Shown: one piece after another, positions 1 to 59,519 of the stretch
Numbering within the stretch: the stretch's first letter is position 1
How the letters are laid out: each line of letters begins with the position of its first letter
Assembly (NCBI GenBank): GCA_050287845.1
Contig: JBNKCR010000016.1
Coordinates: 1-59,519, forward strand
Direction of reading: 5' to 3'
Source of the DNA: Polyangia bacterium
Lineage (GTDB): Bacteria > Myxococcota_A > Polyangia > JAAYKL01
DNA: 59,519 bases
The notes under the pieces: generated by a model
The model's input: the letters and a program-made list of their open reading frames with translations, nothing else
The model's database searches: none
What the model was told of the DNA's origin: nothing
Translations under genes and position numbers: made by a program

Positions 1-205
1 GGGGCGTACAGACCAGCAGGTGGAAATGATTGGGCATTAAAGAATACGCGTGAACTTCTATCCCGTATCGGTCAATAGTATTATGTATCGCAAACAAAAA
101 CGCCACTGCGTCGTTGTCATCAATAAATATGTTCTCTCTGTTCCGGCCACGATTCATCACATGATGCCACGCACCGGGATAATCTTCTCTTGCTGCTCTG
201 GGCAT
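1..205 (-). mobile_element. REP-associated tyrosine (RAYT)/IS200-like Y1 HUH transposase, N-terminal part (runs off window)
   Basis: Manual translation from ATG 205: MPRAAREDYPGAWHHVMNRGRNRENIFIDDND...YGIEVHAYSLMPNHFHLLVCTP; H-V-x-N-R-G and MPNHFHLL (HUH) motifs. Not in ORF track. Confidence 0.9.
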
Positions 206-235
206 GACACAACAAATAGAAAACTATCTGATAAA

Positions 236-259
236 TGTCAAGTGTAAACACCTGACCCC
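236..259 (-). repeat. GGGGTCAGGTGTTTACACTTGACA motif upstream of RAYT (possible element end/REP-like site, includes TTGACA -35)
   Basis: Sequence lies 30 bp upstream of the transposase start; from recollection GGGGTCAG-type motifs flank RAYT genes; single copy here. Confidence 0.4.
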
Positions 260-375
260 TTTTCCTCTTTTCCCAACCGATGCACCATATCACTTTTGTC
301 CGCCAGACGAAAAAAATGATGGCAAAGCGAGTGCTGATTTAAGCACCGGTATATAACAGAACGCGTTTTTGAATT

Positions 376-394
376 GTGCGGTCACTGACCGCAC
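376..394. repeat. Perfect palindrome GTGCGGTCA-C-TGACCGCAC (REP-like)
   Basis: 9-bp arms, 1-nt spacer, ~170 bp from RAYT gene. Confidence 0.55.
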
Positions 395-452
395 TTTTTG
401 AAATGCCCTCGCCAAAGTCTACATATAGTCTACACGGCACATTTTGATTCTG

Positions 453-493
453 AAAAGAAAAAAGCCCCCCGGGCTAAGTGCCCGAGAGGCTTT
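453..493 (-). terminator. Intrinsic terminator of tRNA operon
   Basis: Minus strand AAAGCCTCTCGGGC-ACTTA-GCCCGGGGGGCTTT followed by T-run, 10 nt after tRNA-Arg. Confidence 0.8.
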
Positions 494-503
494 AGGAATT
501 TTG

Positions 504-577
504 CGCGTCCGGAGCGATTCGAACGCCCGACCCTTAGTTCCGTAGACTAATGCTCTATCCAGCTGAGCTACGGACGC
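504..577 (-). tRNA. tRNA-Arg(ACG)
   Basis: GCGTCCG/CGGACGC acceptor, TAGCTCAGCTGGATAGAGC D arm, anticodon loop CT-ACG-GA, GTTCGAATC T loop; no encoded CCA. Confidence 0.97.
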
Positions 578-591
578 AGCAAAAAAGCTTG

Positions 592-677
592 CGGAGAGGG
601 AGGGATTCGAACCCTCGATACCGTTAAGTATACACGCTTAGCAGGCGTGCGCCTTCGACCGACTCGGCCACCTCCCC
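592..677 (-). tRNA. tRNA-Ser(GCT)
   Basis: GGGGAGG/CCTCTCC acceptor, anticodon loop CT-GCT-AA, long variable arm, GGTTCGAATCC; no CCA. Confidence 0.97.
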
Positions 678-684
678 ATTAAAG

Positions 685-769
685 CGGAGGACCAGGGATT
701 CGAACCCCGGGTGGCTCTCACCACAACGGTTTTCAAGACCGCCGCCTTCGACCGCTCGGCCAGTCCTCC
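685..769 (-). tRNA. tRNA-Ser(TGA)
   Basis: GGAGGAC/GTCCTCC acceptor, anticodon loop CT-TGA-AA, long variable arm, GGTTCGAATCC; no CCA. Confidence 0.97.
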
Positions 770-983
770 AAATGTCCGGTCCATCCTTTCGAATGGTACT
801 TGCTAATCTTAAAAGAACAGGTTGTCTATAAGACAACTATCAAGGATTTGCCTTTTGCCACCAACCACTTCAGTTGTCAAGTAATCAGTAATGAAATTAT
901 GTGAAATCCATTTCCGCTTTTCCAATGACTGAACAAATATTTAACGGTTTTCACAGATGCAGCATTGAAATACGCCATCAGAC

Positions 984-1952
984 GTGATTAAACCCACACA
1001 GATGAACTGGACTGCCCTTCTACAGAAACTGCAACACCGATTCAACGGCCCCATCCGCGAGATGGTGCCTCTGTCGGAATACACTTCCTTTGGCATCGGA
1101 GGGCCCGCCCGGCTGTTGGCCACGGTTTCCGACGCCAATTCGGCCGCCGCGCTGATTCGCGAGGCGACCGACCTCAACATGCCGCTCCTGGTTCTGGGAG
1201 GCGGCACCAATCTGCTGGTGAGTGATGAGGGATTCGACGGTCTGGCCATCCACATGGACTTCGGAAAAGTCGTCATTTCCCGGGATACCGCAACGGTCAC
1301 TGCAGGAGCCAGTGTACCGGTAACCGATTTGGTCAACTCAGTGATTTCAAACGCCATCGGGGGAATGGAGTTCGCTGCGGGGCTCCCCGGCAGTGTGGGC
1401 GGCGCCATTGCCGGGAATGCCGGCTGTTTCGGCTCGTGTTTTGGCGACATTCTCACGTCCGCCCTTGTGCTTCACCCGGATGGAACCCTGCAGCAGGTAC
1501 CGCCTGCATTCTTTGAATTCGAATACCGCCATACCCGGGTTGGCGAACAGCGGGTCATTGTTCTGGAAGCCGAATTTGTGCTGGCGCCCGCAAATATGGG
1601 AGAGTTGCGCGCCACCGCCGCGGCACACCTGGACCTCCGTCGAACCCGCCATCCATCCCGGGACATCAGAACCGCCGGATCGTATTTCAAGAATCTGCCC
1701 CCCCTTCACCCCGGGGAACACCGGCGCGCGGCAGGCGCTCTCCTGGAGCAGGTGGGAGCGAAACAGATGTCGGTGGGCGACGCTGCGGTCTTTGAAAACC
1801 ACGCCAATATTCTCATCAACCGGGGCAACGCCACGGCTCGTCAGATGCTGACACTGGAACATATGCTGAAGCAGAAGGTATTCGAAGCATTCGGTGTCAC
1901 GCTGGAGCCCGAAGTCCGATTCATCGGTGCGCGCCCATCAACAGAACAGTGA
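984..1952 (+). CDS. murB: UDP-N-acetylenolpyruvoylglucosamine reductase
   Basis: YTSFGIGGPA, LGGGTNLLVSD, PGSVGGAIAGNAG, AGSYFKN, HANILINRG, LEPEVR motifs; start may be ATG 1002. Confidence 0.95.
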   Translation: MIKPTQMNWTALLQKLQHRFNGPIREMVPLSEYTSFGIGGPARLLATVSDANSAAALIREATDLNMPLLVLGGGTNLLVSDEGFDGLAIHMDFGKVVISRDTATVTAGASVPVTDLVNSVISNAIGGMEFAAGLPGSVGGAIAGNAGCFGSCFGDILTSALVLHPDGTLQQVPPAFFEFEYRHTRVGEQRVIVLEAEFVLAPANMGELRATAAAHLDLRRTRHPSRDIRTAGSYFKNLPPLHPGEHRRAAGALLEQVGAKQMSVGDAAVFENHANILINRGNATARQMLTLEHMLKQKVFEAFGVTLEPEVRFIGARPSTEQ

Positions 1953-1963
1953 TGCCGACTGAT

Positions 1964-2680
1964 TCAAACGTCATTTCCCAGATATAGCGCCCGGGCATTT
2001 TCGCTCTTTCGGATTTGGTCACTCGTGCCGCACTCAACGATTTCGCCATTCACTATCAGATACACCCGGTCACACACGGACAACGACTGGCGAACCGAAT
2101 GGTCAGTGAGCAGAATCCCCATGCCACCCGACGCCAGGGTTCGGATAACCGCGGCCAGGTCTTCCTGGGCAATGGGGTCCACCGCGGCAAACGGTTCATC
2201 CACCAGCAGAATGTGTGGCGCTGTGCAGACCGCCCGGGCAAACTCCAGCTTTCGGCGTTCACCGCCCGACAACGTACCCGCTTTCTGATGGGCCAGATGC
2301 AACAGACCGAACCGGGAAAGCAGTTCCTCTGTTTTTTCACGGGAATGACGTATTTTCACCGTTTTCAGAATACCTGTCAGATTGTCCGCCACCGAGAGGC
2401 CCACAAAGACACTCGGCGTCTGAGGCAGGTATCCGATACCCCGTCTGGCCCGCTGATGCAGGGGGAGATGATTCAGGGGCGCCCCCAGACGGACATCTCC
2501 CGCATCCGGTACTTCCAACCCGAGAATCATTCGAAACGTTGTGGTTTTACCCGCGCCATTGGGACCGAGCAGGCCCACCACTTCGCCCCCATGCACATCA
2601 ATGGACAGATTGCGGACGACCGGTCGGCCCCGATACGCCTTTGATAGCCCCCGCGCCACAAGCGACTCCCGCCGCGTCAC
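1964..2680 (-). CDS. lptB: LPS export ABC transporter ATP-binding protein
   Basis: GPNGAGKTT, GYLPQ, LSGGERRK, DEPFAAVDP, LLTDH; downstream of LptA-like gene with GTGA overlap. Confidence 0.92.
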   Translation of the reverse strand: MTRRESLVARGLSKAYRGRPVVRNLSIDVHGGEVVGLLGPNGAGKTTTFRMILGLEVPDAGDVRLGAPLNHLPLHQRARRGIGYLPQTPSVFVGLSVADNLTGILKTVKIRHSREKTEELLSRFGLLHLAHQKAGTLSGGERRKLEFARAVCTAPHILLVDEPFAAVDPIAQEDLAAVIRTLASGGMGILLTDHSVRQSLSVCDRVYLIVNGEIVECGTSDQIRKSENARALYLGNDV

Positions 2681-3174
2681 GGTGATACGTCCGCTTTCCC
2701 GGGAAAAACAAAGGTTCCCACAGCCTCTGCCACTTCCACTTCGCCGGTGCGCACATTCAGCCGCACCGTTTTTCCGGACAGCGTATTGCGGTCTCTCACC
2801 ACACGGGGGTTCCCGCTCAACACCACAACGCCGGTTTTCATCGTCATTTCGGCCCTGGCCGCCTCAGCCAGGGTGCCCTGCTGCCGGATGCTTACCTTTC
2901 CCGTGGCCGTCAGAAACAACGGCGCGCCCTGCTCATCGTAGCGAATCAGCAATCGCTCGCATCCGAACTGCACGCCGTCGTAACTGAATCGAACGTGTCC
3001 CGTAAAAACCGCTTGCCGACTTTCGGCATCAATCTGAAGTTTATCGGCCTTGATTTCGACTTCGCTCTTCCCCTGGGCCATCAGAGGGGAGGCCACCGGC
3101 CACCCCCAAAAAAACCCGGAAAAGACTCCCATCCACAACAACATTTTTATACTGCCGTCACGCAGAACTATCAT
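2677..3174 (-). CDS. lptA: LptA/OstA-family periplasmic LPS transport protein
   Basis: Signal peptide then EIKADKL..AVFTGHV..ATGKV..VLSGNPRV beta-jellyroll pattern; ATG 3174 overlaps upstream TGA. Confidence 0.8.
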   Translation of the reverse strand: MIVLRDGSIKMLLWMGVFSGFFWGWPVASPLMAQGKSEVEIKADKLQIDAESRQAVFTGHVRFSYDGVQFGCERLLIRYDEQGAPLFLTATGKVSIRQQGTLAEAARAEMTMKTGVVVLSGNPRVVRDRNTLSGKTVRLNVRTGEVEVAEAVGTFVFPGKADVSP

Positions 3175-3563
3175 CGCAGGTCCTCTTTTCGCAAATTCTC
3201 CGGAAGGGTTATCTTTACCGATACTTCCCCGACACAAGAGGCCTTCGCCCCGTCTTCCCACAGACGAAACCGTTTACATGATACCTGGCCGATGCCATCC
3301 ATAACCACCCGCACATTGCCGAATACTTCCACCCTGGAGAAGTCCTTACTGGCTTCCATGTGGCGTGCAGAAATCCGGGCATGGGTGTTGCCAAGCCAGG
3401 TATCCAGCCGAACATCCAATGCCTGCATCGCGGCCACAGTCCTCTCCCGGGGGACCGCGTCATTTTCGCTGACGGATTGACAGGCCCCTCCACCGACGCA
3501 CCATATCAGCGCGCAGCAGAAAACTTTCCCCCATCGCCGTAATGGATTGTTCGCCCGCTCCAT
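3171..3563 (-). CDS. LptC-like beta-strand protein / putative lipoprotein
   Basis: First gene of lptA-lptB run, hydrophobic N-term with GGAC lipobox-like motif, beta-strand pattern (ISARHMEAS, VFGNVRV). Confidence 0.5.
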   Translation of the reverse strand: MERANNPLRRWGKVFCCALIWCVGGGACQSVSENDAVPRERTVAAMQALDVRLDTWLGNTHARISARHMEASKDFSRVEVFGNVRVVMDGIGQVSCKRFRLWEDGAKASCVGEVSVKITLPENLRKEDLR

Positions 3564-3668
3564 TTTTCGCCGTATTTCGCCATAAACCACCGCATTGGCA
3601 TACCACAGCCAGGTTGGAATGAGGATAGATGCTTGACCAAATGAAAAAAAAAAGTCATTCCCTTCGAT

Positions 3669-4274
3669 ATGAACGATTTCCTACAGCAGTTACCAGAAGA
3701 GATTTGTCAGCTGACCGAACGATGCCGGGCCCATGTACACAAACGATTTTCGCTGGAATTGGATTTTACCAGCGATACGCTTTCTGTTCTGGATTTTTTT
3801 GTGGAAGAACTCGTAAAAGACGAGAATCGCGGCGTGGCCCCCCTCCCCGGTCACCCCTCCCGGATGAACATGCTCCATCTGTTCGCACCAACCATGGGCG
3901 CGTATTTTGGCGCACTGCTGAGCAAACAGTTCGGCGGTCGATTCCGCCACACCGAACAGGATATCAGCAAATGGCGTTTCGAGTTTGAAACGTTTTTCGT
4001 CCGTTTCAATCCCGTCGCCGTTGCCGCCGGCGTAATCGCCAAACAGGAAGTGGACGGACTGCCAGCCCTGCTGATCAGCACGCCGTCTCTCTCCCAGAGG
4101 TTGCAGGAGCGCTTTGACGCCGCACCGGAAATTCCCGAAGACGACTATTTTTCTTTCTGTAGCTTCTTTGAATCCATTCAGATTGCCAACGAATTCCTGA
4201 TTGAAGTAAGCCGGAAGGACGGTAAAATGAATTGCAGCAGCCAGAACTACGACCTGCTGCTGGGTGACAAATAA
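3669..4274 (+). CDS. Hypothetical protein
   Basis: 201-aa ORF with natural composition; ELDFTSDTL..LD and GAYFG motifs recall uncharacterised families. Confidence 0.7.
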   Translation: MNDFLQQLPEEICQLTERCRAHVHKRFSLELDFTSDTLSVLDFFVEELVKDENRGVAPLPGHPSRMNMLHLFAPTMGAYFGALLSKQFGGRFRHTEQDISKWRFEFETFFVRFNPVAVAAGVIAKQEVDGLPALLISTPSLSQRLQERFDAAPEIPEDDYFSFCSFFESIQIANEFLIEVSRKDGKMNCSSQNYDLLLGDK

Positions 4275-4282
4275 GCCTGCAA

Positions 4283-4603
4283 TCAGTCCAGTTGACGGGT
4301 CAGACCAATCAGATAGGGGTCAGAGGCAATGGTGTCCCGCAGCATGGCTGCAACTTCCTGGCGCAGCGATTCAGGTGCGCTCGCCACCATTTCAACGGAC
4401 ATGGTCTGCTCAATCAACGCATCCACTGCCTGGGACGTATCGATACGTCCCGCCGCCAGGTCCACAGCGATCTGAGTGACCGGATCTGCGCTTTCCGTTT
4501 CTGTGACACCGACAGCTTCAGTACCCGCCGCCTGATTTTCTGCACTCCGGGCGACCTCTGACAACCCCTGAATAGGATTTCCGCTCTGAATTTTTATACT
4601 CAT
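4283..4603 (-). CDS. Hypothetical helical protein (106 aa)
   Basis: ATG 4603 preceded by AAGGTG; MSIKIQSGNP...DPYLIGLTRQLD. Confidence 0.7.
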   Translation of the reverse strand: MSIKIQSGNPIQGLSEVARSAENQAAGTEAVGVTETESADPVTQIAVDLAAGRIDTSQAVDALIEQTMSVEMVASAPESLRQEVAAMLRDTIASDPYLIGLTRQLD

Positions 4604-5184
4604 CTGATCAAAACACCTTATATTTCTGTCTGCGCACCTATGACGGAATATATTAGACACTGTCGCAAGGGAATGCAATCCATCTGACTTTTTTACCTGA
4701 AAAACCCCCACCCACCTTCTTTGTGTCAATCTGAAAGGAATCCACGGATTGTCCGCAAATCCCTTACTTGTAATCTGTTCAGCATCACGAATATGATACA
4801 TGAAAAATGTGGATAATCAGGTATGAAATCGTCATTCAAACACGCATAAAGTACGACAATGAACTACAATTACCAAAACGTATAAACTCTATTAGCCCCC
4901 AATGAAAACGAACGCGAACTTTAAATTGGATAATCCCCGATGAACACAGGCTTTCCTCGATTCCGAATTTCGAATTTACCCTTTTTGAGGGACAAAATAG
5001 CTGATTTTTAGAGAATCTCCCCAAATTTAAACCTGGCATTCAACATAAATTGAGAAATTACCACAATTAAAGGATAATCTTTGGGAAAACTTCAAACATG
5101 TGTAAATAAAAGGAAATTCTCACTGACACAACTGTCATATCCAGCTATATCAACGAAAATCCGTTTTCTGTCGATTTTTTTTTA

Positions 5185-5213
5185 TTGACCGATGGGACTT
5201 CTGAACATATGAT
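5185..5213 (+). promoter_or_regulatory. Sigma70-type promoter of HU gene
   Basis: TTGACC-17 bp-TATGAT with T-rich upstream tract. Confidence 0.65.
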
Positions 5214-5278
5214 TCCTGCATTCCAAATAAAACGAACCACGGGAGGCGGTCTCCCCTGGTCTAAAGGAGAAAAAGAAA

Positions 5279-5581
5279 ATGACAAAAGCAGAATTGATCG
5301 ATGCCGTTGCTTCGGCAAAAGACGTTCCCAGTGATCTGTCTAAAAAAGCCGTTCAGGCAGTAATTGATGAAACCTTCACTCAGATGAAAAAGGTTGTTAA
5401 AAAAGACGGTCGTTTCAGCTTCCCCGGTTTCGGTACCTTCAACAAGAAAAAACGCAAAGCCCGCACTGGTCGCAATCCCCAGACTGGCGAAAAAATCAAA
5501 ATCAAAGCGCAGACAACGGTATCTTTCCGTCCTGCGCAGGGCCTGAAGGATTTCATCGGCGGTAGCACCAAAAAGAAATAG
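5279..5581 (+). CDS. hup: HU family DNA-binding protein
   Basis: MTKAELIDAVA, FPGFGTF, RKARTGRNPQTGEKIKIKA, FRPA; AAGGAG RBS. Confidence 0.96.
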   Translation: MTKAELIDAVASAKDVPSDLSKKAVQAVIDETFTQMKKVVKKDGRFSFPGFGTFNKKKRKARTGRNPQTGEKIKIKAQTTVSFRPAQGLKDFIGGSTKKK

Positions 5582-5610
5582 TTTTCAGCTTCTGTCAGTT
5601 GAGACATAAG

Positions 5611-5644
5611 AAGGGAGCCGATTAAACTCGGTTCCCTTTTTTTA
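5611..5644 (+). terminator. Intrinsic terminator after HU
   Basis: AAGGGAGCCGA-TTAAAC-TCGGTTCCCTT followed by T-run. Confidence 0.85.
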
Positions 5645-5775
5645 TTCAGGCATACTCCTGTTTCTGATTTTAAACATAATTACCCAAAGTTACACAACTA
5701 CGAGGCCGTTCTTGCCCGAGCAATTTGACAGGGTAACCAAATGTATGATACTGTATTCCACAGTAGGAGGTTATC

Positions 5776-6165
5776 ATGGATGAACGCTATGAAATACGCC
5801 ACGCGGTGAAATACCCGATTGATGTGACGACGCCGTATCTGGATGAGCCGGTGCGCCTTGAAACGCTGGACTTGAGTCCCGGGGGTGCCTACATCGGTTG
5901 TGATTGTCTGCCGGATCCGGGCGAATGGGTTGTATGTACTTTTACCACCGGCCGAAACCATCAATATGAATTTTTTGGACAGGTCGTGAGGACAAATTTA
6001 ATGAGACGTACTGAAGAACAGGGGAAAGCCGGTTTTGGCGTGGAATTCCTCGATACCAGGGCTGTAGACCGGCTGCGGATACGACAACAGCTTCGAGAGA
6101 ATACCCCTCCGCTTCCGGTAATGAGGAAAGTCTCCAAGGATACAAAAGTGGTGAAACGGCGGTAG
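5776..6165 (+). CDS. Stand-alone PilZ domain protein (c-di-GMP receptor)
   Basis: RxxxR (RYEIR) and DxSxxG (DLSPGG) intact, GQVVR, GFGVEFL; AGGAGG RBS. Confidence 0.9.
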   Translation: MDERYEIRHAVKYPIDVTTPYLDEPVRLETLDLSPGGAYIGCDCLPDPGEWVVCTFTTGRNHQYEFFGQVVRTNLMRRTEEQGKAGFGVEFLDTRAVDRLRIRQQLRENTPPLPVMRKVSKDTKVVKRR

Positions 6166-6232
6166 GCGCGATAGCAACCGGTAACGTTGCCATTTTTTTG
6201 ACCTTTTTGTTCAATCTGGCTATGAAAATGAT

Positions 6233-6520
6233 ATGAGCTCCCTGTGGCGATTCATATGGTTTACACTTCCTCTGGCACTTCTGTTGGGGACGGCGGTCTA
6301 TGTGCCACTGAAACTGAACGATAACGACGGGTACGCCCGAGTTGATCGCCTCAGGGAAGAGCTGGAATCCCTCAAATCACAGAATCGACGTCTCGCCAGA
6401 GAAAACGATGCGGTCCGTCAAAACATCCGCGCAATCCAATCTGATGCCGATTATATTGAGAATATTGCCAGAAATGAAATGGGAATGATTGGCCCCGACG
6501 AAGTGGTTTATCAGTTCTGA
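6233..6520 (+). CDS. ftsB: FtsB/DivIC septum formation initiator family protein
   Basis: N-terminal TM, coiled coil, YIENIARNEMGMIGPDEVVYQF. Confidence 0.85.
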   Translation: MSSLWRFIWFTLPLALLLGTAVYVPLKLNDNDGYARVDRLREELESLKSQNRRLARENDAVRQNIRAIQSDADYIENIARNEMGMIGPDEVVYQF

Positions 6521-6581
6521 AACATTGAAATCTGAGTACGAGGCAGTACCACCTCGGGTTTCCTCACACGCACCTCCCTCC

Positions 6582-7184
6582 TCAGGTTGCCTCGTCTTCG
6601 TGCAACGATTGAATCAGGTCCGTCAGCCGGGAAATATTTAACGTATCGGGCGTCTGCGGTTTTCCGATGCGTACCGTTATCCGGGCAAATGGCTTCGGTA
6701 ACGTATACTGGTCCCATGTGTTCCTGAAAATCCATGCACTTCCCGCCCGGGCTGCAACGGGAACCACCAGGGCGCCACCGCAACTCGCTGCGATGATCGC
6801 ACCGCCTTTCGCCACCCGAATCGGCCCCCGTGGACCGTCCACCGCAAACGCTGCGTCACATCCCCCGCGGATGCGCCGAACCATGCTTTTGAGCCCGGCC
6901 GCTCCGCTTCGACTGGATGACCCCCGGCAGACACCATATCCCAGTCTGCCCAGAATATTCGCCTGCAACGTCCCATCCGCTGAAAGTGAAGACAGCACCA
7001 CAATCGGAACCGATTGCCGGTATGCCAGCAAAGGGGCCTGTCGTCCGTGCCAGAAACAGAAGACCATACGTCTTTTTGTTGGAAGAGGTGCGTCGTACAC
7101 CACACGAACCCGCCACGTGAATCGTAGCAGGCGCAGAAGGCCCGTTGCAAGCAGCGCCAGAATATTCAGTCTGATATTTTTCAA
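6582..7184 (-). CDS. DUF374 / lysophospholipid acyltransferase-like protein
   Basis: FWHG, SLSADG, RGSSSR, AVDGPRGP, WDQYTLPKPF motifs. Confidence 0.9.
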   Translation of the reverse strand: MKNIRLNILALLATGLLRLLRFTWRVRVVYDAPLPTKRRMVFCFWHGRQAPLLAYRQSVPIVVLSSLSADGTLQANILGRLGYGVCRGSSSRSGAAGLKSMVRRIRGGCDAAFAVDGPRGPIRVAKGGAIIAASCGGALVVPVAARAGSAWIFRNTWDQYTLPKPFARITVRIGKPQTPDTLNISRLTDLIQSLHEDEAT

Positions 7185-7216
7185 TGGGGTCCGATGGGGG
7201 TGATATCAGCGAAAAG

Positions 7217-10200
7217 TCAGCACTTTTCGATGCCTTCCTTGCAACCTATATGCTCGGCATCTTCATCCAATCCGCGACGGAACATACCTTTGGCTTTCCG
7301 GGGGTCTCCCTGCTGGAGCTGAATTTCGCCCACATAGCAGTACACATCGGCCTTGGTCAACCCGCCCGCTGAATCAAACCGCTGGAGAAGCAATGCCCTG
7401 AAAAGTTTCGCTGCCTTGTCCAGGTCATTCATTTCATAGTGTAACTTGCCCAATGTGACCAGAACCTCAATATTGGAAATATCCATCTTGTATGCGGCTT
7501 CCAGATGTTCCAGAGCCTGATCCCCTTGCCCCTGTGCCATGAACGCTCTGGCCAGTTTCTGATGATAGACCGCAGCTTTCTTTGAACGCTTCTTTCCGCC
7601 CCGGGTTTCGGCATCAATCAGATTTTCCATCACTGGAATGGCATCCGCGCTGCGTCCGGCATCAACATACGCATCGGACAATTTAAGCAATACGTCGATA
7701 TTGGACTGGTCCAGCTGATAGGCCTTCTCAAGGGTGGTGACAGAACCGGACAGATCCTGAAGCAACTCTGCCTGAACCTCAGCAATCTCCATCAACTTCT
7801 CAAAACGTTCCCCATCGCTGGTGACCGCGCTCTCCTGACGTACCAACGCATCCAGCAGCCCCTGAGCATCGCCACTTTCCCGACACAGTTCCACCAGACG
7901 CTCATTGGCTTTGCGATGGGCCGGATAAAGCGAAACGGCTGTCTGCAAGGAATTCAACGCCTTCTCCATGTCATTGAGATGCGACTCATTCAATACGGCC
8001 AATCGATAATGCACTTCCGCGGCGTCTTCTCCGGCGCCATTGGTCTGTGCCGCCTGATGCAATACTTCTGCGACCTTATCCCAATCGCCCTCTGCCTCAT
8101 ACAGTTTTGCCAGTGCGCTCAACGCTCTGGTGTGATTGGGGTCGCGCTCCAGCACGCGCTCGTAAATCTCAGTCGCCCGCATGGTATCATCCAATTGTTC
8201 CTGGAGAATTTCACCCATCTGAACCAGCAACCGCAATTCACTGTTACCATCACCGCGATCGACCGCACTGTTCATCTGCAATTCAAACAGATCCACCAAA
8301 TCCTGCCACCGCTCCTGACTTCTGAAAATGCGTTCCTGCGCTTCGAGGGCTTCGCGGTCGTCCGGACGAACCATCGTAATCTCCCCCCAGCGCTCCACCG
8401 CGTCCTCCAATTCCTCAAACTTCTGTTCACTCAATCGGGCCAGCAGTCGCAGCACGTCAACTCTCGCATCGTCCGTTTCACTGACATCCAACCGATGCTG
8501 ATATACTTCCTGCAAATCGATCCAGCGCTCTGCATTTTTAAAGGCGGATTCCAGCTTGTCCAGCGCGTCACTATCGGTGGGTTCCATTTCCAGAATTTCC
8601 CGATACACATCGACGGCCTTCTCCACTGAATTGAGCGGTCCCATGTACAATGCCCCGGCGCGATGCCGAAATCCATTGCTTTGCGCCACATCGCTGGTGA
8701 ATGAAGCGCGGGCGAGCAACACCTCCACCAGTTGTTCGAAATCCTCGGTTTCCTCGTTCAAATCGATTAACGCGTCGAGAACTTCCAAATCCGCCTCGTC
8801 ATTTTCCAGCACCTGTCGATAATACGAAATCGCGTTCTCCGGACTGTTCAGCTCCACCTGGCAGATTTTCGCCGCCTGAACCAGAATGATTTTTTTCTGA
8901 TTGTAGTCATAGGCAATATCCGCCTGTTTCTGCAGAACCGGCAACAGCTCGTTAAAGCGTCCCAGGGTTCTGAGCAGCTCCACCAGTGCGCCCAACGCGT
9001 CCTGATGTTCGGGATCCTGTTCCAGCACTTTCTGATACAGGATTTCTGCTTTATGAAGATCACCCACCCGATGATAGGCCCACTGGGCTATTTTCAGTCC
9101 CACCGATATTTTCGATTCCGGGTCAATGCCGGATTCCATCACTGCCTTCTCAGCGAGTTCCACCAGCGCTGCCCAACTGCCGGTCACCTCTGCCAGACGC
9201 TCAATCTCCATCATCAGCTCCGGGTCATCCGGAACGAGCGCAAACGCTTTGGCCATGGCATCAAACGCAGCGCCAGAGTCCTGAACCACCAGTTCGTGAT
9301 GCTGCGACAGCTCCTTGTACAACTCCACGCGGTCCACTTCATCTTCGGCGATGGCAAGTTTACTCTCCAGCAGTTTGGCAACCTTGTGCTGCTCACCCCG
9401 CAATTCATACGCCGGTTTCAGCACTTCCGAAATATCCACCACAAAATCATCATATCGCAACATTACTTCCAGTGCGTGCACTGCTTCATCATTATCTGCG
9501 GCAATCTCAACAACATCCCGATACACCGCAATGGCGCCGGCATGGTCTTCAAAGTTGTCTTCCTTGATGCGCCCCTGTCGCAATTTGAGTCTGTTGATTT
9601 CGGAGATATCGGACGATACCTGAATCTCCTGCTCGAGAATTTCGTCGAGTTCACTCCATTTCTGTTCCCGTTCATACAATCTATCCAGCGCAGTGAGCAC
9701 TTCCTCCGACATATCTCCGTTGTCAAAAATCCGACGATAGGCGTTGATTGCGCTGAGGCGATCTCCCATCTGCACTTCCTTGATTTCGCCCAGTTTCATC
9801 AGAATAGCTTTTTCGGCACTGGAGTCATACATGTCCTCAGTAATCTTCTCATATACCTCCGCCAATTCGCGGTACATATCCTCCGCCATTGCGATGTCTT
9901 CCAGTCGCGCGATCGTATCCATTCTGGACGGGTCTTCCTTCAGCGCTCTCACGTAGGTCGCAAACGCATCCCTGGGCACGCTTCTTCCGGTCATATGCAG
10001 TTCAGCAAGGCCCAGCAATGTTTCCAGCCGTTCCGCCGGATCATCAATCAGCTCGATCTTGAGTTCCACAATATCAACCAGCCTATCATAACGACCCGCT
10101 TCATAGTGCAGCGGTTCCAGCACTTCAATGGCGCTCATGCGAACCGATTCATCCCGGGCAAGTTCCTCCAGACGATCCAGTGCACCCTTGTGGGTGGGTT

Positions 10201-13200
10201 GCTGTGCCAGCACGTCGCGGTAGCTATCAATGGCGCCTTCCAGATCTTCAAGCTCCTCGCGCTGGAGGTCACCGATACGAAGCGTTAAATCCACCCAGGC
10301 CGCCTGGTCAACTGCCAACTCTTTTTGCCGTCTGAGATTTTCCAGCAGCTCATCGTAGTTCTTCTCTTTAGTGAAAAGCCGATCCAGTGCCAGGATAGCA
10401 TCCAGGTCTTCCGGATTGTCTTCCAGCACCAGTCGCCAGCACGAAATCGCCTCAAAAACATCGTCCAACTTCCCTTCATATAGCGACGCCATTGACGCCG
10501 CGATTTCCTTGCGCGATGCCACTTCGGTAAGCAATTCCAGATGCTGACGGCGAATGTCCACCAAATCCGACCATTTCGTTTTTCTCTCGTAAAGACGTTC
10601 AAGTGCCAGAATGGCATCCATCGAAGACGGATTGGCATCCAGAGCCGCCGCATAGGTGGCAATGGCACCATCCAGATCATTCATCAAATCTTCCTGAATG
10701 GCGCCTTTCGCTCTGAGCAGATCGCATTGATTGTCCAGATCAGGTGACTGATCTGCTTTTCTACCCAGAATCGCAACAAGGCTGTCCCAGTCTCCAACCA
10801 GGTTATACAACCCTTCGAGGGCATTGAGTGCCTCCATATCGGTGTCATCAATCTCCAGAACCTGAGAGAATGATTCAATGGCTTTCCGGGGCATATCCAG
10901 CTGCAGGTCATACGTTGCCCCGAGACGGAGCAGGAGCTCCTTCTTGAAATCAAGGTCATATATTTCATTCACTGCCGCAGAAATACCGGCGGCCAGGTCT
11001 TCCCAGTTCTCAATACCTTCCACCAGACGACACATCTCATCATAAGCAGACCTGTCCTGGGGATCGGCCCGGAACGCATTGGACAACGCCTCGAACGCCA
11101 GCAGGTAATTCTGCCCCCGGGTCTCGTGCAGCATGGCGATTTCCCGTAATTTCTCCACCTGTTCCCCGGGTGCATCCAGGTATCCCACCTGCGTCTGCAG
11201 AATCACAATCAGCTTCTTCCATTCGTCGGTTTCGCGATATACCGGTTCCAGAATATTGGCTATCCGCTCCCGCAAATCCTCGTTGAGAATAAGGCGTTCC
11301 AATTGGGATACCGATTCAACATCTCCCTCAGGCTCAGAAATGGCTTCCTCATAAAGATCCACCGCCGCACTGTGATCCTCCAGGTTCTCTTCCATGATTT
11401 TCGCCAGCTCCCGGCGAAGCGCATTGCGCTGGACAACCCCCGAAGCGATGTCAATCTGGCCGCGGAAATGGTCCGCCAAATCTCCGAATCGACCCGTCTG
11501 ATAGTACAGCCGATCCAGCGCATCTATCGTGCGCTCATCCCGGTCATCTATGTCCAGAATCTCGCGATAAATATCGATGGCGGCATCCCTGTCGTCCATT
11601 CTTTTTTCCTGGATTTCCGTCATCCGGAACAGGAAGTCTTTCTGACCCTCCATATCCACCGCGGCTTCAGCGGCGTCGCGATACAGCATCAGCAGTTCTC
11701 CCCAATCAGAAGTGGCGAGAAGCACCCGTTCCACAGCTACGAACGCCCTTGAATCATCGGGGTCGAACGCCATCAGACGCTTGTACGCCTCTTTTGCTTT
11801 CAGCGGCGCATCCAAACGATTTTCGTAGAGTTCCCCAAGCAGATAGCAGAGTTCGGCGGTCTCCGGTGTCTCTCCCACCACATCATCAAGTACTTCGGAC
11901 AGCACTTCGGCAAAACGATCCCAGTTTTCCAGCACACCCGCAAGGCGCACCAGCAAATCTCTGGAGTCGGTATCTTCGGGTTCCTCCCGGAACAGTCTGG
12001 CAAAGGTTTCAAACGCCTGCTCCAGGTTCCCCAGTTGCTCCTCATAGACAGTACCAATTCTTCGGAGCAATTCCTTTCTCTCAATTACGTCATCACATGC
12101 AGCCAGCTGCGCATCCAGAGCGCCTGCCAATTTCTCCCAGTTCCCCTGATGAGAGTACACCGGTTCCAGCAATACGGCCACGCGACTGCGCTGCTCTTCA
12201 TCCTCCATGTATTTTTCGAGCAGCGCCACCGTTTCCGCATGGTCCGGATTTTCATCCAATGCTTCTTTGAAAATATCGAACGCGTGCTCCTCATCCCCCA
12301 ACTTATCGTACACCAGCGTTCCCAGCTGATACGCCAACGCCACCCGGTTTTCCGGTTCCTGTTCGCGACGGCGAGTCAGCAGTTCCACCAGATCCGCCCA
12401 CCGCTCTTCAACCGGATACAATCGTTCGAGAGCCTTTACCGCATCAGGATTCATATCGTCCGTTTCAAGAATGGTCTCGTACGTCTGCACCGCGCCGGAA
12501 ATATCATCGAGCTTGTCCTCGCAGACCCTGGCCTGCTTGAACAGAATCTCCCGGCGCAGTGATTCGTCATAAATTCCCTGAACTTTCTGTCTGTAAATTT
12601 CGAAAAGCTCCAGATACTCCTCGCCAGCCTGGTAAATTTCTTCCAGCGCATTCATGGCCTGTTCGTTTTCCGCATTGGCGTCCATTATTTTCAGATAATA
12701 TTCCCGCGCGGTCTCCACGTCGTCCAGCATGCGGTACGACAATTCGGCCACCTGCAAATGACAGCGGGTCTGCAAATCCGAATCGAGAATATCCGGCGCC
12801 ACTTCCTGGAACAACGCCACCACGGCACCATGGCCGTCCACTGCCCCCATCAGTCGCTCCACATTATCCAGCAAATCGCTCAGCTCGCCACTGGATGCAC
12901 CGAAGCGAACCGCCTTACAATAAAACTCAAAGGCCCGCCCAATATCGTCAAGCCCCACTTCGCAAATTTCGGCCGCCTGGGAATAATACTCCGATTTTTC
13001 AAGGGCATCTTCGGTGTTCTCCGCCTGAATCATCAGATATTTTACCTGTTGAGCGTGATTGCCTTCCCGCTCTGCAATGGGCTTGAGAATTTCGATGGCT
13101 TCCGTCCGCGCCCGACTGTCGAGAAGCTGTTCCAACTCATATCGCGTATCTTTGTGTGACGAATCAATCTCCAGCGCCAACCCGAACTGTGCCACAGCGT

Positions 13201-16200
13201 CTTCCGGTTCATCCAAATGGTCTTTCTGCACACATCCAATTTTGTAATACAGATCCGTCTTATCCTGTTCGTCCTCAATCAACGGCAGCTGCATCTGATA
13301 ACACTCGTACAAATCGCCCCATCTTTCCGTCTGTTTGTACAATCGTTCCAGAGCAGACAGTGCCGTCATTCCCGGCCCCGTTTCGTTGTTGGCCTGAGTA
13401 TAGGCGTCGATGGCTTCATCCTGGTTTCGCAGTTTGTCTTCGAAAAGACCGGCCACCCGTATGAGAATATCCCGGCGCTTCATCACGTCATCTTCGTAGG
13501 TGGCCCGATGCTGCAGAATAGAAATCAGCTCTGTCCAATTTTCGTCAAGTGTGAACAACCGTTCCAGACCGCTCATAGCAGGAATATCTGCGTCGTCGAC
13601 CTCCAGAATTTCTTTAAAAAGGGCAATGGCATTCACGGAATTGTCCTGAACCGTTTCTTCCAGATTTGCCATGCGATGCAGCACCTGCTTCTGCTCATCC
13701 GGAGAATGCATCAGACTGGCTTTGATTCGCAACACTCTTATCAGTGAGGCAATGTTCTGGCTATGGCTTAAAATGGCATCCAGGGCCACAATTGCCGGCA
13801 TGGCCGTTTCCGCATTTTCCGGATCAAACAGGAGCAGAGACATATACGCCTGCTCCGCTTTTTCCAGGTCGCCAATCTGCTCTTCATACGTCAATGCAAT
13901 CGCCAGCCTGAACTTGGGAACCAACAAATCATCTTCCAGATTTGACGTGATTTCTTCGAGCAGTTTACAGAATTGCCCGTTGAAATTCTGTTCCACCGCC
14001 AGTCTGGAAATCTCTGCGAAAACCATTTCGTTGTCAGGTTCCAGCTTAAGCGCCTGACTGAGAACATCAAACGCGCCCTGTTCATCGTTAAGGCGACGCT
14101 CTCGAATGCCGGCTACCTTCAGCAGAATATCCACCTTCTCCGCTGGACTCAAGTTCTCGTCGTCCAGCATGATCATCAGTACATGGGCCAGAGGCTGCGC
14201 AGCGCCCTGATGTTCGTAATTCACCGAAAGCAACTGTGCCGCCCGAAGTTTCATTCTGTCAATTTCAAGCAGTCGCTCCAGCGCCTTCTGTGTCTTCATA
14301 TTCTCGGGATCCGCCTCAATCACCTGCTCGTAATAAAGAATTGCATCCTCGTAATTCTGTAACTTCTGCTCAGAAATTTCACCGATCCGGTACCGGATTG
14401 CCACGCCGTTATTGTCGCCGGCGGTCTGCAACTGGCTCAGCAATATATGAATCAAATCCTCCCAGCGTTCCGCTTCCTCATACAGATTCACCAAAGCGCT
14501 GATGGCCACCGCATGTTCCCCATCCACTTCCAGAACATCATTATATGCCTTGATGGATGCATCCACATCGTGCTGCACTTCGTATACAACAAAACAGATT
14601 TTCAGCAGCAGTTCCAGATAGCCACCGGTATACGAGTTCTTTTCCTTGGCCGTGTGGTAGAGCCTCAGCAAATCATCCCACCGCTCCATATTGGTGTACA
14701 GCTGCTCCAGGGCATTGAACGATTCAACCGCCTCAGGAATTTCTTCCAGAATCAGCAGATGAAACCGTTCCGCCGTCTGCGCCGATCCCAGTTCACTTTC
14801 GTAGAATGTTGCCAACTTCGAGGCCAGCTTCAACTTCATATGGTCTTCAATTTTATCACTGTCGAAAGCTTCCTGAAGCTTGATTCCCAAATCCTCGTTC
14901 ATTCCCAGACTCTGGGCATATCCACTGATTTTTTCCCACAATTCCGGATCGTTGGGTTCCTCATGCAGCGCCACTACCATGGTGTCGTAGGCCAAACGCT
15001 CATCGTCCAGTTTAATGGCGTAAATATCGGCAAGTCGGATGTGCAGTGCGATCCTTTCAAAAAGCTCCCGCGTGTTCTCTACAAGAATGGTGAGCACCCA
15101 GGCCAATCGCTTCCAGTCTTCCATGTCCACCAGATGGGGCTCCAGAATGCGGGCCACCGCGAACTGATGGTCAGCATCACGTAAAAATACATCCAATGCG
15201 GAAATGGCTTTGGGATCTCCGGGAAACGCCGAAAGGATTTCCTGATAAATACCCACCGCCCGACTTTTTTCATTCAGATTATCCACGTAAACAGCTGCCA
15301 GCTGAAACGCCTTATCCCGCCAAATGTCATCTCCCGGAGAAAGCAACGCTTTTCGGGACTCCAGAACTTCCGTCAAATCGCCCCAGCGTTCCGAGATTGA
15401 AAAAATGCGCTCCAGCGCTTCCAGCGCATCGGCGTCTCCGGCGTGTAATTCCAGAACATTCCGGTATTTGGCAGCGGCCCGTATGGAATCATCCATCGCC
15501 TCTTCGTACATCCGCGCCAATTCCAGCATCAGACTGCGCCGCATGTCCTCGTCATCCGTATTCTCGATTCGCATATCGAAAATCTTTTCGAGCTCCGACC
15601 ACTTGCCTGTGGAACGATAGATGGAATCCAATGCAAGCAGCGTATTCTCGTCGCTCGGATTGTCCTCCAATACTGCCTTGTACTGCGAAATGGCATCTTC
15701 CACATCCCCCAGCTTGTCCAGGGACAGAGCTGCAATGTGCTTTTCCATGGATGCCCGGCGTTTTCCCTTGAACGCGGCGATATTCTTTTTATATACATCC
15801 ACCAGCCGGTCAAACGCGTGGGCCTGTTCCGCAGCGGCTTCGAGGGTATCCCGAATAGATTTTTTGGTCGGCTTTTCTTCAAAGGCGCGAACCGCCCACT
15901 GGAACGCCAGCTCGCGATTGTTCATCTTCGTAGCGGCCAGCTCGCGAATCGCATCCATCCGCTCAATGCGATCGTCCTTGTCGTCGATCTCATTCAGCGT
16001 CAGTTCAAGTACGCCGAGCAACCGGCTCCATTTTTCAGCGCGCTCATAAATGGGAATCAATGCATTGGCCGCCCGCATGTTTTCCTCATCCACCGACAGC
16101 ACCCGTTCGTAATGCCGAACGGCGCGATCCGGCTGCTGAATTTTATCCTCGTATATTTCCGCACACCGGAACGAAAGTTGAATCCGGGTTTCCACATCTT

Positions 16201-18400
16201 TGGTTCTGTCCGCCGCAATACCGAATACCTCCACCAGCGTTTCGTAGTCCTCAGCCTCAGTGAACAGGGCTTCCAGTGCATCCCAGTTTTCTGATTCCTG
16301 ATACGCTTCCTTCAATGACCGTAGCGCCTTGGGATTTCTGGGATCAATCACCAGCAACTTTTTCCAGGCTTCCGCCGCCAGTGCCGGCTCCTTGGCCCGA
16401 TCTTTATAAATGGTGCCAAGGCGAGTGAGCAGAGAGACTTTTTCGGCGGCATCCGACTCCGATTCAATTCGAATCTGCAACACCCGGGCAACGCCATCCC
16501 AGTCTTTCTTGCGCTCGGTCAACTTTTCGAGATTTGACAGCACTTCCGAAGTGTTCTCATCTATCTCGTACAAACGCCACCACAGGGCAATCGCTCTGTC
16601 ATGATCATTCAACCGATCCTGCGCGGTTTCCGCCATCTCCCGGAGCACTACCGCCTTCCGCTCATCCAGCGACAGTTCAAATTCTTTTTCGAGCAGCGCC
16701 ATCAAAGGCTTCCACGCCCGCCGTTTTTCATAGATTCCCTTCAGCGCGTGAATCGCCTCCCGGTTTTCAGGATCCAGTTCGAGAATCTGTTCCAGGGGAT
16801 CGACTGCCTTGTTGAAGTTGTTGAACTGTCCCACCCACAGATTGGCAATGCGATTGAGCAGTGCAATCTTTTCGGAATCGTCCTCGGTGATATTCAGCCG
16901 CTTGGTCAGAATCTTAATCAAATCGTTCCATCGGCCCGCACTCTCAAACGCCTCGGTGAGATTGTCCAACGCGCTCAAATTGTCGGGGGCCAGTTCCAGA
17001 ATGGAATGGTATACTTTGACGACCATCATCTCCAGGGACAGTTCATCCCGATAAATCTCGGCCATTTCCTCATATTTTTCAACCTTGGCATCCACGTCCG
17101 CATCGCCGAGTTCTTCGAGCTCGGTTTTCAGAATATCCACCAGGTTGTTCCATTTTCCGGATTGTCGATACAGGGTTTTAAGCTGCTCCCGGGCTTCAAT
17201 ATTATCCGCTTCTTTACGCAACACCTTTTTCCAGGAATCAATCGCTTTTTCCACGTTGCCGGCATCTTCAGACAACTGGGCCACTTCGCGAATCAGGCTC
17301 TCCTTTAATTCCTGAGAGTCCGTGCTGCGCATGGCACTTTCGAGCACTTTCAGCAACAACACCTTGTTCTGGGTGTGCGCTGCATACTGTCGATAAAAAT
17401 CCAACATACCGGGATGGGCCGGTGCCAGTTTGGAAAGACGCTTGAAATATTTTTCGGCCGCATTCAAATCATCGCGGAAACGCCAATGCACCATCCCCAC
17501 CTGCATACAGGCGGCAATCTCTTCTTCCTCGCCCAGTTTCCCGTGCAGTGTATCTTCGTACACCGCGACCAGATGGTCCCAGTCTTCGCGTTCTTCGTAA
17601 TATTTCACAAGAAACTTGAGCGCCGTACTGTGGCCGGGCTGATAGTCGAGCACTTCGGCAAAACAGCGCACCGCTTCTTCTTTATCTTCCACGCGATGGG
17701 CAAACGTATATCCAGCGGCCAGATACATCTGCAATCTTTCGTTTTTACCCCGGCGCTTTGACGCCAGCGTCAGATACAGTTCACCGAGCTTTCGCCACTC
17801 CGCACGGGATTCGTAGATTCTCTCCAGCAATCGGGCGGCTTTCTGGTGGGTGGGGTCTTCTTCTACGGCAGCATTGAGCAGGGGCAGTATCTCTTCATTC
17901 TCCGGCTCGTTCTTGTACAGGCGCTCCGCGGCACTGTAAAGCATGTGGGCGCGCAAAGAAGAGTCCGTCGCCGCTTCGGCCTGCTCCTTGAAGGTGGCCA
18001 CGATTTCGCTGTACCGCTCGCGCTCAGCGCGAATCAAGGTTACCTTTTCCTGGATTTCCTCATCCCCGGGTAACAGTTCGGCCACCCGCTCAATCCTGGT
18101 CAGGGCTTTCTCCTGGTCGAACAGCTCCTCATCGAGAATTTTCGCCTGCTGCATCAGCAAATCCGCTTCCCGACGCTCATCCGCGGCAATGACGCACTGA
18201 ATTTCTATCAACTCGCTGGCAGCCTGAAACCGTCCAGCTTTCAGCAAACGCTGCACCCCGTCGCTGAATTCCTTTTCAATCTCGGATAATTCTTCCGGCA
18301 ATCCGTCACCGGTAACAATTTCTTCCAATTCCGTGATGATTTCAGTGCTTGTGGGGTTGTGTTCGAGTGAAGAAACGAGCGACTTGATGCGTTCTATCAT
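7217..18400 (-). CDS. Giant (~3730 aa) TPR-repeat protein, AgmK/GltI-like
   Basis: Uninterrupted ORF of acidic TPR-like repeats (xxLERLYxxxxxWxxL); C-terminal FRALLLQR..KADVY resembles myxobacterial AgmK; ATG 18400 follows AAGG-rich upstream (alt start 18487). Confidence 0.85.
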   Translation of the reverse strand: MIERIKSLVSSLEHNPTSTEIITELEEIVTGDGLPEELSEIEKEFSDGVQRLLKAGRFQAASELIEIQCVIAADERREADLLMQQAKILDEELFDQEKALTRIERVAELLPGDEEIQEKVTLIRAERERYSEIVATFKEQAEAATDSSLRAHMLYSAAERLYKNEPENEEILPLLNAAVEEDPTHQKAARLLERIYESRAEWRKLGELYLTLASKRRGKNERLQMYLAAGYTFAHRVEDKEEAVRCFAEVLDYQPGHSTALKFLVKYYEEREDWDHLVAVYEDTLHGKLGEEEEIAACMQVGMVHWRFRDDLNAAEKYFKRLSKLAPAHPGMLDFYRQYAAHTQNKVLLLKVLESAMRSTDSQELKESLIREVAQLSEDAGNVEKAIDSWKKVLRKEADNIEAREQLKTLYRQSGKWNNLVDILKTELEELGDADVDAKVEKYEEMAEIYRDELSLEMMVVKVYHSILELAPDNLSALDNLTEAFESAGRWNDLIKILTKRLNITEDDSEKIALLNRIANLWVGQFNNFNKAVDPLEQILELDPENREAIHALKGIYEKRRAWKPLMALLEKEFELSLDERKAVVLREMAETAQDRLNDHDRAIALWWRLYEIDENTSEVLSNLEKLTERKKDWDGVARVLQIRIESESDAAEKVSLLTRLGTIYKDRAKEPALAAEAWKKLLVIDPRNPKALRSLKEAYQESENWDALEALFTEAEDYETLVEVFGIAADRTKDVETRIQLSFRCAEIYEDKIQQPDRAVRHYERVLSVDEENMRAANALIPIYERAEKWSRLLGVLELTLNEIDDKDDRIERMDAIRELAATKMNNRELAFQWAVRAFEEKPTKKSIRDTLEAAAEQAHAFDRLVDVYKKNIAAFKGKRRASMEKHIAALSLDKLGDVEDAISQYKAVLEDNPSDENTLLALDSIYRSTGKWSELEKIFDMRIENTDDEDMRRSLMLELARMYEEAMDDSIRAAAKYRNVLELHAGDADALEALERIFSISERWGDLTEVLESRKALLSPGDDIWRDKAFQLAAVYVDNLNEKSRAVGIYQEILSAFPGDPKAISALDVFLRDADHQFAVARILEPHLVDMEDWKRLAWVLTILVENTRELFERIALHIRLADIYAIKLDDERLAYDTMVVALHEEPNDPELWEKISGYAQSLGMNEDLGIKLQEAFDSDKIEDHMKLKLASKLATFYESELGSAQTAERFHLLILEEIPEAVESFNALEQLYTNMERWDDLLRLYHTAKEKNSYTGGYLELLLKICFVVYEVQHDVDASIKAYNDVLEVDGEHAVAISALVNLYEEAERWEDLIHILLSQLQTAGDNNGVAIRYRIGEISEQKLQNYEDAILYYEQVIEADPENMKTQKALERLLEIDRMKLRAAQLLSVNYEHQGAAQPLAHVLMIMLDDENLSPAEKVDILLKVAGIRERRLNDEQGAFDVLSQALKLEPDNEMVFAEISRLAVEQNFNGQFCKLLEEITSNLEDDLLVPKFRLAIALTYEEQIGDLEKAEQAYMSLLLFDPENAETAMPAIVALDAILSHSQNIASLIRVLRIKASLMHSPDEQKQVLHRMANLEETVQDNSVNAIALFKEILEVDDADIPAMSGLERLFTLDENWTELISILQHRATYEDDVMKRRDILIRVAGLFEDKLRNQDEAIDAYTQANNETGPGMTALSALERLYKQTERWGDLYECYQMQLPLIEDEQDKTDLYYKIGCVQKDHLDEPEDAVAQFGLALEIDSSHKDTRYELEQLLDSRARTEAIEILKPIAEREGNHAQQVKYLMIQAENTEDALEKSEYYSQAAEICEVGLDDIGRAFEFYCKAVRFGASSGELSDLLDNVERLMGAVDGHGAVVALFQEVAPDILDSDLQTRCHLQVAELSYRMLDDVETAREYYLKIMDANAENEQAMNALEEIYQAGEEYLELFEIYRQKVQGIYDESLRREILFKQARVCEDKLDDISGAVQTYETILETDDMNPDAVKALERLYPVEERWADLVELLTRRREQEPENRVALAYQLGTLVYDKLGDEEHAFDIFKEALDENPDHAETVALLEKYMEDEEQRSRVAVLLEPVYSHQGNWEKLAGALDAQLAACDDVIERKELLRRIGTVYEEQLGNLEQAFETFARLFREEPEDTDSRDLLVRLAGVLENWDRFAEVLSEVLDDVVGETPETAELCYLLGELYENRLDAPLKAKEAYKRLMAFDPDDSRAFVAVERVLLATSDWGELLMLYRDAAEAAVDMEGQKDFLFRMTEIQEKRMDDRDAAIDIYREILDIDDRDERTIDALDRLYYQTGRFGDLADHFRGQIDIASGVVQRNALRRELAKIMEENLEDHSAAVDLYEEAISEPEGDVESVSQLERLILNEDLRERIANILEPVYRETDEWKKLIVILQTQVGYLDAPGEQVEKLREIAMLHETRGQNYLLAFEALSNAFRADPQDRSAYDEMCRLVEGIENWEDLAAGISAAVNEIYDLDFKKELLLRLGATYDLQLDMPRKAIESFSQVLEIDDTDMEALNALEGLYNLVGDWDSLVAILGRKADQSPDLDNQCDLLRAKGAIQEDLMNDLDGAIATYAAALDANPSSMDAILALERLYERKTKWSDLVDIRRQHLELLTEVASRKEIAASMASLYEGKLDDVFEAISCWRLVLEDNPEDLDAILALDRLFTKEKNYDELLENLRRQKELAVDQAAWVDLTLRIGDLQREELEDLEGAIDSYRDVLAQQPTHKGALDRLEELARDESVRMSAIEVLEPLHYEAGRYDRLVDIVELKIELIDDPAERLETLLGLAELHMTGRSVPRDAFATYVRALKEDPSRMDTIARLEDIAMAEDMYRELAEVYEKITEDMYDSSAEKAILMKLGEIKEVQMGDRLSAINAYRRIFDNGDMSEEVLTALDRLYEREQKWSELDEILEQEIQVSSDISEINRLKLRQGRIKEDNFEDHAGAIAVYRDVVEIAADNDEAVHALEVMLRYDDFVVDISEVLKPAYELRGEQHKVAKLLESKLAIAEDEVDRVELYKELSQHHELVVQDSGAAFDAMAKAFALVPDDPELMMEIERLAEVTGSWAALVELAEKAVMESGIDPESKISVGLKIAQWAYHRVGDLHKAEILYQKVLEQDPEHQDALGALVELLRTLGRFNELLPVLQKQADIAYDYNQKKIILVQAAKICQVELNSPENAISYYRQVLENDEADLEVLDALIDLNEETEDFEQLVEVLLARASFTSDVAQSNGFRHRAGALYMGPLNSVEKAVDVYREILEMEPTDSDALDKLESAFKNAERWIDLQEVYQHRLDVSETDDARVDVLRLLARLSEQKFEELEDAVERWGEITMVRPDDREALEAQERIFRSQERWQDLVDLFELQMNSAVDRGDGNSELRLLVQMGEILQEQLDDTMRATEIYERVLERDPNHTRALSALAKLYEAEGDWDKVAEVLHQAAQTNGAGEDAAEVHYRLAVLNESHLNDMEKALNSLQTAVSLYPAHRKANERLVELCRESGDAQGLLDALVRQESAVTSDGERFEKLMEIAEVQAELLQDLSGSVTTLEKAYQLDQSNIDVLLKLSDAYVDAGRSADAIPVMENLIDAETRGGKKRSKKAAVYHQKLARAFMAQGQGDQALEHLEAAYKMDISNIEVLVTLGKLHYEMNDLDKAAKLFRALLLQRFDSAGGLTKADVYCYVGEIQLQQGDPRKAKGMFRRGLDEDAEHIGCKEGIEKC

Positions 18401-18692
18401 ATGCCTTGCCCTTACCTTACCAATCGCCGTCGGATAAGACGGAGTTAAAACGGTTGACTGAAACGGTAACTGCTTACCCTCTTCCATTTAATTCCCAGAA
18501 AACGCTGGAATTGTGAGTTTACACATTAAGTTGTAAGAGTCTAGAAGTACACTGATAAAAAGGCAACACTGTATAATTCTTATAGGAAAACTGAACAGGT
18601 TTCCAGTAGCCCATTTCGGGGAGCCACGAAAGCCGTTGCCGAGGTCAACTGAAACATATATAGTTCGTCGGCGAAAAAAAACGGAACGATGA

Positions 18693-20561
18693 ATGGCAAA
18701 TGGTTCTCAAAAAATAACACGGCTCGGCAGATACGATTTACGGGAAGAAATCGGGCGCGGGGGAATGGCAACGGTTTATCGGGGATATGATTCCATCCTG
18801 AAGCGGGACGTGGCCGTGAAGGTGCTTCATCCCCACCTGGTCAGTCACGAGGAAGCCAGAGCGCGATTTGAGCGGGAAGCCCGATCCGTTGCCAGACTGC
18901 ACCACAATTCAATCGTTGAAATATACGATTACGCAGAGGCCGAATCAGGCGAAGTCTATATCGTGATGGAACTGGTGGACGGCTACACCCTGCGCGAGTT
19001 TCTGCTGGAACACACCGGACATCCCCTGATGGCCGAAGGCGCTGCACTGATTGCCCGGCAGATATTTGTGGCCCTCAAAGCTGCCCACGCCAAGGGGATC
19101 GTGCACCGGGACGTGAAGCCCGAGAATATTCTCATCAGCAAAAATGGCCAGATTCAACTGTCGGATTTCGGGATTGCGTTTCTCGCAGGGATTGGACAGA
19201 TGACCGCCACCGGCCAGATCCTCGGATCCCCAACCTATATGTCGCCGGAACACATCGAGAGCCCGGCAGTCGACGCCCGGGCGGATATCTTTTCCCTGGG
19301 CACCATTCTCTATGAAATGACGGTGGGCCTGACACCGTTTATGGGCAACAATCCCCATCAGATCATAAAAAGGGTGGTAGAGGGCTACTATGATCACCCA
19401 CTGAGTGTGAACCCGTCGGTCGGACATCCCCTGGCATCCATCATCGTCAAATGTCTGCAGCAGCAGCCGGAACGGCGATATCAGACAGCGGACGAAGCCA
19501 TCGAAGATTTGGATTTCGCGCTGACCCAGATGGGTCTTACGGATTTTGAAAAAGAGCAGATGGCCTACATCGCCAATCCCAACGGATGGGAACAGGACCA
19601 CATTGACCACATTGTGGCCAGAACTCTTCAGATGGGGAAGGATGCCCAGAAGCACAAACACCTGCCGGAGGCGATGAACCACCTGAATCGGGTGCTGGCC
19701 ATTGAACCCGACAACGAAGCGGCGCTGGGCATTGTGAATGTACTCTCCCGGCGACGTCAGTTTCGACGGAATATGGAGCGCATCGGCAGTCTGGTAGCGG
19801 TCGCCGCAGTGGTCATCATCGTGCTGGCCGGTATTGTTCTGTACCGATGGGATCAGCCGTCGCCCCCCGGCGCCACCAATGACACCGAATCTTCTCCCGA
19901 TATACCCGGCCTGCCGGATACCACTTCGATAGCCGAATCGGACACGGATTCCATCACCGACAGCGCCGGAACCCGTCTTTTTGAAAATCGGCCAAGCGGT
20001 ATCATTCCCATCGGCGACAGTGAAACCGATACGTCATCGGAGGTCACCCCGGATTCCGACTCGGAACCGTTGCGCAGAATGCGATCCCATCCTGTGGAAG
20101 TCCCCAGAAAACGGACGGTGATTTTCAATCCCATTCCCATGAGTGTGGACATCCTGATTGACAACAGTGAGCGGTTTACCTTCAAAGCCACGGACCGTGC
20201 GCGGGACCTGGACCCCGGCAATCACAATGTCAAGTTCATCCCAGTGGATGATCGCCTCGAAACCCTCACGGAGACCATCACGGTGGAAAGCGATGACGCC
20301 CCCCTGACTGTACCCGCGCGTTTACGATGGAAGCCCGGAAAGTTGCTGGTAAAATCCAACGTTGAAACCGATGTGGCCGTTAATGGTCGTGCACTGGGCC
20401 GCACCAACAGTGTCATGGAACTGGACATAAAAAATGGTCCCACCACCCAATTTCGCATTTTATTGAGCGCCAGGGGTTATCATCCCACAGAAAAACTGGT
20501 ATCTGTAAGTGCCGGGAAAACGACAGAAATCGTTGTTCAACTCGAAAGCGAACATCCCTGA
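18693..20561 (+). CDS. Hanks-type Ser/Thr kinase with TPR, TM and C-terminal PEGA-like domain
   Basis: IGRGGMATVY, VAVK, HRDVKPEN, DFG, YMSPE, DIFSLG; TM LVAVAAVVIIVLAGIVLY; C-terminal beta domain. Confidence 0.93.
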   Translation: MANGSQKITRLGRYDLREEIGRGGMATVYRGYDSILKRDVAVKVLHPHLVSHEEARARFEREARSVARLHHNSIVEIYDYAEAESGEVYIVMELVDGYTLREFLLEHTGHPLMAEGAALIARQIFVALKAAHAKGIVHRDVKPENILISKNGQIQLSDFGIAFLAGIGQMTATGQILGSPTYMSPEHIESPAVDARADIFSLGTILYEMTVGLTPFMGNNPHQIIKRVVEGYYDHPLSVNPSVGHPLASIIVKCLQQQPERRYQTADEAIEDLDFALTQMGLTDFEKEQMAYIANPNGWEQDHIDHIVARTLQMGKDAQKHKHLPEAMNHLNRVLAIEPDNEAALGIVNVLSRRRQFRRNMERIGSLVAVAAVVIIVLAGIVLYRWDQPSPPGATNDTESSPDIPGLPDTTSIAESDTDSITDSAGTRLFENRPSGIIPIGDSETDTSSEVTPDSDSEPLRRMRSHPVEVPRKRTVIFNPIPMSVDILIDNSERFTFKATDRARDLDPGNHNVKFIPVDDRLETLTETITVESDDAPLTVPARLRWKPGKLLVKSNVETDVAVNGRALGRTNSVMELDIKNGPTTQFRILLSARGYHPTEKLVSVSAGKTTEIVVQLESEHP

Positions 20562-20603
20562 CCCCGGTCAGTAGTCTGTCGAAATAAGGGTACCAATATC
20601 AAC

Positions 20604-21533
20604 GTGAAACAACTACTTCTCGCCATCTTCATTGTATCGATCTCTGTTATGGGACAGTGCATCACCGTCCATGCGGAAGATGCTGTTGTATCCTTCACGA
20701 ACGCCCGGAATGCGTTTGATGCGGGGGAATATCGGAAAGCGGCCTCCAGATTTGAAGCCATGATTGAAAAGGGGCTGGACAACGAAGCATTGCTGATGGA
20801 AACCCACAAGTATCTCGGCGTCTGCTATATTTTCCTGGCCGACGAGAAAAATGCCGAAGATCAATTCCTCAAGCTGCTGAATCTGGATCCGAATTTCAAG
20901 CTGGATCCCCTGGTTTTTCCCATTGACGTGGTGGATTTTTTCACCGCGGTTCAGCGGAAACACGCCCTCGAACTCAAAGAAATCGCCGAGGCGGAGGCCA
21001 AAGCGGAGGAAGCCCGCAAAAAAGCGGAAGAAAAACGTCGACTGGAGGAAATAGAACAGTTGCGCACCACCGTGTACCTGGAACGACATGTCAAATGGCA
21101 CTCCCGGCTGGTGGCCGTGATGCCGTTCGGCGCCGGCCAGTTTCAGAATGGCCACAAACGCAAGGGCATGATTTTCCTCACCGGAGAACTGGCTCTGCTG
21201 GGCGCCTGTATCACAACCTATGCGTTACATGCCAGCCTGCGAAATGAGTCCCGAACTCCGTTTTATAACGCCGACACCCGCAAAAAATACGAGCGTCTGG
21301 AAATCGGATATCGCTCTGCAAATCTCATCAGTGTCGGCACGCTCGGTCTCGTGGCCCTGCTGGGCATCCTGGATTCGCTGCACTATTTCAAACCTACGAC
21401 GGTCCATTGGAAAAAAATTAAAGAAGACGACGTACCGGAGAATCTCAGAACCAGAAAGCGAAAGCCCCGGGCGGCGCTGTCTCCCTTTTTCACAGGTCAT
21501 GGGGCCGGACTTGGTGCGGTGGGCACCTTCTGA
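20604..21533 (+). CDS. Exported TPR protein with C-terminal hydrophobic segments
   Basis: Signal peptide, TPR-like helices, charged coiled coil, MPFGAGQFQNG motif, terminal GLGAVGTF. Confidence 0.75.
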   Translation: MKQLLLAIFIVSISVMGQCITVHAEDAVVSFTNARNAFDAGEYRKAASRFEAMIEKGLDNEALLMETHKYLGVCYIFLADEKNAEDQFLKLLNLDPNFKLDPLVFPIDVVDFFTAVQRKHALELKEIAEAEAKAEEARKKAEEKRRLEEIEQLRTTVYLERHVKWHSRLVAVMPFGAGQFQNGHKRKGMIFLTGELALLGACITTYALHASLRNESRTPFYNADTRKKYERLEIGYRSANLISVGTLGLVALLGILDSLHYFKPTTVHWKKIKEDDVPENLRTRKRKPRAALSPFFTGHGAGLGAVGTF

Positions 21534-21548
21534 CCAGTTAAATCAATT

Positions 21549-24101
21549 ATGCGTTTTATGTGGAAATATTTCAGAACCCGTCTGCCAGTGATTCTCGCCC
21601 TCACCGCGATTGCCACTGTCTACGTGGCGGTTACCTCGGATTTCGAGGCGGATTCCCCGCTTGCCGAACAGATTTCCACGGCGACCGGACTTCACATATC
21701 TCCGGATTCCGTCCGCTTTATCGAACCGTTTGACGCCGCCAATCTGCATTCGGCCACACGCTTTCACGAACTGGCCTTTCTGGCCACCGACGGCAAATCC
21801 CCGCACCGGGACCTCTATCTGGCAAAAGTCAAGCTATCCCCCGGGCCCGGACTCATCGATGTGTCATCCCCGATAAATCTCACCCACTCCGATGCTGGCG
21901 ATGACTACCTGTTCGAAATTCGCCGACACCTGATTATTGTATCCACACGGGTACTGGGTCAGGTGCGCTCCCTGACGATATTTGATCTCCGGGGCGTCCG
22001 GTTTCCTGAGGACGAAGACTGGGACACCCTGCAGCGGACGCTGGCCAGGCTCACGGATTTTCAGAAAACCGGCAGGTGGAAGGGCATTGCCAAAACCACT
22101 GTCCGATTCGACAATCCCGCCAGAAACGCTGATTTTTCAGTGGTCGATACCCCGGACCAATTCGCACTCTCGCTCCGGTGGACTGACAGCAGTCAGACCC
22201 GGCATGCCGCGCGGGTTAATTTAAATACCATGAAAACCGCAGACCCCGGGATTCAGGTGCTTGCGGAGGTTCGACTGCCCAAACGGCCGGTACTCTGGAC
22301 CGTGGATACCGTGCGAAGTCTGGACTGGATTGGCCCCGGACCCATTGAATGGGCGGAGGGACGCTTTTTTGCCATGAAAGACCGGATTCATCAATTGAAG
22401 TATTCCATCTCCGGAGACGATGAATCCAATGGATCGAATGTGTTTGCCGCCACCCCGCGCCACATTGAACTCAAGCTTCCCGAAGGCACCGAGGTCGGCG
22501 ACTACAATCCGCTGACGTGGCCCCCGGAGGAACTGGAAGCCCCGGTATTTTCCAGGAAAAAAACCGGGGAGGGCGAGTGGATACCGGCGGATCCCGATTT
22601 CGTGAAAACCCTGCCCAATGCGCCACCATCCATTTACAAAACCTATATCCGGACCGATCGCAGTCGCCCGTATACCCATGTGAATCTGTATGCCATGGAC
22701 ACGCGACAGCTGTCGCTGCACATGGTGGGCGGCCACGAGGATCCCATTTCAACCACTGGCGAAGTGGGAACCGGACAATTGCCCAGAGATAAGGAAACCG
22801 TTGAAAAAATCGCCCTGGTGTTCAACGGCGCCTTCAAGACCATTCACGGGGAATACGGTATGATGGCCGATCGCACCGTGCTGTTACCCCCAAAGGATGA
22901 AGCCGCCACCGTGGCCACCGACAATGATGGCCGAGTGGCCCTCGGTACGTGGCCTGCGGGGCAGGAAATCCCGGACACCATGGTATCATTTCGCCAGAAC
23001 ATGGATCCCCTCCTCGAAAACGGCGTGGTAAATCCCAAAAGGCGATATCTCTGGGGGTTCACCCTTGGCAGCGATATTTCCCAGATGAATACCATCCGCT
23101 CCGGACTCTGCATCCGGGACGACGGCATTCTCATTTATGCCTGGGGCGACGATTTAACCGCCATTACCCTTGGCGAAGCCATGCGCGCTGCGAAATGCAG
23201 CTACGGCATTCATCTGGATATGAATCCGTTCCACACCAGTTTTGTGGCCTTTCAGATGACCTGGCGGGGCGATGATGTTCTGCCGAAATTTGAATATCGC
23301 AAGCTGATAAAAGATATCCGGTTCTGGCCGGACAGATACGTGCACGGCGCCCCCAAAGACTTTTTCTATATGACCCTCCGAGATACAACGCCGCCGGGAC
23401 AGGACTGGACGACCCAGAATATCACCCAACCGGCGCCCGCATTTTTACCCGCGATTTTCAAGCGCGAAAAAAGCAGCATATCGATGCTGGCCATTGATTC
23501 GGATGCCGTCCAACCCATTCTCCTGCCCGGCGTGGTACCCGGGGTGACCGCAGACGGGACGGACAGTGTTGCGGACAATCTCCCGGACGACCTCAACCTG
23601 GTGGGGGAAATGCTGCTCGGCAAATGGTCTTCCAACCGGGGGCAGATGACCGGGGGAACCATTGTGGCCACCCTGAAACCGGATGCCCCGACCCTGTATC
23701 TCGATGCGGATGGCGCGATGCACATCGCGGCGTGGAGCCCGGCGCAACTCAGGACGCAGAACGCCATTCAGGGAGAATGGCTCATCCGGAATGGCGAAAT
23801 ATCCGGCGCCCGGAGAGAAATTCTGGCCGTCGGCAGACTCGATAAGTGGATTTATCTGGCGCGGGGCAATGGGGCCACCGTGGCGGCGGAATTCATGAAG
23901 ATGGGAATCCGGGACGCTATCCTTTTCGATGGTGATAATGGCGATATTCTCCTGCGCAGCAGTGGCCGCATGACCACCATTGACGGCACTCCCCGCACCA
24001 GCCGTGATATATCCCCGGCGGCGCTTCGATTCAGTGCCCGGGCACGGGGACCATTCGGCACGCGTCTCAGTGAATTTTTTCCATCCGCAGCGGACAGATA
24101 A
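21549..24101 (+). CDS. Membrane-anchored protein with phosphodiester glycosidase (NAGPA/DUF2233)-like domain
   Basis: N-terminal TM; FNGAFK..HG, SFRQN, RSGL, HLDMN motifs. Confidence 0.6.
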   Translation: MRFMWKYFRTRLPVILALTAIATVYVAVTSDFEADSPLAEQISTATGLHISPDSVRFIEPFDAANLHSATRFHELAFLATDGKSPHRDLYLAKVKLSPGPGLIDVSSPINLTHSDAGDDYLFEIRRHLIIVSTRVLGQVRSLTIFDLRGVRFPEDEDWDTLQRTLARLTDFQKTGRWKGIAKTTVRFDNPARNADFSVVDTPDQFALSLRWTDSSQTRHAARVNLNTMKTADPGIQVLAEVRLPKRPVLWTVDTVRSLDWIGPGPIEWAEGRFFAMKDRIHQLKYSISGDDESNGSNVFAATPRHIELKLPEGTEVGDYNPLTWPPEELEAPVFSRKKTGEGEWIPADPDFVKTLPNAPPSIYKTYIRTDRSRPYTHVNLYAMDTRQLSLHMVGGHEDPISTTGEVGTGQLPRDKETVEKIALVFNGAFKTIHGEYGMMADRTVLLPPKDEAATVATDNDGRVALGTWPAGQEIPDTMVSFRQNMDPLLENGVVNPKRRYLWGFTLGSDISQMNTIRSGLCIRDDGILIYAWGDDLTAITLGEAMRAAKCSYGIHLDMNPFHTSFVAFQMTWRGDDVLPKFEYRKLIKDIRFWPDRYVHGAPKDFFYMTLRDTTPPGQDWTTQNITQPAPAFLPAIFKREKSSISMLAIDSDAVQPILLPGVVPGVTADGTDSVADNLPDDLNLVGEMLLGKWSSNRGQMTGGTIVATLKPDAPTLYLDADGAMHIAAWSPAQLRTQNAIQGEWLIRNGEISGARREILAVGRLDKWIYLARGNGATVAAEFMKMGIRDAILFDGDNGDILLRSSGRMTTIDGTPRTSRDISPAALRFSARARGPFGTRLSEFFPSAADR

Positions 24102-24153
24102 TCTAGGCGCTGCCATTTATTTGTGCTATCATAACGCAACGCAGTGTTTTGAT

Positions 24154-24756
24154 ATGGGAAAAGCTAAAACAAATTCACCACTTCTCGGCTACAATACCAA
24201 TGTTCGTCACGGGGGACATCTGTTCCATATTCAGACTGAAGATTCTGGTGTGGACCATCCTCATGTGATTACGCACCTGTTTACCGAGGGCACCATTCTG
24301 TCGTCAAAGAAAACCGAATATGACGAGCATCTTGAAAAAGGTAACTATGAAGATATCGTCCGGCAGTTGATGAAGGACCAGCATAAGGCGATGTTTGTGG
24401 AGCTGCGGGATGGGGTCCACGATGAAATCGCCGAAAAAATACTCGGCCACGCGCTGGATCACGCCACCGGTGGCAAAACCCGAACGATAAAACCCGGCGC
24501 CAAAAGCGGATTCACGGTGCAAAGCGAACAGGCGCCCTATCCAGCGTCCGGCTCTATCGATATTGCCGCAACGGTGGCTGCCGTTGCTCCGGCGTCCATG
24601 ACCCCCCATGCAGAGGCAGGTGTTCCCGAGCTATCACGGGGCATATCGATCTTTGATACCCCCGATGCCAATGGCACGTTCGGCGATTCACTCATCAGTG
24701 ATAAGTCGCTGGATGAAGTGATTCTCAATTACCTTTCCGACGAACTCGACGAATAA
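24154..24756 (+). CDS. Conserved hypothetical protein
   Basis: LGYNTNVRH..FHIQTEDSG..HP..ITHLF, MKDQHKAM and C-terminal KSLDEVILNYL motifs recalled from myxobacterial hypotheticals; ATG 24154. Confidence 0.75.
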   Translation: MGKAKTNSPLLGYNTNVRHGGHLFHIQTEDSGVDHPHVITHLFTEGTILSSKKTEYDEHLEKGNYEDIVRQLMKDQHKAMFVELRDGVHDEIAEKILGHALDHATGGKTRTIKPGAKSGFTVQSEQAPYPASGSIDIAATVAAVAPASMTPHAEAGVPELSRGISIFDTPDANGTFGDSLISDKSLDEVILNYLSDELDE

Positions 24757-24807
24757 TACAGCGGCAGATTGCCGATTGACGTCACGCGGTGCGGATTCGT
24801 CTGTGCT

Positions 24808-25764
24808 TCAGGAATCCTGCACATCACAGTGAATGGGAAAATGATCGGAGGCCTGTTTGGCATCGTCGGTTTTTTTCGCAATGGCGCCGGAGTTCATCAC
24901 ATAACGGAAATCAGCAGTTTCGCGCAGCATCCCCGGCGATACAAAAATATGATCCAGCCACGCCCGGTGCAGACTGAAATTGGCCACAATGCGGTCCGGA
25001 TACTCAGTGGTCCACAATTCCTTCTGTCGGTCGCTCTCCATGTAATGCCACAGGGTGTTGTGCAGAATACGCCGGGGAGAATAAATACTGCCGGTAATGG
25101 TTTCCACAGCGCTGGCCCCCAGCATTTTCTCAAAGTGATCCAGACCCGGTTCATCATTTATGTCCCCCATGACAATCAATGCCCTGTCGGGATCTTCCAC
25201 AAGCAAACCATCGACCCGCTCGCGAACCTTTTTGGCCTGACCGTACAGTTTTTTTCGATTGGCCAGCGCCAGATGCTCATACTGGTGAATATCGGTTGTG
25301 AGAAATACGCCCTTGGATTTGAATGACACCAGAATAATCAGAATTGTGTTCCCGGTCAGCCGGTTGCGAAAAACCACTTCCAGGGGACGTCTTTCAAATG
25401 ACAGCTGCTCCTTGATGGTGTCGTTGTCAATATCTTCAATCCACTCCCCATAGAATGCGTAGTGTTCATCCACCGATATCGCCTCAAAGGGCTCGCGATA
25501 GTAAAACACGAGATCCTGCTTTCCCCTGCGGTGGGCGCTTTTGGCCACCTGCAGGCGCAGGGGTGCCAGCTCCGGAAGATTCAAAAAAAAATCATGGTCT
25601 CCCCGGCGATCACTGGCCTCCACAATTCCAGCGATGTGAGGCAATGTCCGGGCAAGGGTTCTCGCCGCGGCTTCCCCCTGTTGTACCCCCTTCTCAGTAA
25701 AGTGGTTTTTCCGGAACAATCCCCGCATATTCTCAATGTTGTACGTTGTGATTCGGTACTGCAT
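24808..25764 (-). CDS. Endonuclease/exonuclease/phosphatase (EEP) family protein
   Basis: TYNIEN, MGDIND, LDHIFVS, SDHFP catalytic motifs. Confidence 0.92.
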   Translation of the reverse strand: MQYRITTYNIENMRGLFRKNHFTEKGVQQGEAAARTLARTLPHIAGIVEASDRRGDHDFFLNLPELAPLRLQVAKSAHRRGKQDLVFYYREPFEAISVDEHYAFYGEWIEDIDNDTIKEQLSFERRPLEVVFRNRLTGNTILIILVSFKSKGVFLTTDIHQYEHLALANRKKLYGQAKKVRERVDGLLVEDPDRALIVMGDINDEPGLDHFEKMLGASAVETITGSIYSPRRILHNTLWHYMESDRQKELWTTEYPDRIVANFSLHRAWLDHIFVSPGMLRETADFRYVMNSGAIAKKTDDAKQASDHFPIHCDVQDS

Positions 25765-25922
25765 CCTGCACTCCTGGTACGGTTACATCATCGGGATATC
25801 CGGTTTCCCCCTATCAGGCAAGCGGATTGTACACGCTCACCCGGTCAGAGCCAGTTACCTCGAAACAGATGCCCTTCTGAATTTCGGCACGGGATACACC
25901 GGAGGGCGTTGACGGTCCGGTT

Positions 25923-27413
25923 TCAATTTACAGCTGAAACATCCAGCCGCTGGGCGATGGACGCGCCAATCTGACTCATGATGGTGGTCCAGTTTTCTCT
26001 GCAGATTGAATACACAAATCCAAGAGATCCGAATTCCCGGGCTATCTGTACGATGCGGGAAGCGGGATAGGCGGCGGTGACCGGGCGATTGCCCATTTCT
26101 TCAGATTCTCCTTCCGCATACCGGGTACATGCGTATTCGAAATAGTTCTGTCTTGATCCCCCGTCCCCCACCTCTCGCTCTACAGTATCGGGACTGCCCA
26201 TGGTGCCGGTTCCGTTCACATTCGGCCGTACGTTCAGGCAGTCGCCAATCTGATCGCCGCGCCCCTCGCACACTGAGCCGACCGGCACGCCGGTAATGGC
26301 GGCAAACATCATCGTTCCGGTGGCATCTGCACCACTGATGGCGCTTTTGGCGGCGACAATGTCTTCCTGCAGCTGTTTCACATCATGCATCATTCCCGGA
26401 TGACGACCACAGGCCAGATTGATGTCGGCGGTCCCCAATTCGTTCACGTGGTACCAATCAGGATCAGCGATAGAACAGTCTTCTTCGTCTGTAATCATCA
26501 CCACCACCGTCATGGCATTGGCGCGAAGAAACGCCTGTCCCCGGGAGCTGTTCATCGCTGCAGATACCGCAGCCAGGGGTTGCTCAATGTTGCAGCCGCC
26601 CGTCCCCCGCTGGGTGAGACAGGCACCGGCGGCAATGAAATCCGCAAATTGGATAGCCCCGGAAATCCGGTTCCGGGGAGTGAGATATCGCCCATCGCCG
26701 AGGTAATCAGTTACCGGCGGACATTCAACCTTTGTGAAATCGTTGATTGGCGCACAGACCCCATTGCCCATCATGTCCCGGTGCACACAGGCCCAATCCG
26801 CAGGGCATCCCATGGGTTCCGTATTGCCGTTACATGTGATTTCATCATCGGAGACTGCGATGGTCAGGGCGCCGGCACCTTCCATCCCCATGGAATAATC
26901 CCCAATCAACACCCCATTATCGCCATGATCACTGCATTTGGGGTCAAAAAACCAGGACTCCTCCCCGGCGAGCACCCCCCCCTCATAACTGACCCCCATG
27001 TCACTGGTAATCACCCCCAGACGCAAATCAATATCGGCGTGACCCACGCCGGCCAGAAGAGAATTGATCATGGCGTACATGGAGGTGGCCAGCAACTCCT
27101 GTTCCTGTTCCATCGAATTGCTGTTGTCCACCACAAATAGCAGCTCCACTGCATTCAGAGACGGCACCGGAGACACGGTGTCCGTGTCTGAATCACTGTT
27201 TTCCGGATGGCCATTACTCTTGCAAATCCCGTTCCGACAAATCCCGCTGTCGCAGTCCTCATGAATGACGCACGCCACACCGGCGGTGGTATCGGCGCAT
27301 CCCGCCACCGTCAGCAGCACCATCAGCATGAACCACACCAAACCCCGAATCGACGGCATTATTTTTCGGGAAGAGTGACAGCCCGGTTGTCCCATGGAAA
27401 TTTTCTCCATCAT
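25923..27413 (-). CDS. Cys-rich lipoprotein with vWA-like (DxSxS) domain
   Basis: LTVAGC lipobox, Cys-rich N-term, LLFVVDNSNSMEQEQ, GVITSDMG, EQPLAA, ITDEEDCS; ATGA overlap with caspase gene (start may be later). Confidence 0.8.
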   Translation of the reverse strand: MMEKISMGQPGCHSSRKIMPSIRGLVWFMLMVLLTVAGCADTTAGVACVIHEDCDSGICRNGICKSNGHPENSDSDTDTVSPVPSLNAVELLFVVDNSNSMEQEQELLATSMYAMINSLLAGVGHADIDLRLGVITSDMGVSYEGGVLAGEESWFFDPKCSDHGDNGVLIGDYSMGMEGAGALTIAVSDDEITCNGNTEPMGCPADWACVHRDMMGNGVCAPINDFTKVECPPVTDYLGDGRYLTPRNRISGAIQFADFIAAGACLTQRGTGGCNIEQPLAAVSAAMNSSRGQAFLRANAMTVVVMITDEEDCSIADPDWYHVNELGTADINLACGRHPGMMHDVKQLQEDIVAAKSAISGADATGTMMFAAITGVPVGSVCEGRGDQIGDCLNVRPNVNGTGTMGSPDTVEREVGDGGSRQNYFEYACTRYAEGESEEMGNRPVTAAYPASRIVQIAREFGSLGFVYSICRENWTTIMSQIGASIAQRLDVSAVN

Positions 27414-29038
27414 ATGGTTCGCACATACAGGTTCAGACCGGCGTTCAGCGACATCCCCCAGAAATGCTCCCGGGATGCCGACGCGGCCTTGGCCCAGGTG
27501 GCGCCAGTACGCAGAAACACCGCGGCATTGAAACGACGGTCCTTATGAAACAGCCAGGTGGCCTTTCCTCCGAACCCGACACTGTTGGACTGCTGCAGCG
27601 ATGTATCGTTGAACTCCTGCCAGACATGCATGTACTCCACATCCAGTCCAATACTCAGCCGATTGCTGGATATATCCATTGCCGGTCCCCCTTCCAGACT
27701 CGCAATCAGGCTGTCGGCGTCGTATCCCCAAACCCCGCTGTCCCGGTCTTCTCCCATCCATCCACTGCGCATCCCCAGATAAAAGCGCGGAAAATCCAGG
27801 CGCAGGGGCATTGAAACCATGTGCCCATTGGAAAGCAACCCATTGGCGGTGTAACTGTACGAATACGATCCGCCGACCAGCATCGAAACCTTCATATGTT
27901 TCTGACGCAACTCAATGGTCTGCAGGTCATCCGTTCCCTTGCTCCACAGGGTATCGCTGGAATAGGCCAGTGGCGTGGCCGCATTCAGTTCCGATTGCCG
28001 GCGCAGTACCAGTTCACCGCCGTTTTCCACATGAAAGCTTCTGGAGAAAGTGATGGTATCGCCATCCACATAGCTCAGCGTGACCTCTCCGGGATACAGA
28101 GGCACTTTTTTCCGGGCACCGGCCCGTTTTTCAATGAGTTCCGTCAACTGGCCGTCGGCATAGGAAAGCACGAACTGGCCATGCAGCTCCCTGGACATTT
28201 CCAGGGAAGCGGTTCGCTCCAGCGGAAATGAAAAGAACACCGGCGCGCTGGACTTGAGTTCAGAGATATACTGCTGGGGTTCCTGGGTGCGATTCTGTTT
28301 TCGGGTGTACTGCACCGTTTTTTCCCGGGCGTAGTTCCATATGCTGTCCAGGGTAATCCCGGGCCCGCTGCGGGGGGCCTCGGTCAGCGCTCTGATGAAA
28401 AAATGCGTAAACACCCCCCCAAGGCGAGTGTCCTCATAACTGACCTGACGGGCACCGCTCGATACATACCAGACCCGACCTCTGGCATTGAGCACTTCTC
28501 TGGGCATTTCTGAAAACATGTTGAACCCCGGAGTGGATACCACGCCCTTGGGGGATAGAGAACCACTGTGGCAGGCGTCAAATACCCCTACCGCGAAATC
28601 CGCATCCACCTGTTCAAACATCCGGCCCAGTTCGCTGGCGTACAGGGGACCGTCCTCCATGAGCAACCGCCCCTGCAACCCGTGGCCGGTGAAATAAAAA
28701 AGAAAAATGGCATCCATTTCTCCCAGGGTAGCGGCATCCGCTCTTCGTTGCCGGGCAATTCGGGCAATGGCTTTTTTCACATCCGCGCGGGTGGCGCCGG
28801 TAAGCAGCAATGTACGCTTTGAGTCTGCCGTGAAATTGGCCAGCCCCACCAGCTTCCGTTTCAGCTTTTCCGCCTCTTTTTCCGCATATCGCAGGGCAGT
28901 GAAAGGAGAGCTGCCATCGCTGTCCACTCCGGTGTTGTTCCCCACAATCAGGGCATAGCGGACCGTGGCGGCACCCGCCTCTCCCGAGACCGACAGAAGC
29001 AACCCAAAAAGAAGAACCGGCATCAATCCCTTTTTCAT
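27410..29038 (-). CDS. Exported caspase-family (peptidase C14) protein with C-terminal beta-barrel-like region
   Basis: Signal peptide; RYALIVGNN, LRYAEKEA, FYFTGHG (His), FDACHSG (Cys), GGVFTHF, QEP; alternating beta-strand C-terminus. Confidence 0.88.
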   Translation of the reverse strand: MKKGLMPVLLFGLLLSVSGEAGAATVRYALIVGNNTGVDSDGSSPFTALRYAEKEAEKLKRKLVGLANFTADSKRTLLLTGATRADVKKAIARIARQRRADAATLGEMDAIFLFYFTGHGLQGRLLMEDGPLYASELGRMFEQVDADFAVGVFDACHSGSLSPKGVVSTPGFNMFSEMPREVLNARGRVWYVSSGARQVSYEDTRLGGVFTHFFIRALTEAPRSGPGITLDSIWNYAREKTVQYTRKQNRTQEPQQYISELKSSAPVFFSFPLERTASLEMSRELHGQFVLSYADGQLTELIEKRAGARKKVPLYPGEVTLSYVDGDTITFSRSFHVENGGELVLRRQSELNAATPLAYSSDTLWSKGTDDLQTIELRQKHMKVSMLVGGSYSYSYTANGLLSNGHMVSMPLRLDFPRFYLGMRSGWMGEDRDSGVWGYDADSLIASLEGGPAMDISSNRLSIGLDVEYMHVWQEFNDTSLQQSNSVGFGGKATWLFHKDRRFNAAVFLRTGATWAKAASASREHFWGMSLNAGLNLYVRTI

Positions 29039-29045
29039 ATACGCC

Positions 29046-29849
29046 TCAATTCCGAATCCGCTGCACTTTCACCTGCATCTCTTTCATCCCGTCTATGGTC
29101 AGGGTACAGTCGTCTGATATAGTCAACCCGTCTGCTAGGTGCCCGCCAAGCGTCGAAACGGACATCTCCTTCCCGGTAAAAATCGCCACCGTCCACTCGC
29201 AGGTCGTGGCCGGTGTTACGATGGCCCCGTCTTTCAGGGGAATCCGGGTACCCGCCAGAACCGAACGGGTCCGATCTGAATCAGTGGGATACAGTACCGA
29301 AACCTTTCCCGTCCCGTCCACGTGAAACAGCGCCAGATGTGCATTCCGGGAAGCGGAGTAAAAGAATCCCAGCTGATCGCCGGTTCTCACCGTCTCACCG
29401 TGACGCAGGGGAAATGCGGCGCCATTGCGGCTGACGGCGATTTCCAGGTCGAACACTGCTCCTTTGGGAGTGAGCACCGCGTCTCTGTTGGCCTCCCCCG
29501 TCCCATGCCAGATAACCGCGCCAATTCCAGCGCAAATCCCAACCACCAGCGCCGCGGCAACCGACCACAGAATTCTGCGGGGCCGCACCCTCGCAAATCG
29601 ATAGGAATACGCATTGGCGTTGCCCGATGATTCCCGCGAATCGGTCATCTGCGAATACAATCCAACGGATTCCCGACACAGTTCGCAGTCTTTCAGGTGG
29701 GGAAACCGCAACAGAATTTTTGAGGGGGAATCTCCGCTCTCCAGCGCCGCGGCGATTTCTTCGGTGTGGGAACAATCGTCCTTCATATCGTACCCGGGGC
29801 GGCCGGTCAGCAGCGTTTCCAACCTGTCTATCGATATTTTATCATTCAT
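29046..29849 (-). CDS. ZAS-type anti-sigma factor with TM and DUF4384-like extracytoplasmic domain
   Basis: HLKDCELC (HxxxCxxC), TM ILWSVAAALVVGICAGIGAVIW, PKG..GDQLGF..VDGTGKVSVLYP; ATG 29849 overlaps sigma stop. Confidence 0.8.
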   Translation of the reverse strand: MNDKISIDRLETLLTGRPGYDMKDDCSHTEEIAAALESGDSPSKILLRFPHLKDCELCRESVGLYSQMTDSRESSGNANAYSYRFARVRPRRILWSVAAALVVGICAGIGAVIWHGTGEANRDAVLTPKGAVFDLEIAVSRNGAAFPLRHGETVRTGDQLGFFYSASRNAHLALFHVDGTGKVSVLYPTDSDRTRSVLAGTRIPLKDGAIVTPATTCEWTVAIFTGKEMSVSTLGGHLADGLTISDDCTLTIDGMKEMQVKVQRIRN

Positions 29850-30385
29850 TGGGCCACCGCCTTTCGCTGCAGACACTCCCGAATCAGGGTCAGACTTTTC
29901 TGCATCAATCGTCCGATGTACTGTTTGGTACCGCCCAGCATGTCCCCAATCTGCTCATTGGAAAGACCGTTCCGGTACTTGAGCCGAAGGGCGCTCTGGG
30001 CTTTGGGGGTCAAGGTTTCCATGCACTTTTCCAGACTGGTCATCAGAATAGGCGGTTCCGCATTCGCGCCAGCGTGTTCCGGCGGGGGTACCCGCAATTC
30101 ATCGAATCGTTCACCGTTCAACAGACGCTGCCTCTCCCGTACGGAACGCCGAATCGCCATGAGTTTGATATACGACCAGGCCCCATGGGGATTACTGAGA
30201 TTTTCCACATAGTGAAACATGAAATCATTGAGTAAATCCGTGGTCACATCCACAGCGGTCGGTCCCTGTCCAAGGACACGGGAGCAGATGGCGAGCACCG
30301 GTTCAAACCCGCTATTCCAAAAATCCCTCCGTGTGGCAACATCCCCCCGCTTCAACCGGAAAACCGTTTCTGACGAAATTTGCAC
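29846..30385 (-). CDS. ECF RNA polymerase sigma factor
   Basis: GTG 30385 after GGGAGG; divergent region 2 (DVTTDL, WSYIKLMAIRRS) and region 4 (LEKCMETLTPKAQSALRLKYRNGLSNEQIG). Confidence 0.85.
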   Translation of the reverse strand: MQISSETVFRLKRGDVATRRDFWNSGFEPVLAICSRVLGQGPTAVDVTTDLLNDFMFHYVENLSNPHGAWSYIKLMAIRRSVRERQRLLNGERFDELRVPPPEHAGANAEPPILMTSLEKCMETLTPKAQSALRLKYRNGLSNEQIGDMLGGTKQYIGRLMQKSLTLIRECLQRKAVAQ

Positions 30386-30578
30386 GATACCTCCCAATCG
30401 AATGTGTTTCTGCACTGCCAATACTGAATGACCCCCAACGGTCATATAAGTAACCCAAATTTTTTTTTTACCCCAAAAATCACACGGATGATCGCAGCGA
30501 AAAGCCATCGACACGCCCTGATACAAGTGATAAGTATGGGCCAAACTTGAAATCAGGCTGTTTGCCGGGAAGTGAATC

Positions 30579-31088
30579 ATGGTCAGTCAATTCAATGTCG
30601 AAGAAGTTCTGGAAATCGCATGTCAGATTGAACGCAACGGCGCCACATTTTATCGTACCGCCGCCGACCTCGTGACCATGGCGGAAAGTCGGGAGTTGCT
30701 CATGAAGTTGGCGGAAATGGAAACGGGCCACGAAGATTTGTTTGCGGACATGAAATCCAGAACCGAGGAATTTAACAATTTCTTCAGCGATCCCGACGGA
30801 ACGGCGGTGATGTATCTGCAGGCCATCGCCAACAACCATGTGTTTGTATCGGATCAGAAACCCGAAGACATTTTTCCTGCCGATGCCACTGCACTGGAAG
30901 TACTCCGCACCGCACTGAACGCGGAATTTGCGTCCATCGCATTTTTTCAGGGCATTCTGGAACACATGCCGGAGGGGTTTGGCCGCGACAAGCTCAGGAA
31001 CGTAATTATGGAAGAACAGGAGCACGTGGTCATCATCAATAAGAAGGTCATCGCGCTTGCTGGCGACAAAGAAAGGATACCGTTATGA
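30579..31088 (+). CDS. Ferritin/rubrerythrin-like diiron protein
   Basis: [28 protein letters not shown] ExxH motifs. Confidence 0.9.
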
Positions 31089-31249
31089 AATCCTATAAAT
31101 GCAAACTCTGCTCGTATGTCTACGACCCCAAAAAGGGGCAGCCTGCCACTGGCGTTAAAAGCAATACCCCCTGGGAAGATGTCCCCGAAGATTGGCGCTG
31201 TCCCATCTGCGGCGCCGGCAAAAAACACTTTGAAGAAATGGCCGGATAG
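31085..31249 (+). CDS. Rubredoxin (54 aa)
   Basis: Manual translation [49 protein letters not shown] overlap; below ORF-track cutoff. Confidence 0.95.
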
Positions 31250-31355
31250 CTTCCCCGGCAGGCTCCCCCGCGCGGCTCATTCCCGTTTTAGGCCTATGCA
31301 TACCGCTACTGCATCAGTGAGATTTCAGCCGGGTCAACCGGATCAACAGCAGCAG

Positions 31356-32258
31356 TCAGGAACGAAGAAGGGATTTCGCCACATACATGCCGCAATTGGA
31401 TCCGATTTGGTTCTCCCGCATTTCGCCAATGCTGACGATGACATCAAACCCGTGCTTCTGAATCGCGTCGCAAAGAGGCGCCGCGGTTTGGGGGTCTTCA
31501 GTAATCACCCCTTCAAGACCGGCGGCCTGACTGACGAACGTGGGGTTCACCGGTGTCAGCTTGATAATAAAAATATCGGGACTGAAGAGGCTGGCAATCA
31601 CATCAGCGTCAATCTCAAATCCCTGAACCGCAGCAAAATTCAGGGTGATTTTACGATCGCCCCTTTCAAAAAACCGATCTCCCATTCTGCGGATTTCCGC
31701 CAGGGGCAATGTGGCAGCCGGAATCAGAATCCTTCGCCGGGCATCGTCCGTTGTGTGAATGGAAAATTGCATCTGGAACATGCCATCGCCGTACAGTTCA
31801 TCTTTGACCTGCTTGAGTGAATCAATGAAAGTGGTGCAGTTTTTCGGCGCTACCGTGGAAATCGACGGCATTATCCGGCTGGGATATATGCGGGGAATAT
31901 CCCGCAGCACTTCCATCACCGCCGGATTGAACGCCGGGTCTCCCATGCGGGCGAACTGAATTTTGGTGATTTCTGAAGCAATGCGTCCGTCCGGAAACCG
32001 CCGGGTCACCAGGTGCTCAATCTGGGACAGCATTTCGTCCCGGGACAATCGGCCACTATATTTGCCACCGGCATCGCAAATGGGGCACTGAACCGGACAT
32101 CCCTTGAGTGTGGAGACAATCAGCACCCACTTTTTTTCTCTGGGTACCGGCGGCTGAACCGATTCCACGAACTCAATCCGCGAACCGTCGCCGGTCTCCG
32201 CCACAAACACCCGCGCCAGTTCATCATCTCCGAAACTGTGTAAAACAGTAATTGTCAA
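31356..32258 (-). CDS. RlmN/Cfr-like radical SAM protein
   Basis: CPVQCPIC (CxxxCxxC), ARMGDP, SIH, C-terminal GSNCG; TTG 32258 overlaps upstream TGA. Confidence 0.85.
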   Translation of the reverse strand: MTITVLHSFGDDELARVFVAETGDGSRIEFVESVQPPVPREKKWVLIVSTLKGCPVQCPICDAGGKYSGRLSRDEMLSQIEHLVTRRFPDGRIASEITKIQFARMGDPAFNPAVMEVLRDIPRIYPSRIMPSISTVAPKNCTTFIDSLKQVKDELYGDGMFQMQFSIHTTDDARRRILIPAATLPLAEIRRMGDRFFERGDRKITLNFAAVQGFEIDADVIASLFSPDIFIIKLTPVNPTFVSQAAGLEGVITEDPQTAAPLCDAIQKHGFDVIVSIGEMRENQIGSNCGMYVAKSLLRS

Positions 32259-33985
32259 CCCGCTGTTCTCCCGATAAGTTGCACTATCTGTTGTGCCGCA
32301 AAAAGGCCATCGCCAGTGGCAATTCCCGCCTGACCCAGCGAACCGAGCCGGGCATCGCCGCAAATAAACAAACCGGGCGCGGGTGTCAAGTTGTCTCCCC
32401 GTAAAAGCGCATCCGGCAGCACCGAAGGCAAACGGGATTGGCGTCCGATGGCCACCAGCATGGCGTCAAACCGATGTACCGCCAACCCCACGCAGCACCC
32501 GGAATCGCCGATATGCTGACCGATTTCCCCTTTGAACCCGTCTCCGTCCGATTGCACGCGAATCAGCTCGCTCGAAGTGAAGAGGCGAATTCGAGGTTCG
32601 CGTTTCACCAGTTCCGCCAGTCGCCCCCGCACCCGTGGAATCGAATTGCGACACAGAATGGTTGCCGTGCCGTTCGACCGGGCGATCGAAAGGGAATAGT
32701 CAAACGATGCTTCGCCACCACCAACAATCAGGATTCGTCCGCCCTTCCATTTTTGAAGTAGCGGCGCGACTTCGTAGAAAAGACATTCCGCCAGCTCCAC
32801 CGTTTCGCGTCCGATAAACGACAGGGTGCGGGGTGTCGTACCACAGGCCACCACCACACACCGCGCCTCGAGAACACCGGAACCGGTGATAACCCGCCAT
32901 GAAGAATCCGCGCCGGGAGGCACAGATCCGGTCCGGGAATCATAGACGTCCGGACGGATTTGCTGTACCGTGTCACGATGCACACCCACCTTAAAACGCG
33001 TGAGTTGCCGGGCGAGGCGGGTCGCAAAATCCGGACCGGTAACCGAATGCGCCAACCCGGGATAATTCTCGATTTCAAACGCGTTCACCGTCAGTCCCCC
33101 CGGCTTACCGGTGCGGTCCATCAGCATCACATCGAGACCCAGCCTTCTGCACTGCACCGCTGCAGCCACCCCGGCCGGACCGGCGCCGATAATGACCACA
33201 TCCTGAACGGGTCCTTTTTTCACCGCTGAACCTGCTGCAACCGTTGAATCTGGAGACTGCTGCCGGATTGCTGTCTGAGAGTGTTCCCCGGCTGTTTCCT
33301 CAGAACGTTCCCGGGGTACGCGCTCAACCGGCAGCATCTCCAGAAACCCGTCCACCGTATTGAGCACCGCAGTGGTCCGGGCCATGATGCCCAGGGAACT
33401 CAGGTGATTCTCTTCAGTATCCGCTGCGGTGCCATCCACCGGCACAAATACTTCCAATCCCCGGCAAAAAGCCGATCGCACGGTGGATTCCACACACATG
33501 TGGGTGAGGACACCGGATACCATCACCTGGGAAATTCCGGTCGATTGAAGTTCGGTGAGCAACGGGGTTTCAAAGAACGCATCATATGTGCGTTTATCCA
33601 CCACCCGCTCCTGTGATTGGACACACAAATCGTCAATCAATTGGGCATCCCTGGACCCTGCCTGAATATATCCGCTGAAAAATTTTCCGAACATGCCCAA
33701 ATCGTCCGGTCCTCGATGGCCGTGTCTGGCAAACACCACCATCCCTTCCCGGGCGCGCCAGGCATTCAACAGTCGCACCAGACCGGGAACCATCGCTTCA
33801 GTGGCCGGTAGATAGCATTCGCCATCGGGGTGCGTAAAATACCGGTTCATGTCCACCACCACCAGCGCACAGCGCTTCAACTCAAACTGAATCTGCGACC
33901 GGGGCCGCACGCCGTCGGTGGCCAGGCGAAGCCATTCGGCCGCCTGCCCGGGAAAATCAGATTGAATGTAGTTCTGCCGTTTCAT
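32255..33985 (-). CDS. Isochorismatase-family cysteine hydrolase fused to TrxR-like NAD(P)/FAD oxidoreductase
   Basis: N-half VVVDM, DKRTYDAF, GVLTHMCV (D/K/C triad); C-half GAGPAG, IENYPG, IVGGGEA, GLFICGD. Confidence 0.88.
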   Translation of the reverse strand: MKRQNYIQSDFPGQAAEWLRLATDGVRPRSQIQFELKRCALVVVDMNRYFTHPDGECYLPATEAMVPGLVRLLNAWRAREGMVVFARHGHRGPDDLGMFGKFFSGYIQAGSRDAQLIDDLCVQSQERVVDKRTYDAFFETPLLTELQSTGISQVMVSGVLTHMCVESTVRSAFCRGLEVFVPVDGTAADTEENHLSSLGIMARTTAVLNTVDGFLEMLPVERVPRERSEETAGEHSQTAIRQQSPDSTVAAGSAVKKGPVQDVVIIGAGPAGVAAAVQCRRLGLDVMLMDRTGKPGGLTVNAFEIENYPGLAHSVTGPDFATRLARQLTRFKVGVHRDTVQQIRPDVYDSRTGSVPPGADSSWRVITGSGVLEARCVVVACGTTPRTLSFIGRETVELAECLFYEVAPLLQKWKGGRILIVGGGEASFDYSLSIARSNGTATILCRNSIPRVRGRLAELVKREPRIRLFTSSELIRVQSDGDGFKGEIGQHIGDSGCCVGLAVHRFDAMLVAIGRQSRLPSVLPDALLRGDNLTPAPGLFICGDARLGSLGQAGIATGDGLFAAQQIVQLIGRTAG

Positions 33986-34098
33986 AACATTGTCGCCCCG
34001 GGCATCCTACCCGCATTCGGGATGCGTACCAAGCGATTCGAGGCCACCTGGAAAAATTGATGTCCTATCTCCGATAGTCGCCAATCATTCGAAAATCA

Positions 34099-34127
34099 GT
34101 GACGAATCGGTCTTTGGGATGTATACT
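34099..34127 (+). promoter_or_regulatory. Sigma70-type promoter of rnpB
   Basis: GTGACG-17 bp-TATACT immediately before the RNase P RNA. Confidence 0.6.
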
Positions 34128-34134
34128 GCGCCGC

Positions 34135-34521
34135 TGTTGTGGCGGCACAGATGATCGCGTGCGTTTTTCGTACGAGGAAAGTCCGAACTCCGCAGGGCAG
34201 GATGCCGGGTAACGCCCGGTGGGGGGTCACTCCCCTAAGGAAAGTGCCACAGAAAATATACCGCCGGCTTGCCGGTAAGGGTGAAAAGGTGCGGTAAGAG
34301 CGCACCGGGGCGCTGGTAACAGGGCTCGCATGGTAAACCCCATCCGGAGCAAGGCCAAACAGGAAGTTTTCAGTCTTCGGGCTGATAAGGGTTGCCCGCT
34401 CTCGTCTTCCGGGTAGGCCGCTCGAGGTGATTGGCAACGATCACTCTAGATGAATGATCATCACCTCTGGGATGGTGACATCGCAGATGGAACAGAATTC
34501 GGCTTATGGGTCGCCGCGACA
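34135..34521 (+). ncRNA. rnpB: RNase P RNA (bacterial type A)
   Basis: GAGGAAAGTCC, AGTGCCACAGAAA, GGTAAGAGCGCAC, GGTAAACCCC..GGAGCAAG, ACAGAATTCGGCTTA; P1 TGTTGTGGCGGC/GTCGCCGCGACA. Confidence 0.97.
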
Positions 34522-34554
34522 GGCGTCTTCTCTCGGGAGGGCGCCTTTTTTTTT
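34521..34554 (+). terminator. Intrinsic terminator of rnpB
   Basis: AGGCGTCTTCTC-TCG-GGAGGGCGCCT followed by T-run. Confidence 0.85.
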
Positions 34555-34775
34555 GCCTGCGATTCCCACCGCACCGATTGCCGGCACCATCCATCGCGAC
34601 TTATCCCGATTATCTCTTCATTCCTTCTCCGCATTGTCGTTAATACATGAATGATGCCGAATCGGCCCATTGTTTCGCCAGAATATTGCATCTCCCATGG
34701 CAGGCAGTCCGTTGTTGGCCATTTGCCAAATACCGGATTACCAATTATACCGGATCACACAATGACAGGTGAATC

Positions 34776-36680
34776 ATGACACCGGAAGAAGTTTTAAAAG
34801 AAAATGAGGAGGAATCTTTTCGGCTGCACGTTTTAAAAGACGTGATCATTGCCTGCGAAGGACCGCTGCCCGTTGCGTTGCAAATGGACCGGACGGACTT
34901 CAACAATTTGCCGCTTTCGCAATTGATTGTGGGCTTTTCCGAAAAACCAATGGACCCGGGGAAAAGCATCATCCGGCAACTGACACCGGGAGAGCTGGAA
35001 ATTGCGTTTTTGAAGGGAAAACCCGAAATACTGCTGGTTGCGGAAATTATTCTGATGTTTGCCGACAGTGCAACCCATGCACACGACAAACTGGCAATTA
35101 TCCCTCACACGGCAGAAATGTTGCGGCGTTTTCGAACCGAACGGCGTCGGCTCCAGGTGGGCATCAACGTGTGGGACATCGGCCTGTTCGAACACGATCA
35201 TCTCAGCCAGAACCTTTTTTCCTCCAGACGAATGCGAGAAATCTTCGGGGCACCCATGGATGAAGATATGGACATCGTTGGCTTCGGGTCTGCCGTTCAC
35301 CCGGATGACCGCAATATGGAAGCCATCGCACAATCGCATGATCCCGATGGGGATGGTCGATTCGAGCAGGAGTATCGCGTTATCCGACCTGACGGTGAGG
35401 AAAGGTGGATTCACTCCCGGGCACAGACGGTTTTCGGTGTTACAGAAGGCCAGCGTCGCGCGCTGCGCACCACCGGCACTATCATGGATATTACCGAGCA
35501 GCATCGCCTGAAGGCTGCTCTCGAAGCAAATCAGCAAAAACTCGCCGACATCCTCGACTCGTTGCCTTCGATTGTTTTCGTTGTCGATAAGGAAATGCGA
35601 ATCACTCAGTGGAATCATGCAGCGCGCACCTACATCCGTCTTCCCGACGCCGACGCCCTGAATCAGAAGATGGATTCGCTGTTTCCCATGCTGACCAACC
35701 AGGTCGCCTTTATCCGGAAAGCTCAGAAGGAACAGACTGCCTTCAGCCAGTCCCGGATTCCATGGACGGATTCCGGAACCACGATGTTTTACAACATCAG
35801 CATCACCCCCCTCTGCAATTTCACTAATTCCGATGTGGTCATTCGGATGGACGATGTCACCGAGCAAATCCGTCTGGAAGAAATGCTGGTGCACTCGGAG
35901 AAACTGCTGTCGGTTGGCAGCCTTGCTGCTGGAATGGCCCATGAAATCAACAACCCGCTGTCCGGCGTGCTGCAGAACATGCAGGTGGTCATCAACCGGT
36001 TGAATCCGGACTTTCCACTGAATCAGCAGGTGGCCGAAAAATGTAACATTTCGCTACCCCGGATGCGTGCCTATATGGAGGAAAGAAATATTCTCCACTC
36101 CATGGAGGCTGTATCCGACGCCGGCATACGGGCCGCCACCATCGTGCGGGACATGCTGGGATTTGTTCGCATCAGCCACGATGCCCATGCGCAATGCGAC
36201 TTACGGGACCTGGTCGACAAATCCCTGGGACTTGCGCGTCACGACTACGATTTGACCAGACAGACCGATTTTCGGAAGATCAACATCGAACGCAGGTATG
36301 GCACCGATATTCGCACAGTGTCCTGCGATCCGGGTAAAATCCAGCAGGTCCTGCTCAATCTGATCAAGAATGCGGGACAGGCCATGTTCGATGCGAAAGT
36401 CGCTTTCCCCCGTATCGTTGTCCGGATTCAGATGCGGAACGAAATGGTCCGTATAGAGTTTGAAGACAATGGTCCAGGGCTCAAAGATGATGTGGCCCGA
36501 CGCGTGTTTGAGCCGTTCTTTTCCACTAAAAAAATCGGCCAGGGCACAGGGCTCGGTCTTTCCATCTCCTACTTCATTATCACCAAAGAACACCGGGGAG
36601 CGATGCGGGTGGAAAATGTCCCGGGGGGAGGTGCCCGCTTTATCGTTGAATTGCCGTGGGCGGTAAAACCGGAGGAATAG
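34776..36680 (+). CDS. Cytoplasmic PAS-PAS histidine kinase
   Basis: VHPDD/EYRVIRPDGEERW PAS-PAC, AHEINNPL H-box, QQVLLNLIKNA, DNGPG, FEPFFSTK, GTGLGLS. Confidence 0.95.
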   Translation: MTPEEVLKENEEESFRLHVLKDVIIACEGPLPVALQMDRTDFNNLPLSQLIVGFSEKPMDPGKSIIRQLTPGELEIAFLKGKPEILLVAEIILMFADSATHAHDKLAIIPHTAEMLRRFRTERRRLQVGINVWDIGLFEHDHLSQNLFSSRRMREIFGAPMDEDMDIVGFGSAVHPDDRNMEAIAQSHDPDGDGRFEQEYRVIRPDGEERWIHSRAQTVFGVTEGQRRALRTTGTIMDITEQHRLKAALEANQQKLADILDSLPSIVFVVDKEMRITQWNHAARTYIRLPDADALNQKMDSLFPMLTNQVAFIRKAQKEQTAFSQSRIPWTDSGTTMFYNISITPLCNFTNSDVVIRMDDVTEQIRLEEMLVHSEKLLSVGSLAAGMAHEINNPLSGVLQNMQVVINRLNPDFPLNQQVAEKCNISLPRMRAYMEERNILHSMEAVSDAGIRAATIVRDMLGFVRISHDAHAQCDLRDLVDKSLGLARHDYDLTRQTDFRKINIERRYGTDIRTVSCDPGKIQQVLLNLIKNAGQAMFDAKVAFPRIVVRIQMRNEMVRIEFEDNGPGLKDDVARRVFEPFFSTKKIGQGTGLGLSISYFIITKEHRGAMRVENVPGGGARFIVELPWAVKPEE

Positions 36681-36706
36681 GTGTCGATAAGTATCGTTAT
36701 TGATAC

Positions 36707-37894
36707 TTACCTGTATTCTTCCTTCAGACGCCGGGGTTCACGCCAGGTGGGGGTGTAGGTGATGTTGAACAGAATACCGACATTGTCCATACCGCCGTTG
36801 GAACTGGCGTAGACCGGTAACCAGGCATGCATGCCGATACCCATTTTTCGCTCCACGATAAAAAAATCGAATCCGGGTTCCAATACAAGGGCAAAGTGGT
36901 GGGACTGTTTATACCGGGTATCGTGTTCCACATCATCGGAGTCATCTTCCCAGTCGTCATCCCAGTCACCGCTGATGTCGTCCCAGCTGGCAGCCCCGTC
37001 GTAGATCCGCCATTTATACCGTGCAAAGCTTGATCCCGCAGCGACATCCAGATAGGCGGTAAACCGTTTGGTCGGATACTGCAGGCGGACAAACGCACCA
37101 ACGTGACCAAACACTTTGTATCCGTCGTACTTGTACCTGGTGTCCTCATCCGTGATGGATATAAAATCCGCCCGATTCGAGGCAAACGTCCCACCCAGGT
37201 TCATATTCATGCCCACCCCAACCCATGGAATGGGCAATACCCCGACTTTAAAGTTGAACATCCCACCGGTATCCGGATCAAAGGGAACCCGATTGCCGTA
37301 TTCGGAGTTCACTCGCACGTCTTTCCAGTTCCAGTTCGGCAGGGCTACCCCGAAACCCGTCTGAAAAAACACCCCCGGCGCCCGCACTGGATTGTACGGA
37401 TACTCATACATTTCTTTTCTACAGTATCGTGTGGACTGGCACTTGGTATCATGGCAGTCCGCCATACCATTGTTATCATTATCGATACCATCCCGGCACA
37501 ACTTTCCCCGCTCGAAAATTTCAATGGTGTCCATACCGGCATCGACGGCCCCTGCGTCTCCCGCCTGTTCCGGTGCATCATTCTCTGACTGCGCGCAGAT
37601 GGCGTAAATACCGCAATCCTGATCTGCGCAATCCACATAGCTGTCCAGGTCGTTGTCCACCGTATCCCGGCAGGCATTCAGTGTATTTTCCGGCGTAGCC
37701 GCAGGGGCTTCCTGTTTGGGGTCATCGACCATGGCCGCTTCGCCAATGCTATCGATTTCAGCCTGCAGTCCCGCGTCGGCTTCGATACCGCCGCTACCGG
37801 AAACCTTTGCTTCGGTTGTCATCTGGGCCCTGGCCGTGGTGGCCATGCCGCAGCACATGGAAATAATGATTATAAACGGTTTTAATTTTTTCAT
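36707..37894 (-). CDS. Exported protein with two C-x-D-x2-DND-x-D/N-x3-DC-x-D Cys/Asp repeats and beta-barrel-like C-terminal half
   Basis: Signal peptide from ATG 37894; CRDTVDNDLDSYVDCADQDC, CRDGIDNDNNGMADCHDTKC; amphipathic strands. Confidence 0.75.
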   Translation of the reverse strand: MKKLKPFIIIISMCCGMATTARAQMTTEAKVSGSGGIEADAGLQAEIDSIGEAAMVDDPKQEAPAATPENTLNACRDTVDNDLDSYVDCADQDCGIYAICAQSENDAPEQAGDAGAVDAGMDTIEIFERGKLCRDGIDNDNNGMADCHDTKCQSTRYCRKEMYEYPYNPVRAPGVFFQTGFGVALPNWNWKDVRVNSEYGNRVPFDPDTGGMFNFKVGVLPIPWVGVGMNMNLGGTFASNRADFISITDEDTRYKYDGYKVFGHVGAFVRLQYPTKRFTAYLDVAAGSSFARYKWRIYDGAASWDDISGDWDDDWEDDSDDVEHDTRYKQSHHFALVLEPGFDFFIVERKMGIGMHAWLPVYASSNGGMDNVGILFNITYTPTWREPRRLKEEYR

Positions 37895-38067
37895 GGTGCC
37901 ATCCTTTTTCCGTTGACTCACATTCACTCGAACACCGGGACCCGGCGATTGTGCTACTCACCCCGCAAAAAAAACGCGGAACTTTTTTCCTGCGGATTAT
38001 CTCCAATTCATGTAAAAGACGGTGTTGCTCCGCTCAGGAAGCGCACAGGCGAACAGGAATTTATATC

Positions 38068-41000
38068 GTGACAGGAATCAGAAAAAGAAAACAATCAGCC
38101 GACACCGAAACACAACCACACTCCCCATCGACCCGGGATACCTACAAAAAAGTCGCATTGCTGTTTGCCATGCTGGCCACATTGCTTTCCGGCGCCGCGG
38201 GACTTGCATACGAAGTGGTGTGGTCCAGGATGCTGGTCATCCCCCTGGGCAACAGCGCCGATGCCACCACTCTTGTTCTCTGCGCGTTCATGCTGGGCAT
38301 GGCGCTGGGATCGAAAATTATCGGTTCACTCTCCGACCGGATGATATCCCCCCTTCGAATTTACGTGACCGTTGAAACGCTGCTGGGCCTCTATGCCATC
38401 GGTATTCCATTCGTGATGCCGGCACTGGAATCCTCCCAGCTGTTTGCAGGCAATTTTGACAGTGCGCCGGTCACGGTGCTGTTCCGCTTCGCCATGGCCA
38501 CAGTGCTGGTGGCGATTCCGGCCATGTTCATGGGAGCAGCCGTACCTGTCCTGCTGCGGGCGCTGTCGGAAAAAAGCGACGAAATCAAAAATCACGTGGG
38601 CCTTCTGTACGGCGCCAACACTCTCGGTGGAGCTCTTGGCGCTGCGTTGTGCGGCTTTCTGGCCATCCCTGCCCTGGGACTTATGAGTACATCGTTTGTT
38701 GCGGCGGGAGTCAGCATTACCGCTGCCCTCGTTGTATGGCTGGTGCATCGTTTCGGCAAAGGACGCAAGATATCTCCTGCACAATCCGCCCGGACCACCT
38801 ATGCCGGACCGAGCGGACGCCGGGTGGCGCTGGTGGCAGCGGGTATCGGGGGTGCCGTCATGCTGGGCGCCGAAGTGATTTATGCCCGGTTTCTCACGTT
38901 TGTGTTTGGTCACGATACCTACGCTTTTACCAGCCTGCTGGTGCTGGTGCTCATTGGTATTGCCATTGGCGCCGGACTGCAGCGTCTTCTGGCCCGAAAG
39001 TCTCAATCACTGCTCACCGGTCTGTCGCTGCTGGCCATGGGGGTGCTGATGCTGGCATCGTTCGGGGTGGCATCGGCCCTGGTCATCTCCCTTGGACGGG
39101 ATCCATTTGCCATTGGCGCCTGGGAGAGTCTGTCCACCTCTTTGTGGACCGAATTCATCCGGGAGCTGGCGTTCACCCCCTTCCTGGTGCTGATTCCGGC
39201 CATTTGCGCCGGTCTCTCTCTTTCCGCTTCGCTGGCCATGTATTCCCGACAGGCTCATCATGCGGGCCGTGACGCCGGGACTGCGCTGCTGACCAATGGC
39301 GTTGCCGCTGCTGCCGGCACCCTGCTCACCGGCGCCGTGCTTATCCCTACCATCGGCATCCAGCGCGCATTCATTCTGCTTTCACTGCTGGCCGGGGCCG
39401 GGGGCACTGTGGTCCTGTTGATCACCGCCGGAAAACAAAGAAAAATCGTGATCACGGCCGGAACCGGAGCCGTTCTCGCCGTGGCCACAGCGGTGGTGCT
39501 TCCCGCCAATCTGCCCAGAGCCATGCTCCAGGAAGCGGTGGGTCGGCGGCATCAGAAAATTGTACATTACGACGAAGGTCGCATTGGCACCATCAGTGTC
39601 ACGGTCAATAAAATCAATCACGAGAAGCAGCTGTTCGTCAACGCGGTCAATGAGGTCACTACCCGTCTGGTCCACGATCAGAGTTTTAAACTGCTCGGCC
39701 ACCTGGGCCCCCTCATTCATCCCAATCCCCACAAGGGTATGATGATATGTTTCGGTGCGGGGGTATCTGCCGGTGCCGCCATCAGTCATCCCCTGGACTC
39801 CCTGGACATCGTGGATTTGAGCGACCGGGTATGGAACGCGGCCGGACACTTTCAGTACTACAACAACAATGTGCTCAAAGACCGCCGGGTGCATCGCCAT
39901 GTAGAGGATGGCAGGCAGTTTCTGCTCCGCAGCAGCGAGAAATACGACGTGATGATGATTGACTCCACCCATCCCAAGGCCGTGGATTCCTGGATTCTGT
40001 ACACCAGCGGGTTCTACCGGCTGGTCCGGGCCCATCTGGCCGAAGACGGTATTGCCGTGCAATGGCTTCCCCTGCACGGTTTGAGTGAAAATGAGTTTAA
40101 AATTATCGTTCGCACCTTCCTCGACGTGTTTCCGGAAATGACCATGTGGGTCAACGTGGGATTTGAAACTTACGGCAAAGCGGCCTACGTGAAACTGGTG
40201 GGCACCCGCCATCCGCTCCGCATCGATTTTCGGGAACTGGGCAGGCGCATCAGGGAACCGCGCATCGCCGGCGACCTGAAAAAATACGGTATGGATTCTC
40301 CCTACGAAATCATTGACAGCTATCTGTGCGACGCGGGTATTGCGCGGCTCTGGGTAAAGGATTTACCCATTCAGACCGACGATCGGCCGTTTGTGCCATA
40401 CATCACTGAATATTCCCGGGGCCGGCGCATGGATGCGGCGTCCCTGATTCCCCTGCAATCCAGCGTGATGCCGCTACTCTATCACATGGGCGATGAAGAG
40501 GAGAATATTCGGCAGTTTGTGAAAACCGCCCAGACTGCCAATGGATTTTTAATGGCCGGCATGCTGCAGCGAGCGCTGGAAACCCGGCCGGACGGGCGAA
40601 AAATTCGCTGGTCCAGCGACCGGTTTTCCCGGGCCGAAGACTATTACCGGAAGCTCGCCGCCCTGTACGGCGACGATGCGGACCGCCTGTTTGAGGCGGC
40701 AAACTATCTGGGAAATCTGGGATTCAGTAAAACCGCTGTTCCCCTGTACAAACAGGCCATTGCCATGGTTTCCACTGCAGATAAAAAAATCAACCTCGCT
40801 CTGGCGCTGATGGACACGGGTGAGATGGAAGAAGCCCACAACGAGATGGTCGATGCGCTCAGGGAATCACCGGACAGCGCCCTGGCCAATTACAACTATG
40901 GTGTGCTGCAGCTGCAGATGAAAAACGCGGGGGAAGCCGTGATGTACCTCGAAAAGGCCATCTCAATTGACGATTCGCTGATTGGGGCGCGTCTTTCCCT

Positions 41001-41691
41001 GGCAGATGCGTATCGGCAAATGGGCCGTCTGGACAAAGCGGAAGCCAGGCTACAGGCCATGACCGTGGAAACACCCTGGGTGGCCGAAGCTTTCGATATG
41101 CTTGGACTGATTGATGCGGACCGCAAAAACTATGAGCAGGCCCGGATATGGCACGGCAAAGCCCTGGCAATAGATCCGTACAACGCTACCGCCCACTACA
41201 ATATGGGGGTGGCCCTGGATCATCTCAACCGTTTGGACGAAGCCAGGAGCGCTTACGGGACGGCTCTGCTCATTGAGCCTTCGGATGCCGAAGCCGAAAA
41301 CAATCTGGGACTGCTCTACGGCCGCACCGGCATGTATGAGGATGCCATTCTCCATCACCTCCGGGCCCTGGATATTGAGCCCCATTTTCCCGAAGCGGCA
41401 TTCAACCTGGGGCTGGCCTATCGGGCCAAAGGAATGGGCATGCAGGCCGCCCAGGCATTCACTCTGGCCCTGACGCTCAATCCGGAACTGACAAAGGCCC
41501 GGGAGTTGCTCAAAGAAATGGGCATCGAAAACGCGCGGCTGGAAGTGGACGAATCGGAGGATACAGAAACACCCGAGGTGGAAACCATCGTGGAGCCTTC
41601 CCCTGCGGATAACGCAGCATCAGACTCAGACCGGGGCACCACGCATACCAGCGCGTCAGATACCCCTGCCTCCACCGATTCAGAAAACTGA
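38068..41691 (+). CDS. Fused multi-TM/spermidine synthase-like SAM-fold protein with C-terminal TPRs
   Basis: SGAAGLAYEVVW, LYGANTLG membrane domain; CFGAGVSAG, EDGRQFL, IDSTHP, QWLPLH; TPR array; start uncertain (GTG 38068). Confidence 0.88.
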   Translation: MTGIRKRKQSADTETQPHSPSTRDTYKKVALLFAMLATLLSGAAGLAYEVVWSRMLVIPLGNSADATTLVLCAFMLGMALGSKIIGSLSDRMISPLRIYVTVETLLGLYAIGIPFVMPALESSQLFAGNFDSAPVTVLFRFAMATVLVAIPAMFMGAAVPVLLRALSEKSDEIKNHVGLLYGANTLGGALGAALCGFLAIPALGLMSTSFVAAGVSITAALVVWLVHRFGKGRKISPAQSARTTYAGPSGRRVALVAAGIGGAVMLGAEVIYARFLTFVFGHDTYAFTSLLVLVLIGIAIGAGLQRLLARKSQSLLTGLSLLAMGVLMLASFGVASALVISLGRDPFAIGAWESLSTSLWTEFIRELAFTPFLVLIPAICAGLSLSASLAMYSRQAHHAGRDAGTALLTNGVAAAAGTLLTGAVLIPTIGIQRAFILLSLLAGAGGTVVLLITAGKQRKIVITAGTGAVLAVATAVVLPANLPRAMLQEAVGRRHQKIVHYDEGRIGTISVTVNKINHEKQLFVNAVNEVTTRLVHDQSFKLLGHLGPLIHPNPHKGMMICFGAGVSAGAAISHPLDSLDIVDLSDRVWNAAGHFQYYNNNVLKDRRVHRHVEDGRQFLLRSSEKYDVMMIDSTHPKAVDSWILYTSGFYRLVRAHLAEDGIAVQWLPLHGLSENEFKIIVRTFLDVFPEMTMWVNVGFETYGKAAYVKLVGTRHPLRIDFRELGRRIREPRIAGDLKKYGMDSPYEIIDSYLCDAGIARLWVKDLPIQTDDRPFVPYITEYSRGRRMDAASLIPLQSSVMPLLYHMGDEEENIRQFVKTAQTANGFLMAGMLQRALETRPDGRKIRWSSDRFSRAEDYYRKLAALYGDDADRLFEAANYLGNLGFSKTAVPLYKQAIAMVSTADKKINLALALMDTGEMEEAHNEMVDALRESPDSALANYNYGVLQLQMKNAGEAVMYLEKAISIDDSLIGARLSLADAYRQMGRLDKAEARLQAMTVETPWVAEAFDMLGLIDADRKNYEQARIWHGKALAIDPYNATAHYNMGVALDHLNRLDEARSAYGTALLIEPSDAEAENNLGLLYGRTGMYEDAILHHLRALDIEPHFPEAAFNLGLAYRAKGMGMQAAQAFTLALTLNPELTKARELLKEMGIENARLEVDESEDTETPEVETIVEPSPADNAASDSDRGTTHTSASDTPASTDSEN

Positions 41692-41712
41692 GCCGATTTT
41701 CCCTGCCACACC

Positions 41713-42312
41713 ATGAATACAGAACAGAACATCATGGAAACTCTGCAGCGGCGATATGTCCGCATCGAAAAGACGATACAGCAGCTCTGGCCATCCGCGT
41801 TTACCCAAAGATGCGCGGCCTGCGCCGCCATCTGTTGCCGCCCCCACATGGCCGAAGAAGTGCTGAACAGTCCGTGGCTCCAATCCATTGCCGCCAGAGG
41901 AAACTGCGACTACTGGCCCCTTGCCGGTACCCATCCCCTGTGCCGCGCCCTCACGCCGTCCGGCTGTTGTCTCAAAGAAGGCAAGCCCCCGTTCTGTTAC
42001 GGATTTTACTGCGATGCCCTGCTCGAAAATATTCCTGCGGCCACTCTGATTTCCTATCTGTATCTGTCCAACATTCTTTCCGCGCTCTGCGGGTTGGATA
42101 AACAGCACAATCTATTGGAATTGTCCCAGGAGGAGATAAAGGAATTCGTCGGTCAGATTGACCGGAATCTGACGATGGCCGAGACACAACTGGGGCGGTA
42201 CCGATTTTTTCAGGATTCGGACGATTCAGAAAAGCCAGTTCTGGCACTGCGAATGGTTGCCGAAATGCCCCGTTTACTTTCCCGTTCAGTGTGTCGAAGA
42301 ATACTTGAATAA
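41713..42312 (+). CDS. Cys-cluster protein (YkgJ/CxxCxxCC-like, putative Fe-S/Zn)
   Basis: CAACAAICC, CRALTPSGCCL, PPFCYGFYC. Confidence 0.65.
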   Translation: MNTEQNIMETLQRRYVRIEKTIQQLWPSAFTQRCAACAAICCRPHMAEEVLNSPWLQSIAARGNCDYWPLAGTHPLCRALTPSGCCLKEGKPPFCYGFYCDALLENIPAATLISYLYLSNILSALCGLDKQHNLLELSQEEIKEFVGQIDRNLTMAETQLGRYRFFQDSDDSEKPVLALRMVAEMPRLLSRSVCRRILE

Positions 42313-42331
42313 ACAGAGTGAGCCGGCGGTG

Positions 42332-44041
42332 TCACATGGCGTCCGGCGCCGGCACCCCCAGAAGGGCCAGCCCGCGTTCCAGCGCGATGCGGGTGGCATC
42401 CACCAGGGCCAGTCGCGCGGTGCGAATGTTTTCGTCCTCCACCAGAATCCGCAGAGACTTGTCGTTATTTCCGGACTGCTGGTAGCGGTTCCACGCACGG
42501 GCAGCTTCGTACAGGGCTCTGGCCAGCCTGGATGGCTCCAGTTCCAACGCGGCAGCTTCCACTGCCTTTGGAATTCGTCCGATTTCCTTCACAAGGGTGG
42601 CCTCCTCCGCTGCGGTCAGCAACGACAGGTCGGCGGTGCCGATATCCGGCGCTCCCCCACCTTTGCGCAGAATGGAACAGCAGCGGGCGTGAGCATACTG
42701 GACACAGATTCCCGTGAATCCCTTGGTGTTGAGAATTTCATCCCAATCAAAGTTGTAGTCACTGGCTCGCAGATTTTTCAGATCTCCAAAAACAATGCCG
42801 CCAATTCCCACTTCCTCAGAAACCGCCCGGATATCAATATTGCGGTCGGTGCTGTCCTCGGACATTTTTTCGATGGCCCGTTCCCGGGCTTCATTGAGCA
42901 CATCCTCTAAAAACACCACCGTCCCTTTTCTCGTGCTCATACCATGCACCCGGCCAAAGTTCACATGAACCATTTTTTCCTGCCAGTCGCATCCCATGGC
43001 GGCCAGCGCCCGTTTCAACTGTTCAAAATGTCGTTTCTGCTCTGTGCCCACCACATACAGAGACCTGGAAAACCCGAAGCGCTCGTATCGATCCCTGGCT
43101 GCGGCGATGTCGCGGGTGGCATACAGCGTGGCGCCATCACTTTTGCGCAGCATCATGGGCGGTTCATCGTCCGCATAGGACATATCCACCACCAGGGCGC
43201 CCTGATCCTCCCGGGTGCCGGCGGTCCGGTGCACCTCCGCAATGACCTCATCCATTCCATCCCGATAATGGCTTTCGCCTTCAAAATAATCGAATTCCAC
43301 GTCCAGTCGTCTATATATGCGTTTAAACTCCTTCAAACTGATATTGCGGAACAGTTGCCATAGCGCCATCGCATGTTCGTCGCCCTGTTCCTGACGAACA
43401 AACATCTCCCGGGCCGCATCGTCAAATCCCGGGTCACTCTCCTTGAGCTTGTTCGCTTCCACGTACAGTTCCAGTAAATAAGCGATTCCTTCCCGGTTCA
43501 GCCGTTCCCGATCACCGACCCGGTCAAAAGCCTCTGCCAGCAGGCCAAAGGTTTTACCCCAGTCGCCCAGAAAGTTAATTCGCTTGACCGTGTATCCCAT
43601 CGCCCGGTGAATCAGGCCGAGGGCGTTGCCGATCATGGTGGAACGCAGATGATGAAATCCCAATGGTTTTGCAATATTGGGAGATGAAAAATCAATGACA
43701 ACAGTTTGGCCATATCCAATATCCGATGTAGCGAAGTGTTCGTCCGCATTCCGGATTTTGGGAATCAGCGTGGCAATGACATGGGCGCCGCTGATGGTGG
43801 CATTAACGTATGGTCCCTCTGCTACCACCTTTTCAAACATGAGATTATCAGCAAAACGGCTGGCAATATCCACCGCGATCTGGGCAGGATTCTGTTTCAG
43901 CTGTTTGGCAAATGGAAAACAGGGCAGGGCGAAATCGCCGCGTTCCGCCTCGGGGGTCTTTATCAGCTTTGCCACTTCCGCAGCGTCCACGTTAATCCCC
44001 CTGGAGACTTCCTCGATAAATACATTTTTATATCGGTTCAT
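42332..44041 (-). CDS. argS: Arginine--tRNA ligase
   Basis: GDFALPCF, DFSSPNIAKP, NFLGDWG, KSDGATLYATRD, GMSTRKG, QYAHARCCSI, terminal M; start ATG 44041. Confidence 0.97.
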   Translation of the reverse strand: MNRYKNVFIEEVSRGINVDAAEVAKLIKTPEAERGDFALPCFPFAKQLKQNPAQIAVDIASRFADNLMFEKVVAEGPYVNATISGAHVIATLIPKIRNADEHFATSDIGYGQTVVIDFSSPNIAKPLGFHHLRSTMIGNALGLIHRAMGYTVKRINFLGDWGKTFGLLAEAFDRVGDRERLNREGIAYLLELYVEANKLKESDPGFDDAAREMFVRQEQGDEHAMALWQLFRNISLKEFKRIYRRLDVEFDYFEGESHYRDGMDEVIAEVHRTAGTREDQGALVVDMSYADDEPPMMLRKSDGATLYATRDIAAARDRYERFGFSRSLYVVGTEQKRHFEQLKRALAAMGCDWQEKMVHVNFGRVHGMSTRKGTVVFLEDVLNEARERAIEKMSEDSTDRNIDIRAVSEEVGIGGIVFGDLKNLRASDYNFDWDEILNTKGFTGICVQYAHARCCSILRKGGGAPDIGTADLSLLTAAEEATLVKEIGRIPKAVEAAALELEPSRLARALYEAARAWNRYQQSGNNDKSLRILVEDENIRTARLALVDATRIALERGLALLGVPAPDAM

Positions 44042-44241
44042 AATATTCCAACCTTGCACACAATTCAGAACCTGGACGGTGAAACCGTCCCGCTTATACA
44101 GCATAACGGACAGCGGTTGACAAGTCCCAACTGCCAAAAAAGTGGGCAATATTCAGTTTTTACGCGGATTCTCCAACGGATTTCCGCCGTGGTTTCCATC
44201 CCGGCAAACAAATTCTGCACGCCAGTAACCGGATGAGTGTA

Positions 44242-44265
44242 TATAATCATAAATTTATGATTATA
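44242..44265. promoter_or_regulatory. Perfect 24-bp palindrome TATAATCATAAATTTATGATTATA (candidate operator)
   Basis: 12-bp arms, no spacer, in divergent argS/rhodanese intergenic region. Confidence 0.6.
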
Positions 44266-44372
44266 GGTTTTTTAGTACCGCAATACATTTTCTGGCTGCG
44301 GTTCTTTCCCGGTGTCGTTATATTTGGTAAATTATAGCGACCTCGTCGCCGTGCCGGAAAGGAAGAACTCCC

Positions 44373-45098
44373 ATGAAGAAAATTGGTCTGCTCCTTATAA
44401 CTCTATTAATATGGATGTGTATGGGATGTGGAGAAACCGGGGACAGTGACGGCGGTGCCGACACAGATACTGATTCCGACACTGATTCCAAGTCCGAGTC
44501 CGACACCGATTTCGAGTCCGAGTCCGACACCGATTTCGGCTCCGAGTCCGACACTGATACTGATACTGATATTGATACTGATACTGACACTGACACTGAT
44601 TCCGATTCCGATTCCGATACTGACGCTGATACTGATTCCGATTCCGATACTGATGCTGATACTGATTCCGATTCCGATTCCGATTCCGATTCCGACACTG
44701 TTTCTGATTCCGACACGTGCCTGAGCAAATCGTGTTCCACGTTGGACGATACGGATTCGGGCATTGCGTCGACTGATTCCCTGCCGGAAGATACGGACAG
44801 CGGCGATGTCACCACGGACAGCGACTCCGCAACGGATTCAGCCGCACCTCTTTATGTGGATGTCCGCACTGTGAGCGAGTATGAAGCGGAACACTATCCC
44901 GGGGCCATCAATATTCCCCTGGACGAGTTGCCCGACCGACTTTCGGAATTGTATCCTGAAGATCAGGCGATTGTGGTGTACTGCCAATCCGGCAACCGCG
45001 CTCAGTCGGCGTTGAGTATCCTGGAGTCTGAAGGATTCACCAACGTCACCAACGGCGGGGGCATTGCCGACGTGCTGGCGGAACTGCAGAACGGCTGA
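44373..45098 (+). CDS. Lipoprotein with Asp-Thr/Asp-Ser repeat stalk and C-terminal rhodanese domain
   Basis: CMGC lipobox; (DT/DS)n; YVDVRT..EY..HYPGAINIP, VVYCQSGNRA. Confidence 0.9.
   Translation: MKKIGLLLITLLIWMCMGCGETGDSDGGADTDTDSDTDSKSESDTDFESESDTDFGSESDTDTDTDIDTDTDTDTDSDSDSDTDADTDSDSDTDADTDSDSDSDSDSDTVSDSDTCLSKSCSTLDDTDSGIASTDSLPEDTDSGDVTTDSDSATDSAAPLYVDVRTVSEYEAEHYPGAINIPLDELPDRLSELYPEDQAIVVYCQSGNRAQSALSILESEGFTNVTNGGGIADVLAELQNG
44460..44717 (+). repeat. Coding hexamer tandem repeat (GATACT/GATTCC/GACACT) with 24- and 30-bp higher-order units
   Basis: Direct reading of sequence; encodes DT/DS tract. Confidence 0.9.
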
Positions 45099-45233
45099 TC
45101 CCACTCACACTTTCCATGGAAACCAGACTGATACGAAGGTTTCCAATCCTGGATTTTTGCGGTAAATTCAATTTGCGGTAAATATAAAATGATGGAGTGA
45201 TCTTCTCACCCACTGCAAAAGGGGCTTTGCCGC

Positions 45234-45608
45234 ATGTACAGATTATTCGCATTTCTCATCTCTGCAGCCGTGGGGGGGCTGGCCGGGTGGCAGGTATATA
45301 TCAATCTCGATACCATTATCAAAAAATGGCTGACCACCCTTGGATTCACTGCCGGTACGTTTCTTACCGTAACCCTGTTACTGTATCTGCCACTGATGCG
45401 CCACCTTGCCGATTTGGTGGAAGAACAGCTATCCACATTGAACGCCCGGTTTACCTCCCGAAAAACCGGTGTTGGCATCGAGGAAATTCCGCAGCAGAAT
45501 TACTCCCGAAGAAAAACCACGGCATCCAACCAGGCCATCTGTTCCATCTGCGGAGGTCCGGGAGGTCCGGTGTGTGATAAATGTACCACTCGTATGAGTC
45601 GCGTGTGA
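45234..45608 (+). CDS. Small membrane protein with C-terminal CxxC-x6-CxxC
   Basis: Two hydrophobic segments; CSICGGPGGPVCDKC. Confidence 0.7.
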   Translation: MYRLFAFLISAAVGGLAGWQVYINLDTIIKKWLTTLGFTAGTFLTVTLLLYLPLMRHLADLVEEQLSTLNARFTSRKTGVGIEEIPQQNYSRRKTTASNQAICSICGGPGGPVCDKCTTRMSRV

Positions 45609-45653
45609 ATTCGCCTTCCACTGAAGAAATCAATACAGATAAAGGAGTCCGCT

Positions 45654-46532
45654 TCAGAAGAGCAGTTTCAGCAGACTGCTGAATGGGATATTCGCAGTGG
45701 AACCGGGGCTTGTGGTTGCACAGGTGGTATGCACCTCACCAGAGACCTCTCCTTTGGCGTGACAACCGCTTGCATCGCACCAGGCATCACCGTCGTAGGA
45801 GTAGCTGCCTGCAAAGTGTGATTTCACCCAGTCAACGGCTGCCTGGAATTTGCTCTGATCGATGAAGTTGCCGTTACATTCCAGGTATCCTTCCGCGTCG
45901 CAATATGCCGTGCATTTACCGGAGAATTCGGATTCGCAGTTCAGATAGGCATCGGACTGGCATTCAATCTGACAATCAATTTCGGCCTGCCCCTGGCAGC
46001 TTCCCTGGCACGAGGCTTCACAGTGTCCGTCGCAATCCAGCTCTGGCAGGTCGCCTTCGCAACTGGCACTGCATTGGCCCTCGCAGCTGGCATCACAGTT
46101 TCCTTCACAGGTGGCTTTGCAGCCAGCTTCACATTGCACCCTGTTGGCACTGCCAATGCAATCGGATTGACAGCTGGCACTGCACTGGCCCTCGCAGGAC
46201 GCCTGGCAATCTCCTTCGCAATATCCCTGACAATCAAACGACCCCGGATTCAGATTGCATCCGTCGGTGGTGCAACCCGCTTCGCAGCTCCCCTGACAAT
46301 CCACGTTCACCTGAACCCCCTGACATTGCTCAATACCACAGCTCGCTATAACGCTGGTATCACACTCCGCATAATACGTGAGGTTCGCGCAACTGGCTTC
46401 ACATTGAGCGTCCGCATGCCAGGTGCATTCCGCTGAAAGTTCAATTTCGGTTTCCGTGGTTGCCGCCTGGGCCACGGCGCCCAACAGCAGATAGAAACCC
46501 ACTACGGTCATCATCAGGTATTTCTTCATCAT
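45654..46532 (-). CDS. Secreted extremely Cys-rich repeat protein
   Basis: AGGAGA RBS, signal peptide, repeated CxGxCxAxC (Cys every 4th residue). Confidence 0.85.
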   Translation of the reverse strand: MMKKYLMMTVVGFYLLLGAVAQAATTETEIELSAECTWHADAQCEASCANLTYYAECDTSVIASCGIEQCQGVQVNVDCQGSCEAGCTTDGCNLNPGSFDCQGYCEGDCQASCEGQCSASCQSDCIGSANRVQCEAGCKATCEGNCDASCEGQCSASCEGDLPELDCDGHCEASCQGSCQGQAEIDCQIECQSDAYLNCESEFSGKCTAYCDAEGYLECNGNFIDQSKFQAAVDWVKSHFAGSYSYDGDAWCDASGCHAKGEVSGEVHTTCATTSPGSTANIPFSSLLKLLF

Positions 46533-46732
46533 CCGTCTCCTTGCAATCGCGTCTTGCCTCGTACAGTTCATACCATTAATTTACCATGAACTCCTGAAGA
46601 TTATTCATCATGCCCCTCAATTGTAACTGTACAATCCCGGTCACACAGGGGCATCAGGATAAAGGTGGACGCGGATGTCATCGGTTCATCCGCCAGTCCA
46701 ACACGGGTTCGCAGGTACAATGGTGAACAGTT

Positions 46733-47584
46733 TCAGGAGAATGGAATATCTTCAGACTCCTTGACCCCGGATGGTATCCCGTGATCGATTTTAATTACCG
46801 CTCCCCCCGACAATTCGGTACTGAGCGGATACACGATCACATCCCGATACTCTGATTTCTCCTGCCTGACGTGTTCGGCGCGCCCTCGAAACAGTCGCTG
46901 TTCTCTTATGGCACCTTTGATGCTCTCGATATGTCTGGAAAACCAGGGCAAAGCCTCTTCCAGTTTTTTTCCGATGACCTCATCAGCGCAGATCCCGGTC
47001 TTTTTTTCCGCCTGGCGATTCCACTTTGTAATGAGGCATTCCGAATCGATACTGATCAGAACAGAGGGAATCGCATTGACTATATTTTCTATGACAACGG
47101 TTTCAAGCTGTTCCCGAAGCTGCTGTAGCTCCAGGGTCCGTTGTGTCACCAATTCCTCCAGATGATGTTTATACCGATGCATCTGAATCTGGTTGGACAC
47201 CCTTGCAATGAGTTCCACACGACGAACCGGTTTCGCAATGTAATCCACGGCACCCACATCAAACGCTTTTGACATGGTTTTGGTGTCTGTCAGACCAGTG
47301 AGAAATATCACGGGAATATCCCGTATTTCCTCTTTTTTCTTGAGTTCCACACACATTTCAAACCCATCCATCTGAGGCATCTTCACGTCGAGAAGAATCA
47401 GATGGGGCTGAACCTTTTCAAGTATATCAAGTCCCTCGCGGGCACTGGAAGCGATATGGGGCTCAAACCCCGCTTTCTTCAGATAGGCGTGAAAGATTTC
47501 GCAATTATGCAAATCATCATCAACAATCAGAATTTTTCCTTTTTCAGTTCCCCGGTTCAATGGCATCTCCCATTTTTCGTCCAT
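46733..47584 (-). CDS. Response regulator receiver + coiled coil + PAS (no output domain)
   Basis: ILIVDD, LLDVKMPQMDG, IFLT, DYIAKP; C-terminal PAS. Confidence 0.88.
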   Translation of the reverse strand: MDEKWEMPLNRGTEKGKILIVDDDLHNCEIFHAYLKKAGFEPHIASSAREGLDILEKVQPHLILLDVKMPQMDGFEMCVELKKKEEIRDIPVIFLTGLTDTKTMSKAFDVGAVDYIAKPVRRVELIARVSNQIQMHRYKHHLEELVTQRTLELQQLREQLETVVIENIVNAIPSVLISIDSECLITKWNRQAEKKTGICADEVIGKKLEEALPWFSRHIESIKGAIREQRLFRGRAEHVRQEKSEYRDVIVYPLSTELSGGAVIKIDHGIPSGVKESEDIPFS

Positions 47585-47818
47585 GATGTTGAAGCCGAAA
47601 AAAAAACAGCAAGCAGTTTGTCCACCTGAAAAATATAGATCACATTTCGGGGTTTACAAACCTGGTTAACGCTAAAATATGGAATTTTTTGTAAGTCTGT
47701 TGTTTTATCTGGATAATCCGGAACGTTCATCGGCAATTGGATACAGCATCAGTCTGATTTCGCAGTAATAGCGGAAAAACCTTCTGTTTTTGTTCTGATT
47801 GTGGTTACCATACTTTCC

Positions 47819-48277
47819 ATGTCCAGTGAATGTCATGAAACTGCAACGGTAACCAGTGTAATAAACGACAACCGGGTGCAGGTGGTGGTGCAGCGCTCTG
47901 AAGCCTGCGGCGCCTGCAGTGCCCGGGGCGCCTGCCAGGCCCTGGGAGGTCAGACGAAAGATTTCCTGCTTGAGCTCGACAATGCCGTGGGCGCGAAAGT
48001 GGGTGATGTGGTTCGGCTCACATTAAGTGAAGGCGCTATCATTCAGGCTTCGGCAATCCTGTATCTCATACCGGCCATCGGTCTTTTGGCCCTGGCCTTA
48101 ACCGGCAGCGCGCTGGCGCCTGCCATGGGCATGCAATCCGATCAGGGAGCAGTTATCGGCGCGCTGGTTGGCCTGGTGGTCGGTTTTGCCATCTCCTGGA
48201 TAACGGCCAGAAGTGTCGAAAAAAACAGAAAGACAATACCGGTTATCACCCAGGTGGTCTCCCGGCACTCGGATTGA
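47819..48277 (+). CDS. RseC/MucC family protein
   Basis: RSEACGACSARGAC, NAVGAKVGDVV, LYLIP, two TM. Confidence 0.88.
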   Translation: MSSECHETATVTSVINDNRVQVVVQRSEACGACSARGACQALGGQTKDFLLELDNAVGAKVGDVVRLTLSEGAIIQASAILYLIPAIGLLALALTGSALAPAMGMQSDQGAVIGALVGLVVGFAISWITARSVEKNRKTIPVITQVVSRHSD

Positions 48278-48308
48278 TACCCTTTTTTTGAATTGACGGA
48301 GGAAAACA

Positions 48309-48851
48309 ATGGACGTTTTCGAAGCAATCCAGAAACGATTCAGTGTCAGAAGTTATACGTCTGCGCCAGTGGAACCGGAAAAACTGCAGGCGGTGCTTGA
48401 CGCTGCCCGACAGGCGCCATCGGCCAACAATCGGCAGGAATGGCGATTCATCGTGGTGGAAGATCCCAAAACGAGAGAAAAGCTGGCCGTTGCGGCAAAA
48501 AACCAGTCCTTCGTGGCAACAGCGCCAGTGGTCATCGCCTGCCTTGCAGTCACCGATCACCACCGCATGAGTTGCGGACAGCTCTGTTATCCCATTGATG
48601 TCTCCATTGCCATCGACCACATCACCCTTGCGGCCACAGCACTCGGATTGGGAACCTGCTGGATTGGTGCATTCTTCACCGAAGAGGTTCGCAGGATTCT
48701 ATCCATTCCCGAAAATGTTGAAATTGTTGAGCTGCTTACTCTCGGGTATCCCACTGATGAGGCACCCAGGAAACAACGGCTCCCCCTTTCTGAACTCGTA
48801 TTTCGGGAAAAGTGGCCGGGCCAGAACAGCAAGGAATCATCAGATGAATGA
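48309..48851 (+). CDS. Nitroreductase family protein
   Basis: RFSVRSY, APSANNRQEWRF, LGLGTCWIG, LGYP; GGAGG RBS. Confidence 0.95.
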   Translation: MDVFEAIQKRFSVRSYTSAPVEPEKLQAVLDAARQAPSANNRQEWRFIVVEDPKTREKLAVAAKNQSFVATAPVVIACLAVTDHHRMSCGQLCYPIDVSIAIDHITLAATALGLGTCWIGAFFTEEVRRILSIPENVEIVELLTLGYPTDEAPRKQRLPLSELVFREKWPGQNSKESSDE

Positions 48852-49539
48852 AAATATCACCGGAAAATGGGCACTGGTCACTGGATCCAGTCGGGGAATC
48901 GGCAGACAGATTGCCCTTGGATTGGCCAGCCGTGGCGTGAATCTGATTGTCCATGGCCGAACCCTTGAACACCTTGAAACCACCCGGGCGCTGCTTGCAT
49001 CAACCGGGGTGCAGGTAAAATCGGTGGCTGGGAAAATGGACAGTCAGGCCGAGGTGCTGGAGATGGTCCGGCAAGTGAAAAACCGTTGCGACAGTGTGGA
49101 TATTCTGTACGCCAACCATGGGATTCAGAATGCGTGGAAGGACGTCTGGGAGATTACGCAGGAGGAATGGGCATCGGTGTTTCAGATTAATTTCTTCTCC
49201 ATCGTTACGCTGTGCAATGCCCTGATTCCCGAAATGATACAACGGGGGTATGGCCGGGTGATCCTGACCACCAGCGGGATTCCCGATATTCCCCAACTGA
49301 CGCCCTACGGCAGTTCAAAAGCGGCCATCGACAAATACACATTTGATTTGGCAGCGCAGCTCAAGGATAGCGGCGTTACTATTCATGCCATGGACCCCGG
49401 ATGGCTGCGAACGGATCTGGGCGGACCGGATGGCATGTTCCCGGTGGAAGCCGTTCTTCCCGGCGCGCTGGTGCCGGTGATTACCGATGTACTGGAGAGC
49501 GGTCGCGTATTCTCCGCACAGCACTATCGGGGTCTCTGA
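48844..49539 (+). CDS. SDR family oxidoreductase
   Basis: LVTGSSRGIG, YGSSKAA, DPGWLRTDLGG; ATG 48844 overlaps nitroreductase end. Confidence 0.93.
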   Translation: MNENITGKWALVTGSSRGIGRQIALGLASRGVNLIVHGRTLEHLETTRALLASTGVQVKSVAGKMDSQAEVLEMVRQVKNRCDSVDILYANHGIQNAWKDVWEITQEEWASVFQINFFSIVTLCNALIPEMIQRGYGRVILTTSGIPDIPQLTPYGSSKAAIDKYTFDLAAQLKDSGVTIHAMDPGWLRTDLGGPDGMFPVEAVLPGALVPVITDVLESGRVFSAQHYRGL

Positions 49540-49611
49540 TTCCAGCAGGGGCTGTGTTCCTTACTTCCACGGGAATTATAATATCACTGATGCAGCCAAA
49601 CACTGCGCCCG

Positions 49612-49743
49612 TTACGGAGTTTCGTCGTATCCAATATCCGGAGCGGTGCCATTGTGGGTGCCGGCAGTGGCGCCGTTCACATCCCAGCCCGAATCCACAC
49701 TGGCGTCGATGGCGTTGCTTCCCGAATCCAGCAGGAGGTGATA
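49612..49743 (-). pseudogene. Orphan 3' remnant of a surface-protein gene (choice-of-anchor Q-like tail)
   Basis: YHLLLDSGSNAIDASVD...APDIGYDETP*; no credible start or body upstream. Confidence 0.6.
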
Positions 49744-49778
49744 AAAAATGCGACGCCCGGATTTGACACCGGGTCGTC
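49742..49778 (-). terminator. Intrinsic terminator-like hairpin
   Basis: Minus strand GACGACCCGG-TGTCAAAT-CCGGGCGTC-GCA-TTTTTT. Confidence 0.6.
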
Positions 49779-50087
49779 TGGACTGCTCCAAAACTGAGGA
49801 ACCCGAATACGGAAGAAAGGAGGAAAACCGCATTCGCAGAATTGGACCAGTTCCGTGGTTCCCGCCACGGCCGCGCCGCAAAATACCTGAGATCGCTCAG
49901 AATCGTTCTATATTTAATTTCTCATTATTATTTTTTTTTTTCAACGGGAATTACCGGGTTAAACGTTTTTTTTTGCATTCAACCGTACAATGCTGAACAC
50001 CGGATCAGCTTCGCTCACCGGATGGCGGACTCCCAACCGGTCAAAGGAAATTTTATCTGACTGCACAAATCGGAATTGATGAAATGC

Positions 50088-51014
50088 TCAGATCGCTTCA
50101 CAGAAAACCACTTCCGCATTCTGCGGATTGATTGTTTTCCAGACAGTGGATTTTATATCGCAAAGGACAATCCCCATGCCGGGGGGAGCCGTGTGAGGAT
50201 TGATGAGTGGGTTGGCTTTTCGAATCCAGCGAACCTTTCCCGTGCAACCGATTCGGACACCACTGACACAAAGCAACTGTAGCTGGATGACATTACCAAT
50301 CGGATCCGGCGATGCGGTGTGAACAAACAGTCGATGGTTGATATCTTCCGCGTCAAAAGCGCCCTGCACCCGTTGAATGGACGGATTCGAAGCAACCCGA
50401 ACCGTGAGCATCTTCCGGATAGAATTTTTTTTCAGCAGTCTTTTTTCGCGCTCAATCTGTTTTTTCAGATAGTTGAGGGGTCGCTCATTCAGATAATGGG
50501 TGATATCCCTTGCCAACCCATTCACAAACAGATGCTCTTCATTGAGGTCGCATCCCGGTCCCGGATTGATGGGCAGATTCTCCAACTCGATATTGTCAGA
50601 AACGTCAGTGTACCGGCTGACAACCGGCAACACGTCCACGGCGTCCAGGAATACCGGTGGATGGCTCAGCAACCAGGTGTCGATGAGTTCGACTTCAAAA
50701 GACCGCAGATCGGTGAACGATATGCCCATTCCCGATGGCGTCTCCGCATTCCCATTTCTCACCTCCCGAATCCATTCCACTGTCCCCCTGGGGCGAATAA
50801 TCTTGCCATCGGGAAAATGGATGGTCACCTCCACCGGAGTGAATTTCTCCAGAAGCTGATATGTGGTGACAAAAATACCGCCATCCTGAATTCGACCTGA
50901 AAATCCCGTATAGAAGCTGTCCGGTGTGCCAGCGGCAAGAAACGTTTCCAGCTGCACCAGTTTGGCTTCCGGTCGTTGATCACATTGATTATTGGATTCA
51001 CTTTGACGATACAT
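50088..51014 (-). CDS. Tandem PilZ-like (TIGR02266-type) protein
   Basis: FYTGFS..I..GGIFVTT, GTVEWIRE, GMGISF; second GKVRWIR..PPGMGI; GGAGG RBS. Confidence 0.8.
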   Translation of the reverse strand: MYRQSESNNQCDQRPEAKLVQLETFLAAGTPDSFYTGFSGRIQDGGIFVTTYQLLEKFTPVEVTIHFPDGKIIRPRGTVEWIREVRNGNAETPSGMGISFTDLRSFEVELIDTWLLSHPPVFLDAVDVLPVVSRYTDVSDNIELENLPINPGPGCDLNEEHLFVNGLARDITHYLNERPLNYLKKQIEREKRLLKKNSIRKMLTVRVASNPSIQRVQGAFDAEDINHRLFVHTASPDPIGNVIQLQLLCVSGVRIGCTGKVRWIRKANPLINPHTAPPGMGIVLCDIKSTVWKTINPQNAEVVFCEAI

Positions 51015-51179
51015 TTGCCTCCGGGAGTGCGAACCCCTCGACTCATCGGTTCCGATGACGGACGCTCCACCTGTCGAATCGCCGGAATGTGCAAGAGCAG
51101 CAGCGCAATTGACGGCATTCCGACCCGGTCTCTGTTACTGTTACTGTCGGCGGGTACCCCGGAATATTTAACGAAAAAT

Positions 51180-52535
51180 TCACGAGATGCCGTATTCCTT
51201 GATTTTGTACAACAGTGCCCGGTGACTGATTTCAAGCAGCCGGGCCGCAGTGGTGCGATTTCCTCCGGTCTGCTGCAGGGCCTTGCGGATGAGTTCCTCT
51301 TCGACTATCCGAACTGCTTTTTTTATGGACAAATCATTGGAATCCAGTGCATTCCGCACCACGTTGTCCTTTCGCCGCAGATTGGAGGGCAAATCCGAAA
51401 GTGTTATCTGATCTCCCTCCGCAAGCACCTGGGCCCGCTCGATGACGTTCTCCAGCTCCCGTACATTCCCCGGCCAGGTATGGTTGAGCAACACCTTTTT
51501 GGCTTCATTGGTAATCCCGGTGACCCTGGACGGAAACCGATGATGATTGCGACGAATAAAGTGGTCTATCAGCAGCAGCACATCCTCCTGCCGATCTCGG
51601 AGAGGTGGCAGCTTCACCGGCAACACGTTGAGACGGTAAAACAGGTCTTCCCGGAAAGAACCGTGTTTCACCTTGTCTTCCAGGTTCTGGTGAGTGGCGG
51701 CAATCACTCTCACATTCACGCGTACGTCCTGTTGCGCCCCCAGGGGACGGAAGGTACCTTCCTGTAACACCCGGAGCAGCTTCACCTGCAACTGAAGGGG
51801 CAATTCGCCAATTTCATCAAGGAGCAGCGTGCCGTTGTCTGCCTGTAAAAAAAGCCCTGCCTTATCCGAAGCCGCATCGGTGAACGCACCCTTTTTGTGC
51901 CCGAACAGTTCGGATTCTATCAGGTTTTCCGGAATGGCCCCGCAGTTTACCGGCACCATATTTTGGTTGCAGCGGTCCGAGCGGCTGTGAATGGCGCGGG
52001 CCACCAGCTCTTTACCGGTGCCGGACTCGCCGACAATGAGGATGGTGGAGTCCACCCGGGCGATTTTTTCAATCAGCGAGAAAACCTGTTTCATCGCCCG
52101 GGAATGGAATACGATCCCATCCCGGGGAGCATCGGGGGCACTGGACGGTACCTGTGGCGCTTCTACCCGGCTCACTTCCCGTTGCAACGCCTTGGTGAGG
52201 GACAGAATAACTTCATCACTTTTGAACGGTTTGGTGATGTAATCATAGGCGCCGGCATCCATGGCTTCCCGGGCGTCATCAAGGGAACCGTAGGCGCTCA
52301 TCATGATGATTGAAACCGGTAGACCCGCGCTTCGCACTTCCCGGGTGAGGTCAATACCGTCCATCTCCGGCATGCGCACATCCACGAACGCCACATCGAT
52401 ATTCTGACCGCGAATCATTTCCAGGGCCTGTCGGCCGTTGGAGGCTGTTATCGTGTGATACCCGTTTCGGGAAATCAGCGCACTCAGGGAGATACGGAGA
52501 GATTCTTCATCATCGACAATTAATACGCGTTTCAT
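51180..52535 (-). CDS. Sigma54-dependent response regulator (REC-AAA-HTH Fis, NtrC/AtoC family)
   Basis: [64 protein letters not shown]. Confidence 0.96.
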
Positions 52536-52711
52536 AGGGGCATTTTCACACAACCGGAATCCCGACACAACTGATAATCCAGGGAAGGGCAGGGCTATCT
52601 TTAACTTGTTTTTTACAGGATTTCAGATAAATAGCATGCTTGGCACGATTCCTCCCGTCCCGGGAGGGGTTGGGTCCGCAATGTTTTACAGTAGTTTTAC
52701 AGGAGCTTTCG

Positions 52712-53461
52712 ATGTCGGGACATAGTAAATGGAGCAATATCAAACGGAAAAAGGGCGCTCAGGATGCCAAGCGGGGCAAAGTATTTACCAAGGTATCCAA
52801 GGAAATCACCACCGCGGCACGACTGGGTGGTGGTGATCCGACCGGGAATGCGCGATTGCGCAAAGCCCTTGATGCCGCAAGGACGGCGAATATGCCCGCC
52901 GATACGGTCGATCGGGCGATAAAAAAGGGCACCGGCGAGATTGAAGGGGTGATTTACGAAGAAATCACATACGAAGGATATGGCCCGGAGGGTGTGGCTG
53001 TGGTGGTGGAATGCATGACTGAAAACCGACAGCGAACCGTTGCGGATGTGCGTCACCTGTTTTCAAAGTTCAACGGCAACCTGGGGCAGGATGGCTGCGT
53101 TTCGTATATGTTTGACAAGGTTGGTCTGATCGAAGTGGACAAAACCGTGGCCACAGAAGACAAGCTGATGGAAGTGGCGCTGGAGGCTGGCGCGGATGAT
53201 ATTCGCGAAACCGACAGCACATTTGAAATTGTCACCCCCATGGAAAACTTCGACGCAGTGCTTGAAGCGGTAAGGAACGCCAATATTGAAACTCTCAGTG
53301 CCGAGCTGACCCGGATTCCCCAGACCACGGTAAAACTGGAAGGCAAATCTGCCGAAACCATGCTCAAACTGTATACCCGCCTGGACGACCACGACGATGT
53401 GCAGAACGTATTTGCGAATTTTGACATCGATGACGAAATTCTGGAAAACTTTTCCGGATGA
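52712..53461 (+). CDS. yebC: YebC/PmpR family protein
   Basis: [42 protein letters not shown]. Confidence 0.97.
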
Positions 53462-53949
53462 TAGTGTTGGGCATAGACCCCGGCACCCGAAAAACCGGCT
53501 ATGGCGTTGTGCGTAGAGATGGCAACCGACTGACACGCATCGACTCCGGGGTGATTCGATTGAACGATAAAATCCCCATGGAAGATCGCCTGCCCGAACT
53601 GTATGACAGTCTGAATCAGATCATCGTTGCCAATGGACCGGATCAGGGGGCGATAGAATCACTGTTTTTTTCGAAGAACGCCAGCTCCGCCCTCAAGCTC
53701 GGTCACGCTCGCGGGGTCATCTTTCTGTGCATGCGGCAACACCAGCTCCCCGTTGCATCTTATGCGCCAGCTATGGTAAAGCGATCAATCATTGGCGGCG
53801 GACGTGCGGAAAAAACACAGATTCAGAGAGTGGTGGGGGCCATTCTGGGTGCGAAAACGCCGTTCCAGGAAGACGAAGCGGATGCGTTGGCCATTGCTAT
53901 CTGCCACGCAAACGCGTTGACGGTGGGGCAGCCACGACGCAGCAGTTGA
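53458..53949 (+). CDS. ruvC: Holliday junction resolvase
   Basis: [41 protein letters not shown]. Confidence 0.97.
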
Positions 53950-53973
53950 ACCCGTAGCCCATGATGGCAGGAT

Positions 53974-55482
53974 ATGACCATGGATTCAAAACAGACGGAA
54001 ATAGACGCTGAAGCCATCCAGGAAGATGCGAAGATTGTACCACCGCGATTCATTGGCAGTCACCGCAATACCCTGTTTATTTCGGGCATCGCGCTGGCGG
54101 GACTCATGGGTATCGTGCTGGGCATGTTCATGGCTTCAGATCGGAACGCACCCCGGGTGATGAAACCTGCTGTATCTGCCAGAACGTCTGAATGGCTCGA
54201 TCAACCGGTGACCGATACCGCTGACATGGACACGGACGGCAATAATGGCGGGATGGCCAATGATCCGATGGCCGACCCGGATATCGCCGAAAACCAGGTC
54301 GTGGCTCAGCCGGTTTCCCAACCGGCGGTCGACTCAACCCCGCAACGCACCACACTCAAATCCGGCCAGGCCGTGGTTACCGCACTGACCGACTTGGGAT
54401 TGACCGCCGGGGACGCCCAGCTAATCATCAATGCCCTCGACGGTGTGTTCGATTTTCGAAGAGCCCGGCCGGGGCACCTGCTCGAAGTTCAGTTTGACGA
54501 AATCTCCGGCAGACCCTCCAACTTCCGGTATGAAGCTTCCAGAACGGATATTTATGTGGTGAAGCTGGAAGGGGAGACCTACAAAGGTCGCAAACTGAAT
54601 ATTGTACCGGATAAATCCATGAAAGTGTTTGCCGGAACCATTACATCGTCCCTGTTTGGTACACTCAAGGATTTGGGCGCCCATGCCGCATTGGCCGGCA
54701 AGGTTGCGGACATTCTGTCCACCCAGGTGAATTTCCTGAAGGAGCAGCGCCCGGGCGACACCTTTCGGGTCATGGTGGAAGAAGAAAGTCTGGATGGCGA
54801 ATATCTGGGATACGGACCAGTGCTCGCCCTGGAGTACAACGGGGTAAAAGCGGGACAGCGCCGACTGTTTTTCTTTCAGGAAGGTAATAATCGCGCCACT
54901 TACTACGATGAGACCCTGGTCTCCACGCCGCGCTCCGCCCTCACGCTGCCCCTGTATTATTCCCGGGTCAGTTCCCAGTTCGGATGGCGCATGCACCCGG
55001 TGCTCAAACGGCGGAAACTGCACAACGGCGTAGATTTCTCCGCCTCCCCCGGCACGCCGGTGTGGGCATGTGCCGATGGACAGATAATTTTCGCCGGAAT
55101 GAAGGGCGCCAACGGAAATCTGGTGGGTATCCAGCATGACAACGGATTGACCTCGTATTATGCCCATCTTCGACAAATCGAAAAGGGCATCCGGAAAGGC
55201 GTAACAGTGCGGCGCCGACAGGTTATCGGCTATGTAGGCAATACCGGCCGGTCCACCGGCCCGCATCTGCACTGGGGCGTCAAGCTGAATGGCACTTTCA
55301 TTGATCCCCTTAAATACAAAATCATTCCCGGCAAAAAAGTCAGCGGCGCTTATGCTGCCAGGCTTAAAGCAGTTATGGCCGAACGAAAACACGTGCTCAA
55401 CAGCACCCCCATTGAACCGCCCAAAGGGGAACTGGAGCAGGTGCCAGACAACGACTATCCGCTGGGAATGGACGATCTGTAA
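53974..55482 (+). CDS. M23 family murein DD-endopeptidase (MepM-like), membrane anchored
   Basis: TM, RMHPVL..HNGVDF, YAHL, GNTGRSTGPHLH. Confidence 0.95.
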   Translation: MTMDSKQTEIDAEAIQEDAKIVPPRFIGSHRNTLFISGIALAGLMGIVLGMFMASDRNAPRVMKPAVSARTSEWLDQPVTDTADMDTDGNNGGMANDPMADPDIAENQVVAQPVSQPAVDSTPQRTTLKSGQAVVTALTDLGLTAGDAQLIINALDGVFDFRRARPGHLLEVQFDEISGRPSNFRYEASRTDIYVVKLEGETYKGRKLNIVPDKSMKVFAGTITSSLFGTLKDLGAHAALAGKVADILSTQVNFLKEQRPGDTFRVMVEEESLDGEYLGYGPVLALEYNGVKAGQRRLFFFQEGNNRATYYDETLVSTPRSALTLPLYYSRVSSQFGWRMHPVLKRRKLHNGVDFSASPGTPVWACADGQIIFAGMKGANGNLVGIQHDNGLTSYYAHLRQIEKGIRKGVTVRRRQVIGYVGNTGRSTGPHLHWGVKLNGTFIDPLKYKIIPGKKVSGAYAARLKAVMAERKHVLNSTPIEPPKGELEQVPDNDYPLGMDDL

Positions 55483-55543
55483 CCGTTCAGTACACCACGT
55501 CGCATCGTTCGCAGCGTCGAAATTTGAAATGGAGGGACGACCC

Positions 55544-56530
55544 ATGAAAGTACTTTTTATTGGTGGTACCGGTAATATCAGCAGTGCTGTCAGCGCCCAC
55601 GCCGTTGCCTGCGGCATTGAGCTGACGGTACTCAACCGGGGAGAGCGCGACCGGGTGGCCAAAGCGCGCACCCTGACCTGCGATGTCCGGAACGAATCAG
55701 AGGTGGAGCAGGCTCTGGGCGATGAAACCTTTGACTGCGTGGTAAACTGGATTGCCTTTGAGCAGGAAGATGTGGAGCGGGATATTCGCCTGTTCGAAAA
55801 CCGAACCGACCAGTATGTGTTCATCAGCTCGGCCTCCGCCTACCAGAAGCCACCGCGCACCCCCCACGTTACCGAGTCGACACCGCTGCACAATCCGTAC
55901 TGGGAATACTCCCGGAACAAGATCGCCTGCGAAGGCCGTCTGATGGCCGCCTATCGGCAGAGCGGCTTTCCGGTGGTCATTGTCCGCCCGTCGCTTACCT
56001 ACAACACACTTTTTCCCATTGCCCTCGGGGGCTGGGGCTGTTTCACCCTGGGGCAGCGCATCCGCGACGGCAAAGAAATTGTGGTTCACGGCGACGGGAC
56101 ATCCCTATGGACCGTGACCCACGCGGACGATTTTGCCCGGGGATTTGTTCCCCTCCTCGGCAATCCCCTTACCATCGGTGAAAGTTTTCACATCACCTCC
56201 GATGAACTGCTCACCTGGAACCAGATATACGATTTCATTGGCCGGGCGCTGGGTTGTGAGGTACGTAAAGTACATGTGCCATCGGATTTTATTGTCCGGC
56301 ACTTTCCCCAGTTCGAAGGCACATTGCTGGGAGATAAAAGTCACAGCGCCATCTTTGATAACCGTAAAATCAAACAATTCGTCCCTGAATTTCGGGCCAC
56401 CATTCCTTTTTACGAGGGCATTTCGCGCACCGTGGCATGGTTCGACGCACACCCCGGGCGCAAACGCATCAATGAATCTGAAAACAGAATACTGGACGAC
56501 ATAATCACGCGGTTCAGGAAATGGGACTGA
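55544..56530 (+). CDS. NAD-dependent epimerase/dehydratase family protein
   Basis: VLFIGGTGNIS, FISSASAY, YSRNK, VRPSLTY; GGAGG RBS before ATG 55544. Confidence 0.93.
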   Translation: MKVLFIGGTGNISSAVSAHAVACGIELTVLNRGERDRVAKARTLTCDVRNESEVEQALGDETFDCVVNWIAFEQEDVERDIRLFENRTDQYVFISSASAYQKPPRTPHVTESTPLHNPYWEYSRNKIACEGRLMAAYRQSGFPVVIVRPSLTYNTLFPIALGGWGCFTLGQRIRDGKEIVVHGDGTSLWTVTHADDFARGFVPLLGNPLTIGESFHITSDELLTWNQIYDFIGRALGCEVRKVHVPSDFIVRHFPQFEGTLLGDKSHSAIFDNRKIKQFVPEFRATIPFYEGISRTVAWFDAHPGRKRINESENRILDDIITRFRKWD

Positions 56531-57512
56531 CGGTAATCACATTTCCTTCGGTGTGACTTTTAATTCGCCGGATAGACTGGGACAGGCGAATGATATATCG
56601 CAGTCCCTTTGACGTTCTGATGCGACGGACGCCCAATACCCGGTCGTCATCGCCCACCATCTGCTCCGGACTCCTATCGGACTCAATGACCCCATGAACA
56701 TCCACCACCAGCCCGGGCGGATCGGCCAGGGGATACGCACGGACCCCTTTGGCTTCAGTTCCCGTAAATACATAAAACGGATTGTAAAATGCGGCCGATG
56801 ATGCCGGGGATGTTCCGGAATTCCCGCCACCTTCCGCAGGCACCCCGTTTGCCGTCAACCCGGGCGACATCCGGGCCAGTATCTCGCTGCTATCCGGTAT
56901 GTCCTCCTGAGAAAAGATTCCCGTTGCCACGGCCAGTCCCGACACGCCAGCCCCCAGCAGAAACAACAGAAACACGCTGCTAATCCATCGGAAATGCCGC
57001 CGGAACTGCATTGGAGGCTCAATCCGGACCCGCGCCGGATTCAAAAATGACATTAACGATGCGAAAATTCCCAAAAAACCGCCAATCATACCACCTGTGG
57101 CCCCCTGGTCCATCTTCGCACGGACGAGGATTTTACGCACAAAGGGCCCTGTAACGCGTTTCAGTTTCTGATAGGTCTTCCATCTGAGGATACACTGCAA
57201 CTTATGGGCGACAGTGCTCCCCAACCTCCGAAGAACTGGTCTGGTCGCCGGCCAGATGCGGGTTCGCGTCCACCAGCCGACCTCAATCAGAAACCGGCGT
57301 AAATACGCACCAACCGGTATTTTTCTGGTGGCGACCAGAACAGGGCCGACCAGTACGGCCAACCCGAACAGAGATCGCCGCAGAACATCGTGAATCAGAA
57401 CCGCTGCGCGCTCCAACCGCTCCCGGAGCAGCTGGATGGGATTGGTCCTGACCTTTATCCGACGATTCTTTCTTTTTCTGGCGGGACTGGGTCGTTTTTC
57501 TCTGTTTTTCAT
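56514..57512 (-). CDS. Membrane protein with basic N-terminus and C-terminal AMIN-like domain
   Basis: ATG 57512 (start uncertain); TMs; YPLADPPGLVVDV..VRRI..LRYII motif. Confidence 0.65.
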   Translation of the reverse strand: MKNREKRPSPARKRKNRRIKVRTNPIQLLRERLERAAVLIHDVLRRSLFGLAVLVGPVLVATRKIPVGAYLRRFLIEVGWWTRTRIWPATRPVLRRLGSTVAHKLQCILRWKTYQKLKRVTGPFVRKILVRAKMDQGATGGMIGGFLGIFASLMSFLNPARVRIEPPMQFRRHFRWISSVFLLFLLGAGVSGLAVATGIFSQEDIPDSSEILARMSPGLTANGVPAEGGGNSGTSPASSAAFYNPFYVFTGTEAKGVRAYPLADPPGLVVDVHGVIESDRSPEQMVGDDDRVLGVRRIRTSKGLRYIIRLSQSIRRIKSHTEGNVITVSPIS

Positions 57513-57793
57513 GTGCACTCTCTCCAACAGCCGGGCCCGGGACTGGCCCACAACTGGGTTTGTTTCTCTATAAATGTAATTCATTGTGGTTTGTTTGTCT
57601 ACATTTAGGCACATTTCAACAGAATTTCCCGTGACTTTATTTTCAGAAAAAAGGGACACCTTTGAAACAGCGCATCGGAAGCCAACCCTATAAATGAAAA
57701 GGTGCCCCGGTTGACCAGAATTTTCCAGTTGATATATAGAGAGCCCATCTTCGCTTTTATATTGCGGCGTGGGTCTGAAAGGCAGTCGATCAG

Positions 57794-59242
57794 TTGAATT
57801 TTCAAAGGGACATACTGACACCCTCATTTACGGTAATATGCGTTTCCATCGCAGTTTTTGGCGCATGTGGTGAAGAATCCGTGGTGCTGAATGACCATCC
57901 CCCCTCTGCCATCGAGGTGGCAACGGAGGCAGTCGAAGAGCAGACACCGGAAGATTTACCGCTGCCGGCATTTACTGAACTGACAGTTCGGGAATTTCTG
58001 TCCACCTGGCTGCAGGCGCGAAAGAACCGGGATTTTGATACCTATGCCACTCTATACGCCACCCGGTTTGACGGCATTGATTACAGTGGTGACGCACCCG
58101 TACGTTTTGTCCGGGAGCAATGGCTGAACGCGCAGGAAGGTCGTTTTTCAACTCCCCAGAATCTCGAGGTCACCCGGGACCGGTACAATCTCATTCCAGG
58201 GGGCGCATTGGTGATTCTGAAAGAAAAGAAAAAAGACGTCAATGATTTGCAGACGTATCAGCGCGAACTGTTGCTGATAGCCGAAGATGGAAGGCTCAAG
58301 ATTGCCAGAGAACGGCTGCTGGATGAGCGATTTCCCCTGAATACGGAGAAAAAGCGGCGGCGACATAAATTGCTCAGGGACTTTTTTTTCGTGCTGGACA
58401 ATCGCTACGTGGTCTTTGATTCCAGCGATATGGAAAAGGATGGCGCCCTGTATGTGAACGATACCACTGCCCTGAAACGGGCGCGAAAAGAGTCTTTGCC
58501 AAAGGCCTATCGCAAGCTGCTCAAACGGAAATTTGTTGTGGGATATGCCGACGGTTCCACCTCAATCACGGCGATTACCGACACCCGCGCCATCGCCAAA
58601 TATGCGGTACACAACGCCATTGAATCTTACTGGAAATCCAAAGGTCTGTCCGAAGTCGAAATGGGTGAGCTGCTATGGGAACTGGCCTCCGGAGCCGGGT
58701 CGGTATATCTGGTGGGTATATTGAAAAAAACCGGAAAACAGGCGCTCTGGGCATATCCGGTAGCCCCACGAACCCCCGAAATCTACGAAAGCAGAAAACT
58801 CGACCGCGCATATGTGAAGAACATCCGTCATCGATTTGAGAAGTACAAAACTTCAAAATTCATTCAGCAGAATTTTGAATCGTTCGGACTGGAAGGACCA
58901 TGGATGAGCTATGAGTCCACCGCCCGCGCCAGACTGTTCAAGAGCCCCAGGGGAAATCGCCGATATGCAACGGTATCCATTTCTGCCGGAAAGGGCTGCG
59001 GTGGATTTTATGGATATCTCCAGGGGTTTTTTCATATGCAGAAGGGCGTCCTTTACAATATGGGGTTGCCCCCCCGGGGATTTCAGGATTCCTTTATTGA
59101 TGACAGAGACGTGATTCAGGCCATCGACATTGATCACGATGGTATCCCGGAGTTCGTTGCACCCCATAAACTCATGTATAAAATTGACGATGACTGGTAT
59201 ATTTACGAACTGAAAATTCCCGGAACAGACTGGCCCTGTTGA
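57794..59242 (+). CDS. Putative lipoprotein with NTF2-like N-terminal domain
   Basis: FGAC lipobox; FLSTWLQAR..DFDTYATLY..F, EDGRLKIARE; DIDHDGIPE near C-term. Confidence 0.7.
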   Translation: MNFQRDILTPSFTVICVSIAVFGACGEESVVLNDHPPSAIEVATEAVEEQTPEDLPLPAFTELTVREFLSTWLQARKNRDFDTYATLYATRFDGIDYSGDAPVRFVREQWLNAQEGRFSTPQNLEVTRDRYNLIPGGALVILKEKKKDVNDLQTYQRELLLIAEDGRLKIARERLLDERFPLNTEKKRRRHKLLRDFFFVLDNRYVVFDSSDMEKDGALYVNDTTALKRARKESLPKAYRKLLKRKFVVGYADGSTSITAITDTRAIAKYAVHNAIESYWKSKGLSEVEMGELLWELASGAGSVYLVGILKKTGKQALWAYPVAPRTPEIYESRKLDRAYVKNIRHRFEKYKTSKFIQQNFESFGLEGPWMSYESTARARLFKSPRGNRRYATVSISAGKGCGGFYGYLQGFFHMQKGVLYNMGLPPRGFQDSFIDDRDVIQAIDIDHDGIPEFVAPHKLMYKIDDDWYIYELKIPGTDWPC

Positions 59243-59357
59243 TATCATTCCCCGGAAATCCCAAAATCCAGATAAAACAGGTCTGTCACCGACATGGAAT
59301 CGACAATAATATTTTCATTCTGTTTCAGAACTCTGTTCCGGAGCCCACCGTTTCCCG

Positions 59358-59519
59358 TAAGGACAGTGGTCGAAATAAAATTGCCAACATGGCATTTGCT
59401 GCGCCGGACCGGCAAGGCGCGAGGAGCGGAACATACCGGGGTATGCGACCGACGAGCAACGAAGTCGGGCGGGATGCAGCGGAGGCAAGGTGGCAATTTT
59501 ATAATGATCACTGTCCTTA
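59358..59519. mobile_element. MITE-like element with ~45-bp imperfect terminal inverted repeats
   Basis: Left TAAGGACAGTGGTCGAAATAAAATTGCCAACATGGCATTTGCTGC vs reverse complement of right end TAAGGACAGTGATCATTATAAAATTGCCACCTTGCCTCCGCTGC; TA at both termini. Confidence 0.8.

Follow-up and report, generated by a model that had tools for sequence, protein, structure and literature searches.

A four-gene cassette of an ECF sigma factor, a zinc-binding anti-sigma factor, an exported caspase with a predicted outer-membrane barrel and a lipoprotein: a candidate regulated-proteolysis switch in a Polyangia bacterium

The window, that is, the whole stretch of 59,519 nucleotides analysed here, carries a four-gene cassette on the minus strand (25923-30385) that encodes an ECF sigma factor, an anti-sigma factor, an exported caspase and a lipoprotein. 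We put the odds slightly above even (probability about 0.55) that this cassette is a regulated-proteolysis switch, in which the caspase would serve as the site-1 protease on the anti-sigma factor and RseP would act next. The genes, in the order of reading, are as follows.

29846..30385, minus strand: ECF-type sigma factor, 179 aa, with a divergent region 2; Sigma70_r4_2 match over the cut-off
29046..29849, minus strand: anti-sigma factor, 267 aa, with an N-terminal helical domain, HxxxCxxC, a single transmembrane helix, a linker and an Ig-like DUF4384 domain
27410..29038, minus strand: exported C14 caspase, 542 aa; Peptidase_C14 match, E 4.8e-15
25923..27413, minus strand: lipoprotein, 496 aa, with lipobox Cys39, a four-cysteine module, an acidic linker and a Cys-rich vWA-like domain

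The sigma and anti-sigma genes are joined by an ATGA overlap, a gap of 7 bp lies between the anti-sigma and caspase genes, and the caspase and lipoprotein genes again share an ATGA overlap, as a preliminary description of this DNA had stated for the same span. Its further claim that similar gene triads occur in myxobacteria was borne out by a neighbourhood survey. Of the related caspase loci, 44 have 2 kb or more of upstream sequence; an anti-sigma gene was present on the same strand in 40 of these and a sigma gene in addition in 38; in a second set of 34 loci the corresponding numbers were 27 and 25, versus sigma/anti-sigma linkage in 0 of 15 distant caspase ORFs. Judged from gene order, the linkage greatly exceeds chance expectation. 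The related loci span Myxococcales, Polyangia, Chitinispirillaceae and Fibrobacteres, and in five of them, at three separate positions in the tree, the sigma factor is fused to the ZAS-TM-DUF4384 anti-sigma factor. The genome holds 13 caspases of this kind. The flanking genes scanned encode a nuclease/phosphatase, a rubrerythrin, a RomY-like protein and a radical-SAM protein, and no terminator-like site was found in 25700-26000. One RNA run, with 0.07 of the words found, shows neither transcription nor an operon; six short RNA contigs lie on parts of the sigma factor, the caspase, the start of the lipoprotein and a neighbouring gene with 95-99% identity, and are likewise evidence for neither.

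In 2012, sigma-70/metacaspase operons were reported in Myxococcus xanthus DK1622, Anaeromyxobacter, Haliangium, Sorangium, Ralstonia and Fibrobacter (Asplund-Samuelsson et al., PMC3501461). The metacaspase and the sigma-70 factor share one operon there and the lineages are as in our survey; where it treats these operons, that account gives co-occurrence only, with no anti-sigma factor, barrel, motif, promoter, lipoprotein or mechanism (PMC3501461). These operons are probably the same cassette.

The caspase consists of a signal peptide, a catalytic domain (residues ~24-272), a beta-sandwich (~277-347), a hairpin (359-382) and an 8-stranded barrel, with the following features.

28571..28684, minus strand: catalytic dyad H119/C156, with D154; dyad present in 101/101 cassettes
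28544..28549, minus strand: K164-G165, in the loop that follows the catalytic Cys; candidate for autoprocessing
27935..27940, minus strand: K367-G368, N-terminal to the membrane anchor; candidate site of release or latching
27413..27886, minus strand: predicted 8-stranded outer-membrane beta-barrel, residues 385-542; model pLDDT 88

The protein belongs to Peptidase C14 by its PF00656 match (56.3 bits versus a cut-off of 21.4), its His/Cys dyad and its caspase fold, the structure model matching metacaspase 4 with Z 20.9 (rmsd 2.6, 206 aligned). A caspase-family profile gave 0 matches to PDB sequences at E 0.01. Both traits claimed for the caspase earlier, the intact dyad and the signal peptide, were found again, the latter assigned from sequence and hydropathy; 93 of 105 homologues have a hydrophobic N-terminus. 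E55, D154 and E202 form a predicted acidic S1 pocket and match D365, D462 and E500 of MALT1 by sequence position (PMC4357240). This triad is present in 100 of the 101 cassettes and is not cassette-specific, since 14 of 15 control caspases carry it as well. MALT1 and the metacaspases share the caspase fold, the acidic S1 residues at matching positions and a beta-sandwich after the catalytic domain (PMC4357240), whereas they are cytoplasmic eukaryotic enzymes without signal peptide or barrel. In the structure model, eight amphipathic strands (385-540) form an OmpA/OmpW-type barrel with fold matches to NspA (Z 16.0, rmsd 3.2), OmpW (Z 15.7, rmsd 2.8) and OprF (Z 15.5). Through this C-terminal barrel the caspase is predicted to be tethered to the outer membrane; because the N-termini of OmpA-type barrels are periplasmic, the catalytic domain is predicted to lie on the periplasmic side.

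In the anti-sigma factor, three features were assigned.

29676..29699, minus strand: HxxxCxxC zinc-binding motif, HLKDCELC, residues 51-58
29511..29570, minus strand: predicted transmembrane helix, residues ~94-113 by hydropathy; helix 90-117 in the structure model
29460..29465, minus strand: K129-G130, on the N-terminal margin of the Ig-like domain; candidate for site-1 cleavage or for docking

The motif, the transmembrane helix and the extracytoplasmic domain noted earlier are thus all present. By sequence and model the protein has the class I ZAS architecture: a cytoplasmic helical domain carrying HxxxCxxC, followed by a single transmembrane helix. H51, C55 and C58 are each kept in 50 of 58 aligned rows. 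Its ectodomain is a 138-residue Ig-like DUF4384 domain (E 1.3e-7). The fold search returned generic Ig-like matches only (best Z 8.2), which scarcely covered the N-terminal domain; those of the ectodomain start at residue 130, and K129 stands ~15 residues from the transmembrane helix.

A hydrophobic-x-x-K/R-G motif occurs once just outside the anti-sigma transmembrane helix and twice in the caspase, and would pair with the S1 pocket predicted by position. Among 101 cassettes, K/R-G was found at the K164-type site in 98, at the K367-type site in 93 (KG 66, RG 27) and at the anti-sigma site in 87 (KG 72, RG 15); by chance, the windows searched would give 23%, 14% and 9%, respectively. The remaining anti-sigma factors have KS or RS (5) or no motif (9). 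Leu is the commonest P4 residue at all three sites, and P3 is Arg or Ala. Control caspases from outside the cassettes carry the K164-type site in 4 of 15 cases and the K367-type site in 0 of 15; the latter is retained in a clade in which the C-terminus consists mostly of hydrophobic helices instead of a barrel. With a crude anchor, K/R-G was found at the equivalent distance in 0 of the 13 non-cassette DUF4384 domains located and, with the same anchor, in 2 of 3 new cassette domains. This shared basic-Gly motif, the predicted acidic S1 pocket, the invariant dyad and the five fusions lend indirect support to the earlier suggestion of a separate envelope caspase that targets the anti-sigma ectodomain. 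In raw counts, the choice of K or R at one site goes with that at the others (Fisher p 1e-5 to 1e-7); this covariation was dropped as evidence, as tree-corrected sign tests gave a median p of 0.25-1 with 6-8 independent pairs. Three of the nine motif-less anti-sigma factors carry M-G, a pair not expected to be cut by a protease strict for Lys/Arg.

In the proposed switch, a signal would induce self-processing of the caspase at K164 and K367. The cut at K367 would free the caspase from its anchor, and the site ~15 residues above the inner membrane would therefore come within its reach. The caspase, presumed to be Lys/Arg-specific, would then cut the anti-sigma factor at K129-G130 and the Ig-like domain would be shed; RseP, of which the genome has two homologues over the cut-off, would next cut the transmembrane helix and release the sigma factor, which would transcribe the operon and the lipoprotein. 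The five sigma-anti-sigma fusions favour this scheme, since a membrane-fused sigma factor, IutY of Pseudomonas putida, is known to be freed by proteolysis (PMC5411451).

Alternatively, the K/R-G motifs may be docking latches: the anti-sigma linker and the caspase loops would compete for the active-site groove and bridge the periplasm, and a signal would shift the latch so that a Prc/DegS-type protease makes the first cut. This is suggested by locus L036, which has P-M-G-G-D at both the caspase and the anti-sigma sites (a correspondence that also counts for the proposed switch), and by loci L088 and L102, with M-G in place of K-G at the anti-sigma site. For IutY of P. putida, moreover, Prc is the protease that cuts first (PMC5411451). 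A pure scaffold, however, would have no use for the catalytic dyad that all 101 cassettes preserve, and a tethered protease would hardly reach as near to the inner membrane as K129. We regard the latch as unlikely.

The lipoprotein, with a lipobox-like TVAG-C39 and 20 Cys, is described by two further features.

27222..27299, minus strand: lipid-anchor Cys39 and the four-cysteine module C48, C54, C59, C64
27114..27128, minus strand: MIDAS-like D96-x-S98-x-S100 (D96-N-S-N-S100)

These agree with the Cys-rich lipoprotein with a MIDAS-like DxSxS that had been described, and T308-D309 is also present downstream in the vWA-like domain. Matches to VWA profiles are weak and below the cut-off (VWA_2, 24.2 bits versus 27); the nearest named atlas cluster is VWA, at 0.78. 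The vWA/MIDAS domain did not hold up as a fixed part of the cassette, and vWA as the defining fourth gene was ruled out: it was found in only 5 of 53 loci, the five closest (L001-L005). Downstream genes of relatives encode amidase, Lcl, beta-helix, DUF285, LVIVD, DUF5050 and vWA domains. From this domain content, the vWA/MIDAS domain is an exchangeable payload. The four-cysteine module is common to clade lipoproteins with unrelated C-terminal domains, and all 25 aligned rows, having been selected for the module, keep its cysteines. A pattern for it, derived from the same clade in which it was counted, matched 25 of 34 clade loci (the other 9 fail it) versus 1 of 89 other loci; about six unlinked lipoproteins in this genome match it too.

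The sigma factor is a short protein with regions 2 and 4 only, as in ECF factors; it starts at GTG, at a position shared by its relatives. A Pfam scan gave no region-2 match, and TIGR02937 matched over most of the length with E 3.8e-9, yet under the cut-off. Of the groups ECF25 and ECF216, the portion of the Casas-Pastor 2021 supplement covered here names DUF4384 for ECF25 and mentions no caspase.

30428..30456, minus strand: predicted ECF-type promoter, -35 GGGTTAC, 16-nt spacer, -10 GGTCA, from motif discovery upstream of clade sigma factors

The motif was found model-free upstream of the clade sigma factors and a matrix was then trained on 11 relatives. With this matrix the site scores 21.6 bits, and 0 of 5000 random 300-nt windows reached 17 bits; among held-out clade loci, only 7 of 25 reached at least 17 bits upstream of the sigma gene, and the best score before the five fused sigma factors was 10.5. 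On the strength of the motif, the promoter is likely recognised by the cassette's own sigma factor. In 6 of 42 loci, a second copy of at least 17 bits lies close to the caspase stop codon (-1 to +32 nt); the window's lipoprotein has no internal promoter (3.8 bits). Among vWA paralogues, the site precedes 4 of 5 with the four-cysteine module versus 0 of 17 without it, one such site standing before an unlinked vWA paralogue (contig C141, 58935), and the two top matches in the genome outside cassettes lie upstream of another ECF sigma factor and a lipoprotein. Because a conserved ECF-type promoter recurs directly before lipoprotein genes, the lipoprotein is most likely the target gene of the sigma factor, and from the promoter it would be the main output of the switch. 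The sequence thus points to a target gene in the first place, and the ligand-sensing role proposed earlier for the lipoprotein is a putative one.

In the least certain step of the proposed mechanism, the four-cysteine module would bind the barrel-caspase and relay the state of the variable payload domain, closing a feedback loop; this role of the module is tentative, the odds being somewhat against it. In cell-surface signalling, the receptor is itself a target gene. A complex prediction with caspase 24-542, anti-sigma factor 118-267 and, as the scored partner, the lipoprotein module 39-72 gave 0.02 versus a mark of 0.32, in a run whose controls did not fold. A broader and rather doubtful extension is a modular surface-signalling family, in which the barrel-caspase would read a swappable lipoprotein via its N-terminal four-cysteine knot, free itself at K/R-G and cut the anti-sigma factor at the same motif, each paralogous cassette monitoring and replenishing one surface protein of its own, be it an adhesin, an amidase, a lectin-like protein or another. 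If true, such a family would carry signals across the envelope by means of a caspase, with both the consensus site and the promoter defined.

The caspase might instead be only a co-regulated output or a maturase that acts on itself and on substrates in the envelope, the lipoprotein for instance, with the anti-sigma factor controlled by zinc/redox release or another protease. Redox sensing by the ZAS motif is established for RsrA-type anti-sigma factors, and the motif could be such a sensor here. Caspase-lipoprotein pairs without sigma and anti-sigma factors, on genome contigs C6 and C106 and at loci L012 and L017, also fit this explanation. Counting against the switch, seven clade caspases lack an upstream sigma or anti-sigma gene, one of them at a contig edge; the six with room upstream all have the K164-type site, five have the pre-barrel K-G, and none of the six is preceded by the promoter. 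We nevertheless hold a mere output or maturase to be quite unlikely: the most conserved residues of the anti-sigma linker mirror the caspase motif, which non-cassette DUF4384 domains lack, the extra promoter is located before the lipoprotein, and the lipoprotein module of the window contains no K/R-G.

In M. xanthus, ActD may have a link to caspase-like proteins. The DdvA/DdvS system of this bacterium shares with the cassette an ECF sigma factor, a zinc-binding transmembrane anti-sigma factor, a periplasmic caspase-fold His/Cys domain, a proposed site-1 cut in the juxtamembrane linker and RseP as the site-2 protease, which cleaves truncated DdvA; it differs in that TPR-CHAT, whose self-cleavage is unproven there, lies inside the anti-sigma factor and CBASS-CRISPR forms the regulon (PMC11506125). 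The caspase matches the DdvA fold with Z 10.3. The cassette, in contrast, has a separate C14 enzyme with a predicted outer-membrane barrel and a small Ig-like DUF4384 ectodomain, with no TPR-CHAT periplasmic domain within the anti-sigma factor. In type III-E CRISPR, a caspase-fold protease cuts a sigma-binding protein, and some Csx30 C-terminal domains are DUF4384, but the Csx29/Csx30/RpoE system is cytoplasmic and RNA-triggered, with a TPR-CHAT protease on Cas7-11, none of which is in the cassette (bioRxiv 2022.08.17.504292). No PADLOC or Pfam match to Cas7-11, Csx29, Csx30 or Csx31 was found among the four proteins. The analogy drawn earlier to both systems therefore stands for the logic and fails for membership, the enzyme being a C14 caspase with a barrel rather than TPR-CHAT and no Cas genes being seen.

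An anti-phage or cell-death system akin to these two, with a protease-released sigma factor turning on defence genes, would accord with the DUF4384 of Csx30 and with a weak similarity to the PADLOC 'caspase' profile (E 2.3e-8), which covers positions 4-130 of its 453. It is highly unlikely, however: the sigma factor, anti-sigma factor and lipoprotein have no PADLOC match, the genes downstream in relatives are those listed above, and the two top non-cassette promoter matches precede an ECF sigma factor and a lipoprotein. With cell-surface signalling (FecA/FecR/FecI; IutY), the cassette shares a (predicted) outer-membrane component, an inner-membrane anti-sigma factor, an ECF sigma factor, regulated proteolysis (proposed for the cassette) and sigma-anti-sigma fusions. 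Its outer-membrane part is an 8-stranded barrel with its own protease, not a TonB-dependent transporter, and its anti-sigma factor is of the ZAS/DUF4384 type, not the FecR type; neither a TonB-dependent transporter nor a FecR-type anti-sigma factor is found in the cassette.

The linkage of the genes has been on record since 2012, and in its logic the cassette is similar to DdvA/DdvS and to cell-surface signalling, so that the regulated-proteolysis switch would be a new wiring of a known kind. For most bacterial caspases, neither a substrate nor a role is known. The cassette offers a candidate substrate in the anti-sigma factor, with K129-G130 as the candidate site, and adds two candidate sites of self-cleavage, RseP as a candidate downstream protease, a predicted promoter and a likely target gene; the role of such a caspase can thereby be tested with point mutants and one reporter. 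If true, a dedicated barrel-tethered site-1 protease would be added to the known routes of Gram-negative trans-envelope signalling, and the presence of about a dozen such caspases per genome (13 here) would be explained.

The four cassette genes follow one another in the same orientation on the window's minus strand. As the preliminary description had stated, they are joined by ATGA overlaps or a 7-bp gap: the overlaps are at the sigma/anti-sigma and caspase/lipoprotein junctions, and the gap separates the anti-sigma and caspase genes.

Genes of the cassette, with Pfam matches
30385-29846, minus strand: sigma ORF, Sigma70_r4_2 over the cut-off
29849-29046, minus strand: anti-sigma ORF, DUF4384 over the cut-off
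29038-27410, minus strand: caspase ORF, Peptidase_C14 over the cut-off
27413-25923, minus strand: lipoprotein ORF, VWA below the cut-off

The closest relatives of the source genome are MAGs titled Deltaproteobacteria, Myxococcota or Polyangia. In the genome of the window (G000), a DUF4384-like gene adjoined 11 of the 13 C14 matches, a count that includes a rearranged case and another that looks degenerate. In 44 related loci for which 2 kb or more of upstream sequence was available (one frameshifted locus excluded), the anti-sigma gene stood upstream of the caspase on the same strand in 40, and the sigma gene as well in 38; in a second set of family and class relatives, these numbers were 27 and 25 of 34. 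Neither gene was found beside any of 15 distant caspase ORFs used as controls. Since these loci are related to one another and were retrieved through the similarity of their caspases, they demonstrate linkage and not independent origins. The proposed survey of C14, DUF4384 and ECF neighbourhoods found conserved linkage, and the cassette is real and conserved.

A rearranged cassette at G000:C98:449980-454215 had the order caspase, two related lipoproteins, sigma, anti-sigma, and the caspases at G000:C96:7344-10379, G000:C6:30602, G000:C106:8794 and G000:C93 (L136, outside the 13 Pfam C14 matches) had a degenerate or absent anti-sigma. Around the cassette, an Exonuclease/endonuclease/phosphatase gene (24808-25764, minus) lies 158 bp downstream on the same strand, a divergent rubrerythrin/ferritin-like gene (30579-31088, plus) has the 193-bp upstream region in common with the cassette, and the neighbouring gene at 23980-24756 (plus) encodes a protein with a RomY N-terminal domain (NF053858, E 6.5e-33). 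The window also holds a 3756-aa helical repeat protein (7217-18487, minus; TPR-like by eye) divergent from a Ser/Thr kinase-like gene (18693-20561), RNase P RNA class A and three tRNA genes (34139-34521 and 504-769), and two overlapping genes at 31356-33985 (minus): a short one of the radical SAM type with weak RlmN/Cfr-like matches, and a 576-aa ORF resembling by eye an isochorismatase-FAD oxidoreductase fusion.

In the AlphaFold model of the caspase (105 alignment rows, pLDDT 88), the caspase domain is followed by a beta-sandwich, a hairpin and eight long strands. Fold searches matched residues 22-272 to metacaspase 4 and caspase-9 (Z 20.9) and MALT1 (Z 19.6), and residues 381-542 to NspA (Z 16.0), followed by OmpW and OprF. 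The model therefore points to an outer-membrane-anchored caspase whose protease domain would be periplasmic. In other clades, the C-terminus consisted of hydrophobic helices or longer repeats; one such clade (L075, L076, L078 and L120-L138) mostly had hydrophobic helices and no barrel, and mostly carried R-G at all three sites described below. It is very improbable that the cassette is a defence system, for which PADLOC gave only a weak match, to the caspase.

Subsequently, 101 caspase/anti-sigma pairs were analysed, with two frameshifted loci excluded. The His/Cys dyad (H119/C156), described earlier as intact in the window, was intact in all 101 caspases. Positions E/D55, D154 and E202 were all acidic in 100 of them; their positional counterparts in MALT1 are D365, D462 and E500 (PMC4357240), and by this analogy cleavage after Lys or Arg would be predicted. 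Since the triad was also present in 14 of 15 control caspases, it informs on what the enzyme would cut, not on what is special to the cassette.

In the first caspase alignment, K164-G165 and K367-G368 hardly varied. Across the pairs, K/R-G followed the catalytic Cys in 98 and preceded the anchor in 93 (search-window chance rates of 23% and 14%), and occurred in the anti-sigma linker in 87 (chance rate 9%), with K/R-S in 5 more and neither in 9. At P4 all three sites preferred Leu, and at P3 either Arg or Ala. The control caspases had the post-Cys site in 4/15 and the pre-anchor site in 0/15; K/R-G at the cassette distance was found in none of 13 anchored non-cassette DUF4384 domains (18 taken, about three anchors apparently mis-set) and in two of three new cassette domains. 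With these sites in both proteins, we consider it unlikely that the caspase is merely a co-regulated protease. The anti-sigma K129 lies about 15 residues beyond the TM in a low-confidence linker of the model, and the Ig-like domain starts at residue 130, so that a short stub would remain after cleavage at this position. Against K/R cutting, covariation of K versus R between sites was strong in the raw counts but lost significance on a tree that left out the motif loops.

Three anti-sigmas (L036, L088, L102) had M-G instead, which also counts against K/R cutting. In L088 and L102 this was confined to the anti-sigma site, and in L036 P-M-G-G-D stood at the linker site and at the pre-barrel site of the caspase alike. 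This single case suggests common recognition, compatible with docking as well as cutting. That K/R-G serves as a latch without cleavage seems doubtful.

Five loci encoded sigma, ZAS, TM and DUF4384 in frame as one ORF of 424-489 aa, and apparently fall at three separate points of the tree.

Sigma-anti-sigma fusions: G000:C141:81299-82672; G000:C98:227504-228898; L008; L013; L019

The membrane-fused sigma of P. putida IutY is released by Prc and RseP (PMC5411451), and M. xanthus RseP degrades DdvA lacking its ectodomain (PMC11506125). Two RseP homologues over the cut-off were found in G000. The parallel drawn earlier with DdvA/DdvS and type III-E CRISPR holds in logic but not in membership. Sigma-70/metacaspase operons were reported from M. 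xanthus (4/5 metacaspases) and other genera, with no mechanism given in the accessible text (Asplund-Samuelsson et al. 2012). In agreement with the preliminary description, no mechanistic account of the cassette was found in a literature search that covered few subscription papers and part of the ECF classification supplement.

The vWA-like lipoprotein named as the fourth gene is present in the window, but does not represent a general rule, as a vWA gene followed the caspase at only the five closest of 53 loci. Pfam matches of 32 downstream genes included amidase, Lcl_C, DUF285, beta-helix, DUF5050, LVIVD and CBM96. A lipobox Cys followed by the four-cysteine module was shared by 25 of 34 clade loci with enough sequence, and the module was found near three of the clade's seven orphan caspases, at 1/20 and 0/54 loci of other clades and at 0/15 controls. 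Because the pattern was derived from the window's own clade and about six unlinked G000 lipoproteins also match, the module is enriched in the clade, not exclusive to it. Since it adjoins the lipid anchor, the lipoprotein may possibly be a sensor. In Chitinispirillaceae/Fibrobacteres cassettes (L042, L045, L046, L048, L050, L051, L053), mostly a small exported protein (179-228 aa), in one case matching PagL, replaced the module-bearing lipoprotein after the caspase.

A search without a prior model in the DNA preceding 16 sigma genes of the clade gave GG(T/G)TTAC, 15-16 nt, (G/C)(G/C)TC, with a motif score of 152 versus 126-133 in six shuffles. The window site (30428-30456) scored 21.6 bits with a matrix trained on 11 relatives; 17 bits or more was reached by 7 of 25 held-out clade loci, by 0/50 other-clade loci (9 windows mis-set) and by 0/5000 random windows. 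ECF factors usually autoregulate, and hence we infer that the cassette sigma reads this motif. A second copy, located between nt -1 and +32 relative to the caspase stop and ahead of the lipoprotein, reached at least 17 bits at 6 of 42 loci, and four further loci had a low-scoring variant there similar to their own sigma's site. A within-locus comparison, also model-free, yielded 12 or more of 13 identities in 9 of 31 loci (one being another motif) versus 7 of 155 shuffles. The window lipoprotein, whose start overlaps the caspase stop, has no site of its own.

Furthermore, of the vWA paralogues whose upstream DNA was readable, a site (17-22 bits) preceded four of five module-bearing ones, the fifth sitting 21 bp after its caspase, and none of 17 lacking the module; 15 rows (cut or without lipobox) and one with just 102 nt upstream were excluded. 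The third tandem copy at L003 had the module and no promoter site. These promoter copies make the lipoprotein a likely output of the sigma. An unlinked module-bearing vWA paralogue at G000:C141:57557-58935 (minus) with the same promoter (17.0 bits) is likewise a likely regulon member. The top copies, both of 21.7 bits, at G000:C51:27945 and G000:C20:76408 (both minus), precede another ECF sigma and a 628-aa lipoprotein converging on the C20 cassette, and possibly reflect a sigma cascade.

Taken together, we favour, at a probability of roughly 0.55, the caspase as a dedicated site-1 protease. Upon activation, it would cleave itself at K164 and K367 and then cut the anti-sigma at K129; RseP would subsequently act to free the sigma, which would transcribe the operon and the module-bearing lipoproteins.
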